A program made the translations under genes and the position numbers. Below, piece by piece: positions 1 to 64,000 of a stretch of 64,000 nt of DNA. Under the pieces are notes generated by a model. It saw nothing but the letters and a program-made list of their open reading frames with translations. It was not told where the DNA came from and ran no database searches. Location of the stretch: the NCBI GenBank assembly GCA_001661245.1, contig KV454018.1, positions 501,944-565,943 on the forward strand, read 5' to 3'. Within the stretch, counting starts at the first letter, position 1, and every line of letters starts with the position of its first letter. The stretch is from Pachysolen tannophilus NRRL Y-2460. Lineage: Eukaryota.

Positions 1-1391
1 GAACCAATTGATATAATTGGTAATTGGTTATGTATATCATTTTCTAAACATAATTTGCAAGAATCCAATTTTTTAGAAATTTCTTTTAATTGTTCTAATT
101 TAGTTTCTTTTAAAGAAATTTTACCTTTATTCAAATTTTTTAACAATGAAGATGATGTATTTGAAAGATCATCATCTTGCTCATCTAAATCTGCAGAAAA
201 TTTTTTATTTTTAAAAATTGCCTTAATTTCATTCATTATTATTGATGAATTATTATCTGTCATCCTTTCCTCCAGAGCCATTTGTTCAATTGAAGTTTCA
301 TTGTCATCATTATTATCATGAAGATTGTTTATAATTTTGCGTTTCCGTAGAGAATTTCCAGAATTTTCATCTTTATCTATTATAGTGTCTTTTTGTTGTG
401 ATTTAAATGTATTCTCTAGTATTTTAAATTTCTTCTCCAATTCTTTTAAATCCAATGATTTCCGTAATTTTGCTCTAATTAATTCTGATTTCAGTTTATT
501 TAAATCAGATTGAGTCACCACCACCACCAGTTTTTCTTCTTCTTTTTGTTCTGCATCCTGTTCATCCTCATTAGCAATGCTCTGTGTATTATCACCAACA
601 AATTCTCTTTTATTATAGAAACTCCCATCAGGCTTTAATTTATAAGTTTTTCCAGGATTAATAAGACGATCATTTAATTCTTGTTCTTCTTCTCGAGCAA
701 TATCAAATTCAAGTAAATTTCCATATCTTTCTAACGCTATGATTTCAACAGGTTTTTTCAGTTCCTTTGCTTGATCATATATTCTTCTCAATTTCATCAT
801 CCTCCAACTAGACCCACTATCTCCAAACTCATAAGGTACATCGAATAATCTTGATTGAGACTTAGTTTTTGATTTTGTAACAGTTACAGAAGATTGTTTC
901 GATGATGGTACTGATTCTTTTAAACCCTTATCGTTTAAATTTTTTTCAATTACAAATCTATTTTCTTTCTTATCATTGCTGTCATATGTTGAAGCTTTAT
1001 TAAAAGAGAAATTTTCTTGTTTCCCAGTACTGATCATCCATTCATCTCTGGTTACATTTTTATTATTTTCCAAAATATCATTTTTTCCTTTTAATTGAAT
1101 AGCAGTACTTCCAGCCTCTATAAATTCATAATCGTCCATATCATCCTCCTCACTCTCAGATTCGTTTAACTCAGACTTTATTTTTTTACTTTTCTGTAAA
1201 TCTTGGTCTTCTTTAAGCCTATTATGGTGATGATGCCCATCTCCTCTACTTCTATTCTGCTCGTTCTTACGTTTATGTGATGAAGATGATGATAACTTTG
1301 AAGAGCTGGAATGACGCTTAGATTTCTCAAATTTCCTGTCACCATCAGAGGACTTAAATCTCAATTTCGTTGGCTTCCTCTCATCCACCAT
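1..1391 (-). CDS. cwf19: Cwf19/CWF19L2-like spliceosome-associated protein (5' part; runs off the left edge of the window)
   Basis: Translated by hand from ATG at 1391: MVDERKPTKLRFK..., RDEWMIS, YEFGDSGSSWRMMKLRRIYDQAKELKKPVEIIALERYGNLLEFDIAREEEQEL. This matches the GD.G.SWRM.KL...VE.IALER.G motif of Cwf19/CWF19L2. It is absent from the ORF track, consistent with the stop lying outside the window. Confidence 0.75.
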   Translation of the reverse strand, partial: MVDERKPTKLRFKSSDGDRKFEKSKRHSSSSKLSSSSSHKRKNEQNRSRGDGHHHHNRLKEDQDLQKSKKIKSELNESESEEDDMDDYEFIEAGSTAIQLKGKNDILENNKNVTRDEWMISTGKQENFSFNKASTYDSNDKKENRFVIEKNLNDKGLKESVPSSKQSSVTVTKSKTKSQSRLFDVPYEFGDSGSSWRMMKLRRIYDQAKELKKPVEIIALERYGNLLEFDIAREEEQELNDRLINPGKTYKLKPDGSFYNKREFVGDNTQSIANEDEQDAEQKEEEKLVVVVTQSDLNKLKSELIRAKLRKSLDLKELEKKFKILENTFKSQQKDTIIDKDENSGNSLRKRKIINNLHDNNDDNETSIEQMALEERMTDNNSSIIMNEIKAIFKNKKFSADLDEQDDDLSNTSSSLLKNLNKGKISLKETKLEQLKEISKKLDSCKLCLENDIHNQLPIISIG

Positions 1392-1557
1392 CTTCTAATC
1401 TGATGTTTTCTTTCCAATTAAAATATATAAATATAATATAATACAAATATTTTCTACTTTCTACTTTTTACTTTTTTTGTATGTAAATTTTCACTTTTTT
1501 ATACAATATAGTTATTTAAGAAGAAGAGATTATTAAACTAAAACAAACACATCAAGA

Positions 1558-2215
1558 ATGGGTAAATATTGGTGTAAGCACTGCTCTATAGTAAGTATTC
1601 ATTTAGTTTAGTTGTTTGATCTCATTTTTTTGCTTTTGCTTTCATTTGAATACTAACAGTTGTACCAAGTTTGTTGATGAAAATAAAATACAAAAATTAA
1701 GGCATGAAAGTTCTGGAAGGCATCAAAGAAATATATCTCATTTATTGAAGAGTCTTCATGAGAAGAATAAAAATGAAAAAAAAGATTTGAAACTTGCAAG
1801 AGAAGAACTTGAAAGAATTAATAGGGAAATAGGTGGTGAAATAAGTAATGATAAACCTAAAAAATTTATTAAAGTGCCCAAGAAAATTGATAAAGATAAT
1901 GAACAAGAGGAAAAATCTGGAGTTATAGGTAATTGGGAACCTACCACCAATTCAAGAGAAGAAGATACTTCTTCCAAAGATAAGGAAATAGTATCAAATT
2001 CAAAACAAGAGAAAGTAAAGACAATTGGGGAACAAGAGTTAAATGAATGGAATCTCAATAACGAAAAACCACTACTTCTTAGTAGTGATAGTGATAGTGA
2101 TGAAACTCAAAAACAAATACCACCAGTAATTAGAAAAAGAAGTCGGATAAAACCAGAAAGAGATGAAACATCTAGTACCAATATCAAGTTCAAGAAAAGA
2201 AAGATTTTAAAATAA
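1558..2215 (+). CDS. U1C/matrin-type C2H2 zinc-finger protein (WBP4/FBP21-like); 2 exons 1558-1590, 1670-2215
   Basis: ATG at 1558, GTAAGT at 1591, TACTAAC at 1651-1657, AAG acceptor ending 1669. The spliced product MGKYWCKHCSIFVDENKIQKLRHESSGRHQRNI restores a YWC..C...H.....H U1C-type finger. Confidence 0.75.
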
Positions 2216-2298
2216 ATAAAGAAATAATCAATTTTTGTAGATAATGTAACGTAGTATTACTAGTAGTAGTTGTGGCTCTTGAAGAAATGCAACCAAAA

Positions 2299-2353
2299 CG
2301 GCCAAGACGAATACGGCTAAGGTCAATCAATATGGCTTATCGGGATAAGATAA
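2299..2353 (+). promoter_or_regulatory. Clustered GATA sites and CGG direct repeats upstream of the dioxygenase gene
   Basis: CTTATC-GG-GATAAG inverted pair (2336-2349) plus an overlapping GATAA, and CGGCCAAG/CGGCTAAG just upstream. Function is inferred. Confidence 0.35.
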
Positions 2354-2493
2354 AATGAAATAAAATGAAATGAAATGAATTGAATTGAAATGAGATATAT
2401 TTTATAAAGACTATGATTACAAAATATTTTAATATTATTTATCAGATCTAGTTTTTAGTTATTGTTTTGTTGATTTAATATTACTATTGTAAA

Positions 2494-3687
2494 ATGTCAG
2501 ATAGTGTTACTTCGATTGAAGAATCAAATGCTCCAAAATATGTTGCTAGATTAGTTTTAAATTCCAAAAATTATGGGTTTGGTGAAAAGATCTTTGATAA
2601 GAATAAACCAGGTCAAAATTCTGTTGTTCCTCGTCAAATTATTAAAAACCCACAAGCATATGAAGAAGCTTCTAAAACTCCAAAAGTTGATAAATCTGTT
2701 TTTGAAAAATATGAGAGGCAATTTATTGATAATGGTCCATATAATGATTGGAGAGATGATTTAATTGAAAATGGATTTGCTGTAATTAAAGGAGCAATTC
2801 CAAAAGAAAGAGCTCAAGGTTATGAAAATGATATGCGTGATTGGATTAAATCTTTTAGTTATAGTCAATCTTTAGATTTCAATGATAGATCAACTTGGGT
2901 TGAATCTAATTTACCTTCACATATGCCAAATAATATTTATGCTTTATATTGTTCTTCTCATGAGAAATTTATGTGGGATGCTAGACAAGAAGAAGGAGTT
3001 ATAGATACATTTGCTAAAATTTGGGGGACAAGAAAATTATTAGTTTCATTTGATGCTTTTAATTTTGGTTTACCTAATCGATCAGATGTTCCTGAACCTC
3101 AACCATGGCCACATATCGATCAATCTCCTTTTAAAAGAGGAATCCAATGTATTCAAGGTATTATTAACTTGAGTGATGCATCAAATGAAAATGATGGTAG
3201 TTTAGTGGTTTATAAAGGTTCTCATAAATTGTTAGACCAATTTTTAGATACTCAAACTGATAAATCTGAATGGAAAATTAAAGATTCTTATATATTCACT
3301 TCTGATGAATTAAAATGGTTCCTAGAAAAAGGATGCCAGGAAATTAAAGTTAAAGCTGAACCTGGTGATGTTATTGTTTGGGATTCAAGAACAGTCCATT
3401 ATGGAGGTGCTCAACAAGAAGGTTCAAACCAAATTAGATCAGTAATTTATGCTTCTTATAGCCCAAAAGATTTTGCTACAGAACAAACATTAGAAAGAAA
3501 GAAAAAAGTATTCAATCAATGGCAAGGTACAACACATTGGGCTCATGATAATATTGTCATGAGAGATAATGTCCCATTATTGGCCAATTATGAAATTGAT
3601 CCAGAAGATAGATCTGAACCTAGAATAAAACCAGAAATAACACAAAAATTATTAAGATTGGCTGGCCTGATCCCTTACGATGAATAA
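2494..3687 (+). CDS. Phytanoyl-CoA dioxygenase (PhyH)-family Fe(II)/2-oxoglutarate dioxygenase
   Basis: 397-aa ORF with WPHIDQSP (HxD), IQGIINL, DGSLVVYKGSH and GDVIVWDSRTVHYG (distal His). Confidence 0.8.
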   Translation: MSDSVTSIEESNAPKYVARLVLNSKNYGFGEKIFDKNKPGQNSVVPRQIIKNPQAYEEASKTPKVDKSVFEKYERQFIDNGPYNDWRDDLIENGFAVIKGAIPKERAQGYENDMRDWIKSFSYSQSLDFNDRSTWVESNLPSHMPNNIYALYCSSHEKFMWDARQEEGVIDTFAKIWGTRKLLVSFDAFNFGLPNRSDVPEPQPWPHIDQSPFKRGIQCIQGIINLSDASNENDGSLVVYKGSHKLLDQFLDTQTDKSEWKIKDSYIFTSDELKWFLEKGCQEIKVKAEPGDVIVWDSRTVHYGGAQQEGSNQIRSVIYASYSPKDFATEQTLERKKKVFNQWQGTTHWAHDNIVMRDNVPLLANYEIDPEDRSEPRIKPEITQKLLRLAGLIPYDE

Positions 3688-4133
3688 CTCCCCATATAGT
3701 TTCTTTATCAATTGATTCCTCTTTTATAGTTTCTTCTTTTAATAATAATTATAATTCGTTTCTTTTATTAAAGTATTTATTACCAGAAATCTGTGAAACC
3801 TCCAGAAAATAAATAAATAAATAAATAAAAAAAAGGTAAACAAAAAATTATCAAGACAAAAAGTAGATTTAAAATATTTTTTTAATATTATAATTATATT
3901 TATTAATTAATTAATTAATTTATCATAAATCGGCTTTTGGTGCTTTCTTGGCCACAGCGCTTATTGATTGGTTTAAAGGTAGAAGATATAAAAGGTATTG
4001 GTGTTTAAAACTTTTTTTATATTGTGTTTCTTTACTTTGTAATTTATATTTTATATTTTACTTTTTATCAATTTAAAACAAGGAAGAAACCACAAATGCG
4101 TATTTCAATGTTAGCCGCCCATATAAATGCAAA

Positions 4134-6479
4134 ATGAATGATATGAATAATGAGAGCAGCATGGCCGACTGGGGGATAGATGCCGTTGCCATTGATCAAG
4201 TTTGTGATGACTCGAATACTTTGGTTTATAATGGTGGTCGTTATAACCATCTTTACTTTCAAGATCCATATTATACTACTAGTAATAGCGCTACTCCTCG
4301 TTTGGTACAATTTCCAATTCATGGTAATAATAATAAAAATTTAGGTGTATATCCTTTGCTGTTTTCAAAAGAAAGTGAGATTGATGAGGTTGGTATTGGT
4401 ATAGGATTGGGATATCATCCTAGTAGCACTAATATATCGTTGAATGGTTCAACTCCTATAATACCCGGTAGATCTCAAATAATACGACAAGACGAAAATA
4501 AGATTTCAATTGAAGAACAAAAAAATTTATTAAATATTAATGAATATGGGATAAGTTTAAATTCTTCAACACGTAAAAATTTTAATTCTATTAAGATTAA
4601 TTATAGAACATTAAGCAAAATGATGAAAAATTTAAATTTCTATCAAGATTCGATAAAAGATTTTTATGATCATTTAAATTATTCTATTATAACTTCTCAT
4701 TTGATTGATAATGATGTAACTTTAATTCAAGCTCATGATAAGGAAATGTTACATAATCCAAAAAAATTAATTAAATCAACATTATTACCAGTGATACTAA
4801 ATGATTATAATATTAGTATTTATAGGCCAGTCAGTGAAATCAGAGTCTTACTTTTATCCATATATTTAATCAATTATTTGGCTAAAAATCATCAAAATAA
4901 TAATAAATATTTATTGATGGTAATAATATCAATTTTACGTTGGTATTATAATTTAAAAGATATGATTTTAAAATTAAAGATTAACAAAATATTAAATAAA
5001 TTTGATAATGAAATATTAGTAGAATTTTCAAAAATTGATAAAATGAATTTAAAATTTTTAAAAATAATGAAATTAAATGATTATGGACAGCAAACTAATA
5101 ATATTTTTCCATCAAATACAAGCTCAAGTTTTATTGAAAATTTGAATAATAATTTAAAAATTCAACAAAACAATAACTTTTCTAGTCATTCAAGGAAAAA
5201 AAATAACATTCCATACGCCCAATTTTTGAGTATGAAAAATTCCATTAGTTTAATGATATCTTCATTTAACGAAAAAATAAAATTTTTGTTGATAAATAAA
5301 TTAGTGAATCCGATTTATTTGAAAAAATATTTGGAAATATATAAAATTGATTTGCTCAGCAATAATAAGGACTTGAAGTTTTTATGGTTATTGAACTATT
5401 GCAATATAGATGCAGTGTCGAAATCATCTTATCATAATTTTGAAAAAAACATTTCAGATACTTTATCATTTTCTTCATCTAGCGATGAAGAAGAAAGAAT
5501 CATGAAGAAAAAAGATTTAAGACCATTGAAGTTAAGAAGTTTCAGTAACCAACATGTTGATCTAACTCAAGATCATACTTTTAGCCATACTGAAAGTAAA
5601 AATAATATTGATAATAGATCTCAGCAAATAAATAACAATCGAAATACTACAATTGTTGAAAACCATAAAGTTAAAGAGATTTATAGACTATTTAAAGATT
5701 ATCATTTAATAAGAACTTTATTTTTATGTTGTTTACTTACCTTAAATGAATCAACAGTTACTGATTATACAAATGAGAATTCTAAATTGTTTGTCAAAAT
5801 TTTATATAAGAGATTTAATTTAAATATTGACGTACATCATAAACTTTTCATCAAGCAGGAATTGAAACTTACCATTATTTTGAAAATTTTAAATGGCTTA
5901 GTCAATTTGGTGAAGTTACTAAACAATGAAATTCCAAAAAGTTCAAACTCTGTTGATAGTATAAAATTGAATTATTACGAACAAAAACAACTTTTGAATG
6001 AACAAGAGAAGGGAGACTCACATCAAGAAGCTTTAGGTGAAATTATCAATGACATGGATAGGATAAGCAGCTACTTGCAATTTCAAAATTTAGATGTGAA
6101 GAATTCTCATGGCTATAAAAATAATTATTATCACTTAAAGAAAATAGGTGAGGATTTAAAAGGGTTATTAGACACATACTATAAATACTGTGAATCGATA
6201 AAAGATGAAGACGATGGAAAAACGATACTTCCAAATTTAAACGATGTCCTTTATATAAAGAAAAGAGGTTCGCTACCATCAAAGGTTAAAAATGAGGATA
6301 GAGCAAGGTCGAGCACTGGTTTGTCCTTTAATTTATTGAAAGTTTTTGAAGATGAGTCTAAAGTCAAATATCAGGAAACTCTGTTTTCTTCTTTCGATGG
6401 TAATGATATCAAATTTGACAATGATGAAAAAGTAATACTTTACAAGCACGAGCAGGAAACTTGTAAAATAAGAGAAACA

Positions 6480-6540
<61 letters not shown>

Positions 6541-6914
6541 GTATTAATAATAATAGTATTAATAATAATCATGATCATGATGATTCGGATTCGTTTATAA
6601 TCCATGAAATTCCGCAATCAACGTTTTTCAATGCACCTATGGAAAATGAAACCAAACTAAGGGATGGTTTTGAAGAGTTGTATATGGAGAACCATGAGGG
6701 CGAACAATTTACTGACGATAACAAATTGAATCCGGAAGAATTGAGGTCAAAACTTTGTAAGACTTTGCAAAATATTTATGGTGGGGAAAAAAGCGAAATA
6801 AATAATAACGACAAAGTTAATGAAGATCAAGGAATAATTGATTTTAAAAACAGTGATGCTTTAATGGAAAAGAATTTACTAATAGGGGAATTAAAAAATG
6901 TTTTAAATGGATGA
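4134..6914 (+). CDS. Probable Inp2/vezatin-like myosin-binding peroxisome inheritance protein, Asn-rich
   Basis: 926-aa ORF. FYDHLNYSIITSHLI and RTLFLCCLLTL resemble conserved blocks of the fungal vezatin/Inp2 domain, with hydrophobic stretches near aa 235-270. The family call is from recalled motifs only. Confidence 0.45.
6479..6570 (+). repeat. (AAT)n microsatellite encoding poly-Asn
   Basis: About 20 perfect AAT units plus degenerate AGTATT(AAT)n units, in frame within ORF 4134-6914. Confidence 0.9.
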
Positions 6915-7035
6915 AAAGGGTTTTAGATATATATGCTTTTAGTTGTAGGTAATTAATAATATTAATACTAATTCTTCTAATACAAAAGTACTAAAAAAAA
7001 ATAATAGGTTAAACGATAAAAAGTGTTATACAGTT

Positions 7036-10000
7036 CTATACATCCTTTTCTTTATTGGAAGGGTTTTCCCCGGAAGAAGCAACAGCTGCCAAAGCATCTA
7101 ATGACGATGAAAACATATGTTGTCCTTTCTGCTGCTGCTGCTGTTGTTGTTGTGTACTACTTTCATTCATAGGGTTTAATATCCTATCTAAGGGACTTCC
7201 ATACTGTTGTGACTGAGAAGCACCATTGCTGTAAGATGGCAGTGAATGAGGAGGAGGGTCATTTAACAAACTCAGAATCGATGTTCTCGAAGTATTAGTA
7301 CCAGATGGAGGAGTTGGACTCTTTCTGAAATGTTGATGTTGTTGCTGCATAGGAGGGTTTATGAGGTTTGATATTTTTGGTAACTCTGTCTTCCGCTCTT
7401 CATCATTCAACAATGGTCTAATGGAATGAGGAATATGATGAGAAGGTTGTTGTTGAGATAACGGTGGAGATGAATCGTTATGGATAGGAATACCCATTTC
7501 TACCAATGACGGAAGAGAAGAACGCTCATTTTCATTAGTTGTAGTATGGTGCTGAATTTTGACAGTCGCTTCTGGAATTGACATATTTGGAGACACAGGG
7601 TACCCCAGAGATGACAGACTATTACTTAAATAACCAGCTTCTTTTAGAGTAGAACTATCGCCTTCAAACTTTGGTATATTTTCATGTCTTTTCCTATCTG
7701 CTTCTTCAGCAATTTCAACCCATCTGTTAACTGGATCGCTCTGCTTATGAAAATAATTTCTCACCATAGTTGTAGACTTCGTTTTTAACTCCTGTGCAAT
7801 TAAGCTCCACTGAGTACCATATTTTGCTAATAAATTTGGAAATTCATTTGCATCGTGGATACTCCAATAACTTGTCTTTATTAATGGTTTTTCCTTTTTA
7901 ATTATTCTATTATCATTTTGTTGCTTTTGATCAACGGCTTGGGACGCGTAATTCCGTAAGAGTTCCAATTGATGAGCGGCATCTTCAGCATCATGCTTAT
8001 TATTAACTACTCCTTCTTTTATTTCACTAGTATCAACTTCAGCTTCAACTTCAGTGACTTCTTTGGTTTTCTTTCTAGGACCACGTTGCTTCTTCTTTGG
8101 TGGTTCCTCGGTAGTTTCAATGTTGCTATCACTATCCTCTTTCTGAGTCTTGAATTCAACTTTTTTGGTAGTTATCTGCTTTTCAGTTCCGTCAGTTGAG
8201 TTGAATGTAGGTGCTGCTGCCCTTTTGCGTCTTCCTGTGTCTGTGTATAGCTGCTCCAGCTCTAAATCTTGATCCTCTTTGGACAGAAGTTCCTCTTCTC
8301 CTACTTCTGCTTCTTGTTGTTCTGTTTGTAATTTTTCCAGCTCCACATGTTTAGTTGGTTCTGAAATTACTGCATTTTTTTCACTTTCGACTTCATCTTC
8401 AGGAACCGGTGTAGATAAAGAGGAAGAATTATTTCTTTGTATATTCAAACGTGATTTTGATCCTTTTCCTTTACTACGAGTATTTGATCTTCTTACAACT
8501 CTTTTGTTTCTATTAGCAACTAACTGCTTATAATTCATCGTTCGCTTTGTTCTGTAATAGTGTAACACACATTCTTCGGCTGTTCTTCTATTATACATCA
8601 GTTGCGATATACGTCCGAATCTTTTAGGAAATGAAGCATATGCTTCGCAAAACAGTTCATGCTCCAGCTTCGTAAAATTATCAACTGGATCCGTCTCTAT
8701 TCTCAGACACCATTTAAAATGGTCGGTTACAAGATTGTTGGTATCCAAGAATTTGAAATTGTTCCTTTCTACAGGATCTAAAATCATATCAGGTATCTTA
8801 GCAGCTAATTTTTGAGCACGATACAAAGGATCTTCCTCACGTTCTCTTTCCAAAGATTGTAAGATCTCTAAAAACTCTGCTTCGGTCCTTACCAAATCAC
8901 CATGATGACGACCTCTGCGATTGGATCTTGATTCCGATTGATCCTCATTTACATCTTTTCCATGGATCTCATTCTGCTCAATTGAGTTATTGACCCTATT
9001 TGGATATAATTTTCGCAACTGTTCTTCCATTTTGCTCGTATTCTTGTGCCATATTAAATCTAATTCGTGAAACTTCTTATGTAATCTATGTTTTTTGGCA
9101 AAAATTTTCTTTTTAAATACAGTCAAATTTTTGGACAATTTATGATGAAGAGCTTGATTATGAACTAAAATGTTATTTTGGAAAAAAGGATACTCAATTA
9201 AACTTTTAATTGGTCTAGCCAATAAATATGGTGAAGACTTGCGAACTTTTGATTTGCTTGTTTTCTTTAAATTATAAAATGCAGTGTCCAATCTATTCAT
9301 TGGGAAGATATAACCTTCTTCATTAGAAAGATAATTTTCATCATCATCATCCATCTCTCCAGTTCCGTATTGAATATCTTTTCTTATAGAAGAAATCAAT
9401 GTTGACGGCTTCCCAATTTTTATAGTATTCGATAAATCATCAACTAATTCTTCTGGGGTGTTAACTGACATTATATCCGTTAGAGTAGAAGCTGTCTTTG
9501 GCTCTTCCTTAGAAAGATTGGTAAAGTTTTCTAATTTTGCTTCTTCTATTTCTTCCTTGGTTTCAGGTTCCTTAAAACCTGAATCAAATTCTGTATTTAC
9601 ATGATTCTCTGCCAAGTCGGAAATTTCCAGTTCTTTAACATTAATTTTTTGTTCTTCTCCTTCTTCTTTTTCTCCTTCTACTTCTTCTTCCTTTTCCTCT
9701 TCTACTTCTTTTTCTTTTTCTTGAGCAGCATCACCAGAGATTTTATGATTATCCAATGAAGATGAGGAAATATTGACTTTTTCTGTCTCTGCTTCTCCAT
9801 TTGTTTTTACATTTTCTTCTGTTTCAGCTAAAAGGTTAAGTGATACGGTTGGCACATCACTTGTTTCCTTGTCTGGTGTGATTTTCTTTTCATTACTTGA
9901 ACTCTCTATCGGGGCATTGGTAATTGTAGGGGATTGATTAATTTTTTTTTCGGCTTCTTTTTCTATAAATTTTTCAGCCTTTTCAGATATCGAAGACGTA

Positions 10001-10319
10001 TTATTTTCCATTACAGGTGAAGTTGAAGGTCTTATTACAACTGCTGCTTTAAAATTTAACTCTGTTCCATGTAATTCTTCTTTTTGTTTAAAATCAGTTT
10101 CCTTTGAAGATGAATCATTTTGTTCATGATCTTCACCTTGAATTTTATCATCTAGCCTATCACTGATCTGTTCTTTAGTATTTGTTGCAGTTGGTGATAA
10201 AGATTTAGTTTTCGTAATAGCGTTCAGTATTGTACTTTCTTTTTGGGTAACAGTTTTAATCGGTAATTTATCTCCATCATAAATCAAATCAACATCACCG
10301 CTATCATTATTAGCATTCC

Positions 10320-10368
<49 letters not shown>

Positions 10369-11362
10369 TGCTGCTGCTGCTGCTGAGTAAGAGTTTTTTC
10401 TATGTGACAGTAGCTGTTGGTATCTTGAGTCATTGGAATATAATTTTCTTTGGTCATTATAATCAAGCGATGGGTGTTCATTATTGTAATATTTTGATGA
10501 TGATGAAGATGATGATGATAACGGTCTATTATTATTGAACTTGTTGAATCTTGATTTAAAATAAGGTTTTTCTGATCCATAATAAGATGAAGACCAATTT
10601 TTAGATCTTGTGTCATCCATATTTTTATTCACTATAAAATCACCATTTTTATTATTGTTATTTACATGATCAGATCTATTATACTGATTACCATATGAAG
10701 GACCATATGAACGATGACGACGGATCAGTGTGGGTATTTGCGATCCTCCTGATGATGATTGCTGGTGGTGAGAATCATGGTAACGATAAGAGTGGTTATT
10801 ATGGTTGTTATCATCTACAGATGAATAGTAAACATCGGATGATGGATGTCTATTTATTGATGTTGTTGATTGTGATCGATGTACATTATGGGGAGCAGTT
10901 GTACCGGATAATGACGATGGTTTATATGAAGAAGAAGTTGCTGTGGATGATGACATTGGCGGCAGTTGTCTATTATATTTACTAGACCCAGATAATGATT
11001 GATATGGTCTTGAACCAGCTCCAAGAGATGAATAAGGCTTTGAAGACGACGAATATCTACCATTACCTAAACCTGAAACAGAATTTGAAGCTTCATTATT
11101 ATAGCCGCCGCTTTCATTAGCTGAAGTCCTCCTACTACTATAGCCACTAGCATACATATCATTGGAAGATTGAACGGCATGATCACCAATTCTATTATAC
11201 GAATTATTACTATTATAATAATGTCTCAGTCCCCTTGAATCAAACCCTGTTGAGCTATTCTTCTTCCATGAACCGCCATTATATGAGGATGATTCATCTG
11301 TATATTTCCTTGTTGTTGTTGATGATGATGATGGTCTTGTTCCATGACTAATACTATTGTTA

Positions 11363-11394
<32 letters not shown>

Positions 11395-11445
11395 GCTGTC
11401 ACTATTGCCTTCATACACCGAAGATGAACCGGTTTTTTCAGACAT
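7036..11445 (-). CDS. SNT1: Set3C histone deacetylase complex subunit Snt1 (two SANT domains)
   Basis: GDLVRTEAEFLEIL, AAKIPDMILDPV, SANT1 FPKRFGRIS...EECVLHYYRTK, YTDTGRRKRAAAP, SANT2 TSYWSIHDANEFPNLLAKYGTQW...KSTTMVRNYF. It lies next to RPS14, as SNT1 and RPS14A are near-neighbours in S. cerevisiae. Confidence 0.9.
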
Positions 11446-11576
11446 CTCAAGAATAAACCGTTCTTGATAATGACAATAGATTCAATGACGATAATATATA
11501 CAAAAATTATTCTATTGAATTGAAAGCACAATTGAATCTATTTTCAATAATTATAACGAAAATATAAACATTTTTA

Positions 11577-11616
<40 letters not shown>

Positions 11617-12014
11617 AAACTTTCTGGGGTGTTTTCGATTAAAAAAAAAGTGTTCGAAATTTCGCCTTAAATTTAGTAGTAAAACCAGGGCTGTTTGGAT
11701 TGGGAATAGTTTCTCTCATTTTAAAATTGAAGGAAAAGAAAGAGGTTTAGTTCATTATAAAGAGGAGTAAATTAGAGATAATGATGGTGTAGAAGGTTAA
11801 AATTTCTCTTCTTGTGGAAGAGATGGTTATTATATATAAAAATTAAAAATGTTATTATATTTTTTTTTCCGCTTTTATATGCTAAACACTTTTAGTTAGA
11901 AAGCAAATTACAAAAAAGTAAGAAAGAAAAGAAAAGAAAAAAGAAAAAAAAAGAATAATACAAGAGTAACTGATTTCCCCTTCTTTTTTCCTTGTCTCTG
12001 TTCTCTCCAACTCT

Positions 12015-12786
12015 TTAACGACGACGACCTCTTCTACCACCCTTCTTTCTGGTAGAATCGGAAGGAACTGGGGTAACATCTTCAATACGACCAATTCTTA
12101 AACCTGATCTAGCTAAAGCTCTTAAAGCAGATTGACCACCTGGACCTGGGGTTTTTGTGTGGGTACCTCCAGTAGCTCTAATCTTGACATGGACTGCAGT
12201 GATACCAACTTCTTTACATTTGGCAGCAACATCTTGGGCAGCCAACATGGCAGCGTATGGAGAAGATTCATCTCTATCAGCCTTAACTTTCATACCACCA
12301 GTGACTCTGGCAATGGTTTCCTTACCGGATAAATCAGTTACATGAACAAAAGTATCGTTAAATGAGGCAAAAATTCTGGCAACACCAAATACTTGTGGGC
12401 CATCACGGGACTGTGGTCCAAGTGTAACGTTTTCTATAAAATATTAAAGAAAATGAAAAAAGTTAGTATTAAACATGAAAAAAGAGAAAAAAAAATTTTT
12501 TTTTCTTTTAAAATGACAAATAAAGTTATTTGAAGTAAAGAAACTAATCCAGTAATCCTGTTAATTCCCGTTGAATTAGATAATATATTTAAAATAATTA
12601 TAGATCCTAATAACAATAATTGATTCAAAAATTTTTTTTTCAGTGTGAAAAAAAAAAACAGAACAAAGAACAAAGAACAAAATATTGAAAAAGGTTCTTA
12701 ATTTCTTTTTGTAATAACAACTGGATAGTTCCTCACTCCAAATAACTCTTTTGTTCTCTCAAATATATTAACATACGTGGAGCCAT
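12015..12786 (-). CDS. RPS14: 40S ribosomal protein uS11/S14; exons 12786-12777 and 12433-12015
   Basis: ATG GCT CCA C|GTATGT donor at 12776, TACTAAC near 12462-12468, TAG acceptor at 12434. Product [43 protein letters not shown]...GGRRGRRR. Confidence 0.97.
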
Positions 12787-12994
12787 ATTCTATTATACTT
12801 ATTTTCCTAAAACTTTTATGGATTAAAGAAATGGGAAGAAGACTCTTTTTTGTATGTAGTATGTATATTTCTTCATCAATTTGAAAACTTCTTTTTCTCT
12901 TTTTTTTTTTTTCACAATTTTTTCCTCTTCTCAAAATTGTGTAAGGATGTTTCTAGAAAATTGAGAAAAACAAAGAGAAAACAAAGAGAAACAA

Positions 12995-13002
12995 CAGTCA
13001 CA
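12995..13002. promoter_or_regulatory. Homol-D box (CAGTCACA) upstream of RPS14
   Basis: Exact CAGTCACA about 210 bp upstream of the RPS14 ATG. Homol-D is a known ribosomal-protein promoter element in S. pombe and some other fungi. A variant CGGTCACA is at 13921 between RPS22 and RPL39. Confidence 0.5.
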
Positions 13003-13268
13003 ACGTTGTTCTACTCTTTTTAGAACTTATTGGTGATGTTGTACACTACTTTTTATTTTCTTTGTTTTCTTTGTTTTTTCCTTTTTGGGAGTTTTGATTG
13101 GCTTGTGCACTACCAGTGTTTTTTCTTTATCTTTTGTTAATGATTAATAGGATAATTACTACTACAAATAACAACTAGAATAAAGAGATGGATGGATACA
13201 TGTGTATATTAAATATAAATGTGAAAGAAAATTTTAAGAATTTTTTTTTTTATTATATATATATATAT

Positions 13269-13661
13269 CTAGTAAACGAAACCTAAGATCTTACCTGAAA
13301 CGTGCTTTCTTCTAGCTTCTTCATGGTCCATAATACCTGCAGAAGTTGTTAAAATAACAAAACCAAATTGTCTAGCTGGTAATAAGTTGTCTGTCCATTT
13401 TTCGATATCAGCAATCTTGACGTTGTATCTTGGTGAAATGACACCACACTTGTTCAATCTACCATTTAACTGGATAACTATTTTACCTGATCTATGATCA
13501 TCAATATATTCAAATTCACCAATGTAACCATGTTTTTGCATAACGGATAAAAATTTAATAATGACCTTTGATGATGGTCTGATCAAGACTTGACGCTTTC
13601 CAGTCTTTTCGGCATTGTTGATGGCATTTAAAGCATCGGCTAAGGCTGATGTTCTGGTCAT
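13269..13661 (-). CDS. RPS22: 40S ribosomal protein uS8/S22
   Basis: [38 protein letters not shown]...[11 protein letters not shown]. The true start is ATG at 13661; the track's longer N-terminus is poly-T noise. Confidence 0.97.
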
Positions 13662-13745
13662 TGTGCAATTGTGATGATGATGATAATGATAATATAAAAA
13701 ATGTAAAAAAGTGTAAAAAAATGTAAAAAAATGTGAAAAACTAAG

Positions 13746-13783
<38 letters not shown>

Positions 13784-14195
13784 TTACACAATTTTCTTTT
13801 TCTCTAACCAAAGAAGTGTCGTGTGAACATCATTTAAACTGGTGCAAAGATGTTTACTTTTTTTTTGTTTTTCTCTTTATAAGAATTTTTTATCTTTTTC
13901 ATTCATCTTCTTTTTTTTCGCGGTCACACTTGATTTTGTTCATTATTTCCCTTTTAGGATGCTTTAATGTTAACAAAAAATTGATTTTTTCAAAAAGTTT
14001 TTTTTATTTCATTCTTTTTTTTGGTTACAAAATGAACTACTTTTTGTTTTTTCGTTCGCTCAGTGGAAAAAATTTCAACTAAAAAAAAAAAAAGTTGCTT
14101 AATATATCACTATTTTTCATTCTTTTTTTTTTTTTTCTAATAGTTTAATAGTTTTTATAAAATTTAAAGAAAGCATAGCTTTATCATATTTAAAG

Positions 14196-14547
14196 ATGCC
14201 TGTATGTAAACTTATGAAAGAGATTAGTTGGAAATAATGTTTGAAAGAGGTGAGATGGATAGATTGAAGAAGTTTACTTGATGAGTTGAAATTTTTAGCT
14301 TTTTTGACTTCTGATATATTCATCTACTGATAATTAAAATATTGGATTTTGATTGATTTAATGAAACTTTATACTAACTTTTTTTTTTCTTTTTTAGTCC
14401 CAAAAATCATTCAAGACAAAGCAAAAGTTAGCAAAGTCTCAAAAACAAAACAGACCATTACCACAATGGATCAGATTGAAGACAGGAAACACTATTCGTT
14501 ACAATGCTAAGAGACGTCACTGGAGAAGAACTAAGTTGGGTATTTAA
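14196..14547 (+). CDS. RPL39: 60S ribosomal protein eL39; exons 14196-14201, 14398-14547
   Basis: ATG CCT|GTATGT, TACTAAC at 14372, TAG at 14397. Product [51 protein letters not shown] (51 aa). It is divergent from RPS22, as in S. cerevisiae RPS22A/RPL39. Confidence 0.97.
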
Positions 14548-15119
14548 ATTGTGTTTAATAATTTTAAAAATAATGATGAATTCGAATTTAAAATAAAATA
14601 CAAAAGATGGGTGTTCTCAAGTATTAAAAGTACATTTATTATTTTTTTTTTCATTTTAGAAAAAGTTTTATATATGAAATATAATTTTATCAATCGAGAG
14701 CTGTTTTGTTATATCAAAGAAACTGTCCCCAGTTTCCCTTTTTTTTTCTTCATGAAATGAAATGAATGGATTAGATTTAGTTCATTTATTTATTTTTCAT
14801 TCTGTATTCGTAAAGCCATTTTTATTTTGATCTTTTTGGTAAAATATGATACTCAATTTAATTTGGAGTTCAACAAAACCTAAACCTAAACCTGGCCAAT
14901 TTTTTTGTCTTGCCTTGGGCGGCCTCCTCTCTTCGCCTGGAAAGTAGTTCAGTTCCGCCTAAACTTCCATCACGAACTCAGTCGGTACTATTCGTAAAGA
15001 AACTTTTCACTTTATTTTATCATTATTATTATATATTTATATATTTTATGTTAAAGATGAAAAAAACTCATTTTTAGTTAAATGTTGTTTTAAAGATCAA
15101 CTTATAGAATAATGAATTA

Positions 15120-15396
15120 GTATGTTTTTAATTTCTTCTTGTTTGAAACAGTTTTTTTTTTTTTTTTTTTTTTTTTTCTTGATAGTAAAATTGTCCCATA
15201 AACTTTATAAAATGATGATTGCAATTTTAATTAAATATAGCTAGATAGTATATGAAAATATTTTTTTTATGACTTTTCATTGCAAAATTATCTGATTTTA
15301 AATTTGTTTATGGCTTTAAGATAGAACTGAAAACTGTTATTTTAATTAAAATTTATTACTAACACGATATAAATTAAATTTAATTTTTTTTTTTAG
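15120..15396 (+). other. Spliceosomal intron of an apparently non-coding snoRNA host transcript
   Basis: GTATGT at 15120, TACTAAC at 15357-15363, poly-T then TAG ending 15396. The flanking exons splice to ATG AAT TAA (a 2-codon ORF). Confidence 0.75.
15207..15300 (+). ncRNA. snR65: Box C/D snoRNA, snR65 orthologue (guide for 25S rRNA Um2347)
   Basis: C box ATGATGA at 15212-15218 and D box CTGA at 15292-15295, with terminal stems TAAA/TTTA and CCATAAAC/GTTTATGG. The guide GCTAGATAGTA (15240-15250) precedes a D'-like ATGA and is complementary to 25S UACUAUCUAGC; the +5 rule lands on U2347 (S. cerevisiae numbering). snR65 is also next to RPS14A in S. cerevisiae. Confidence 0.85.
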
Positions 15397-15691
15397 ACTT
15401 TAGACTTTTATACATAGAATTCAATTGAATGTTAGTTGTACTTTTTAAAAAAAAATTTCAAAATGAGCACAATGTTCAAGTTCAAAGAACAAAAACAAAA
15501 ACAAAAAAAAGAAAAAAATTTAAAAGAAATAATACAACTATACCTTAGTTGGCCTCTCTAATTCTATAAAACTGTATAGTTGTTCGTCATCCACATAACT
15601 TGAAAACGATTCATCACCCATCCAACTTTTTTTTTTTATATATTTTTTTTGACTTTATAACTTGTAATAATATAATTCTTTTGTTATTTGA

Positions 15692-16445
15692 TCAAACTTC
15701 TTCTTCAAAAACTGTCTCGATTGGTTTCTCCATAAAACTAGCATGTGATAAGACACTTACACTTGAGGCACCAATAAGCCATAAAAGAGTTGAAAGAGGA
15801 GAAGCAAGGAATCCCAATGGAATAGTAACAACTAAAAGACCTGTATATAACTGCTGAGTATTCAATGTTAAAAATGGCAATACTAAATCTTCACCTTTTA
15901 ATCTGTTAATTAAATAAACCCCAGCTACACCAAACAGAATAACAAAAACTAATAAGAGATTAGTCAATAATGAGTAAACACTCAACGTTATTACAATGAT
16001 TAAATAATTTGCTTGGAAATAACCAAGGTTATAAGTAACTCTTTGTTGAACCTCACCAAAGCTTGCTGGTTTACTGAATCTTTTGAAATCAAAAAATTCT
16101 TGTGGAGGTCTCAAATTTTGAAATTTTGTTTGAAATTCAGCAGCATTTGCCTATTTTTTTGAAAAAGAAGAAAAAAAAAATAAATAAAAAATTAGTTTTA
16201 TGATTTTATTAACATTTCATCTCTCAGATCTTTAAATAAACTTACCTTGACTGTTTCTAAATTAATATTTTGGGCCAGTTGGGCAAACTATACGTTTATG
16301 TTAGTAACTACTTGATTCATTATCTTTTGATAAAAAAGAAAATAAAGGAAAATCAACCAAACTTTGATTTCACTTTTTCTTTTTCATTTTTCCTCTTCTT
16401 TCGATATATTTATCGTCTTATACATACTCTAGTTAATTTATCCAT
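15692..16445 (-). CDS. YIP3: PRA1-family prenylated Rab acceptor Yip3; exons 16445-16428, 16287-16246, 16150-15692
   Basis: Two phase-0 introns with GTATGT/GTAAGT donors and TAG acceptors. Product MDKLTRFAQ...LRPPQEFFDFKRFSKPASFGEVQQRVTYNLGYFQANY...HASFMEKPIETVFEEEV. Confidence 0.92.
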
Positions 16446-16653
16446 ACTGAGCAATTTTTTTTAGAGAATTTTTTTAAAACAATAATTAATAAATATAAAA
16501 GATATTAACTTAAAAGAGGCCGGTTTGGTGTGTTGTTATCTTGGTTTCCCTCTTTTTGTGCTGTTAATTTCAATTTAAATTAATTAGCAAAATTTACACT
16601 ACTTTTCAAAATGCTGTAGAACACTAATATATATATTGAAGCTATTAATATGA

Positions 16654-16654
16654 A

Positions 16655-16693
<39 letters not shown>
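16654..16693 (+). repeat. (AATA)n tetranucleotide microsatellite
   Basis: About 10 tandem AATA units. Confidence 0.85.
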
Positions 16694-16738
16694 AGAGATC
16701 GATAGGTGGGTAGATGGATAGGGATAGCAATAACATAC

Positions 16739-17956
16739 TCATGTTTCAACATGCATTAATTCTCCGCTGGAGGTGTAATTTATACCATTAAACTTGAACC
16801 CTTTTTCACATCCAGCACTGAAACAGTCTTTTACAACTATCTCATCTCCATTGACAACATCCTCATTTTGAAATTTTGTTTCCTGTGAGCAACATTCAAC
16901 GTAAATTCCTTTTCTCCTTTCATCTTTTTTCAAGATTGAATTTTTTTGAATTTTTTCATTTGAACTATTATCAACCATGTAAAATTCAACTTTACAACCT
17001 GATTTCAAATATTTTGCACAATCTGGGGATAAAGCTAGCATTGCTGATTTTGTACTCCATGATCCTCCACCTCCTGCTAAGACTTGATAGTGTTCTAAAT
17101 TTTGTGACTTTGAGGAAAGATCGATTATCTTTGCAAAAACTTTAACTTCTTTGCGACAAGCTAAGATATCACTATTATTTTCCAAAAAAATTGCAGCTCC
17201 CTTACCATTAATTTTTTTAATTAAATTATATTTACAATCAGTTATTATCAATTCTTCATCATTAAAAGAAAGTTTTTTCAAAAAATTAGAAAAATTAATT
17301 TTTTCAAATTTCCCATCAAGATTAATATTTTCAAATAAAGATGATGGTATTTTGATCTTTAAAGATAAAAGATTATAACCAGAATTTTTTTGTGAATTAT
17401 CATTAATTTGCTTTCCTTGAAAATAAAACAACGTTGAAGGTTCATTGTTGTAAAAAATTGTATTAGAAATATTCAAGACTAGTTCATTTTTGTTAAATTG
17501 AATATTTAACATAGAATTAACCAATTTCCAATTATTATCATTTTTTAAACCCTTCTTTGTGATATGATCTAAATCCAGATCTGAATCCAGATGTAACCTT
17601 ACCGAATCTAAAATCTCAAAGTATTCATTCAGCCACAATTCAGAGTATCCATTCCTACAATTATGTGGGAAAATTGAATCTATAGAACCTGTTACTATTT
17701 GTAAATTTGGATATTTTTCTTGTAAACCTATACTTTTAGAAGTAATCATTGAGATATGTTGGGGAGTGGATAATAACAATAACGATTTTGGTTCCCCATT
17801 CAAATCAGATGGAGGTAAAATATCGAAAAAAATTGGGTTTAAAGTTGTTCTGGACTTGAAACATGTAGAATAAGAAAATTTTTGAACATTTGATAAAGAT
17901 GGAGATTTGATGAATTTTTGCAATGAGCCCAAAAATCGTACTTGAATATACTTCAT
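16739..17956 (-). CDS. Uncharacterised fungal protein with probable mitochondrial presequence
   Basis: About 405-aa ORF from ATG 17956. The N-terminus is rich in K/R/S/F and lacks acidic residues, and there is a conserved-looking YQVLAGGGGSW...LALSPD block. I do not recognise the function. Confidence 0.6.
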   Translation of the reverse strand: MKYIQVRFLGSLQKFIKSPSLSNVQKFSYSTCFKSRTTLNPIFFDILPPSDLNGEPKSLLLLSTPQHISMITSKSIGLQEKYPNLQIVTGSIDSIFPHNCRNGYSELWLNEYFEILDSVRLHLDSDLDLDHITKKGLKNDNNWKLVNSMLNIQFNKNELVLNISNTIFYNNEPSTLFYFQGKQINDNSQKNSGYNLLSLKIKIPSSLFENINLDGKFEKINFSNFLKKLSFNDEELIITDCKYNLIKKINGKGAAIFLENNSDILACRKEVKVFAKIIDLSSKSQNLEHYQVLAGGGGSWSTKSAMLALSPDCAKYLKSGCKVEFYMVDNSSNEKIQKNSILKKDERRKGIYVECCSQETKFQNEDVVNGDEIVVKDCFSAGCEKGFKFNGINYTSSGELMHVET

Positions 17957-18548
17957 GAACAACTAATTGTAAATCCTTAATAAAATTTTAAAAACCCCAA
18001 TCTTCTATATTCAATTCATTGTAATTTCAAGTAAATCCCAACAATCTACCATTTGATTTTAAAACTTAAGAGTAATCACACAGTAATCACACACACACAT
18101 ACACACAATTTGTTACTTTAATAGTATGTTTATGATTATGATTACTTATTTTACAACTTGTTAAAAAGGGTACAAATTTACATATTAAATAAATACACTA
18201 CTTTGACTAACAAATTAATACTAGTAAAAGATTCTTTTAATAGAAAAGCTCTATCAGTTAGATGTATATAGAGATAAAAATAGATTAAAACTTTCTTCCC
18301 AAGACCATCAACAAATTAACAAAAAAAAAGGACGGGAAGAAAGCAAGAAAGAAAGAAAGAAAGAGATAAAAGAAAAAAAAATTTTTTCTTTATTCTTTAA
18401 TTCTTTTTTTTTTCAAGTTTATGAATTAGTTGTAATTATGATTAAAGTAAAGGAAAGTAAATTTCAAATAAAAATATATTAAATCAATAATAATCCGTGT
18501 ATATATTGAGCATATATATGTTTGTAAAAATTTTTGAAGCGAATTAAT

Positions 18549-18941
<393 letters not shown>

Positions 18942-19230
18942 CTATATTAAAAGTAACGAAAAAAAAATTTTAAAAATGTTAGCCTTAAATACTCTTAATC
19001 CAATAAGATAATATATATAAACTATTCAAATATTTTTTTCAATCACTTACCTTTTATAATTTGGTTTAATTATTAAATAAAAAGTTTCAAGTTTAAAAAT
19101 AATAGTAATATAAAAATCACCTATGGACCCGACCGAAGAGAGAAAAGACCTCACTCACTACAGAAACTCTTTTTTTTTTGGGAAAAAAAATTTTTTTTTT
19201 TTTTAATTTTTTTTTTTTTCTCTCTCTTTT

Positions 19231-19464
19231 TTAGGGTTATAAGCCCTAAAAGCCCTAAGCTGATTTTTTATTAGAAGCCCAATACACGACTATTTTATTA
19301 AAAAAGATTAAAATTATCATTTGCATTAATTATTACATAATCACTACACATTGAGTCGTTCGCAAAAGGCTAAACAAAACAAAAGAAAAACGACAAAAAA
19401 GCCCCCCTTTTTTTATATCTACAGATTTATAACATATAAAAATATATGTATGTATATCACGTGA
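19231..19464. promoter_or_regulatory. Tbf1-type (TTAGGG...CCCTAA) and Cbf1-type (TCACGTGA) sites upstream of RPL40
   Basis: TTAGGGTTATAAGCCCTAA at 19231-19249, a second AGCCCTAA at 19251-19258, and TCACGTGA at 19457-19464. Tbf1+Cbf1 is the known RP-gene regulatory pair in Candida albicans. Confidence 0.6.
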
Positions 19465-19507
19465 CTATTTGGAAATTTTATTTCATTTTTTTGTTTTCAG
19501 TTAATAT

Positions 19508-21706
19508 CTAAGAGATTCCCAAATCTTTTTTAACTAAAGCAACACAAATTGGGTTATAGATTTTTTCATATTTGTAAAAAGTAGTTCTTGCTAATTCTGG
19601 ATCTACTTCATTTAATAAGACGTAGCCTGGTCTAACAAATTTCATTCTACCAACGGTACCTAACCAATCAGCTAATATTGGATAACTATCTTTAATTCTT
19701 GCTGTTAATTTCAAACGTAACCAACGGAATACAACTTCTGCATTTTTATTTTTTGAATATTTTGAATATAATTTTTCCATTGCTTGTAATGCCAATCCAG
19801 CTTCTACTGAATTCCAAGAAAATCCATCTTTCCCTTGATATGAAATAAGATCATCTATAAATACAACATTTTGATTTGCACTAAAATTTTCAATATCTGA
19901 AGTATGAAATTTTTTTTCATATTGCAGTAATGTTAATTTTTCTCTTATAGAAGAAATCCATTTTTCAGATAAACTATAACATTGATCAACTAATGTTGTA
20001 TCAAATTTTGGTTTTAAAGGTAAACCAGGAGTAAATAACCATAATTTCCAATCAATTGTATCTAATAAATTTTTTTTATCATTAAAAAATTCATATAATG
20101 AATCTAAAAATTGATATGTATCTAATGATTGTCTTTTAAATTTTTTAAAATAATATGGAATAAATGGATCAAAAATTTCTTTACCTCCCAAGATAGTTTC
20201 AATATGAAATAATAAATTAAAACCTTTTTCATATGGTACAGTACTAAAAGCATCATCTGGATCAGATTTATCTTTTAAATTTTGTACTAAACAAGAATAT
20301 CTTTTTGATTTATCACCCATAGCTTTAATAGAATTTTCTAAATCTGACCAACCAATGATTGCAGAAAAATGACGAGTTGGTTCACCATGAATTGCTCCAA
20401 TTATTCTTCTTTCAAGATAAACAGTCCAACCTTCATTTAACCAAAAATGTTCCCATGAACAATTTGTTACTAAATTACCAGACCAAGAATGAGCCAATTC
20501 ATGAGCAACAACATCAACATTTTGTCTATCACCTGAAAGTAAAGTTCTTGATAAAGTACATAAATTAACATTTTCCATACCACCATAAGGCATTGATAAA
20601 GGTAAAATAACTGAATCAAATGTATTAAATTCATAATTAAAAATTAAATTTTCTGCAGTTTTAATGAAATTTTCCATATCTGCTTCAAATTCATATTTAC
20701 AAGCATCAATTTCACATGGTTCACAATAAATTGTAGATCTAGGACCTGTTGGAGCACCAACTATATCTCCACTAACTATTGCTACTAAATAAGTTGGAAT
20801 TGGAACATCTTGTTTAAAAAAATAAGATTTTCTAGAACCATCATGAAAAGGTTGATGAATTGGTTTTGAAATGATTTTATTTTCTTTTATAGAAATTCCA
20901 GACATTAAACTTGGTAAAGGTGAATCAATTTTATAAATATAAGTTGATTTCATTGATGGAGTATCAAATGAAGGACATGCACTTCTAAAATAATGAGGTT
21001 CACATTGAGAATATAAATATGGTTGAGTATGACCAGTAGTTTGTTCTTTATCCATAAATTGTAAAGCAACACATTCTTTTGTTGTTGAATATGCAATTTG
21101 TAAAAGAAATGAAGTATTTTGTAAAGCTTTATATTTAATTACCAATGGAGCACCAAGTGGTTTAATTAATTCTTTTAATTCAAAATCATTAATTTCTTTA
21201 CCATCAATCGCCACTTTATGAATTTTTAAATATAAAGTATCTAATATAATTTCATTAATATTAGTTTTACTTGTTAATAAATAACTAACTGTTCCTGTTA
21301 TAATTTGTTTATCAAATGATACAGAAATATCTAATTCAGTTTTATCAATTTGAAAATTTAAATAATTTGAATTTGTTGAATAATCAATTTCTGGATGTTG
21401 TCTTGGAAGATAAGGAGAAATTATCTCTTTTAACTTTGGTGAAATATGATTTAACAGAGTTGATGACATTCTTGAAAATAAAATATTATTATTATTATTA
21501 TTATTGTTATTATTATTATTATTATTATTATAATTAAATTCTGATTTCAATAAACTACAAGAATAAGTACTAAAATCTTTATAAAATAAGAATTGAGTTT
21601 CCTTAATCGAACTGTACAAAGGTTTAACAAAAAATGTCAGAAATTGTCTTTTAAAATATTTTTTTAAAAATGGAACTTTAATAACAATTTTATTAATGGC
21701 ATGCAT
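19508..21706 (-). CDS. LAP2: Leukotriene A4 hydrolase-type M1 aminopeptidase Lap2 (alternative start at 21469)
   Basis: PYGGMEN, VAHELAHSWSGNLVTNCSWEHFWLNEGWTVY (HExxH...E), VPYEKG, GRMKFVRP. In-frame ATGs at 21706 and 21469. It is near YIP3, as LAP2 and YIP3 are neighbours in S. cerevisiae. Confidence 0.93.
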   Translation of the reverse strand: MHAINKIVIKVPFLKKYFKRQFLTFFVKPLYSSIKETQFLFYKDFSTYSCSLLKSEFNYNNNNNNNNNNNNNNNILFSRMSSTLLNHISPKLKEIISPYLPRQHPEIDYSTNSNYLNFQIDKTELDISVSFDKQIITGTVSYLLTSKTNINEIILDTLYLKIHKVAIDGKEINDFELKELIKPLGAPLVIKYKALQNTSFLLQIAYSTTKECVALQFMDKEQTTGHTQPYLYSQCEPHYFRSACPSFDTPSMKSTYIYKIDSPLPSLMSGISIKENKIISKPIHQPFHDGSRKSYFFKQDVPIPTYLVAIVSGDIVGAPTGPRSTIYCEPCEIDACKYEFEADMENFIKTAENLIFNYEFNTFDSVILPLSMPYGGMENVNLCTLSRTLLSGDRQNVDVVAHELAHSWSGNLVTNCSWEHFWLNEGWTVYLERRIIGAIHGEPTRHFSAIIGWSDLENSIKAMGDKSKRYSCLVQNLKDKSDPDDAFSTVPYEKGFNLLFHIETILGGKEIFDPFIPYYFKKFKRQSLDTYQFLDSLYEFFNDKKNLLDTIDWKLWLFTPGLPLKPKFDTTLVDQCYSLSEKWISSIREKLTLLQYEKKFHTSDIENFSANQNVVFIDDLISYQGKDGFSWNSVEAGLALQAMEKLYSKYSKNKNAEVVFRWLRLKLTARIKDSYPILADWLGTVGRMKFVRPGYVLLNEVDPELARTTFYKYEKIYNPICVALVKKDLGIS

Positions 21707-22779
21707 AAGATAGATAGATAGATAGATAAATGGATGGATGGGGATCACTTTGTCACTTTGTCACTTTGTGAGTTTCTCAAGAAAAAGTCAACAAATTGTG
21801 TAATCTTAAAAATTAACATTACAATTCAATCATCACAGTTTTTTCTTTGCTTGTTCTTTGTTTTTTTTTTTCTTGTTTTTATGTTTTTTTGATATCTTAC
21901 TGAACGACCTTCTTGTATTGTCATTTTCTCTTTTATCTTTTTATCAAAAAAAAAAAAAAAAAAAAAAAAGTTTTTCTAAAATTTCTTCCTGTTTTTGTTT
22001 TACTTTGTTCTTACCGTAATCCGGATTTGTTTTTTAATTTTTAATTTCCGGTGTCGTGTCCTTCTTTCCTTTCACCCTCTTTTTTTTTTTATTTTTTTTT
22101 TTTTTTTTTTGGTTCTCTTTGTTCGAAAAAGGTAGTTTTTTTTTTCTCCGCTGTTCTTGGAAATTCATTTTTTATTTGTTGTTGTTGTTGTTGTTGTTAT
22201 TGTTGTGTTTCTGTTTTGGGTGAAACACGGTCAGTTCACCGAGTGTTTCCTATTACAGTAATATCTGTGACAATTATTTCGGCCAACTCACCTTTTTCAT
22301 TTCCATAAACAGTATAAATGTGGCAATTCTAATCTTTTTAATTTTTAATTTTAAACGTATGTATTATTTAACGACGATAACTTAAAAAGAAAATAATAGA
22401 TCATTATCATCATCTTTTAACGTGTGATAGAAAATTCTAGAGATAGATAAATAGATATTTTTAAAGAATTTAAGAATTGTAAAGATACATTCAACAAAGT
22501 CTTTGTTTTACAATTACAAGAAATTAAAAGTAGGAAAAAATAAAACAAAAAAAAGTATTTAAACACTTAAATTTGACACTTACTAAATTTTTATAAAGAA
22601 AAAAGAAAAAGAAAAAAAAATTTTAAACTTTTTGTTTATAATCTGGGTTTGTAATATGATGATATAAAAGAAAGAAAAGAAAAGGAAAAAAAAAAAAAAA
22701 ACACGGTATTATTTATATTAATATAAAATTAAAAAGAAAGAAAGAAAGAAAGAAAAATAAAAAAGCTGCTGAGTTGTAA

Positions 22780-24483
22780 ATGGAAGAACAAAAAGATTAT
22801 CAAGCTGGAACTTTTACAATAAATATGGTAAATAGTGATTTTTCAGGTGATGATGATATAGTAGTGCCTGTGAAAACAAGTGATGAATCTATTATCAATA
22901 GAGATACTGTACTTAAACCAAAAGATGATGAAGATAATACTTCTATGTTAATGACTTTCCATGACTCGAAACCTTCTGTTTTAGTTGTTGTATTGACTTT
23001 TGTTGCATCAATTTCTGGTTTTATGTTTGGTTATGATACTGGTTATATTTCTTCTGCATTGGTTGCAATTGGAACTGATTTTGGAAAAACTTTAACTTAT
23101 GGAGAAAAAGAATTAATTACATCTGCAACTTCTTTAGGTGCTTTGATTTCTTCAATTATAGCAGGTCTTTCAGCAGATATAGTAGGTAGAAGACCAGTTA
23201 TAATGTCATCAAATATTTTATTTATTGTTGGTAGTGCTATACAATGTGGTGCTCATTCACTTTGGGTTATGATTGGTGGTAGATTTGTTATGGGTTTTGG
23301 TGTTGGTATTGGATCCTTAGTTGCTCCTTTATATATAAGTGAATTGGCTCCTACCAAATATAGAGGTAGATTAGTTATAATCAATTGTTTGGCAATTACT
23401 GGAGGTCAATTAATTGCTTATGCTATTGGTGCAGGTCTAACCCAAGTTAATAATGGTTGGAGGATTCTTGTTGGACTTTCAATAATCCCACCTTTAGTTC
23501 AATTAGTTACTTTTTTCTTTTTACCTGATACTCCAAGATTTTTAATTTCAAAAGGTAAAATTGATGAAGCTGAAAAAGTTTTGAAAAAAACTTATAATTC
23601 TGCAAGTGATGATTTAATTAAAACTAAAATTGAAGAATTAAATAATTTAAATAAAATTTTACCAGGAAATAACCCATTACAAAAAACATGGAATGGTATT
23701 AAAGAAATTCATAGAGTCCCTTCAAATTTTAGAGGATTAATCATTGCATGTGGTTTACAAGGTATTCAACAATTTACAGGTTGGAATTCTTTAATGTATT
23801 TTTCTAGTACCATTTTTGAAGCAATTGGTTTTCAAGACTCAACTGCTGTTTCAATTATAATTGCAGGAACAAATTTCATTTTCACCATTGTTGCATTTTT
23901 CGTTATAGATAGAGTTGGACGTCGTCGTATCTTACTTATTGGTATACCAGGTATGATAATCATGTTGGTTTTATGTTCTATTTCATTCCATTTCATAGAT
24001 ATAACTTTCTCAGGTTCTACCGCTGTGATAGACAATTCAGATGGTTCTGTATCTGGTTGGGGTATAGTCGTTATAGTTGCCATGATTTGCTTTGCTGCTT
24101 CTTACGCTGTTGGTATTGGTAATGTTCCATGGCAACAAAGTGAATTATTCCCACAATCAGTTAGAGCTGTTGGTGCTTCTTACGCAACTGCTACTAACTG
24201 GGCAGGTTCATTGGTTATTGCATCTACATTCTTGACAATGTTACAAAACATCACACCAACTGGTACATTTGCCCTCTTTGCAGCAATTGGTGTTGTATCA
24301 TTAGTATTTGTCATATTCTGCTATCCTGAATTATCTAACTTGGAATTAGAAGAAGTTCAACAAGTACTTACTGGAGGTTTCAATATCGTTGCTTCCCAAA
24401 AATTGGCTAAAGCACAACGTCTTTCATCTAAAGAAATTGATGTCGAAAAAAAATCTACAGGTGAAGCATTTATTAAAGTATAA
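22780..24483 (+). CDS. ITR1: myo-inositol transporter (MFS sugar porter), copy 1
   Basis: [84 protein letters not shown]. Confidence 0.9.
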
Positions 24484-24832
24484 ATTTATAATCTAAAATG
24501 TTACTCTCATTTCCTTCTTTTATTCTCTTAGTTTGACAATAGAATGCTAATATAATATTTAATTTATTCCTTATTCAAATGATTTAAAATCTAGAATAGT
24601 ATAATAGTAGTACCCATTCGTCGTAGCATTTAATTAATTATATAAAGTTTTATCTCTTTTGTGGTGGTGAAGATTTTCTGCTGGAGTTAATTTTTTTTTC
24701 TTTTTTTTTGATTTTTTTTTTATTTTATTTGTTTTTATAATTATTATAAATAAACAACCAGAATCATTCATTAAAGAATACATCATTTGATTATTTGTTT
24801 TTTGTTTTTTTGTGGTGTTATTGTTTGAAGTT

Positions 24833-26632
24833 ATGAACAGTGGTGAAAACCATTATCAGGAAGGTATAATTGACAGTGATAGAAATTTAATTTATAAAAA
24901 GAGACATGATGTACAAAACAGTGATAATATAGTTGGTGATGATGATGAAACTAATTTTAATTCTTCCACACAGAATCTGAGGTTCATAAACGCTACCGAA
25001 ACAGAAGAAGATCTTAATCACAATTCTACGCTAACGGCATTTGATGATCTGAAACCTTCATCCTTGGTGGTGGTTTTAACTTTTCTTGCATCAATTTCTG
25101 GATTTATGTTTGGATATGATACTGGTTATATTTCATCTGCAATTGTAACTATTGGTAATGATTTAGGTAAAGAATTGACTTATGGTGAAAAAGAAATTAT
25201 GACTTCTGCTACTTCGTTAGGTGCGTTAATTTCATCTACAATAGCAGGTATAATAGCAGATCTTATTGGTAGGAGAAAAGTTATTATGGGTTCTAATTTG
25301 TTATTTATATTGGGAGCTTTATTACAATGTGGGGCTCACTCTTTGACCGCCATGATCAGTGGAAGATTTATTATGGGACTTGGCGTTGGTATTGGTTCAT
25401 TGATAGCGCCTTTATATATAAGTGAACTTGCTCCAACGAATTATAGAGGAAGGTTAGTGGTAATCAATTGTTTAGCAATAACAGGTGGCCAATTAATCGC
25501 ATATGCTGTTGGTGCTGGTATATCAAGAGTAAAGAGTGGTTGGAGAATACTTGTGGGAATATCTCTTTTTCCTTCTGTTGTACAATTAATTATGTTTTTA
25601 TTTATGCCAGATACTCCAAGATTTTTAATCATGAAAAATAGATTAGAAGAAGCTTCTTCAATTTTACAACGTATTTATAAAAGTTCAGATCCTTCTTTGA
25701 TTGGTTCAAAAGTATATGAATTATCTTTGTTGAATAGTGAAATTCCTGGAAATAGTCTGTTAACTAGAACTAAAAATGGTTTTAAAGAAATTTTCCAAGT
25801 TCCCTCAAATTTAAGAGCTTTAATCATTGGCTGTGGTTTACAATTTTTTCAACAATTCACTGGTTGGAACGCTTTGATGTATTTTTCAGCAACCATCTTT
25901 GAAACTATTGGATTTAACAATCCTACCGTTGTTTCAATATTGGTTGCTGGAACCAATTTTATATTTACTATAGTTGCTTTCTTTGTAATTGATACTATCG
26001 GCCGCCGAAGTGTGTTGATGATTGGATTGCCTTGTATGATGATGGCCTTATTATTGTGTGCAATATCTTTTCAATTTTTAGGAATTAAATTTGAAGATTC
26101 ATCAGTCGCAGTTTCAACTTACCATTCACAAGAAGGGGACTTCTCTATTTGGAATGTTGTTGTTATCATATCTATGATCATATTTGCTGCAGGATATGCC
26201 ATTGGCATTGGAAATGTTCCTTGGCAGCAAAGCGAGTTATTTCCTCAATCTGTTAGAGGAATTGGAGCTTCATGTGCTACTACTACAAATTGGATAGGTT
26301 CATTAACTATTTCAGCAACTTTTTTAACGATGTTACAAAAAATTACTCCATCTGGTACATTTCTTTTATTTGCAATTATAACTTTTATCGCAATATTTTT
26401 TGTATATTTCTGTTACCCAGAGTTAACAGGCCTAGAATTGGAAGAAGTTCAAAATGTTCTCACTGGTGGGTTCAATATTGAAAAATCAATAGAAATGTCC
26501 CGCCACCACCGCACAAATACAGGTACCCAACACCATTTTGTTGATTATGATGGGGATGAGGCTGGTATATTAATAAACTCTGTAAGTGATTATACCTCGA
26601 ATCCAAAACTACCCTCAAATGTGATTTCTTGA
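24833..26632 (+). CDS. myo-inositol transporter-family protein, tandem copy 2
   Basis: Same ITR motifs as the upstream gene. First ATG at 24833. Confidence 0.88.
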
Positions 26633-26829
26633 AAAGAATTACAATATTTTAGAGTATTTTTAGGTTTTCGGGTTCTAATCGTTATGTTATTTAACGATCA
26701 ATCGTAAGTTTCTATTTACTCATTAATAAAAGCTTTTGATTAAAAAAAAAAAAAAATCCAAAAACAGTAAAAGTACAAATTAAAAACAACAAAACAAAGA
26801 AAGCATTATTATAAATACACAGTTAAACA

Positions 26830-28587
26830 TTACGGTAAGATATACTTACTCTTGTAAACCCAATCATGTCCTTCCAATTTCACTCCAAATGATTTCACTA
26901 ACTTAAACCAAGTCTCACTTCTGGAAATGTCTTTTTTTCTATTTGGTCCTTTAGTAGCCCAAAATTTGGCTGACTCCACCATCGCCTCTATGAATCCTAA
27001 AGCAGCAGATTTCTCAATGAATTTGATCCCATAATTCTCGTCTCTTTCTGTTCCCCATCCATTTATATATGATTTTCCGACTTCAAATAATGTTGATGAT
27101 AATGGTTCTAGTGGTTTCTGAGGAAAATCCTGAGTTGTCAATGTGGAAGGATCTACTTCAAATTCAAAATCTTTTGATTCGGAGTCTACATCCACACCTT
27201 TGCAAAGCCAAGAAAAAGATACCTTTTCGTTCCTTCTTACGCCATACCCGTATCTCAAAGATAGTCCATACAATAACATTGCATCTTTATTTCCCTGATT
27301 TGCGGCGAGTTTTAACTGATAAGATGCTTCTTCAGCATTACCTTGCTTTTTCAAAGAAATTGCCAACGACACTCTCTGTTCAGGGGTTATAGTCTTTTCA
27401 AGATTTGAATGATATTGAAGTTCCTTTTGGAAAGAATTTGGGTTATGATGAATTCCGCTAGAACAAGAAAAAGAAGAAGATAATGGTGACAATGGTGACA
27501 CCAAAGAATGGTTTATTTTTGGTTTGTAATTGGAAGTTGAACTTGGTACTGTCCCGGATAACAGCAGACTATCTGACCTTTTATGACTTTTATAATCGTA
27601 GAAATCAAATTCATTATTACCATTAATTAATTCAGTTGGATTAGAGAGTGAATGATAATGACTTGGTGTTCTTCTCAGAACATCGGTGGAAGTTTCGAGG
27701 TACGGCTGAAACTCCAAGTTATTCAATGTAGGAAATCTTGATGATAATGGGGATATTTCCGGACCAAAAGAAGGATCATTTTTAGCAATTTGAGGTATAC
27801 TATTGCTGCTTCTACTACCATTAAGAGGGAAAGGACGACTGCGGCTAAGTGAACTGGTGGACCAATATGGAGTAACGGGTGAATTTTTTTCATTTTCAAA
27901 ATCATCAAATGATTCAGTCTGTGATGACAGATACATGCAATTTTTGTTAGTAGATATAATACTTGAAGAGTTAGATTCTTCAATACATGAAGTAAAAGAT
28001 TCTGATGAAACTGATTCTTGTTCTGTTGGTCTATATTTTGGTTTGATGAATCTTCGTTGTAAAGAAGGAAACTTATCTGCGGAAGCATAATTTTGAATGA
28101 TAGGTTTCCGTGTTGTTTCCTTTTTCTTTTCTTTTTGATCTGGTGTCTTATCTAAAGATGAAGTTGAAATAATTGTTTCTAAAGGTAAGGCTGGTAATTC
28201 TTTATCATTAGGACTTTTCTTGGTTCGTATATTTTCATATCCTTGTCTATTATTGTTTGCTGATTCGTTAACTTTCTTCCAGTCAATTTCTTTTTCTATT
28301 TCATCCAATCCTAAATGGTCTAATAATCTCCCTGTAGTAGAAACTGATTCTATAGAAACCATACTAAATCTTTTATCCAAGACATTTGAACCATCTAAAA
28401 TATCACAATGTTCTCCCAGTTGTAATTTTTTTCTCAATTCTAACTTCTCCAATGGTGATACTGTCAAGACATCGTTATTTCCTGATAAAATTGGTTTTAC
28501 AGAAATTTGTAAATTATTGTTATTGTTATCCTCAGTAGTAGGGCTGAACCCATACCCAGTTGTAACCCGATATTTTGTTATAGGCAT
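26830..28587 (-). CDS. DSF2: Dsf2/Nif1-like Sel1-repeat protein
   Basis: Ser-rich N-terminus. C-terminal TPEQRVSLAISL...EEASYQLKLAA..GNKDAMLLYGLSLRYGYG..., LFEVGKSYINGWG and DWVYKSKY end are typical of Dsf2/Nif1. Confidence 0.75.
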   Translation of the reverse strand: MPITKYRVTTGYGFSPTTEDNNNNNLQISVKPILSGNNDVLTVSPLEKLELRKKLQLGEHCDILDGSNVLDKRFSMVSIESVSTTGRLLDHLGLDEIEKEIDWKKVNESANNNRQGYENIRTKKSPNDKELPALPLETIISTSSLDKTPDQKEKKKETTRKPIIQNYASADKFPSLQRRFIKPKYRPTEQESVSSESFTSCIEESNSSSIISTNKNCMYLSSQTESFDDFENEKNSPVTPYWSTSSLSRSRPFPLNGSRSSNSIPQIAKNDPSFGPEISPLSSRFPTLNNLEFQPYLETSTDVLRRTPSHYHSLSNPTELINGNNEFDFYDYKSHKRSDSLLLSGTVPSSTSNYKPKINHSLVSPLSPLSSSFSCSSGIHHNPNSFQKELQYHSNLEKTITPEQRVSLAISLKKQGNAEEASYQLKLAANQGNKDAMLLYGLSLRYGYGVRRNEKVSFSWLCKGVDVDSESKDFEFEVDPSTLTTQDFPQKPLEPLSSTLFEVGKSYINGWGTERDENYGIKFIEKSAALGFIEAMVESAKFWATKGPNRKKDISRSETWFKLVKSFGVKLEGHDWVYKSKYILP

Positions 28588-29446
28588 ATTAATTTTTTTT
28601 TTTACTTTCAATAAAATACATGTAAAAAAATTTCGCTTTTCCTTACTTCAAAGTTTCTTTACTCTAATACATTTGTGATATATATCATAATCTTAAACCA
28701 ACAACAACAATAACAATAACAAGATATATTTTCTTATTATAACTTTGGTGAGTTCTAATTTTATCACACTGCTGTTTTTGTTTTGATGATCTTCTCTTTC
28801 CAAGACGCGAAAATATACTTCTAACTTGAACGTGCACTACTCTGTCCGAATTAGGAAATTTTTATTTTTTAAACTAGTTGATGATGATATCATATAATAT
28901 TTAACCCATAACCCATAAACTATAACCCATCGACCGGTAATCTACAAAGTATTCATCCAATCAAGTAATTAAAACTTCGATTAATAATATCCCTTTGGTG
29001 AAAAACAAATAACTATCCAAAAAAAAAAATTAAAATAAAATAAAATAAATATATAAAAACTTGATGATCTAATCCGATAAAATAATATATATAAGAAAAA
29101 CTAAAACTCAAAAAGAGGAAAAATTCATATAAACTTCCAAACTAGAGCTAAACTTATTAACAAAATTAGCAAAGCAAAAGCAAAATAAAATAAAAGCATG
29201 GTATCTCTAGTTTTTTGACTTCTATAGGTTAAATTCTTCTTTTTGGTAATTTTTTAAGACTTTTCTTTTTTTTTGTTTTAGGAAAAAAAATCAAAACCAT
29301 GACTTTTCTCTCTTTTAGCTGGAAAAAACACATGAAACGCGAAAAAGAAAAAAGAAAAAAGAAAAAAAAAATGACTAAAAAACCAAAAACCTACCAACCA
29401 TCAATAGTTTAATACTGAAGCATATAATATAAAAATCAAAATCAAA

Positions 29447-31783
29447 TTATGATTTTGAAATAGCAGCTGTATAATAAGAACCAAAAACATTCCAGTGAAA
29501 ATTAACTAGAGTTGAAAGTCTTAAACCTAATGCATGTAATTCTTCTAAAGTGCCTAATTTCTTATTTTGACTTTTATTGTCAGCAGAATTGGTTGAATCA
29601 GTACTAGAAGTAGTTGAAGTTGCGGTTAAACATTTCTTATTAATATTGACTGACCTTAAAACACTACCTATATTTGAACTACCACCACTTACAGGTATTG
29701 GAATATCATTAGGTGAAATTTCTTTTGTATTCGAATTACTTGAATCAGTGTTTTCATTGACAATAACAGCTAACTGATCAAATATTCTTTGTTCCATTAA
29801 TCCATAAACTTCAGATGAAGGTTGTGTTTGTACTATTAACCAGTTGAAACCAAAATCAACTAAGCTTTCAGGCGGTGTAATAAAATCTTGTGATATTGAT
29901 GAAATTGAAGGTTTTGAAGGATCATTACAAGCTCTCTTAGCCAACTGCAAAGCAAGCGATGAAACGTTTCTGGTCCATTTTACATTTCCGTTTTCATCAG
30001 TAACAATTGCTAGTATTTCTCTTTTCAATGACTCTATATTTTCTTTAGAAATTGCCTTAGCCCTATATGAAGCTGATTTTGAATATTGAAATAACATTTG
30101 TTTGTATAATACAATACACAACTGCAAACAAACTAATTGTCTAATATCTGCTCTTAATAACACTAATCTTGCATGATCAAATGCCAATGATGATGGGAAT
30201 GATGTTACCATGTTACGACAGGATAACAACTTTAAAATGGAAACTGTACAAATATTTTTCAACTTCACTGTCTTTTCTTTTTTAGATTCATGCAGAGTAC
30301 AAAACCAGGCTATTGAATCAGATATATCCATCTTACAATGACTAATCATTTGGCTGAAATAATCTCTTTCAAATTCAACTGCTGTTTCAACCAATACTGG
30401 TCTTAAAGTTCTTATTTGGTGGTTAGCAACATCAAGTTTCATTGCTTCTAATATTGCAAATATCATTCTTAACCCATCAACCAATTTATCAACTGAACCT
30501 TCTTCTTGGGCCGCTACAAATTTTGATGTCATTTCGTCTACCCAAGAGTCTCTCATTGGAGCACAGTGTGATTTGAAAACTTCGGATAACCATTTGGCCA
30601 AAGAAACAAAATCAAATGCAAAATTTTTTAACTGTTGTACTAATAAATCATCATCCATGATATCATAAACTGCAGCTCTGTTTTTTGATGGAAGTAAACT
30701 TATTAAAATTTCTCTTAAAGTTGTAAATAAAATTGGTAATCTTGAAACAGATGTATTAAATTGTCTTTTTAATACATATTGTTCACATTCTTTCTTTATA
30801 TCATCCCAATATTTATCAACCATCATTTTCTTCTTACGTCCTCTTTCACCATCTAAATTTGGTCTAAATTGTAATTGTGGATCAAATAATATGTCATGTC
30901 TAAGTTGTGGGTTTTTTAAGATTTCATGTAAATCTATTTCTCTTAAACTTTGTAAATTAACTGGTGGCAATTGATGAGCTTGTGATGATTGTTGGAATGA
31001 TAACAACTTTGTTGGCTGTAATCCTTCTTTTGATGATGAAACGCATGATATATTTGGGAAAAAAGGTTGTTGTTGCGAAAACACTGTTGCCATCGATGGA
31101 ACTGCATTTACAACTGTTTGACTTGGCATTGTTAATTTATGACGACGATTTGAAGCATAAAAAATATTTGGTAACGATCTTGACCGGAAACGTCTCAAAT
31201 TCATTCTTCTAGTTTCATGATCATCTTGTTCTTTCTTTGATGAAGAAGTAGTGGTTGTTGTTGAAGATAACGTTGTTGTTTGATTTTTATTTGAAGACAA
31301 AATTGAAGGAGTTACTGATGATAGTGGCGTGGTTGAATTAAAGTTTAAAGTGGACGCCAATAATTTTGCATTAAAATTTCCCTTTTCTAAGGCAAATATT
31401 CTATTTGTATCATTAGAAACAGCTTGCCCAGCTACCGGTGTATTTGACGTTGTTGTTGGAACATTTGTTTGTTTTGAATGAGAAGCAAGTTTGGCACCAG
31501 AACTTACTATAGTAGTTGAAGGACTTATTGGTGTTGGTGATAATATTGATGACGCATTCGGTGTCTGAGCCTGTGTTTGTTTTGCCGATAAAGGCACTGA
31601 TGCATCCAACCTTGCTCTCTTACTGCTTTTATTGCTTTCAGAATCCGTTGACTCATTATCACTTGAAGAAGAAGAACTTGGCCTTTTATTTGTTGAGTCA
31701 AAAAATACCGGCCTAAACTGGTCCTCTGAAAATATTTGTTCTTGATTCTCTGTTTTCTGGTTATTAATCTGAGATGAATTCAT
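29447..31783 (-). CDS. SOK1: Sok1 (Tcp11 family)
   Basis: RSRSLP, LPPVNLQSLREIDLHEILKNPQLRHDILFDPQLQFRPNLDGERGRKK, HCAPMRD, MKLDVANHQIRTLRP, FHWNVFGSYY. Confidence 0.95.
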   Translation of the reverse strand: MNSSQINNQKTENQEQIFSEDQFRPVFFDSTNKRPSSSSSSDNESTDSESNKSSKRARLDASVPLSAKQTQAQTPNASSILSPTPISPSTTIVSSGAKLASHSKQTNVPTTTSNTPVAGQAVSNDTNRIFALEKGNFNAKLLASTLNFNSTTPLSSVTPSILSSNKNQTTTLSSTTTTTSSSKKEQDDHETRRMNLRRFRSRSLPNIFYASNRRHKLTMPSQTVVNAVPSMATVFSQQQPFFPNISCVSSSKEGLQPTKLLSFQQSSQAHQLPPVNLQSLREIDLHEILKNPQLRHDILFDPQLQFRPNLDGERGRKKKMMVDKYWDDIKKECEQYVLKRQFNTSVSRLPILFTTLREILISLLPSKNRAAVYDIMDDDLLVQQLKNFAFDFVSLAKWLSEVFKSHCAPMRDSWVDEMTSKFVAAQEEGSVDKLVDGLRMIFAILEAMKLDVANHQIRTLRPVLVETAVEFERDYFSQMISHCKMDISDSIAWFCTLHESKKEKTVKLKNICTVSILKLLSCRNMVTSFPSSLAFDHARLVLLRADIRQLVCLQLCIVLYKQMLFQYSKSASYRAKAISKENIESLKREILAIVTDENGNVKWTRNVSSLALQLAKRACNDPSKPSISSISQDFITPPESLVDFGFNWLIVQTQPSSEVYGLMEQRIFDQLAVIVNENTDSSNSNTKEISPNDIPIPVSGGSSNIGSVLRSVNINKKCLTATSTTSSTDSTNSADNKSQNKKLGTLEELHALGLRLSTLVNFHWNVFGSYYTAAISKS

Positions 31784-32260
31784 TTTCCTTTTTCTTTTTT
31801 TTTTAAAAAATTATATGAAAAAAAAAAAAAAATTGATTATTAAATAAAAATTTCTCTGATCGTGATATCTAATAAGTAAAAGAGAAAGAAATAAAAAAAA
31901 TTAAATAAAAAAATGCAAACCCTTTTCTTTATACAAAAGGGTGGATGATATTAAAGCAAAAGATGAATAGTAATAGATAAGATAAAAAAAAAACCCAACC
32001 AAGAAAAAATCAAATAAACAAAATAAAAAGAAAAAAAGGAATAGTTATTAAATAAAATAAAGATAGAAAGAAACGAGAAAATGAATTAATTATATTTTAA
32101 AAAAAAAATGAGGTCCATACTAAAAAAGAAAAAAATAAAGAAAAAAAAAAAAAAAAAGAAAAATATATTGAAACTCTCAGGTAATATTTATTATATTGAC
32201 TTCCGTTAATTGTGTTGATGTACGTACATAGTAGTAGTAAGCATTTCTTTTTTTTCTTTT

Positions 32261-32316
<56 letters not shown>

Positions 32317-32780
32317 NNNNNNNNNNNNNNNNNNNNNNNNNNNNNNNNNNNNNNNNNNNNNNNNNNNNNNNNNNNNNNNNNNNNNNNNNNNNNNNNNNNN
32401 NNNNNNNNNNNNNNNNNNNNNNNNNNNNNNNNNNNNNNNNNNNNNNNNNNNNNNNNNNNNNNNNNNNNNNNNNNNNNNNNNNNNNNNNNNNNNNNNNNNN
32501 NNNNNNNNNNNNNNNNNNNNNNNNNNNNNNNNNNNNNNNNNNNNNNNNNNNNNNNNNNNNNNNNNNNNNNNNNNNNNNNNNNNNNNNNNNNNNNNNNNNN
32601 NNNNNNNNNNNNNNNNNNNNNNNNNNNNNNNNNNNNNNNNNNNNNNNNNNNNNNNNNNNNNNNNNNNNNNNNNNNNNNNNNNNNNNNNNNNNNNNNNNNN
32701 NNNNNNNNNNNNNNNNNNNNNNNNNNNNNNNNNNNNNNNNNNNNNNNNNNNNNNNNNNNNNNNNNNNNNNNNNNNNNNNN
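32317..32780. other. Assembly gap (N run) within a poly-T tract
   Basis: Run of n characters. Confidence 1.
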
Positions 32781-33014
32781 TATTATTTTTCTTTTTTTTT
32801 CCTTTTCTTTTTTTTTTCTTTTCTTTTTTTTTTTTTTTTTTTTTTTGAGATCCCAAGCACGAGTCATGACTCAACTCACTAAGTAAAATGTAGTAAAACG
32901 TAGTAAAACTTAGTTGTAGAGTCAGGCGACACCACTAGTTGAGTAGTTAAGTAGTGCCGAAGAAAGAGAAAAAGTTTAAACTTTAAAGCAAGAATCAGTG
33001 TTATTGTCACGCTA

Positions 33015-33110
33015 TGACGTGGGTAGTGGTAGCGGTTGGTGGTAGTGTAAGGACGTGGTTGTACGTGGTAGTACGTGGGTAGTACGTGAGTAGTACGTGA
33101 TAGTATGTAT
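33015..33110 (+). repeat. Degenerate tandem repeat (GTAGTACGTG-like, 10-11 bp period)
   Basis: ACGTG cores at 33053, 33063, 33073, 33084 and 33095, plus one at 33017. Confidence 0.8.
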
Positions 33111-33893
33111 AGAGTTTTAAAAGGATGACACATAAATATGACAGAATCTACTAGAATCGCTGATAGTAGGAAACAGCAAATAAAAATTGGTGAAGAAGTC
33201 AGCTAGCTAAGTGGCAAATGATAAATTTTATTTGCTTAACAAATAAAGTAATTATTATTAGAGAGAAAAAATGTATGTGTGTATGTAAGTTTCAGGATGA
33301 AAATAGAATAGAAAAATAATATCATTTAAAACAAATAAAAGAAAAAGATTTAAGATTTTTGTATGGACTGGTGAGACTTTAACCGTGGTAGAAAATTCTG
33401 AAATTTAAATTCTACAAATTCTACTTTTTGACAATTTTATGATTATTAAGATTTTCACTATCTTTTAAACAAAAAGAACATTCGAGTATTTTGAATTTAC
33501 TTGCTCCATCCAAGATAAGTATCAAGAGAAAACTAATTCATATGTACGCGTACGCGTTATTGAATCCATATCCATTTGAATTTCAATTAATAAATTATCA
33601 TTTAAAATAAATAACCTTGTTTAATTAATTGGTTTCCTAAATTTGTTTATTTTTTATTTTTATTTTTATTTCATTATTATTGTTACAAAATCAATTTCAA
33701 TTTGTTATTTTTGAAACAATCTAATTATGAAAATTATTGAGCAAACAAATATAAAAACAAGGTTCTTACACGGATTAAATTTTTTCTCAGTAAAGCATTA
33801 TAAAGCATTATCCCTTACAGCAAGAAAATAACCCAAAATTTTTTGTTTTCCAAAAAAAAGACAAAAAAAAAAAAAAATAAAGAAAAAAAGAAA

Positions 33894-33926
<33 letters not shown>

Positions 33927-36900
33927 TTGGCTTCGCTCTGCACTACTCAATAAGGCATATTCTTCCGATACAGGAATTAAAAGCCGCAGCCGTATCAAGG
34001 AATATTAACGCCGTCTTTAAGCTTAATCTTAAAAAAGATATTATGATGAAAAATGCCTTCAATAACTTTTACCGCTGACTGGTATTACAATTACCGTAGT
34101 TAAAATTTCTTTGGTATTGCTTTATAAGCAAGTACACGAAGTAATAATAGTCAGATAAAAAAGGAAAAAAAAAGAAAATTATGAAAGCAATACTGTTTCC
34201 AAGCATCTTCTGCATTTTTCATGCATGTTTAACATGTAAACAATATAATATAATCTATCTGTCAATCAGAAAAACATTTAATCGTTTTGACATTTATTTC
34301 TATCTCACAAACCATTATTACTTCAAATATAGATAGATATTCAACAAATCTTTCAACTCATACTCTCGAATTGTAAATCTATCAATCTCTAATAACTTTT
34401 GGGTTTGATATCTATCCATCTGCCGTAACATTTGCACCGTAAAAAAAGCCCTCAATTTCATTAACTAAAAAAAGAACATTACCTAAATGAAATTTTAAGA
34501 TAAAGCTAATCAAGATTAAATATTCTTGGCTTTACTCCCCCGCTATTCTCTTTCACCCCCTCTCACACTTTGATATCTCTTTAAAGCAAAAGCATTGTTT
34601 TTCAATGAACCCTAAATTACTGTGAATTTATTGTCAGTATTTCTGAAACATCGAGATAATTATAAATATTTTTGCAAAAACTTCATGGTCTAACTACTAT
34701 ATTATTTTTAGGTGAAATCCTAGCCTTATCTCGAATAAGTAAACCACTAACTAATTTTTCTTAGGTTAAACAGAAAGATAATAGATAGAAAACGGTAAAC
34801 AGAGCTAAATGACTCAATATAAGAAAATTAATTAACTTTTCAAGGTTATATAGTTTTTTTCCTTTTTTCTTCATAAACTATGGATTTTTCAAACTTCTTA
34901 CTTTCCTTTCCTCAAATTACGCTTCAAAAGGAAAGCTTTATTCATGATACCAGCCTATTCGTAATTACAACAACTCATGTTTAACATCCTCAGAAGTAAA
35001 AAGCACATAGAGCAGCAAATTGTCTCTTGTTTCGCTTTCATCAAAAAACTAGGCTGATATCTTTCCAAATTAAAAAATAAAAATTATACAGGTAATTAAT
35101 TCCATTCAACAGACTCAACTTACAGAAATATTTCATTTTTCTCCCTGTACAAATCATTATTTCCAACTTTGTCTCCAATCACGAACTGGGGGCACTCGAA
35201 AAACAATTTGAAAGTTTACATTTTCTTATCTTCATCAATGAGAACGCTAAATACATCTACACTCTAATTAGATAATTGTATGTGATTTCTAATCTACAAA
35301 GAAGTGACCTCATTGCTTTCTGCTTCCACTCAAAAGACCATTAAGCAATTTATATAGCTTTCTTGCATAACTGCCTCTACAGGATATATATAAAAGCGGT
35401 TCTTTCACATTACATACACTTTAGAGAGATAGAAAAAACGACTTTTCAGGTCAAAAAATTACATAAGAAAATCAATAAAATCGATTTCTTTTTTTGTCTT
35501 ACTTTATCTCACCATGTTAGCTTGTGATTAATAAGATTTCTGAATACTAATTTCGTCTAGTATTTTTGACTGTGATCGGGAAGGTATGTTCAAAATCAAA
35601 TTAATATTGTAAAAATATTGTAGCAATTTGTTGATTCAAAGTATTGATTCAAAACGAACCTTATCCATTCGTACTTTCTTCTTTATTCTTTACTTTCCGC
35701 TTTATCAAAGCATGTTGTTAAAGTTTAAACAGCCTAAGATAGTTATCAGTTTTCCTACCTTACCTCCAATGGTTTCCCGAAGGTTTTCAGATATTTAGAA
35801 CCAAACAAGAAGTAAAAAAAATTGCATAATTTGCATCAAGTTGTTATATACATTGTGTTCTCAGTAAGGTAATAAATTTAAAAGTTGTTTTCTATAGCAG
35901 ACATAATACCATGATCCGCGCCCTTCTTTTGCAAATTGCTGATAAGATAACACCAGAGAAAGGATACTAGCCTAACATTCACTGCAGTCCTTACAAAAAA
36001 AAGAAAATTCAGAGTTACGGTGGTTATTAAAGACGATCTTCTGTCAAAATCTCTCACATATGAAAGAATTAGGTTACAAGGCAAAGACTCTAAAGGTTGT
36101 TTGGGATAAGAGCCTCGATGAAACTTGTGCGAAGACTAAATATCATATTTATCCTTATAATGTAGGCTCTGAAATTAATGACTCCACAACAGTCTCTGCG
36201 TTTCTGGGTCTTCAAATGAGTGCTAATTTCTAAGAAATTATTTTTCGACTGCACCACAGAAAAAACAAAAGTATCTTTAAAGGTTAGGAGCCTTTGTGCT
36301 ATTTTAGATTTTTTACAGTCCATGAACTGTTTTGAAGTATTTCTTACTCTATTTTATATTCTTCACACATGAGCATCGGATACATTCCTAAAGTCTTCCA
36401 CAAAGCATAGGAATAAAAGAAAGAAGAGTTTATCTTGCTTAAAAAAAAACAAAAATCTAGCTTTAAGGCGCATTTCAAGGTAAAAAAAAGTAAATTTTCT
36501 GTTGATTGCATTGGAAATAAAGAGAACAGTTTCCAGGAAATTTAAACCTTAGGAGAAATGATGGTTTTCCAAAACCACAGGAGATCAGAATCCAATTATT
36601 AGACTTCTGATAGAACCATGCTGCAACATCTCCACGAAGAGCTTTGTACGACTTCTAAAACTGAAAGTGACAAAATAATAGTATAATTCTATTACAGGAA
36701 TTTATTTGAGTTCGAAGTTTAAGAATCCAACCAACCTGCTTTATTACAAATTTCTTGTTTCTGAGGAATACCATTTCCGATATTCAAATTAATCACAGAC
36801 AGTTTGGTCAATTGGTGTGTCGAGCTGAATTATCTCTACTTTCTTTGTGTTGACTCTTATCGTATGTAATTCGTGAATGAACTTTTCGAGTAGTTTGGAC

Positions 36901-39900
36901 GTAATGACATATGAAGTTTTTTAGTATTGTATACTCTTGGTGAATAACAATAGTAAGGTTTAAAAACATTCTAGTTAGTCGTTACAAACTCTTAACATCC
37001 AGAAATCTACGATTCTGAAGAAGGAAGTGTGATCTCAATCCCAATGAAATGATTGCTGAACTACCATGGTTTTCAGAAAACCCTGAATATTCCGAAAACA
37101 ATAGAAAATTAAAAGAATGGGTTACTGGATACAAAGCTCAAATTAATCAGAAACTGAACTTCTTGGTTTTGTAGTACTGGATTTGATTTCTAATTCAAAT
37201 GTTTCATTGGTTAATCTAATTACATTTTTCAAAGTTAAAGATTCCAACATTTGCAGTTTTAAATACCAAAGATTCTGACTCGTTTTCTTTGTATTGCCTG
37301 AATCTTTTTTAAGTTACTTTAGAGCCAACAATTATTAAACTGTCCGAAATCAAGTATCGGGGATTTCATCTTTTCTTACCGTCAATCCAGCTTTAATCAA
37401 GGATTAAGTCTTTACTTCTTTTGGAAAGACAAATTCAAAAAAACTGATACGGATTTTAAGTAATAACCTTTATTGCAAATTCACTCAATTTTTCCAAGCT
37501 TTTTAACCATTGACTGCAGTCTATAAAGAAGGGTTAACGCAGAATTCCAACTCTACTTAGAGTTTCAGTGAATCAAAACTCAATGGGATTCCAAAAGTCA
37601 ATTCATTAGGTTCTCTAAGTATAATGTTGACCTACTTTTGAAATGCAAACTAGCATGATTACAGAACGATGTTGATAAGTCCAGAGATAACAACAAGAGA
37701 GTACTTCACTTAAAATTCGTGAGTAGGTCCTAACAGACCAATTGCGTTGTTAGCATCGCGATTTCCAGTGTTACAGAATGAATCCTTCCTTAAGTATTTT
37801 CTTTTTATTTCTCGTTTTGGCAGGTTGAAGAAGAATCAAGAGTAACAGAATTTCTTGCAATACCATAAAACTTGAATCTTTTCAACTTAATATTTAAAAC
37901 AACTGAAAAATTATATAACTTCCAGACACAAGAGCGTCAACTGAATTAGTTGTACCATTACTCTTGAAGTGAATTTTGTCACCTAATGTAGTTGAACTTT
38001 AACGCAACTATCGTTTGCGCAATGTAATGTAGCCAACCTTAATTCAATGTCCTATCATGTGGGTCTGCTGTTCAATCTTCCATTAATAGTCGAATTGACA
38101 TCATATATTTTTGAGATTGCTGAGCTAAGATTCAGAAAGACAAGTAGAAGTATTAGTGCATCATCTTACCTCCCTTCATTTAATTCATCGCATTTTTCGT
38201 TATATAAAATTTCTTGTAAAATTTCTGATTTAAAAGAGAACAATGAGTGCATTGGGATTGCTAGATGACGCCAAATTAACGGATGCAGTATTTGCAGTAT
38301 TTGAGATTTAGTTTATAGGATTTAAGAGAAAGACTTTTACGTACTACTGACGGATATCGAGCTACTAACTAATTAGTACAACAAAGATTTATTTGAGCAT
38401 GTATTCGAATAGTAGATTATTGGGTAAGGTAGATGAAATAAAATTAAAAAAAAAAAGTTAAGCAACAACTTCAAGTTCGTTCATTATATTACAATTTTGT
38501 TTGGTTGTAAAAGCGACGGAATCTTTTTTCTTAGATTCTTTTTAAATAAAGAATAGAATTTTTTAAGATTTAATGAATTGTACATTAGATTTTGACTCCT
38601 TTTCTTTATTGTCTAAATTATTCAAAAAGATATGAAAATCTAGTGATCCGTCGAGTGCTTTTCTCTATAAGATATTCAATTTCGGGGTCATTGCGTATAT
38701 TGCGTCTGGTTTCTGTTTATGAGAAGAAACAAAGATTAGGAACACTGAGTTAAAAAATACTACTCTTGAAAATACAGTATTTATGTTACCAAATAAGGGA
38801 TACTACCTTGATTCTGGCAACAATAATTCATGATCAAACCTATGAAGTATTAAATTGTGCCTTTAGGAGGCTGCTGAGGTATTTCTGAAGCTATCTATTT
38901 TCGCAATTAGAGAAAATGATAAAAAGGTGGCTGCATGACTCTCAGTATCCAGCCTGTTGTACCTTTTGCCAAGTATTTGGAAGCAATTTTTAGTCTATAG
39001 TTTTTGCTGAACGCTATAACAAAACTGAAAGTTCTTGACAGACAATATTTAAAGGTGGTGAATTGTAGAAAGATCCAATAAATGTTTTATAGAAATTGTG
39101 ATTTTCAATAAACTATATGGCTTTTAATTTTTTTTTTTTTTTTTTGGTTTTCAGTTCTTATTCTTAAGTGAAGAGTTAGGATATTGTAGAAAGAAGCTAC
39201 TTCTGTAACATCAAATTTACAAAAAGTTGAAATGACTGATCGAAAACTATATCATCCAGCACATAACTTCGGTAGGAAGACTTTACTTAGACATACGATG
39301 CATAAGTGAGTTTGAGCTCAAATATATATTTGAGCTCAGATATTTAGTAATAAATAATAGTTTTCCGTCATCGTTAGTGTGAGAGGGTTAACCAATTATT
39401 AGCAGCTATACCGTAGTTATACTTTCCTTTCTCTTGTTAAAAGAAGTTATTCTCTGCATTCTATTTATTAGTCTGGAATTTTGAGTTTTATCCGATAATC
39501 ATTGCGCAAAATTCTCAGCCATAGTTTAGTTGTCGTTTCTCTCGCAGGGAAAAGTAATGGCTAGGTTTCCATTTTTACAAATTGCAAACTTAGTCGAACT
39601 GACTGTATCTACGGAGTAATTACTATGGAGATTGTAGTTCTTTTGAACCTAACACATACTTCTAGGTTAATTTGGTTCTGATAATTTGCGTGCATTTTGT
39701 AAGTTGTTAACATCCTATAGATTTCAACTTTGTTAAATATAGGATTTCATTTTTGTAATGAAATTGCCTTTGAGAATCACTATTTTAATTGAGATGTTTA
39801 GAAAAGAAAACAGAAGGGAGTTAGCGAGCTAGCTTCAAACTGCAATTTACGGGGTGCAAAAAGATGGAAACGTGATTTTTTTCAAGCACTGTATGGAAGA

Positions 39901-41088
39901 AGAAGATTTCCCGGTGATGAGGATCTTCTGCTTTAGTCACAGTGAGTATCAATGGTGTAGCTGTATTTATAACAGTATGGCATCAATTCTGCTGGAAGTG
40001 AAATGCCACCTTTATATTGACGTTTCATTTTTCTTGGATATTACAGATGTAATTAAATTATCGGAAAGAAGTTTTATTATCGCTGCAAATATTGACGTTA
40101 GTGAGAAATACAGCTACAGAGAAAGTGTTACTAACCTTTCAAAAAAAATTTGTTTGCACTTTTCAAATATTAATATTTTTTTTCTTTTTTTCCGAATCAA
40201 ATAAATTGAGCAGCTCTTGAAAATTACTTAATGTGAAATTAGTACTGAGCAACCCTCAATAGCTTTATGGAAAAAATGTATCTATGTATTTATGAATGCC
40301 AGATTAGAAATCCAAGTTTGAAGATAAAAAAAATAGACAATGCAGTGCAGTAATGTTTTCTGTCTAAGTAATATTTGTAGAATAAAAGTATTTATTACCT
40401 GAAAGTATCCAATTTTCTGTAGAAAAACACTCTTTTAAATGTTTTCATCTCACAGAGTATAGTGGTTTATGTTGAGCTTCAAATAGGAAATTTGTTGAAA
40501 TTAATCCAAGAACCTTATAATTCGAACTTCTGAATTCAATAAAACGAGGATGGAGAAATACGTAAATAATCTATGAGAGATAAATTTTTTCAGTAACATG
40601 AATTATTAGTTTAGATGGACTGAAATCAAATTTTAAAACATTTCGCAAAAAATATAGAAGATATAAGAAATATTTTTGAACTAATGCAATCAAAAAATTG
40701 GATCTAAATTTTTTACATTTTTAATTTTTAATTTTTATTTGTTCCGTCAAATTTATTTGCTATGAACTTTGTACGCTTTTCCGATTCAAATGTTAGTTTG
40801 AACAAAAAAAGCGATAATAAAGAGTTTTCTATTCAATCTGTCCTGTTTAACAGTGAAGATTTGCAATTGCAATGTCTTTCGTAAAATTTAGTACCTTTAC
40901 TCAAAATATCGAAGGTAGTGCAAGTAAGATCAAAAGTGTTTATACTAAAAGGATGAGGGGCTGTTGGAATTAAGTCTTGATGCAAAATTGATATTTAACA
41001 TAACGACGTTGAAATATTTGTTCATATTCATAGTATGAATGCTATCATTATTAGTCCAGTTGAAGTAAACGAAATAGTAGTATAGAAT

Positions 41089-41465
41089 ATGACATCTGTT
41101 TCAGTGAAAGTTGAGTTTTTGTATGTCTTGACCTGGTAGTTATTTTGTCATCAAAGCTTACTAACTATTTTTTTAAATAAATGAGCAGAGGTGGTTTAGA
41201 TCAAAATTTTAATGGAATAAAGACTAAACAGTTAACTGTACAAAAAGAGTCGTCACCTATTCTATTCAAAGACTTAATAAATCATATTGTTGAAAATTAT
41301 ATTTCTAACAAAAAGGATTTGGAAACTTTTATTGAAGAAGATACAATTCGTCCTGGTATATTAGTTTTAATCAATGATACAGATTGGGAATTGGAAGGAA
41401 AAGAAGACTACGAATTAGAAAATGGTGATTTAATTACTTTTACATCGACATTACACGGTGGTTAA
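41089..41465 (+). CDS. URM1: Ubiquitin-related modifier Urm1; exons 41089-41120, 41189-41465
   Basis: MTSVSVKVEF-L|GGLD... with GTATGT at 41121, TACTAAC at 41159, CAG ending 41188. Ends IRPGILVLINDTDWELEG...FTSTLHGG. Confidence 0.96.
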
Positions 41466-41536
41466 TCTCTGAAAGATGGTATATTGAATTATGAGGGGGG
41501 TTTTCATAATATATGATGTATTTTTCGCTAATAATC

Positions 41537-42355
41537 TCATAAAGGATTTATTCTACATCCCAATAAACCATTTCCATCCCAATTTGTGGTTGGCGTTAAA
41601 TATACATTAATTAGATCATTTCCTCTTATAACCTTGAGTTCAATTTGCTTCTGAATGTTGATATATAACTTTTGTGTTAATATTTTGAATGCTCAAAAAA
41701 AAAAGAAATAAAAGAAAAAGGGAAAAAATTGCAGTTTAGAATCAAATTTTGTACTTACATCTTCATTTTTCTTCACGATTTCTGCTACTTTTTTCAAATT
41801 ATCATGATTTCCAGCATTTATAGAACCAATTTTTATTATTTTATCGTTTTTATTCAATCCTGCTTTGTAAGAAGGACTTTCTTCGATAACTTCTGTAACA
41901 ATAGCAAACGGTACTGTAGATTCTTCTGTATTTCCATCAGTGACAGCTAAATCGGTTAATCGACTTGTTACAGAAAGCTTTTCCTGTAAGCATAGTTCTA
42001 TCATATTCAAAAGTGTTTTCAAGTCATTTCTAAAATATATGATTTTAGACCTTGTAAGCCTCACTTTAATTTTAAAAACTTCTGTTAGTCAATTTCTAAT
42101 ATCAAAAAAAAATTTAATTTATTTAAAAAATTACTCACCTTGTACAACATCAATGTCTGATCTTGGAAACCCATCAATCGTCACCAATTCAGAATCCATA
42201 TCACAGTTAAATTTCTCCAAATGATCAAATAAATTAGATAAATTTTGTTCTATTTTCTTTTTAATCTTTATTAAATCATCAAGTGTATGATTTTTCGAAT
42301 TCAAGTCATAATTTTCATCTAGCTCTATTTGATGTAAAGAACTTAAGCGTGGCAT
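41537..42355 (-). CDS. NAS2: Proteasome assembly chaperone Nas2 (PDZ); exons 42355-42139, 42063-41759, 41650-41537
   Basis: MDSELVTIDGFPRSDIDVVQ|VRLTRSKIIYFRND, PFAIVTEVIEESPSYKAGL...D.IIKIG, LTPTTNWDGNGLLGCRI. Donors are GTGAGT and GTAAGT. Confidence 0.93.
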
Positions 42356-42664
42356 CCTGATCCATAAAAAAATTAGACTAATGATTCAAAAGGGAAGCAA
42401 ACGATTTGCACTCTTACAACCTCTCACCTGTGGCTTGAATATGAATTAACTAAACTATTAACATGAATGGAAAACAATAGTAGTTCATAGAAGCGCGAAA
42501 AGTTCAAAGTAAATGAAAAATCGTTGAAGTTTATCAAAACCGAAAAGATATTTATTTATTTATTCACAATTTTGACGCCACGAACTGTTAGAAATCATAA
42601 TCATATATTAATTATCTACATAAAAGAGATAAGTGTATAAAAAAAATAGCTAAAAGAATTAGAG

Positions 42665-43393
42665 ATGAAGTTATTTTCAATTTTGGCTGCTTCTATATCA
42701 TTATTTTCAATTCTACCAAAAGGTGTGAATGCTGATTCAAATCTTGAGAATTTTGTTCCTACGGAAAAAAAACCATTCAAGTTTGAAATTCATTATTCAG
42801 TTTTAGAAAAACAAAAATCCATTACTGACATTGTTCCAGTAGAGAATGGTGAGACTTTTATCTTAGGTTATACTTTTATAAATGGTGAAGACAATGATGT
42901 TACCATTGTTGGTGTGGGTGGTTCTTTTAATGATCCTACCACTGGATTTGTACATGCTAATATTTCCGATGCTTCACTTGGTCCACTTTTAATTCCGGCT
43001 GGTACATCTGCTAACTTTTCTCAAAAAGTTGGTGTTGATGTTGCTCCTAGTGATTATTTGGTAGTGCCAACGATCTATGCTTCTTATAATCATACATTAA
43101 TTGCTTTAGGTACAAGATCGCAATTGATTTCTGTTGAAGATCCAAAAGTTTCAATTTTTAATCCTCAGTTAATATTTTTGGAAATTATCTTGGTAGCATC
43201 GATTGCTGGATTAGGTTATATCTTGTATGTAAATTTTGGTTACAAATATTTGAAAGGGGCTGCACCAATTAGAGGTTCAGCTTCACTTTCTGCTACATCT
43301 AAAGTTTCAACTGTTGGTAAAACAAGTGGCTACGATGAATCATGGTTGCCAAAAGAACATTTGAAATCTAAAAGAACCAGAAAAGCAAATTAA
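42665..43393 (+). CDS. IRC22: Irc22 / TRAP-alpha-like ER membrane protein
   Basis: Signal peptide, NGE....YTFINGED.DVTIVGVGGSF, SIFNPQLIFLEIILV (TM), YDESWLPKEHL. Confidence 0.85.
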   Translation: MKLFSILAASISLFSILPKGVNADSNLENFVPTEKKPFKFEIHYSVLEKQKSITDIVPVENGETFILGYTFINGEDNDVTIVGVGGSFNDPTTGFVHANISDASLGPLLIPAGTSANFSQKVGVDVAPSDYLVVPTIYASYNHTLIALGTRSQLISVEDPKVSIFNPQLIFLEIILVASIAGLGYILYVNFGYKYLKGAAPIRGSASLSATSKVSTVGKTSGYDESWLPKEHLKSKRTRKAN

Positions 43394-43490
43394 TAACAAA
43401 TATTAAAATTTCAGAATAGCTTATATATGTGTTGAATTGAACTTAATTTCCTATTTCCATTCACTTTTTTTTCTTTTTTTTCTTCAAAAG

Positions 43491-45357
43491 AAAAAAAAAA
43501 AAAAAAAAAAGGTTTATATAGGAAAAATGGTAGGTAATATACATTAAAATTCAGTATCAATTCGGTAAATTATATTAAATAAAATATATTTATGCTTCCA
43601 ATCCTAATTTGAATAACAAATCATCCAATTTTTTTAGGTCCGTTTGATATTTATTCATCTGATCGTAGTCAATCAAACTATTTTCATCATCGTCATCTTC
43701 TATTTCAATGGCATGTCTTTTAGCTAGGTAAAATCTTATATCATCAATTAATTCAATGGTATCTGTATCTTCTCTTATTTCAATTCTTTGAGCACTTTCC
43801 AAAATTACTTCTGAGAATTCTTCCTCTTCAATATATTTATCTAAATCATTTGCTATTAGTTTGGCAACAAAGACTTCCAACCTGTGGACTCTTGTTTGCC
43901 AACCTGCTCTTAATATATCATACACAGAAATCTCATCAAAATTTTCTATCTTTGTTAATGAAATGGCAGCCATAGTTTTCAATCTATCTATAAACAAGAC
44001 ATCAGAAATAAGTAATACTTCTATTGCTAAATTATCAGGAATTTCCGCTTCATCGTAATATAAGTAGCTTAATATGATTTCAGCAACTTCCATCGTTAAC
44101 ATAGAAATTGATAAAGATATTACTGGGATAGATTCTGGATTTTTCAACATAACTGATCTATCAATAACTTCATGATTTTCTAAGATTGATTCATAAATTA
44201 GAGTTTCAGAAAAAGATGAATTAAACATAGTTTCAAAATATTTAGATTTTGATAAGATTGCTCTATGAGCAGGGAAATATATTTTTCTCTCATCTTCATC
44301 TTCAACACAAACTAAGATATCTGGACATGTAAAATGTTGAAATAATTTAGATTTTTCATCAATTGATNNNNNNNNNNNNNNNNNNNNNNNNNNNNNNNNN
44401 NNNNNNNNNNNNNNNNNNNNNNNNNNNNNNNNNNNNNNNNNNNNNNNNNNNNNNNNNNNNNNNNNNNNNNNNNNNNNNNNNNNNNAAAAAAAAAAAAAAG
44501 GTTTAATATAGGAAAAATGGTAGGTAATATACATTAAAATTCAGTATCAATTCGGTAAATTATATTAAATAAAATATATTTATGCTTCCAATCCTAATTT
44601 GAATAACAAATCATCCAATTTTTTTAGGTCCGTTTGATATTTATTCATCTGATCGTAGTCAATCAAACTATTTTCATCATCGTCATCTTCTATTTCAATG
44701 GCATGTCTTTTAGCTAGGTAAAATCTTATATCATCAATTAATTCAATGGTATCTGTATCTTCTCTTATTTCAATTCTTTGAGCACTTTCCAAAATTACTT
44801 CTGAGAATTCTTCCTCTTCAATATATTTATCTAAATCATTTGCTATTAGTTTGGCAACAAAGACTTCCAACCTGTGGACTCTTGTTTGCCAACCTGCTCT
44901 TAATATATCATACACAGAAATCTCATCAAAATTTTCTATCTTTGTTAATGAAATGGCAGCCATAGTTTTCAATCTATCTATAAACAAGACATCAGAAATA
45001 AGTAATACTTCTATTGCTAAATTATCAGGAATTTCCGCTTCATCGTAATATAAGTAGCTTAATATGATTTCAGCAACTTCCATCGTTAACATAGAAATTG
45101 ATAAAGATATTACTGGGATAGATTCTGGATTTTTCAACATAACTGATCTATCAATAACTTCATGATTTTCTAAGATTGATTCATAAATTAGAGTTTCAGA
45201 AAAAGATGAATTAAACATAGTTTCAAAATATTTAGATTTTGATAAGATTGCTCTATGAGCAGGGAAATATATTTTTCTCTCATCTTCATCTTCAACACAA
45301 ACTAAGATATCTGGACATGTAAAATGTTGAAATAATTTAGATTTTTCATCAATTGAT
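43491..45357. repeat. ~870 bp direct duplication (about 43491-44367 and 44486-45357) across an N gap (44368-44485); likely assembly artefact
   Basis: Near-identical copies offset by 990 bp on either side of the gap. The first copy holds only the 3' part of the BTB gene. Confidence 0.85.
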
Positions 45358-46169
45358 AATTTGGATTCATCTTTTGAAAGTATTATCTTATCTCTAATAA
45401 TCTTATTGCTTAATTTTTTCAAATCATCACGAGCATTTTCTTCAATTTGTGTTTGAATTCTATTCTTAGCCTTTATCATATGAATTTTATCATTTTCTGG
45501 AATATTTTTAAGTTCTTGAATATGATTAAATAAATTTTCTAATTTTAATTCTTTTGATAAGTGTTCTAATTCTTGAGTATTATTTGGATCAAAGTTATTG
45601 AAACACGGAATTAAATAAATATAATTAATTATAAAATTAAAGGCCTCCAAGCTAATATCATGTGGCATTTCAATTGTTAATTGATTCTGATATTTAGAAT
45701 GATTCAATTTTTCATTAAAATATTCACTTCTAATTACTAATAAGAATCTGTGTAATTTAAAATTTTGTGAAAATTTATTTTGAAAGCTTAATATAACATC
45801 AGAGGTTTTATTAAAATCAGTCAATATTGAAGAAATATAAGAAGCAAAAGGTTGATTTGATAAATTCATATTTTTCGAAATATCAAAACCTAATAATATA
45901 TTTTTAATATTATCATTTAAAGCTCCATAAATACATCGTTGACCTTCAAAAGTATCACGATCACATGTAGCATTCCCCCTGTTTAACAACAACTTCACAA
46001 TATCTTCATGACCACATAAGCTAGCCAAAATCAAAGGAGAATAATTCCATTCATCCATTTGATTAACATTTATACCAGTTGAAATAATCATATCTACTGT
46101 CTCAATATCTCCAGTTCGGCATGCTAAACAAAGCTCTCTAAACTTCCCATCATGACTTAACTTCGACAT
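44580..46169 (-). CDS. Ankyrin-repeat and BTB/POZ protein (YIL001W / Btb3-like Cul3 adaptor)
   Basis: LCLACRTGD, SPLILASLCGHEDIVKLLL..., CDRDTFEGQRCIYGALND, two BTB domains (HRFLLVIRSEYF; AHRAILSKSKYFETMF), REDTDTIELIDDIRFYL. Confidence 0.9.
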   Translation of the reverse strand: MSKLSHDGKFRELCLACRTGDIETVDMIISTGINVNQMDEWNYSPLILASLCGHEDIVKLLLNRGNATCDRDTFEGQRCIYGALNDNIKNILLGFDISKNMNLSNQPFASYISSILTDFNKTSDVILSFQNKFSQNFKLHRFLLVIRSEYFNEKLNHSKYQNQLTIEMPHDISLEAFNFIINYIYLIPCFNNFDPNNTQELEHLSKELKLENLFNHIQELKNIPENDKIHMIKAKNRIQTQIEENARDDLKKLSNKIIRDKIILSKDESKLSIDEKSKLFQHFTCPDILVCVEDEDERKIYFPAHRAILSKSKYFETMFNSSFSETLIYESILENHEVIDRSVMLKNPESIPVISLSISMLTMEVAEIILSYLYYDEAEIPDNLAIEVLLISDVLFIDRLKTMAAISLTKIENFDEISVYDILRAGWQTRVHRLEVFVAKLIANDLDKYIEEEEFSEVILESAQRIEIREDTDTIELIDDIRFYLAKRHAIEIEDDDDENSLIDYDQMNKYQTDLKKLDDLLFKLGLEA

Positions 46170-46701
46170 GTCCTTTCTATCCCTAGCTGACCGGCTAACA
46201 GAAGCATACTACAAAACAACTTCAATCTGGTAAATGATTGATACACACCAACAACACAACCCAATTGATTAACATAAATATATCTATCTATCCATTCTAA
46301 TCATCATCATAGTTGGTTTCTGCAGGTCCAATTCCTTATAAACTCTAGAAATTAAGCCAAAAAAAGAAAAAAGTGTAAAAAAAATCCCAAAAATTTCCTT
46401 TTCAAGTAATTTTTGAAGTTTTTCCAATTAATTATTTCCTTTTATGGTAATTTTGGCTGATTTTTTTGTAGAAAACTGCACAAAATTACCCGAAAAGGAA
46501 ATTTTTTATGTTTTCTTTTAATTTTTGAGAATTGTGTTCACGATGTTATGCGCGCATTCTATTTAATGTTGTGTTATTATAATAATAGTAGTAAGAAGTT
46601 GTTATTATCATTATTTTAATTTATATGGAATTGGAATTGATATTGGAATTGGAATTGGAAAAAGGTTAGCTTTTGTGAATGAAGTTTGTATATGGCCAAT
46701 T

Positions 46702-49593
46702 ATGAAGGTTTATTTGAATAAGAATCCAAGGTCAATTGCTTTAATTTCAAATGGCTTTGCGTTGATATTTAGGGATATTAGTTCATCAGCTAATGTAGAT
46801 CAGACTTTAACAAATGGTAATAATGCACCTTCAAATCATCAATTATCTGATAAGGACTTTAATCCAAGATGTATAGTGGAATTTGTGGCTGAATCCTCGA
46901 TTAATTTGGATTCATATTCTAGATTACTTGCTTCTAATGATAATTGTGAGTTTTTGGGGTTGATTTGTTTAAAGACAAATATATATTTAGGAATAATATC
47001 ACAAAAAGTTGAAGTTGGTAGTATAAGACCAAATGAAAAGGTTAATAAAATTACAAATGTTGATTTTTTATGTTTAAATAATGATGAATTTGATGAATTA
47101 TTTGAAAATCAAATGATAGTTTCTGATTTGAAAGATAAGTTAGAAGCTCATCCTTGTCATTCATTGAAAAAACTATTAAGTGGAGGTAGTTTTTTCTATT
47201 CAAGAGATTTTGATATAGCAAGTACATGTCAAGAAAGAGGTACTAAGAAAGGATTTACAGTAATAGAGAAAAATTATGATTTTAAATTTATGTGGAATAG
47301 TTTTATGAATGATGAATTGATAGAATTTAGAAATAGATTAAGTAAATTGGAAAGAAAATCATTTGATGAAAGTGAATTTTTAACAACAATAATCAGAGGC
47401 TTTGTGAAAACTGTAAATACTACTTTAGGTATTGAATGTGAAGCTTTATTAACTATTATATCAAAACAATCATGTAGAAGAAAAGGTTCTTTATACGGGC
47501 CATGGGGTCTTGATGATGATGGGAATGTTGCTAATTTTATGGAAACTGAATGTGTATTATATTTTGAAAAATTTTGCTTTGCATATACCCAAGTAAGAGG
47601 TAATATACCAGTATTTTGGGAATTAGAAAATCAATTATTATCTACAAAAGTTAAATTTTCAAGATCTGTTGATTCAACACAACATGCATTTAATAGACAT
47701 TTTGAAACTTTGATTCAACAACATGGTGAAATACACATATTAAACGCTTTAAATAAAAAATCAAATCAACATGAGTTAAGTAATAGATATACAGAAGTAT
47801 TGGGTAAATCTTCAAGTATAAGAGATCAAGTGGATTATTCACATATAGAATTTTCAACAGATTCTTTGAAAAACAACTATAGTACAAGGTCTAAACTATT
47901 ATATTTATTAGAATCTTCAATTTTAAGATTTGGTGCTTATTGTTATGATGTAAGTAAGCATATTTATATTGGAAAACAATCTGGTGTTTTCTTGGTAAAT
48001 ACTTTTGATTCATTAGAAAAAGCAAATACAATTCAAAAAATAATAAATAAAGAAGCTTTTGGACTTTCTTTTAAAGATATGGGTATTGTTCCTTCAGATG
48101 ATTTTTTTGATAAATTAAGATTACTTTGGGATGAAAATGGAATATGGCTTTCCAAGATAACTTTAAGTACAATGTCAACAAAGACTAATCAAATTAATAA
48201 ATCCGGAGGTTTGGTTGGAGTAGTGGCAGGAGTAAGTAAAAAATATATTGCTAATACTGTTGCTTATGATCCTACAAAAGTGAAACAAAATGCTATTGAT
48301 AAGTTATTGGGAAGAATGAATGATCAGAATTTAGTAAAATTACATGATCCAATTCATGATTTTATTGCTGATGAGTTAAAGAAAAAATCAGATCTTTTCT
48401 CGTCTTCAAAAGAAATATCTTTATTTTGCAGTACTTTTAATATAAATGGAGTTCAATATGATGAAGACATTTCAACATGGATTTTCCCTGATGACAAGAC
48501 AATAGATACTAATCCAGATATAGTGGCAATAGGATTTGAAGAAATTGTGGAATTGACCCCTGGTCAAATGTTGGATACAGATAATTCTACTCGTTATTTT
48601 TGGGAAAAAAAATTAAAGAAATGTTTGAATGAACGTGATAAATACGTCCTATTATGGGGTGGTCAATTAGGAGGTATAGTTTTATTACTTTTCGTAAAAG
48701 AAGCAGAAGCAGAAGAAATTAATAATGTCGAAGGTTCAATAAGGAAAACAGGATTGGGTGGAATGGCATCAAACAAGGGAGCAATTGCGTTAAGTTTTAC
48801 TTTTTCAACTACAAAATTTTGTTTCATTGTATCTCATTTGGCAGCAGGATTAAATAATGTTGAAGAAAGGCATCAAGATTATAAGACTATTGCTAAAAAT
48901 ATTAGATTTTCTAGAAATAGGTCTATTAAAGATCATGATGCTGTTATATGGATGGGTGATTTTAATTTTAGAATTGATTTGACCAATGAAGAAGTTAGAA
49001 ACTTAATTGAGAAACAAGATTTTCAGACATTATTTGATAATGATCAATTGAATAATCAAATGGCAAAAGGTGAATCATTTCCATATTTTGACGAGATGGA
49101 GATAAGATTTCCACCAACTTATAAATTTGATAATGGAACAAAGACTTACGATACTTCTGAAAAACAAAGAATACCGGCTTGGACAGACCGTATTTTAAGT
49201 TTAAGCAGAAACAAGATTTTAAAACAACTTTCTTATGATTGTTGCCAAGATATTTTATTTTCTGATCATCGTCCAGTATATGCTTTTTTCAAAGCTAAAG
49301 TAATTATAGTAAATGAAAAGATAAAACAGAAAGTAGCACATGAATTATACAAACAAAGAAAAGCAGAAATTGGAGATGCTAACGAATTAATAACATCAAA
49401 TTATATTAATGAAATCACATTAACACATGGGTTTCCTCCACCAAGTTCTGATAAGACAAAATGGTGGATTGACGGTGGTCAACCTGTCAAGGTAACTTTT
49501 CCTGACTTGGCTCCTGGAATGATTGTTAATCCAAACCTACCAATTAATCCCTTTGTTGAAACTGATGAACCAGACTTTATAATGGCGAAATAG
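46702..49593 (+). CDS. INP51: Synaptojanin-like inositol polyphosphate 5-phosphatase Inp51
   Basis: SAC-like domain lacking the CX5R catalytic motif (VNTFDSLEKAN), which is characteristic of Inp51 rather than Inp52/53. 5-phosphatase motifs WMGDFNFRI, PPTYKFD, PAWTDRIL, SDHRPV. Confidence 0.92.
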   Translation: MKVYLNKNPRSIALISNGFALIFRDISSSANVDQTLTNGNNAPSNHQLSDKDFNPRCIVEFVAESSINLDSYSRLLASNDNCEFLGLICLKTNIYLGIISQKVEVGSIRPNEKVNKITNVDFLCLNNDEFDELFENQMIVSDLKDKLEAHPCHSLKKLLSGGSFFYSRDFDIASTCQERGTKKGFTVIEKNYDFKFMWNSFMNDELIEFRNRLSKLERKSFDESEFLTTIIRGFVKTVNTTLGIECEALLTIISKQSCRRKGSLYGPWGLDDDGNVANFMETECVLYFEKFCFAYTQVRGNIPVFWELENQLLSTKVKFSRSVDSTQHAFNRHFETLIQQHGEIHILNALNKKSNQHELSNRYTEVLGKSSSIRDQVDYSHIEFSTDSLKNNYSTRSKLLYLLESSILRFGAYCYDVSKHIYIGKQSGVFLVNTFDSLEKANTIQKIINKEAFGLSFKDMGIVPSDDFFDKLRLLWDENGIWLSKITLSTMSTKTNQINKSGGLVGVVAGVSKKYIANTVAYDPTKVKQNAIDKLLGRMNDQNLVKLHDPIHDFIADELKKKSDLFSSSKEISLFCSTFNINGVQYDEDISTWIFPDDKTIDTNPDIVAIGFEEIVELTPGQMLDTDNSTRYFWEKKLKKCLNERDKYVLLWGGQLGGIVLLLFVKEAEAEEINNVEGSIRKTGLGGMASNKGAIALSFTFSTTKFCFIVSHLAAGLNNVEERHQDYKTIAKNIRFSRNRSIKDHDAVIWMGDFNFRIDLTNEEVRNLIEKQDFQTLFDNDQLNNQMAKGESFPYFDEMEIRFPPTYKFDNGTKTYDTSEKQRIPAWTDRILSLSRNKILKQLSYDCCQDILFSDHRPVYAFFKAKVIIVNEKIKQKVAHELYKQRKAEIGDANELITSNYINEITLTHGFPPPSSDKTKWWIDGGQPVKVTFPDLAPGMIVNPNLPINPFVETDEPDFIMAK

Positions 49594-49736
49594 CTTGAAA
49601 AATAGTTAATATATGGTATAAATCATTGAAACGTTACTTATTCACTATTTGTAGAAAATATATAACCCATAATTGAAAACTAAATTATTAAAACAAAAAA
49701 ACAAACAAAAACAAACAAACCTTGAACTTGTAGATT

Positions 49737-50002
49737 TCATTTCTCCTTTTCCAGCAGTTCCTCTGCTTCTCCCTTCTCATTTTTCTCAACTTTTGATTCC
49801 CCTGCTTCAGCCAATATACTATCCATCTTGGCTTCAATACTATCAAGTAGATTTTCAAGTTTCTTTATGAATGACGTTAGTAATATTTCTTTCTTAACAT
49901 TTCCTTCCTCAAAATACCTACTGATGCAGCAGCTTCAGCTTCATTTAATTGCTGATAAGTTTCGGCAAAACTCAGCTCCGAATGAGATTCTTCTTGAGTC
50001 AT
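49737..50002 (-). CDS. Small coiled-coil protein, YIL002W-A-like; exons 50002-49922, 49862-49737 (68 aa)
   Basis: MTQEESHSE.SFAETYQQLNEAEAAAS|KLENLLDSIEAKMDSILAEAGESKVEKNEK..., with GTAGGT donor at 49921, TACTAAC at 49882-49876 and AAG acceptor. It is convergent with INP51, like YIL002W-A in S. cerevisiae. Confidence 0.7.
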
Positions 50003-50345
50003 ACTTTCATTAATACTCTTCTTGACTTTTAAAATTCAATTTAAAAATGTTAACTTTCATATAATCAATTATGAAAAGGTATTTGAATGAAATTTTGATT
50101 TTTGCTTCACGAAAGCAAGAAACATATTTAAATCATTTTGATAAAGATGGAAGAATGTTTTAAATTAATTGTGATTGATATCTACAATATTGGTTGAAAT
50201 TGGACAATAAAAATTAGCAAATCTAGAGATTCAATATATAAAAATGAATTTTTTAATCAATAGCAATACTATTTTTTTCTAAAAGGCAAAATAAAACGAA
50301 AAGAAAAAAAAATAAAATTAAAAATAAAATAAATTATCAAAAGAC

Positions 50346-51887
50346 TTATTGATAAAAAAATACAAAATATGTGATAAACATGCTAAAAATGAAATTCAAA
50401 CTAACAGAATTCATTGTACCTGGAGAAGATGAGGATGAGGTTGATGTTGATTCGACGGTGTCTAAAGTATCTTCAACCATTGATCCTGCATCTTCAATCC
50501 AACTATTTAAATCTGAGGAGCTTATAGTGGATTCAATTTCGGTATCATTATTCATGAATACAATTGCAGATCCATTACTATCAAACACAACACCACCTTT
50601 CATTGTTGCATCAGTATAACGTTTAAGATAACCATTAGCTCTAATACCATCATCAATATCTGATGTACCTTGATAGTCATGGATAGTTGTGTATAAATTA
50701 TCACTATATGTTGCATTCAAGACTTCAAATATATCAAATTCACCACAACCACTATCCCAACATGAACAATTAGTACTTGTTGGATATTCAGAAGTTCTTG
50801 GAATTCTAGCGTTTAATAACCAGATAGCAGGTAAGTTATAATCGGTGGTATTTTCTGGGGCAGTATCTTCATTTGGCATTGTAAATTCAAATAAAAACAT
50901 TTTAACAGAACCATAATATCCATGATAAGCTGGAGTACCAGAACGATAAACACCACAATCGTTATCATAACCTGAATCATCACATGAAATATTTGAATAA
51001 ATAATAAATTCTTCATCTGAAATGATTAATGCATCGTCTTCCAAGACTGTAGATTCCGATGCTGCGCTAACACCATCTTTACCAGCATAAGTTAAAGCAT
51101 AACCTAAACAAGAAGAATCATTTCCAGCTGCTGTCAAGAATGTAACGTTTTCAGCTGTAGATGAAGAGGAATCATAATAAGCAAGACGTGACCAATCACT
51201 AGTTGCTGAATCATTATTATAAGCCCAATCTTCAGAAACGTAATAAGCAAATTTTTTCAAAACTAAAGGACCTCTAAAATGAACTGATAATTCTTCATTC
51301 AATGGCGCATTTACACCAGAGAAAGCAGTTGTATCACTGTCCAAAGTACAAGAACAAGAGTCAGTATCAACATCACTAAGTTCCTTGACTGCATAATAAC
51401 CTCCACTATATCCAAGATTTTCAAATTCAATTGCACTATAGAGGACTGTTGGATAAGAAGAACTAGAAGAACTTGTAACATCATTAGCGCTGTCACCAGC
51501 AGCAGCTGCTGTTGTAGTTGTTGATTGTTGGTTATTGTTATTGTTATTATTATTATTGGCAGAAGTTGTAGATGTGGATTGACCGTTATTATTATTATTA
51601 TTATTATTATTATTTGCTGAAGTTGAAGTTGATGAGGACTGCTCGTTATCATTGTTGTTATTATTATTGGCTGAAGTGGTTGTAGTTGATTGTTGGTTAT
51701 TGTTATTATTATTGGTTGTAGTTGTTGCAGTTGTTGCAGTTACCTGTGTATTGGCGTCAGCTACACCATTGGCAACGGCGGTTTGTTGTCTAGCATTGAT
51801 ATTTGCCATCTTAACAGTTGCCATAAAAGCATATGTTTGAATGGCGAAAAGAATAGTTCCTAGCACTGCTATATTTTTTGGAAGCAT
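50346..51887 (-). CDS. Tos1/Toh1/Pga52-family cell-wall protein (circularly permuted glucanase-like), probably GPI-anchored
   Basis: Signal peptide, N/T/S-rich repeats, APLNEELSVHFRGPL, KMFLFEFTMP, PAIWLLNARIPRT, CSCWDSGCGEFDIFE, and a hydrophobic C-terminus. Confidence 0.88.
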   Translation of the reverse strand: MLPKNIAVLGTILFAIQTYAFMATVKMANINARQQTAVANGVADANTQVTATTATTTTNNNNNNQQSTTTTSANNNNNNDNEQSSSTSTSANNNNNNNNNNGQSTSTTSANNNNNNNNNQQSTTTTAAAAGDSANDVTSSSSSSYPTVLYSAIEFENLGYSGGYYAVKELSDVDTDSCSCTLDSDTTAFSGVNAPLNEELSVHFRGPLVLKKFAYYVSEDWAYNNDSATSDWSRLAYYDSSSSTAENVTFLTAAGNDSSCLGYALTYAGKDGVSAASESTVLEDDALIISDEEFIIYSNISCDDSGYDNDCGVYRSGTPAYHGYYGSVKMFLFEFTMPNEDTAPENTTDYNLPAIWLLNARIPRTSEYPTSTNCSCWDSGCGEFDIFEVLNATYSDNLYTTIHDYQGTSDIDDGIRANGYLKRYTDATMKGGVVFDSNGSAIVFMNNDTEIESTISSSDLNSWIEDAGSMVEDTLDTVESTSTSSSSSPGTMNSVSLNFIFSMFITYFVFFYQ

Positions 51888-53438
51888 GTTGTAACAAAGG
51901 GACAAAAACAAGTGACTGATAAAAATTGGTTTGTTATAACGAATGAAACAAGAAAAAAAAAGAAAAGAAAAAAAACAATAATACTCTTAACTCTACAAAT
52001 TAAAAAAAATTATAATCTTAATTGAACGAAAGTTTGATCTCTTGTTTTCCCCCAAAATTTTCTTGATATTAAAAAAGAATTATTATTATTAAAAGAAAAA
52101 GAGAGAGAAAAGAAAAAAAAAAGTTTTTAAAAAGAGAACAAAAGAACAAAGGAAACCATATATACTTGTATTTATTTATTTTGTTTTGTTTTGTTTACTT
52201 CATGTATAAACCTACATTGCGTCAAGAACAAAGCTTTTTAAATCATCGAAAAAACAAAGAAAAAAAAATGATGAAAATTTTTAATTCCTTTCTTTGTTTT
52301 TAACTTTTGTTTTTCTTGAATTTTTTCATTTTCTTTGAGAACTAAACTATTTGTCGCGTTAACAAAACAAGAGATCTCGGTTTAAAAGCCTCTTTAAAAG
52401 TCACGATAATGGGGCTTGTTTTTTTTTTTGATATTAAAAGCCAAAGATCCTAAGAAAAAAGCTTTTTTCGATCGATAACAAGATGGGAAATTATCAGTTC
52501 CTGAGCCTCTCCTTGTTATATATGATATAATAAACCTTTTTTTTTTTTGTTTTTTCGAGTTTTCTCTCTTGTTTAAAGATTTTTAATACTCGAGGAAAAG
52601 GGGAGAATCCTGTAAATTCTCATTGAATAGAGGCTAAGCGTAAATGTTTATACGTAAAAAGGTATTAATATAATATCATAGAGGCAGTTATTAATTACAA
52701 ATTGGGGGAAAAACAAAAAAAAAATTCAGGCTATGCTGGTAATATGATGGTATGCTGCCGCAGGCAAGTATTATAGTATACTGAAACGTCATTCTCATCT
52801 GGCCGCAGTATTATATATAATATATTATATATATATATATATTATATATTATATATTATACATTATATAATATATATATTTCAATAGATTCTTTTGCTAC
52901 GCCTCTAATATATTATAGTTAATATAAATGAATTTACTAATAAATTATTAGCAGAAAAAAAGAAAAACCACGCCTATTAATTAATATATATTATATTGCA
53001 CCCAATTTAATTTTTTTTTGGTATTAATCAAATATGGGCTCTTTAGAAAATATTTATTTAAGATGCCGAAACTAAAATTAAAATTATAGCCCGAAGAGCA
53101 AGTTTAAACTTTATCTGTTTTTTTTTTCTTTTTTGTTTTGTTTGAGACTCTTGGCCAAAAAAAAAAATCTCTTTTGTTAATCGTTTTATTAAAAAATTAT
53201 GTATTCAATTAAACATACACTAATAGGGATATAATATTAATGGGCTGCTAACCATTTTGGTCCGAAAAGTTCCATTCGTACCAACACATACACAAATTTA
53301 ATTTTAATTTATTTATAAATTCTTCTTTTAATTTAAGATAAAATAAATCTCTTGTGATTGACTGACTAACTAATTGAACTGACTTTACCTTATATGTAAT
53401 AAAATAAAAAGTAGACAACTACAATTGAAAATATTACA

Positions 53439-54113
53439 GGTTTGGTAAAACAGGTATTAAAGAGAATGCCAACAAAAACCGAAAAAAATCAAAAAATTAA
53501 AAACTTAAAAAATTAAAAAAATAAACTGTTTACAAGTCTGGATAGAGGAATTGATTTAAAGTATTGATTTTTTAAATACAGTTTGGTATCTTCAGTTAAA
53601 AAATTTCCTTTAACCTTAAAGTCTCTTTTTTGACAAAAAGTCTAGAGCGAGGAAACTAAATTTTTTTTTTTTTTCAAAAATTTCACCTTGGGACCCTCAT
53701 TCTCGAGTATTTATCTATTTATCTATTTATCTGTATTGAATTATCATGGTTTTTGGGATTTATGGATCTTGGATTCTTACTCCTTGATCCATGAATTGTT
53801 TGACAAAGAAAAATAATTGACACGATTGATATGATATAGCAATCAATAAAGAATTTTTTCTTCTTCTTCTTCTTTTACTTCCTCTTCTCTCTCTTCTTCT
53901 TCTTCTCTTCTTGGATAATTGAGAAACTGTTCCCGTTTTATTTTAAATTATATGCATTTAAATGCATGCATGCATTTATATATATTAAATGAATCGCTAA
54001 TAATAAAAATTTGAAAATTCAAACTATCTATATCTATAAAGTACTCGACTAATTACTGAAACACATTTATTAACAATTAAAGAATTGAGTTTACACAAAG
54101 ATTCCAAAATGGA

Positions 54114-54155
<42 letters not shown>

Positions 54156-55842
54156 TCTCTTTTCATTTATACCCTCATCTTCTATATTAAAAATTTTAAA
54201 TCATTTGAAGATGCATACACTACTTCACCATTAATTAAATGGAATTTTCACCATTAACTTTTCATTACTTTAAATAAAACCCATCAAATCATCTACAACA
54301 TAAATAGATAAGAAAATAAGTATAAAAAAAAAAGTAATTTCCATTAAATTTAAACAAATAGATTAGACCCACAAAAAGAAAAAAATAAAAAAAGCAATAG
54401 AAAAAACGCAAAAAACTACACAAAAAAAAACCTCAATTTATATCATTCTTTTTGATACTAAATGGAACCATAATTTCTATTTGAACTACCTGGCAAAGTA
54501 ACACCACGATAATTAGATTTTTCCTCGTATGGGTAACAAGAAATAATGTACCAGCTATGTAATAAACCTGGAATAAAACCTAATATACATAAGGCAACAT
54601 TGATCCAAACTAATAAATTAAATTAATCTTAAGTTAGAATTTTTCAAATAATCAAAAAAATTGATTTAACAATATATACTATAAATTAAATTTTATTTAC
54701 TTACAATCAGCAGAGAAAAATCCACGTTTAATAAATACTGGAATTGGTGGAATGAAAAATCCAATAAACGCTAATAACCAATCTCTTGCGTGCATTTTTA
54801 AAAATTAATTTCCAAAATTTCAATTTTAATTTGAAAAAAAAAAAATTAATAAAAGATAAAAGATAAAAGTAAAAAAATAGATGAAAATTATATGTTTTAT
54901 AGATAAGTGGCAATCAATTTATATATATATATATATTATGTATATTATTATGTATCTAATATATTTAATGTATTATACGGCGCCCCGGTTAGAGCCTAAA
55001 AAATTAATATTATTGCTAACAAAGCAATAGAAGGAAATAATACCCTTTTCTAGTACAATAGCGAGCAATACTGAAAATAGAGACAAATCAATTTAAAAGA
55101 AAAAATTTTAATATTATTTAATNNNNNNNNNNNNNNNNNNNNNNNNNNNNNNNNNNNNNNNGGTTTGGTAAAACAGGTATTAAAGAGAACGCCAACAAAA
55201 ACCGAAAAAATCAAAAATTAAAAACTTAAAAAATTAAAAAAATAAACTGTTTACAAGTCTGGATAGAGGAATTGATTTAAAGTATTGATTTTTTAAATAC
55301 AGTTTGGTATCTTCAGTTAAAAAATTTCCTTTAACCTTAAAGTCTCTTTTTTGACAAAAAGTCTAGAGCGAGGAAACTAAATTTTTTTTTTTTTTTTTTC
55401 AAAAATTTCACCTGGGGACCCTCATTCTCGAGAATTTATCTATTTATCTATTTATCTGTATTGAATTATCATGGTTTTTGGGATTTATGGATCTTGGATT
55501 CTTACTCCTTGATCCATGAATTGTTTGACAAAGAAAAATAATTGACACGATTGATATGATATAGCAATCAATAAAGAATTTTTTCTTCTTCTTCTTCTTT
55601 TACTTCCTCTTCTCTCTCTTCTTCTTCTTCTCTTCTTGGATAATTGAGAAACTGTTCCCGTTTTATTTTAAATTATATGCATTTAAATGCATGCATGCAT
55701 TTATATATATTAAATGAATCGCTAATAATAAAAATTTGAAAATTCAAACTATCTATATCTATAAAGTACTCGACTAATTACTGAAACACATTTATTAACA
55801 ATTAAAGAATTGAGTTTACACAAAGATTCCAAAATGGAAATA

Positions 55843-55892
<50 letters not shown>
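53439..55892. repeat. ~700 bp direct repeat (53439-~54152 and 55162-~55892), each copy ending in (TA)n; gap at 55123-55161
   Basis: The copies differ by three substitutions and by homopolymer/microsatellite length. Confidence 0.85.
54458..54795 (-). CDS. SNA2: Pmp3/Sna-family proteolipid Sna2; exons 54795-54705, 54609-54458 (80 aa)
   Basis: MHARDWLLAFIGFFIPPIPVFIKRGFFSAD|FWINVALCILGFIPGLLHSWYIISCYPYEE...NYGSI, with GTAAGT donor at 54704 and TAG acceptor at 54610. Confidence 0.9.
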
Positions 55893-55895
<3 letters not shown>

Positions 55896-56556
55896 AGGTA
55901 TATGCAGTTTTGTAAAGAAACATATCCATCCTTATTTCACTAATACCTCGAGGTCAAGGATAAACTTTTTGCTCAAATTTTCTATATGGAACTGAATAAC
56001 TCAAATATTTCAAATCAATCACTTACTTTTTTTTTTGCTTTTTATTTCACTCTGCTTTTGACCTTTTTGACCTTGAACTTTTACATGCAAGGAAGGAAAA
56101 AGGAAAATAGGAAGTATCAATAGTATTTTCGTAATGTTTCTTTATGTCCTATTAGAGTAATGTAGTTAAAGGTGCATACATATTCTTACATACAAACTAT
56201 ACTTGTAACAAAACTTTTTTCAATTCTTGATTTAATTATAAAAGAAAAGAGATTGGATTTCAAAACTGAAATTATGTTTCCTCTCATCTGGGATTATTCT
56301 TTCATTACTTTTATATTTGCTTTCTTCTTCATTCTCTTTAAAATTGCGGGATAGACAGTTGTTGCAGATATAAATATATATATATATATATATATACATA
56401 CATATATATTTTTTTCCCTGCGTTTTAGTTAGAGAACTAGTTGAACTAAATTTGAAATTTCACTCATTAGTTAATTGAGGTTTTTTTTTTTCCACCTTTC
56501 TTATTTCTTTCTTTTATTGGGTTTTATCAGTCTTTCTCCAGGTGTTGAAGAAAAAA

Positions 56557-57810
56557 ATGTTGTTGAAAAAATTATGTATCATAGTTGTTTCATTAGTACC
56601 TTTTACTTACTGTTTAAGTTTAGATACAAGTAGTAAAGACTCCATATGTACAGCAGCAAGTCTTATTGCAGATGGAATAATGGACTATTATGAAGGTGAT
56701 GAATCTGGAGGAACAGTAGGTTATTTCAGTGGAGATTCAGACTGGTGGGAATATGGTCAAGCTTTTAGTGTACTTATAGATCATTGGTATTATTGCGAAA
56801 ATAATACTTATGAAAGTATAATTTATAAAGGTTTAGTTTCACAACTAGGTACAAATAATGATTTTATTACTAAAAATCAGTCTGCTACTACAGGTAATGA
56901 TGATGAATCATTTTGGGCATTAGTAGCTTTAAATGCTTACGAAAAAAATTTTAAAGAACCTTCAGATTCATTATCATGGTTGGATGTTGTGGTGATTGTT
57001 TTCAATAAATTATGGTATAGATGGGATTCGCTGACTTGTAATGGTGGAATAAGATGGCAAATCAATTCTACTTTAAGTGGTTATGATTATAAAAATTCAA
57101 TTTCAAATGGTAATTTATTTTTATTAGGTGCAAGTTTATATAGACATACTGGTAATGATACTTATTTGGATTCAGCACAAGAAACTTGGAATTGGGTCAC
57201 TAGTGTTGGATATGTAGCAAATGATAGTTCAGATGTATTAAGTGTTTATGATGGTGCTGATGCAAGTGATAATTGTACAAATTTAAATTATGCAGAATGG
57301 TCTTATAATTATGGTACTTACTTGGTGGGTGCTGCTTATCTTGGATCAGATTTAACAAATGCATCTGATGTCACCTCAGAAATTCATTTATCTAATAAGA
57401 GGAAAAGAAGTTCAAATTTAAATTTTGATAAAAGATCAGATTCTCAATCTTATTGGAATGACATAACTAAAAATATTTGGGGTGGTTGTGAAACTTTTTT
57501 CAACAGTACTAATAGTATCATGTATGAAAGAACTTGTCAAGGAACTAAAACATGTAATGATGATGAAAGATGTTTTAAATCTATCTTTACTCGTTATTTA
57601 TATATGGCTTTAGTCTTGGATGATAGTTTAATTGATTCAATTGGACCGTATTTGGAAAAATCAGCTGAAGGTGCAGCCCAATCATGTTCTGGTGGCTCTG
57701 ATGGTATAACTTGCGGATTAAATTGGTTTTATGATGGTTGGGATGGTTATTATGGATTAGAGGAACAAATGAATGCTCTAGAAATTATGATTAGTTTATT
57801 AGCACTTTGA
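56557..57810 (+). CDS. GH76 Dfg5/Dcw1-like mannan endo-1,6-alpha-mannosidase/transglycosylase
   Basis: Signal peptide, SKDSICTAASLIADGIMDYY, GNDD catalytic pair, RWD..TCNGGIRWQI, YKNSISNG, WSYNYG, AAQSCSGGSDG.TCG.NW, GLEEQMNALE. Confidence 0.9.
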   Translation: MLLKKLCIIVVSLVPFTYCLSLDTSSKDSICTAASLIADGIMDYYEGDESGGTVGYFSGDSDWWEYGQAFSVLIDHWYYCENNTYESIIYKGLVSQLGTNNDFITKNQSATTGNDDESFWALVALNAYEKNFKEPSDSLSWLDVVVIVFNKLWYRWDSLTCNGGIRWQINSTLSGYDYKNSISNGNLFLLGASLYRHTGNDTYLDSAQETWNWVTSVGYVANDSSDVLSVYDGADASDNCTNLNYAEWSYNYGTYLVGAAYLGSDLTNASDVTSEIHLSNKRKRSSNLNFDKRSDSQSYWNDITKNIWGGCETFFNSTNSIMYERTCQGTKTCNDDERCFKSIFTRYLYMALVLDDSLIDSIGPYLEKSAEGAAQSCSGGSDGITCGLNWFYDGWDGYYGLEEQMNALEIMISLLAL

Positions 57811-58029
57811 GGAAATCATATATATATATATATATATATATACAGGTAAAGAGGTACTTTTTTTTTTTTTTCTTTTATTATTATTGTTAATTTTTGTTAG
57901 AGTTGCTGCTACTTTTTTTTTAGAAAACTTATGGAAACGTTTAAACAATGATTTTAGTTAATCATACAAATATGATGAATTTATATATATAAAATTAAAG
58001 ATAATGTATAGAATTTTTTGAATTATTGA

Positions 58030-58779
58030 CTATTGTTTAACAATTTTAACATTTGTTTTTTTCTGATCAAAAAAAAAGAAGCAAAAAAAAGAAAATTGTT
58101 AGTAAATTAAATGCCTTCTTGTTTTATAAACTCTTGTTAGCTATTACTTACTTGCCAATCTTCAAATTCCTTGAGAGTTCTTTGTCTTTCCTTCTCAAGA
58201 GACACTACAGCTTCTTTCATCTATATTAATTTAAATTTAGTTAGTTAGTTAATTAATCAATTGTGTTTTCTATTTTTTTGCAAGGTGCATTTACCAAATA
58301 CATTTACTTACACTTATTATCTTAGAATCCAATACCGGAACAACACTTCCAGCTGTCTTTTCAACCAATGCACCTCCAATCATTCTAAAACATTTACGAT
58401 CTTCAGGTACAGTTTTTAAAGTATTTAAAACAACACTATTTGAACAAAGATTGGGTGGAATCAAAGTTAGTATAATAAATATTGGAAAATTTTTCCCTTT
58501 ATTGTGTCTTCTTGTAACAGTTGAGAAAAAAAAAAGCAACCTAACAAACTTACTCATGTTCATCCAAATCTGTTTTTAGTTGTCCTATTTTTTGACTTAA
58601 TTGCTCTAAAGTTTCTTTGAATTCATTAAATTGAAGTTGAAGCTCTGAAATCGAAAATCAAAAAATTGTTAGTTGGTTGGTTTAGCATTTACCTAAAATT
58701 GTCCAGTTCAAGACAAAACAAAAATTAACAATAAGATAACTAACTTACTTTGATTGACATGTGGCAGTTTAGACTCCAT
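58030..58779 (-). CDS. GIM4: Prefoldin subunit 2 Gim4; exons 58779-58749, 58644-58554, 58435-58312, 58220-58152, 58062-58030
   Basis: Four GTAAGT...YAG introns restore ...LQLQFNEFKETLEQLSQKIGQLKTDLDEHDVVLNTLKTVPEDRKCFRMIGGALVEKT...EFEDWQKKTNVKIVKQ. Confidence 0.92.
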
Positions 58780-59181
58780 TTTATTAAAACGATCCAGTTA
58801 TACTAATCGATGTCTTATATTTGTTTCAGCTAATAGATATCAATTTCGATTTAATATTAAGATTTCTTGATATTCAACATATATAAAAAAGATTTCTTAT
58901 TTTAAGTAGTGTATACAGAAACTATCCGCCCAAGTCACCGGCGAAAGAGCCGCCCAAGTTTTAGCGGGAGATGCTCCAGGTGGAATCCATTACTTTAAAG
59001 AGAATTACAAAATCCAATTGATAAAGAGCATAGACGGAATAAATAAATAAGGAAAGAAAGAGTAGATAAAAGAATAATAATGGCTCTTACTGAACTCATT
59101 TTATAATTCAGTTTTTCCATTAACAATGAATAAATATTATATAATTATAAGAAAAAAAAAAAAAAATTTTTACATACTTTC

Positions 59182-59706
59182 TTAAACTTTGATGGAATTA
59201 AGGTATTCTTGACGGTACTTGTTGTTATCAGCTGGACGGTTTAAAGCCAACCATTTTGGCTCATCTTTGAATAATCTTAAAGCTTTAACATAGTTTTTTT
59301 GTGATAAAGTAAACCTGTGATAAATTCCTGAAGGTAAGATCAATAAATCACCCTTTGTTAATTTTGTCCTAATCCATCTATCTTCATCATCTCTAACATC
59401 AAAATAACCTTCACCATCCAATATATAACGAATTTCCTCATCTTCATGAAGATGTTCTTCGTAAAAACTATCCAATTTTGCCTTTAACGCAGTTTCACCT
59501 CCTGGAAAATTATCTTTTGAAAGAACAACTTGGTCTCTATTTTTATAATTTCTTTCCTTAGCCAAACCATTTACATCTTCTTCATTATCGAAAAAATAAT
59601 ATAATACTCCAATGGCTGATAATTTTGATTCTGAAACCGCTACTCCTGAATCATGTTCTTCACGGAAATCAACTTCATCTTTATTATCATGATAATAAGC
59701 TCTCAT
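59182..59706 (-). CDS. ADI1: Acireductone dioxygenase (methionine salvage)
   Basis: FYEEHLHEDEEIRYILDGEGYFDVR, GDLLILPSGIYHRFTL, ALRLFKDEPKW. Confidence 0.95.
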   Translation of the reverse strand: MRAYYHDNKDEVDFREEHDSGVAVSESKLSAIGVLYYFFDNEEDVNGLAKERNYKNRDQVVLSKDNFPGGETALKAKLDSFYEEHLHEDEEIRYILDGEGYFDVRDDEDRWIRTKLTKGDLLILPSGIYHRFTLSQKNYVKALRLFKDEPKWLALNRPADNNKYRQEYLNSIKV

Positions 59707-60054
59707 TTTTGCTTAATCCAAAGATTTCTTTATCAAATTATATCATACAGAAAATAAAAATTTATATAAAGAACAATTGACAAATAAATAATTTTTTTTA
59801 AAAAAAAATATATATATATAATGAAAAATAAAAGAGTTATATATATTTTATATTTCAATACTTCTATTTAATTGGATTATTGATTAAATGATATTAAAAT
59901 ACAATTTAAATGATCTAACATGTGGCGTCCACTTTAAAATTTTTGTGTGGCAGAAAAATACACACTACTAAGATTGTCATTTAGTCATTTAGTCATTTAC
60001 GATAACAGCAAGTACAAATGTTTTAAATTCCGTATTTCATATTATAATTAGTAT

Positions 60055-62274
60055 TTAATCATATTTCCCAGAGGTTAATGAAGGGCCACTTGGGATTTTC
60101 CCCAATATTCCTAAACCTCTATTACGTCTATTCACCAATTTTTTATGCCTATAATATTTGACAAATCTTTTCAAAACATTCAATGCTATAACGATTAGCA
60201 ATATCAAAGTTATATAACCCAAGATTCCATGTTTATGGAAAATATCCATAAACCGGAGGACTCCACCAAATGGGCTTTTCATCACATTGGCCTTAATACG
60301 GATATGTCCAATTACATCTAAATTATCGTATAGTTTGGGGAAATTTAAATAACTTAAAGTTTCTCTTATTAAATACGGCTGATTTTTCAAACCATGTCCA
60401 TAAATATCTGTATTCCAATATATATTATCATATCTGGAAACTATAATGGCATCTCCTTTTTTATAATCCTTACCATTATTCCATCCATATTTATTTATCA
60501 TATGTGAATTTTTAGCTAAATCCAAATAACAAAAAATTGTATGAAATTCATTTGTAAAATGATTAATTTTTTCCTTCATTGCTGCATTAACTTTTGCTTG
60601 ATCCAATTCGGTTAATTTTAAATCATTAACTTTTTTAATTTTACTTTCTCTTTTTTCATCAATAGTATAATAAATTTTCTCTTGTCTTAATTGAAAATAT
60701 TCATGAGCTTCAATTGAACTTAAATGAATTGAATTAAAAAGACTTTTTTGATCATTGGAATCAATTAAGGTAATAAGTACTTTATCATTTTTGCCATTGA
60801 ATTTTGGATCTCTTGTATTAAAATATTTATTTAAATTTTTCGGTGTTAATTCATCAACTAATGGTAATGAATTTGCTTTTATGAAACCCATAAGACCTTC
60901 ATATTCTCTAGAATCTCTTGGACTAAAAATTTGATATTTTGTTGATATTAAACTATCATCTTTAAAACATAACAAAGTAGGTAAAGTTGATATAGAATGT
61001 ACAGCATACATTTTTTCATCAAATTCTTTTTTAGGTTCTGTATCATTATAATGTATATAATTTAATAATTCTTCGGATTGCAGTTTAATTAAATCATTTA
61101 AAAGTAAATCTGATGATTTATAAATATATACATCAGATTGTAAATCCATAATACCTTGAAGTAAATATGGTAAAACATCAAAATCTTCAGAAACAGCAGT
61201 TTTAGAATCATAAAGATATACAAATGAAATTCTTTTCTCTAAATTTAATTCTGAACTTGGATCCTTAGATAATCGTTTAGCTAAATTCATCTTTTGACCT
61301 AATTCTTTTACTGTAATATCTTGGAAAGAATAATTTTCAACCAGTCTTTTTGCCCATTTAGAAATTTCTCCAGCTTTTATTAATGATTTATACTTAATCT
61401 TATTACCACCTTTACCTGGAGTAAACATATAAATTCCAGGAGATTTAAAATTTCTAGAACTGTATGAAGAAAGTAAATCATCAAATCCTAAGCTTTTACA
61501 TATTGGTTCATTAGAACCACAATTGAAATATCCTGTCTTCACTATTCCCAACAATTGATTTGATAATCTAGCCCATAATGTTTTTAATTCAAAACATTCG
61601 GGGCAATCATCAAAAAATTCATTTTTCAAATCACGACTTGTTTCTAAATCAAAATTTTTTTCATTTAATTGTTCATCTTTTGTTGGCCAAAATGAAATCA
61701 ATATAGGTTCATCCATATTACCAGCCATAATTTTTAACATTTCCTGAGAAGAAATAAAAGAACTTTTACTTGGTAATCCTGCAGTAGAATCAGAAATATC
61801 AAGAGCTTGTTCTCTAATAAATTTTATAAAATTTTCTTCAGTTTTTGGATATTTAGTTGGATAAGAAGCAACCAATTTCCCTGAATCGCCATTTTCATTT
61901 CCAGCATAAAGTCTTATAGCAGGATAAAATCTTATAGATTCTCTAGAACATAAATCCCCACTTTCAACACAATTAACCTGATGTAAATGTACTTTTAAAG
62001 AATCCGATTCTTTCTTTAAATTTCTATAAGTTGATTCCCAAACAGGTGCCAAGTGTTTGCAATGTGTACAATATGGCGAATAAAATTCCACAAGATGCAT
62101 ATCTTTTGATAAAGTCATATCAAAATTTTCCGAAGTTAAAGGCAGAGGCAATGGTTCCAAGACATCATCTTTAACTTTTTCTTTTGAAGATATTTCTTGA
62201 GAATTCACTAAAGCAATTAAACAAACAATGCAAATAATTAGCAGTTTCAACGAATAATAGCACCTGCTCATCAT
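60055..62274 (-). CDS. EPS1: Membrane-anchored PDI-family protein Eps1
   Basis: Signal peptide, VEFYSPYCTHCKHLAP thioredoxin site, QVNCVESGDLC, a second CxxC (CPEC), a C-terminal TM, GILG and a terminal GKYD. Confidence 0.88.
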   Translation of the reverse strand: MMSRCYYSLKLLIICIVCLIALVNSQEISSKEKVKDDVLEPLPLPLTSENFDMTLSKDMHLVEFYSPYCTHCKHLAPVWESTYRNLKKESDSLKVHLHQVNCVESGDLCSRESIRFYPAIRLYAGNENGDSGKLVASYPTKYPKTEENFIKFIREQALDISDSTAGLPSKSSFISSQEMLKIMAGNMDEPILISFWPTKDEQLNEKNFDLETSRDLKNEFFDDCPECFELKTLWARLSNQLLGIVKTGYFNCGSNEPICKSLGFDDLLSSYSSRNFKSPGIYMFTPGKGGNKIKYKSLIKAGEISKWAKRLVENYSFQDITVKELGQKMNLAKRLSKDPSSELNLEKRISFVYLYDSKTAVSEDFDVLPYLLQGIMDLQSDVYIYKSSDLLLNDLIKLQSEELLNYIHYNDTEPKKEFDEKMYAVHSISTLPTLLCFKDDSLISTKYQIFSPRDSREYEGLMGFIKANSLPLVDELTPKNLNKYFNTRDPKFNGKNDKVLITLIDSNDQKSLFNSIHLSSIEAHEYFQLRQEKIYYTIDEKRESKIKKVNDLKLTELDQAKVNAAMKEKINHFTNEFHTIFCYLDLAKNSHMINKYGWNNGKDYKKGDAIIVSRYDNIYWNTDIYGHGLKNQPYLIRETLSYLNFPKLYDNLDVIGHIRIKANVMKSPFGGVLRFMDIFHKHGILGYITLILLIVIALNVLKRFVKYYRHKKLVNRRNRGLGILGKIPSGPSLTSGKYD

Positions 62275-62933
62275 AAAAAATTGATTTCAAAAAAAAATTT
62301 AAAGTCCCTATTTCAAAACAACCTTCACCATCAATTTTTTAAAAACTACTCCACTATCAAAATTAGATAAAACAGATATATATTTGGTCACTTTCAACTG
62401 ATCTTTTGAATAATTCTATACATAGAATTATCAAGACATATACAATTTGTACTTTGTAATTAATAATAACCAGATTTGTAAATAATTGAGAGCAAACACA
62501 CTACTGCGACTAAGACTACTAAGACGACCACTACCAATCTTTAATACTTTTTAATTATATATATGATTCATTCATTATTAATACTTAAAACTATATGGAA
62601 TTCATCAAGCAATTGGATAAAATGTCACTGTGTAAAAGATGAAAAAGTTGTAAAAAAAAATAATAAATACGAATAAGTGAAATTGAATATTATATCCTTA
62701 AAAAAATAGTAGTAAAAATAATTCCTGTGTGAACTTTGAGGTTATAATAATAATAATAATAATAAAGTTTTCAATCGAGATTCTATTAGAATTTCCATTT
62801 GACTTAGTTGATGTAGTTGATGTAGTTGATGGATGTCCTTATTAAAAAAAAAAAAAAAAAAGGTCAACATAGTAAAATAGAAAGAAAAAAAAAATCAATT
62901 AATTAATCAATCAATCAATTGATAATAAAACTC

Positions 62934-64000
62934 TTACATGAAGTTGGTTTCCAAGTAATTTTTGATAATATCAAAGCTTACTAGTGTAATGGCACTAGCT
63001 GGAAGTGTTCTTGTTAAATTGATGATAAACCCAGCATAGAAACCTTTTAAGCCTTCTTTTAAATAAATTTCTTTAATTGTATCAAGTAAAGTTGGATGAT
63101 GTAGTGTACCATTGTTACTTGCAATTTGCATTCTTGTTCTTAAAATTTCATGAGGATAAGTTATACCACTTGCAAGCATTTTTGAAACAGCTGAAGCTGT
63201 AGTTAATCTTATTAATAAGAAAACCCCACTTGAAGGGTTTTTATTTTCTTTAACTTTTAAACGTTTATTTATTACTTCGTTATTAGAAATATCATGACCA
63301 GTACATTTCAATAATTTTTTAAAATTTTCATACAAGGGGAAATGAATAGCAACATGAAATAAACCTAAATAAGATGGTAATAATCCAGAATAAAAAGATT
63401 TCCAACCTTCATTTCTATACATTTTTTGGAAAGCATTAAAAGTTGATGTATAATAATCTCTTGTTCTTCTCTTATCAGGCTCAAATCTATCATATATGGA
63501 TCCACCATTACCAGTTTGTAACATTAGCCTTGTCTTTATTACCCAAATTGGATTAGTAAAAGTTGTTGATGCAGCACCTGCTGTTATTGCACTTAAGAAA
63601 TATGCCAAATTTTCATGGGTTTCACCACTTCCAAATAAATAATTTGGATATACATGTTTGCATTTTTCATAAACTGTAAAATAAATCATCCATGATGGGA
63701 AATACCCTAATGAGATTGGTACTAAACCTCTATATAAACCTCTTGTTCCTTCTTCTTTCCATATTGTACTAATAGTATCCAGTAATCCATTATACTTAAC
63801 TTTATCAAAATGAGTTGTCAGCGATAAATCAGCTTGATGACCCAAGAAAGCACCTTGAGCTTGTAATCTTGTCTTTGCAACATCAAGTGGACATACACAA
63901 ATTCCAGATAAAAACCCAGCCATTGCTCCCGATATTGGTGTTATTTCCTCACTTGATAATTTCCTATCAAATCTCAAAAACGGTATAAGCTGCCTGTCTA
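62934..64000 (-). CDS. YIA6: Mitochondrial NAD+ carrier (Yia6/Yea6, NDT1/2); 5' end lies beyond the window
   Basis: Three carrier signatures CPLDVAKTRLQ, NPIWVIKTRLM, YPHEILRTRMQ, plus GLFHVAIHFPLYE. The frame stays open to the window edge. Confidence 0.88.
   Translation of the reverse strand, partial: DRQLIPFLRFDRKLSSEEITPISGAMAGFLSGICVCPLDVAKTRLQAQGAFLGHQADLSLTTHFDKVKYNGLLDTISTIWKEEGTRGLYRGLVPISLGYFPSWMIYFTVYEKCKHVYPNYLFGSGETHENLAYFLSAITAGAASTTFTNPIWVIKTRLMLQTGNGGSIYDRFEPDKRRTRDYYTSTFNAFQKMYRNEGWKSFYSGLLPSYLGLFHVAIHFPLYENFKKLLKCTGHDISNNEVINKRLKVKENKNPSSGVFLLIRLTTASAVSKMLASGITYPHEILRTRMQIASNNGTLHHPTLLDTIKEIYLKEGLKGFYAGFIINLTRTLPASAITLVSFDIIKNYLETNFM

What the first reader, a model, noticed from the sequence alone, without database searches (positions are those of the whole stretch)
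31784..41088. Candidate regional centromere between two blocks of ancestrally centromere-linked genes
Seen: about 9.3 kb with no credible gene. From ~34.2 to 41 kb it largely lacks the long poly-A/T and microsatellite tracts that fill other intergenic regions here. Known for S. cerevisiae: SOK1 is YDR006C (near CEN4) and DSF2 is YBR007C (near CEN2). URM1, NAS2, YIA6, EPS1, INP51, YIL002W-A and YIL001W are YIL008W-YIL001W (beside CEN9), and IRC22 and GIM4 are YEL001C and YEL003W (beside CEN5). CEN2/CEN4 and CEN5/CEN9 are whole-genome-duplication pairs. ADI1 (YMR009W) is also CEN13-proximal. Inference: this desert is the centromere of this chromosome. It joins the neighbourhoods of two different Saccharomycetaceae centromeres, implying a centromere-to-centromere rearrangement in one lineage. 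I saw no CDEI/II/III point-centromere consensus, long inverted repeat or intact LTR element by eye, so it may be a unique-sequence epigenetic centromere.
Basis: partly seen in the sequence, partly recalled or inferred. Interest (0 to 1): 0.82.

Follow-up and report, generated by a model that had tools for sequence, protein, structure and literature searches.

The report
Probable unique-sequence centromere beside URM1
A 9.3 kb stretch with no genes, no repeats and a mirror-image base bias, lying next to a gene that borders a centromere in other yeasts, is probably this chromosome's centromere, though nobody has tested that directly.

Summary
Window 31784-41088 has no credible gene, tRNA (15) or Rfam RNA (14, 50). 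Its core, 34181-41088, is unlike other intergenic DNA here. GC is 0.307 against 0.25, A/T runs fill 12 against 52 bp per kb, and there are no repeats above chance. It is single-copy and continuous in an independent run.

The centromere reading is indirect but supported on three lines. URM1, which abuts the desert, is published as centromere-adjacent (ancestral CEN7) in Hanseniaspora uvarum and Starmera quercuum. Centromeres in those orders lie in long intergenic regions at conserved sites (PMC12711049). The core also shows a negative-to-positive GC-skew flip with a weaker opposite AT skew and raised GC. That is the signature reported for Candida albicans centromeres (PMC2924309).

Caveats: divergent coding genes in this window give equally large skew flips. 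There is no Cse4, Hi-C, RNA or whole-genome data. The link to SOK1 crosses an assembly gap.

Point, proto-point, inverted-repeat, Ty5-cluster and W. anomalus motif-array architectures were tested and not met.

Verdict: probable featureless short regional centromere, a new member of a known kind. Confidence about 0.7.

The parts
31784..41088 (.). Whole gene-free interval between SOK1-like and URM1 (9,305 bp including 464 N)
31784..34180 (.). Left part: ordinary low-complexity intergenic DNA. It has poly-A/T tracts, an ACGTGGTAGT x5 minisatellite at 33053-33105, and the only 150-bp window with at least 87% AT (33579-33740).
32317..32780 (.). Assembly gap (464 N) with T-rich tracts on both sides. 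No contig from the laid runs bridges 31774-32856.
34181..41088 (.). Unique-sequence core: GC 0.307, few A/T runs, high complexity, no direct or inverted repeats above chance, no 3-base periodicity
33931..36000 (.). Left skewed flank: GC skew -0.207, AT skew +0.016 on the plus strand
36001..38000 (.). Central unskewed domain (GC skew -0.006, GC 0.324). Inferred position of the skew switch, and so of a fixed replication origin and a Cse4 core. This is inference only.
38001..41088 (.). Right skewed flank: GC skew +0.134, AT skew -0.032. It is the compositional mirror image of the left flank (strand-asymmetric 3-mer component, r = -0.84).
29447..31783 (-). SOK1-like gene (Tcp11 domain, E 5.7e-117), transcribed away from the desert
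26830..28587 (-). DSF2-like gene. The identification is weak: one Sel1 repeat at 29.3 bits, below the cut-off.
41089..41465 (+). URM1: exon 1 plus a GTATGT...TACTAAC intron read from the sequence; exon 2 matches Pfam Urm1 at E 5.4e-31
41693..42088 (-). NAS2-like gene (PDZ plus Nas2_N)
42665..43393 (+). IRC22-like gene (TRAP_alpha)
44580..46169 (-). YIL001W-like gene (Ank plus BTB). One source names a homologue 'YIL001W'.
46702..49593 (+). INP51-family gene (Syja_N plus Exo_endo_phos2)
60055..62274 (-). EPS1-like gene (thioredoxin domains)
62934..63998 (-). YIA6-like mitochondrial NAD+ carrier, running off the window

Best explanation
The interval holds the centromere of this chromosome. It would be a short, unique-sequence ('featureless') regional centromere of the kind known from Candida albicans.

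Proposed working (inferred, not shown). A Cse4/CENP-A domain of a few kb sits in the repeat-free core, most likely around the unskewed centre at about 36-38 kb. It is inherited epigenetically, or through a short motif that one locus cannot reveal. A replication origin fires there constitutively and early. Over evolutionary time the strands read outward from the centre have therefore become enriched in G and, more weakly, T.

The site corresponds to the ancestral CEN7 position next to URM1. On the other side, SOK1/DSF2 derive from the neighbourhood of another ancestral centromere (CEN3), which suggests an arm exchange or a nearby rearrangement.
For: 1. It is 9.3 kb with no gene, tRNA or Rfam RNA. 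That is about 3.5 times the next gene-free stretch in the window.

2. URM1 abuts it. URM1 is centromere-adjacent (CEN7) in H. uvarum, where Cse4 ChIP-seq was done, and in S. quercuum, mapped by Hi-C. Centromeres of Phaffomycetales lie in long intergenic regions: 2.2-9.3 kb in W. canadensis and 3.7-7.9 kb in W. anomalus. Their positions are conserved across three orders, and arm exchanges occur at centromeres (PMC12711049, Results and Discussion read).

3. Genes of the YIL001W-YIL008W/YEL001C cluster lie within about 23 kb on the right. PMC13017519 (passages read) reports that centromere-linked genes stay centromere-linked across Pichiomycetes and Saccharomycetes.

4. The core has a V-shaped cumulative G-C curve with amplitude 276. 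The null is 58 +/- 30. None of 2000 base shuffles and none of 2000 block shuffles of 100 bp reached the observed value. AT skew runs the opposite way and is weaker. GC is raised over other intergenic DNA. These are the three features described for C. albicans centromeres (PMC2924309, passages read).

5. The asymmetry is mirror-symmetric. The 3-mer strand-asymmetric component correlates at r = -0.84 between the flanks. It is not coding-like: r is 0.06-0.26 against coding sequence, and the period-3 signal is 0.9-2.1 against 26-33 in genes.

6. The core is single-copy and continuous. One contig from an independent run covers 33931-43459 at the depth of the flanking genes.
Against: - There is no direct evidence of any kind: no Cse4 or Hi-C data, no RNA run listed, and no genome for a genome-wide comparison.
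- Skew flips of equal or larger amplitude (340-375 against 276) occur in this same window at divergent coding gene pairs, at about 1.5 kb and 46.4 kb. The skew is not specific, and divergent non-coding transcription toward SOK1 and URM1 could give the same sign.
- The published synteny comes from other orders. This yeast's nearest named relatives are Pichiales, where only inverted-repeat, Ty5-cluster and motif centromeres are described (PMC12711049, Introduction).
- No feature shared with other centromeres of this genome could be sought.
- The left boundary depends on a scaffold join across a gap.
Confidence: 0.7

Rival explanations
1. It is a long regulatory or non-coding-transcript region. 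It could be an outsized divergent upstream region of SOK1 and URM1, or one or more unannotated long non-coding RNA genes. Transcription outward from the middle would produce the G+T strand bias.
For: Both neighbours are transcribed away from the desert, the same sense as the skew. Divergent gene pairs in the window give comparable skew flips. Complexity and GC resemble transcribed sequence.
Against: URM1 is a small housekeeping gene, and nothing suggests it needs kilobases of control DNA (inference). There is no Rfam match even at E up to 1. The location coincides with a published conserved centromere site (PMC12711049). The asymmetry does not resemble that of coding strands.
Confidence: 0.13
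2. It is decayed DNA with no centromere function: old pseudogenes or an ancient mobile-element insertion eroded beyond recognition.
For: GC and complexity are gene-like. The two halves have opposite strand bias, as two divergent dead genes would.
Against: None of 68 ORF pieces reached a Pfam cut-off, and none hit RT, IN or gag. The 123-aa frame had 0 relatives. There is no 3-base periodicity. One frame carries 203 stops in about 2,747 codons, which is near the level I estimate for random sequence of this composition. There are no repeats or LTR pairs. Skew this strong should have decayed along with the coding signal unless something maintains it (inference).
Confidence: 0.07
3. It is partly an assembly artefact: a misjoin at gap 32317-32780, so the desert is not really flanked by SOK1.
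For: No contig in 4 runs bridges 31774-32856 or 33831-33931. Another gap in this scaffold carries an 808-bp duplicate at 100% identity, an obvious artefact.
Against: Both edges of the gap lie in T-rich tracts of the same strand, as expected for one unsequenceable tract. Even if it is a misjoin, 33931-41088 (7.2 kb) remains continuous with URM1-NAS2-IRC22 at single-copy depth, so the centromere candidate stands.
Confidence: 0.05

Closest known systems
Candida albicans / C. dubliniensis short regional centromeres
   Same: Gene-free region of similar size (4-18 kb in those species). Unique sequence without repeats. GC skew switching from negative to positive, with a weaker opposite AT skew and raised GC (PMC12711049 Introduction; PMC2924309 passages).
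   Different: It is in a different lineage: the nearest named homologues here are Pichiales, not Serinales. Cse4 occupancy, early replication and epigenetic inheritance are unknown here.
CEN7 of Hanseniaspora uvarum and Starmera quercuum (URM1-adjacent centromere)
   Same: URM1 borders the candidate directly, as published for those centromeres (PMC12711049).
   Different: H. uvarum centromeres are compact, with an AT-rich core under 300 bp plus CAM motifs in regions under 2.5 kb (PMC13017519). S. quercuum has a 17-bp motif. Here there are 9.3 kb, no match to the H. uvarum motif within 1 mismatch, and no AT-rich core in the unique part.
Featureless or long-intergenic centromeres of H. menglaensis, Barnettozyma and Wickerhamomyces
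   Same: A long intergenic region at a conserved site (2.2-9.3 kb in W. canadensis). Some of these centromeres have no repeat or motif (PMC12711049).
   Different: The W. anomalus 21-bp motif is absent (0 hits in the desert at up to 5 mismatches). LTR-derived sequences could not be recognised, and the region is single-copy.
Komagataella phaffii inverted-repeat centromeres (the best-scoring named homologue for YIA6)
   Same: A non-coding region of a few kb with two arms around a central domain. Here the arms are compositional mirror images.
   Different: There is no sequence similarity between the arms. The best ungapped match is 61 of 120 in inverted orientation, against 62 in direct orientation and 58-61 in shuffles. 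The top self-BLAST score is 32.8 bits against 26.5-31.0 in shuffles.

Membership tests
Point centromere (CDEI-CDEII-CDEIII) | CDEI (RTCACRTG; consensus recalled) | tested here: not met
   0 matches in the desert and 5 elsewhere in the window
Point centromere (CDEI-CDEII-CDEIII) | CDEIII with a CCG core beside an AT-rich CDEII of about 80-200 bp | tested here: not met
   TTCCGAA occurs at 37090 and 40190, about the number I estimate by chance. No 150-bp window with at least 87% AT lies near them; the only such window is at 33579-33740.
Proto-point centromere (Saccharomycodales) | AT-rich core under 300 bp flanked by CAM motifs, in a region under 2.5 kb | tested here: not met
   The region is 9.3 kb. 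The best match to the H. uvarum half-site pattern has 2 mismatches, at 37732. CAMs differ between species, so a species-specific motif cannot be excluded.
Inverted-repeat centromere (K. phaffii, C. tropicalis, Barnettozyma) | A pair of inverted repeats of 0.5-4 kb with high identity | tested here: not met
   Only poly-A/T 'repeats' were found. Self-BLAST is at chance level. The diagonal scan is at chance level.
Ty5-cluster centromere | Ty5 coding relics | tested here: not met
   None of 68 ORF pieces hit RT, integrase or gag
Ty5-cluster centromere | LTRs shared between chromosomes (multi-copy) | tested here: not met
   One contig spans 33931-43459 at single-copy depth in an independent run. 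Old, diverged solo LTRs cannot be excluded.
Motif-array centromere (W. anomalus type) | Tandem copies of the 21-bp motif GTTTCTYSAGTTATATCTSTG | tested here: not met
   0 hits in the desert at up to 5 mismatches. No tandem array was found in the core.
Featureless short regional centromere (C. albicans type) | Gene-free unique region of several kb | tested here: met
Featureless short regional centromere (C. albicans type) | GC skew switching from negative to positive, a weaker opposite AT skew, and raised GC | tested here: met
   The feature is not specific: coding-driven flips of equal size exist in the window.
Featureless short regional centromere (C. albicans type) | Cse4/CENP-A occupancy of 3-5 kb and kinetochore function | not testable with these tools
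   No ChIP or Hi-C data were reachable
Featureless short regional centromere (C. albicans type) | One such locus per chromosome | not testable with these tools
   No genome is held for this window
Ancestral CEN7 location | Adjacency to URM1 and linkage to YIL001W/IRC22-cluster genes | tested here: met
   PMC12711049. Most orthology is at family level only.

The most novel reading that the evidence does not exclude
A Candida-albicans-type centromere has arisen in a lineage related to Pichiales, where only inverted-repeat, Ty5-cluster and motif centromeres are described. It would be unique in sequence, inherited epigenetically and built around a constitutive early origin. It sits at the ancestral URM1/CEN7 site and is fused to genes from the ancestral CEN3 neighbourhood. 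That would extend the conservation of centromere position beyond the three orders where it was mapped. It would also show that the replication-skew signature of featureless centromeres evolves repeatedly.
Probability: 0.4. Interest if true: 0.6.

Novelty: new member of a known kind. Interest (0 to 1): 0.45.

Why it matters
If confirmed, this gives a mapped centromere in a yeast lineage for which I found no published centromere map. In one search I saw titles and abstract starts of 10 of 11 papers and passages of one.

It would be another data point for the recent claim that yeast centromeres keep their chromosomal place while their structure turns over. It would also give a practical handle for stable plasmids and chromosome engineering.

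It also suggests a cheap predictor of centromeres in draft yeast genomes: a long unique desert, plus conserved centromere-linked neighbours, plus mirror-symmetric skew.

Tried and rejected
- Whole genome: none is held, so no genome-wide desert statistics, no GC3 trough and no search for sequence shared with other centromeres.
- RNA: no RNA holder was listed, so nothing can be said about expression.
It was redone with 68 stop-free pieces, with no family above cut-off.
- Rfam at gathering threshold and at E up to 1: nothing. tRNA scan: nothing.
- Repeated words: 53 repeated 11-mers against a mean of 30.6 and a maximum of 46 in mononucleotide shuffles. This is a modest excess without any recurring motif.
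- The first self-BLAST timed out and was rerun with a larger word size.
- Earlier findings of this scan: 5 look-ups, all empty.
- Supplements of PMC13017519 were searched for Pachysolen, Peterozyma, Nakazawaea, URM1, SOK1 and YIL001W. Only RNA-seq rows for SOK1 and URM1 came up. Supplementary Data 3 lists Ty5 clusters for five species, none from Alaninales. Its Supplementary Figures PDF and the figures of PMC12711049 could not be read, so the gene maps around CEN7 and CEN3 were not seen.
- CUG decoding: I tried to place the lineage by how CTG is read, without result. The only CTG sites I could align to a homologue or paralogue pair with Ser in a paralogue (by eye), Gly in 6ry0, and a mostly hydrophobic column with I, L or V in 11 of 19 homologues.
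Full report
**Observation**

The window is AT-rich, about 28% GC, and densely packed with yeast genes. Between the stop-free SOK1-like ORF (29447-31783, minus strand) and the URM1 start codon at 41089 there is no credible gene.
- The only ATG ORFs of 100 aa or more are two frames that run through the N gap and one 103-aa ORF at 39893-40204.
- The longest stop-to-stop frames are 123 and 90 aa. My rough estimate is that 123 aa has a chance probability of about 0.07 in 6.9 kb of this composition.
- I scanned 68 stop-free pieces of 40 aa or more against Pfam. None reached a family cut-off, and none touched reverse transcriptase, integrase or gag.
- The 123-aa frame has no relative among 1.84 billion representatives.
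- There is no tRNA and no Rfam family, at gathering threshold over the whole window or at E up to 1 in the desert.
- The gap is 32317-32780, 464 N.

**Is the size unusual?**

Within the window the other large spaces between long ORFs are 3.1 kb and 4.7 kb. They turn out to hold small or spliced genes:
- an RPS14-like exon at 12015-12443 and an RPL39-like ORF at 14398-14547 (names from reading the translations);
- a PRA1/YIP3-like gene at 15692-16150 and a Pmp3-like gene at 54458-54622.

The next-largest gene-free stretch is therefore about 2.6 kb. I could not ask whether such deserts are rare genome-wide, because no genome is held.

**Two parts**

The left 2.4 kb (31784-34180) is ordinary low-complexity intergenic DNA. 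A/T runs fill 113 bp per kb, and there are minisatellites.

The core (34181-41088) is different.

| Measure | Core 34181-41088 | Other intergenic DNA | Coding sequence |
|---|---|---|---|
| GC | 0.307 | 0.25 | 0.305 |
| A/T runs of 8 or more, bp per kb | 12.4 | 52.3 | 2.3 |
| 5-mer complexity | 0.828 | 0.704 | 0.791 |

The comparison set was defined between ORFs of 100 aa or more, so it includes the small genes named above. That makes the contrast conservative.

The core is nevertheless not coding. The period-3 signal is 0.9-2.1, against 26-33 in three genes. One frame carries 203 stops in about 2,747 codons, close to what I estimate for random sequence of this composition.

**No repeats**
- The repeat finder returned only poly-A/T families and arms.
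- Self-BLAST of 33931-41088 gave a top score of 32.8 bits, against 26.5-31.0 in ten shuffles.
- A diagonal scan of the left part against the reverse complement of the right part gave 61 matches in 120. The direct orientation gave 62, and eight shuffles gave 58-61.
- No tandem array of note lies in the core.

Known centromere motifs are absent:
- CDEI: 0 in the desert.
- TTCCGAA: 2, with no AT-rich block beside either.
- H. uvarum half-site pattern: best match has 2 mismatches.
- W. anomalus 21-mer: 0 at up to 5 mismatches.

**Copy number and continuity**

Contigs of four runs from two studies were laid on 28-44 kb.
- In the run from the independent study, one 9,618-nt contig covers 33931-43459 with no differing letters. 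Its depth is 20.5, against 22.4 over SOK1.
- In the other three runs the same stretch is split only at the T18 run near 39.1 kb.
- The core is therefore single-copy, is joined to URM1-NAS2-IRC22, and shares no recent repeat with other loci.
- No contig bridges 31774-32856 (the gap and its homopolymer flanks) or 33831-33931 (an A-rich tract). The link to SOK1 rests on the scaffold alone.
- Both edges of the gap are T-rich on the same strand. This fits one long unsequenceable tract, though such tracts are common here.

**Strand asymmetry**

| Segment | GC skew | AT skew |
|---|---|---|
| 33931-36000 | -0.207 | +0.016 |
| 36001-38000 (GC 0.324) | -0.006 | +0.013 |
| 38001-41088 | +0.134 | -0.032 |

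- The V-shaped cumulative G-C curve has amplitude 276. The null is 58 +/- 30. None of 2000 base shuffles and none of 2000 block shuffles of 100 bp reached it.
- The strand-asymmetric 3-mer components of the two flanks are anticorrelated (r = -0.84). The left flank resembles the reverse complement of the right (r = 0.975) more than the right itself (r = 0.881).
- The asymmetry does not resemble that of coding strands (r = 0.06-0.26).
- The strand read outward from the centre is enriched in G and, weakly, T.

Koren et al. (PMC2924309, passages read) describe the same set of features at all C. albicans centromeres: a GC-skew switch, an opposite and weaker AT skew, and raised GC. They attribute it to a constitutive origin, with G and T enriched on the leading strand.

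An important control goes the other way. Sliding the same statistic along the window gives larger amplitudes (340-375) at two divergent coding gene pairs, with a median of 148 and a 95th percentile of 310. The desert's skew is real, but no larger than what gene orientation produces. Outward non-coding transcription could mimic it.

**Neighbours**

Pfam and named homologues support these identifications:
- SOK1-like (Tcp11), IRC22-like (TRAP_alpha), INP51-family, ADI1 (ARD) and EPS1-like;
- YIL001W-like (Ank plus BTB, with a source name 'YIL001W');
- YIA6-like (source names 'Yia6/Yea6' and 'NAD+ transporter');
- URM1 and NAS2.

DSF2 rests on one Sel1 repeat below Pfam's cut-off. Except where a source name is given, orthology is at family level. 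I did no reciprocal tests. The S. cerevisiae systematic names and their distances from CEN2, CEN4, CEN5 and CEN9 are recalled knowledge.

**Literature**

Hession et al. 2025 (PMC12711049; Introduction, Results parts 1-3 and Discussion read):
- They mapped centromeres by Hi-C in nine species, and by Cse4 ChIP-seq in H. uvarum.
- Locations are conserved across Saccharomycetales, Saccharomycodales and Phaffomycetales while structure changes.
- Centromeres sit in long intergenic regions: 2.2-9.3 kb in W. canadensis, 3.7-7.9 kb in W. anomalus, and 1.1-4.2 kb and 'featureless' in H. menglaensis.
- URM1 is the centromere-adjacent gene shared by CEN7 of H. uvarum and S. quercuum.
- Rearrangements near centromeres are small inversions, small insertions or deletions, or arm exchanges.

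Haase et al. 2026 (PMC13017519; abstract, one section and passages read):
- They name the NTH1-UGA2 region. In S. cerevisiae that region lies between CEN4/CEN2 and SOK1/DSF2 (recalled).

The figures and gene maps of both papers could not be read.

**Which yeast?**
- The YIL001W-like protein's best named hits are Brettanomyces (42-43%), Lachancea (42%), Wickerhamomyces and Cyberlindnera (43%). Hanseniaspora vineae is at 38%.
- For YIA6 the named hits that score best are all Pichiales: Komagataella 57%, Brettanomyces 53-54% and Ogataea 53%. Kuraishia (54%) follows further down the list. One unnamed relative is at 59%.
- The lineage is therefore outside Saccharomycetales and Saccharomycodales and nearest to Pichiales.
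- As a recalled, low-confidence lead only: the GC content and the roughly 12.5 Mb of contigs would fit Pachysolen, in the order next to Pichiales.
- A search for Pachysolen plus centromere found 11 papers. From the titles and abstract starts of the 10 listed, and passages of one, none maps its centromeres.
- The unnamed relatives' YIL001W and YIA6 homologues both list a longest contig of 48,276 bp. That suggests conserved linkage, but I could not fetch that contig.

**Interpretation**

The most economical reading is that the centromere of this chromosome lies in this interval and is of the featureless, unique-sequence regional kind.

Shown:
- the desert exists;
- it is unique in sequence and single-copy;
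- its composition is unusual;
- it has a mirror-symmetric skew;
- it is adjacent to URM1 and to the YIL00x cluster.

Inferred:
- Cse4 occupancy;
- the position of a core near 36-38 kb;
- a constitutive origin;
- epigenetic inheritance or a hidden motif.

**The claimed fusion of two centromere neighbourhoods**

This sub-claim is plausible but weaker.
- Only SOK1 and a doubtful DSF2 stand for the second neighbourhood.
- The NTH1-UGA2 genes are not in the window.
- SOK1 and DSF2 point away from the desert, whereas in S. cerevisiae, by their systematic names (recalled), they point toward the centromere.
- More than a simple arm exchange would therefore be needed.

**Verdict**

This is a sound, checkable centromere candidate and a new member of a known kind. 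It is not a new kind of element. Confidence in the centromere reading is about 0.7. The main rival is a long regulatory or non-coding-transcript region (0.13).

Noticed in passing
window 43560-44367 and 44550-45357, either side of gap 44368-44485: An 808-bp stretch is duplicated at 100% identity on both sides of an N gap, copying the 3' part of the YIL001W-like gene. It looks like a scaffolding or gap-closing artefact. Joins at gaps in this scaffold therefore deserve caution.
   Followed up: yes
window 53646-53992 and 55341-55717, around gap 55123-55161: Several stop-to-stop frames recur with identical translations about 1.7 kb apart, on either side of a third N gap. This is either a tandem duplication or another assembly artefact.
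   Followed up: no
window 33053-33105 and 32882-32914: Two minisatellites lie just right of the gap: ACGTGGTAGT in 5.1 copies (an ACGTG core repeated) and AGTAAAACGT in 3.3 copies. Their function is unknown.
   Followed up: no
window 39313-39338: A perfect 26-bp palindrome (TGAGCTC, an AT-rich centre, then GAGCTCA) lies in the right flank of the core. It is the longest palindrome in the core. One search reports 9-bp arms; I read the full extent from the sequence.
   Followed up: partly
window, 19 long ORFs: CTG codons are rare: 42, against 567 TTA and 233 TTG. They sit mostly at poorly conserved positions. The few I could align pair with Ser (a paralogue), Gly (PDB 6ry0) and a mostly hydrophobic column. 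Whether CUG is read as Leu in this yeast remains open.
   Followed up: partly
window 12015-16150 and 15692-21706: Micro-synteny with S. cerevisiae survives away from the desert as well. RPS14-like, RPS22-like (Ribosomal_S8) and RPL39-like genes lie together, and a PRA1/YIP3-like gene lies about 3.4 kb from the leukotriene-A4-hydrolase gene, with two ORFs between them (16739-17956 without a Pfam match, and the ubiquitin-RPL40 fusion at 18549-18935). The S. cerevisiae neighbour relations are recalled.
   Followed up: no
P0003 and P0121: The closest unnamed homologues of YIL001W (54%) and YIA6 (59%) both list a longest contig of 48,276 bp. The relative probably keeps these genes linked, and that contig may hold the homologous desert.
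   Followed up: no
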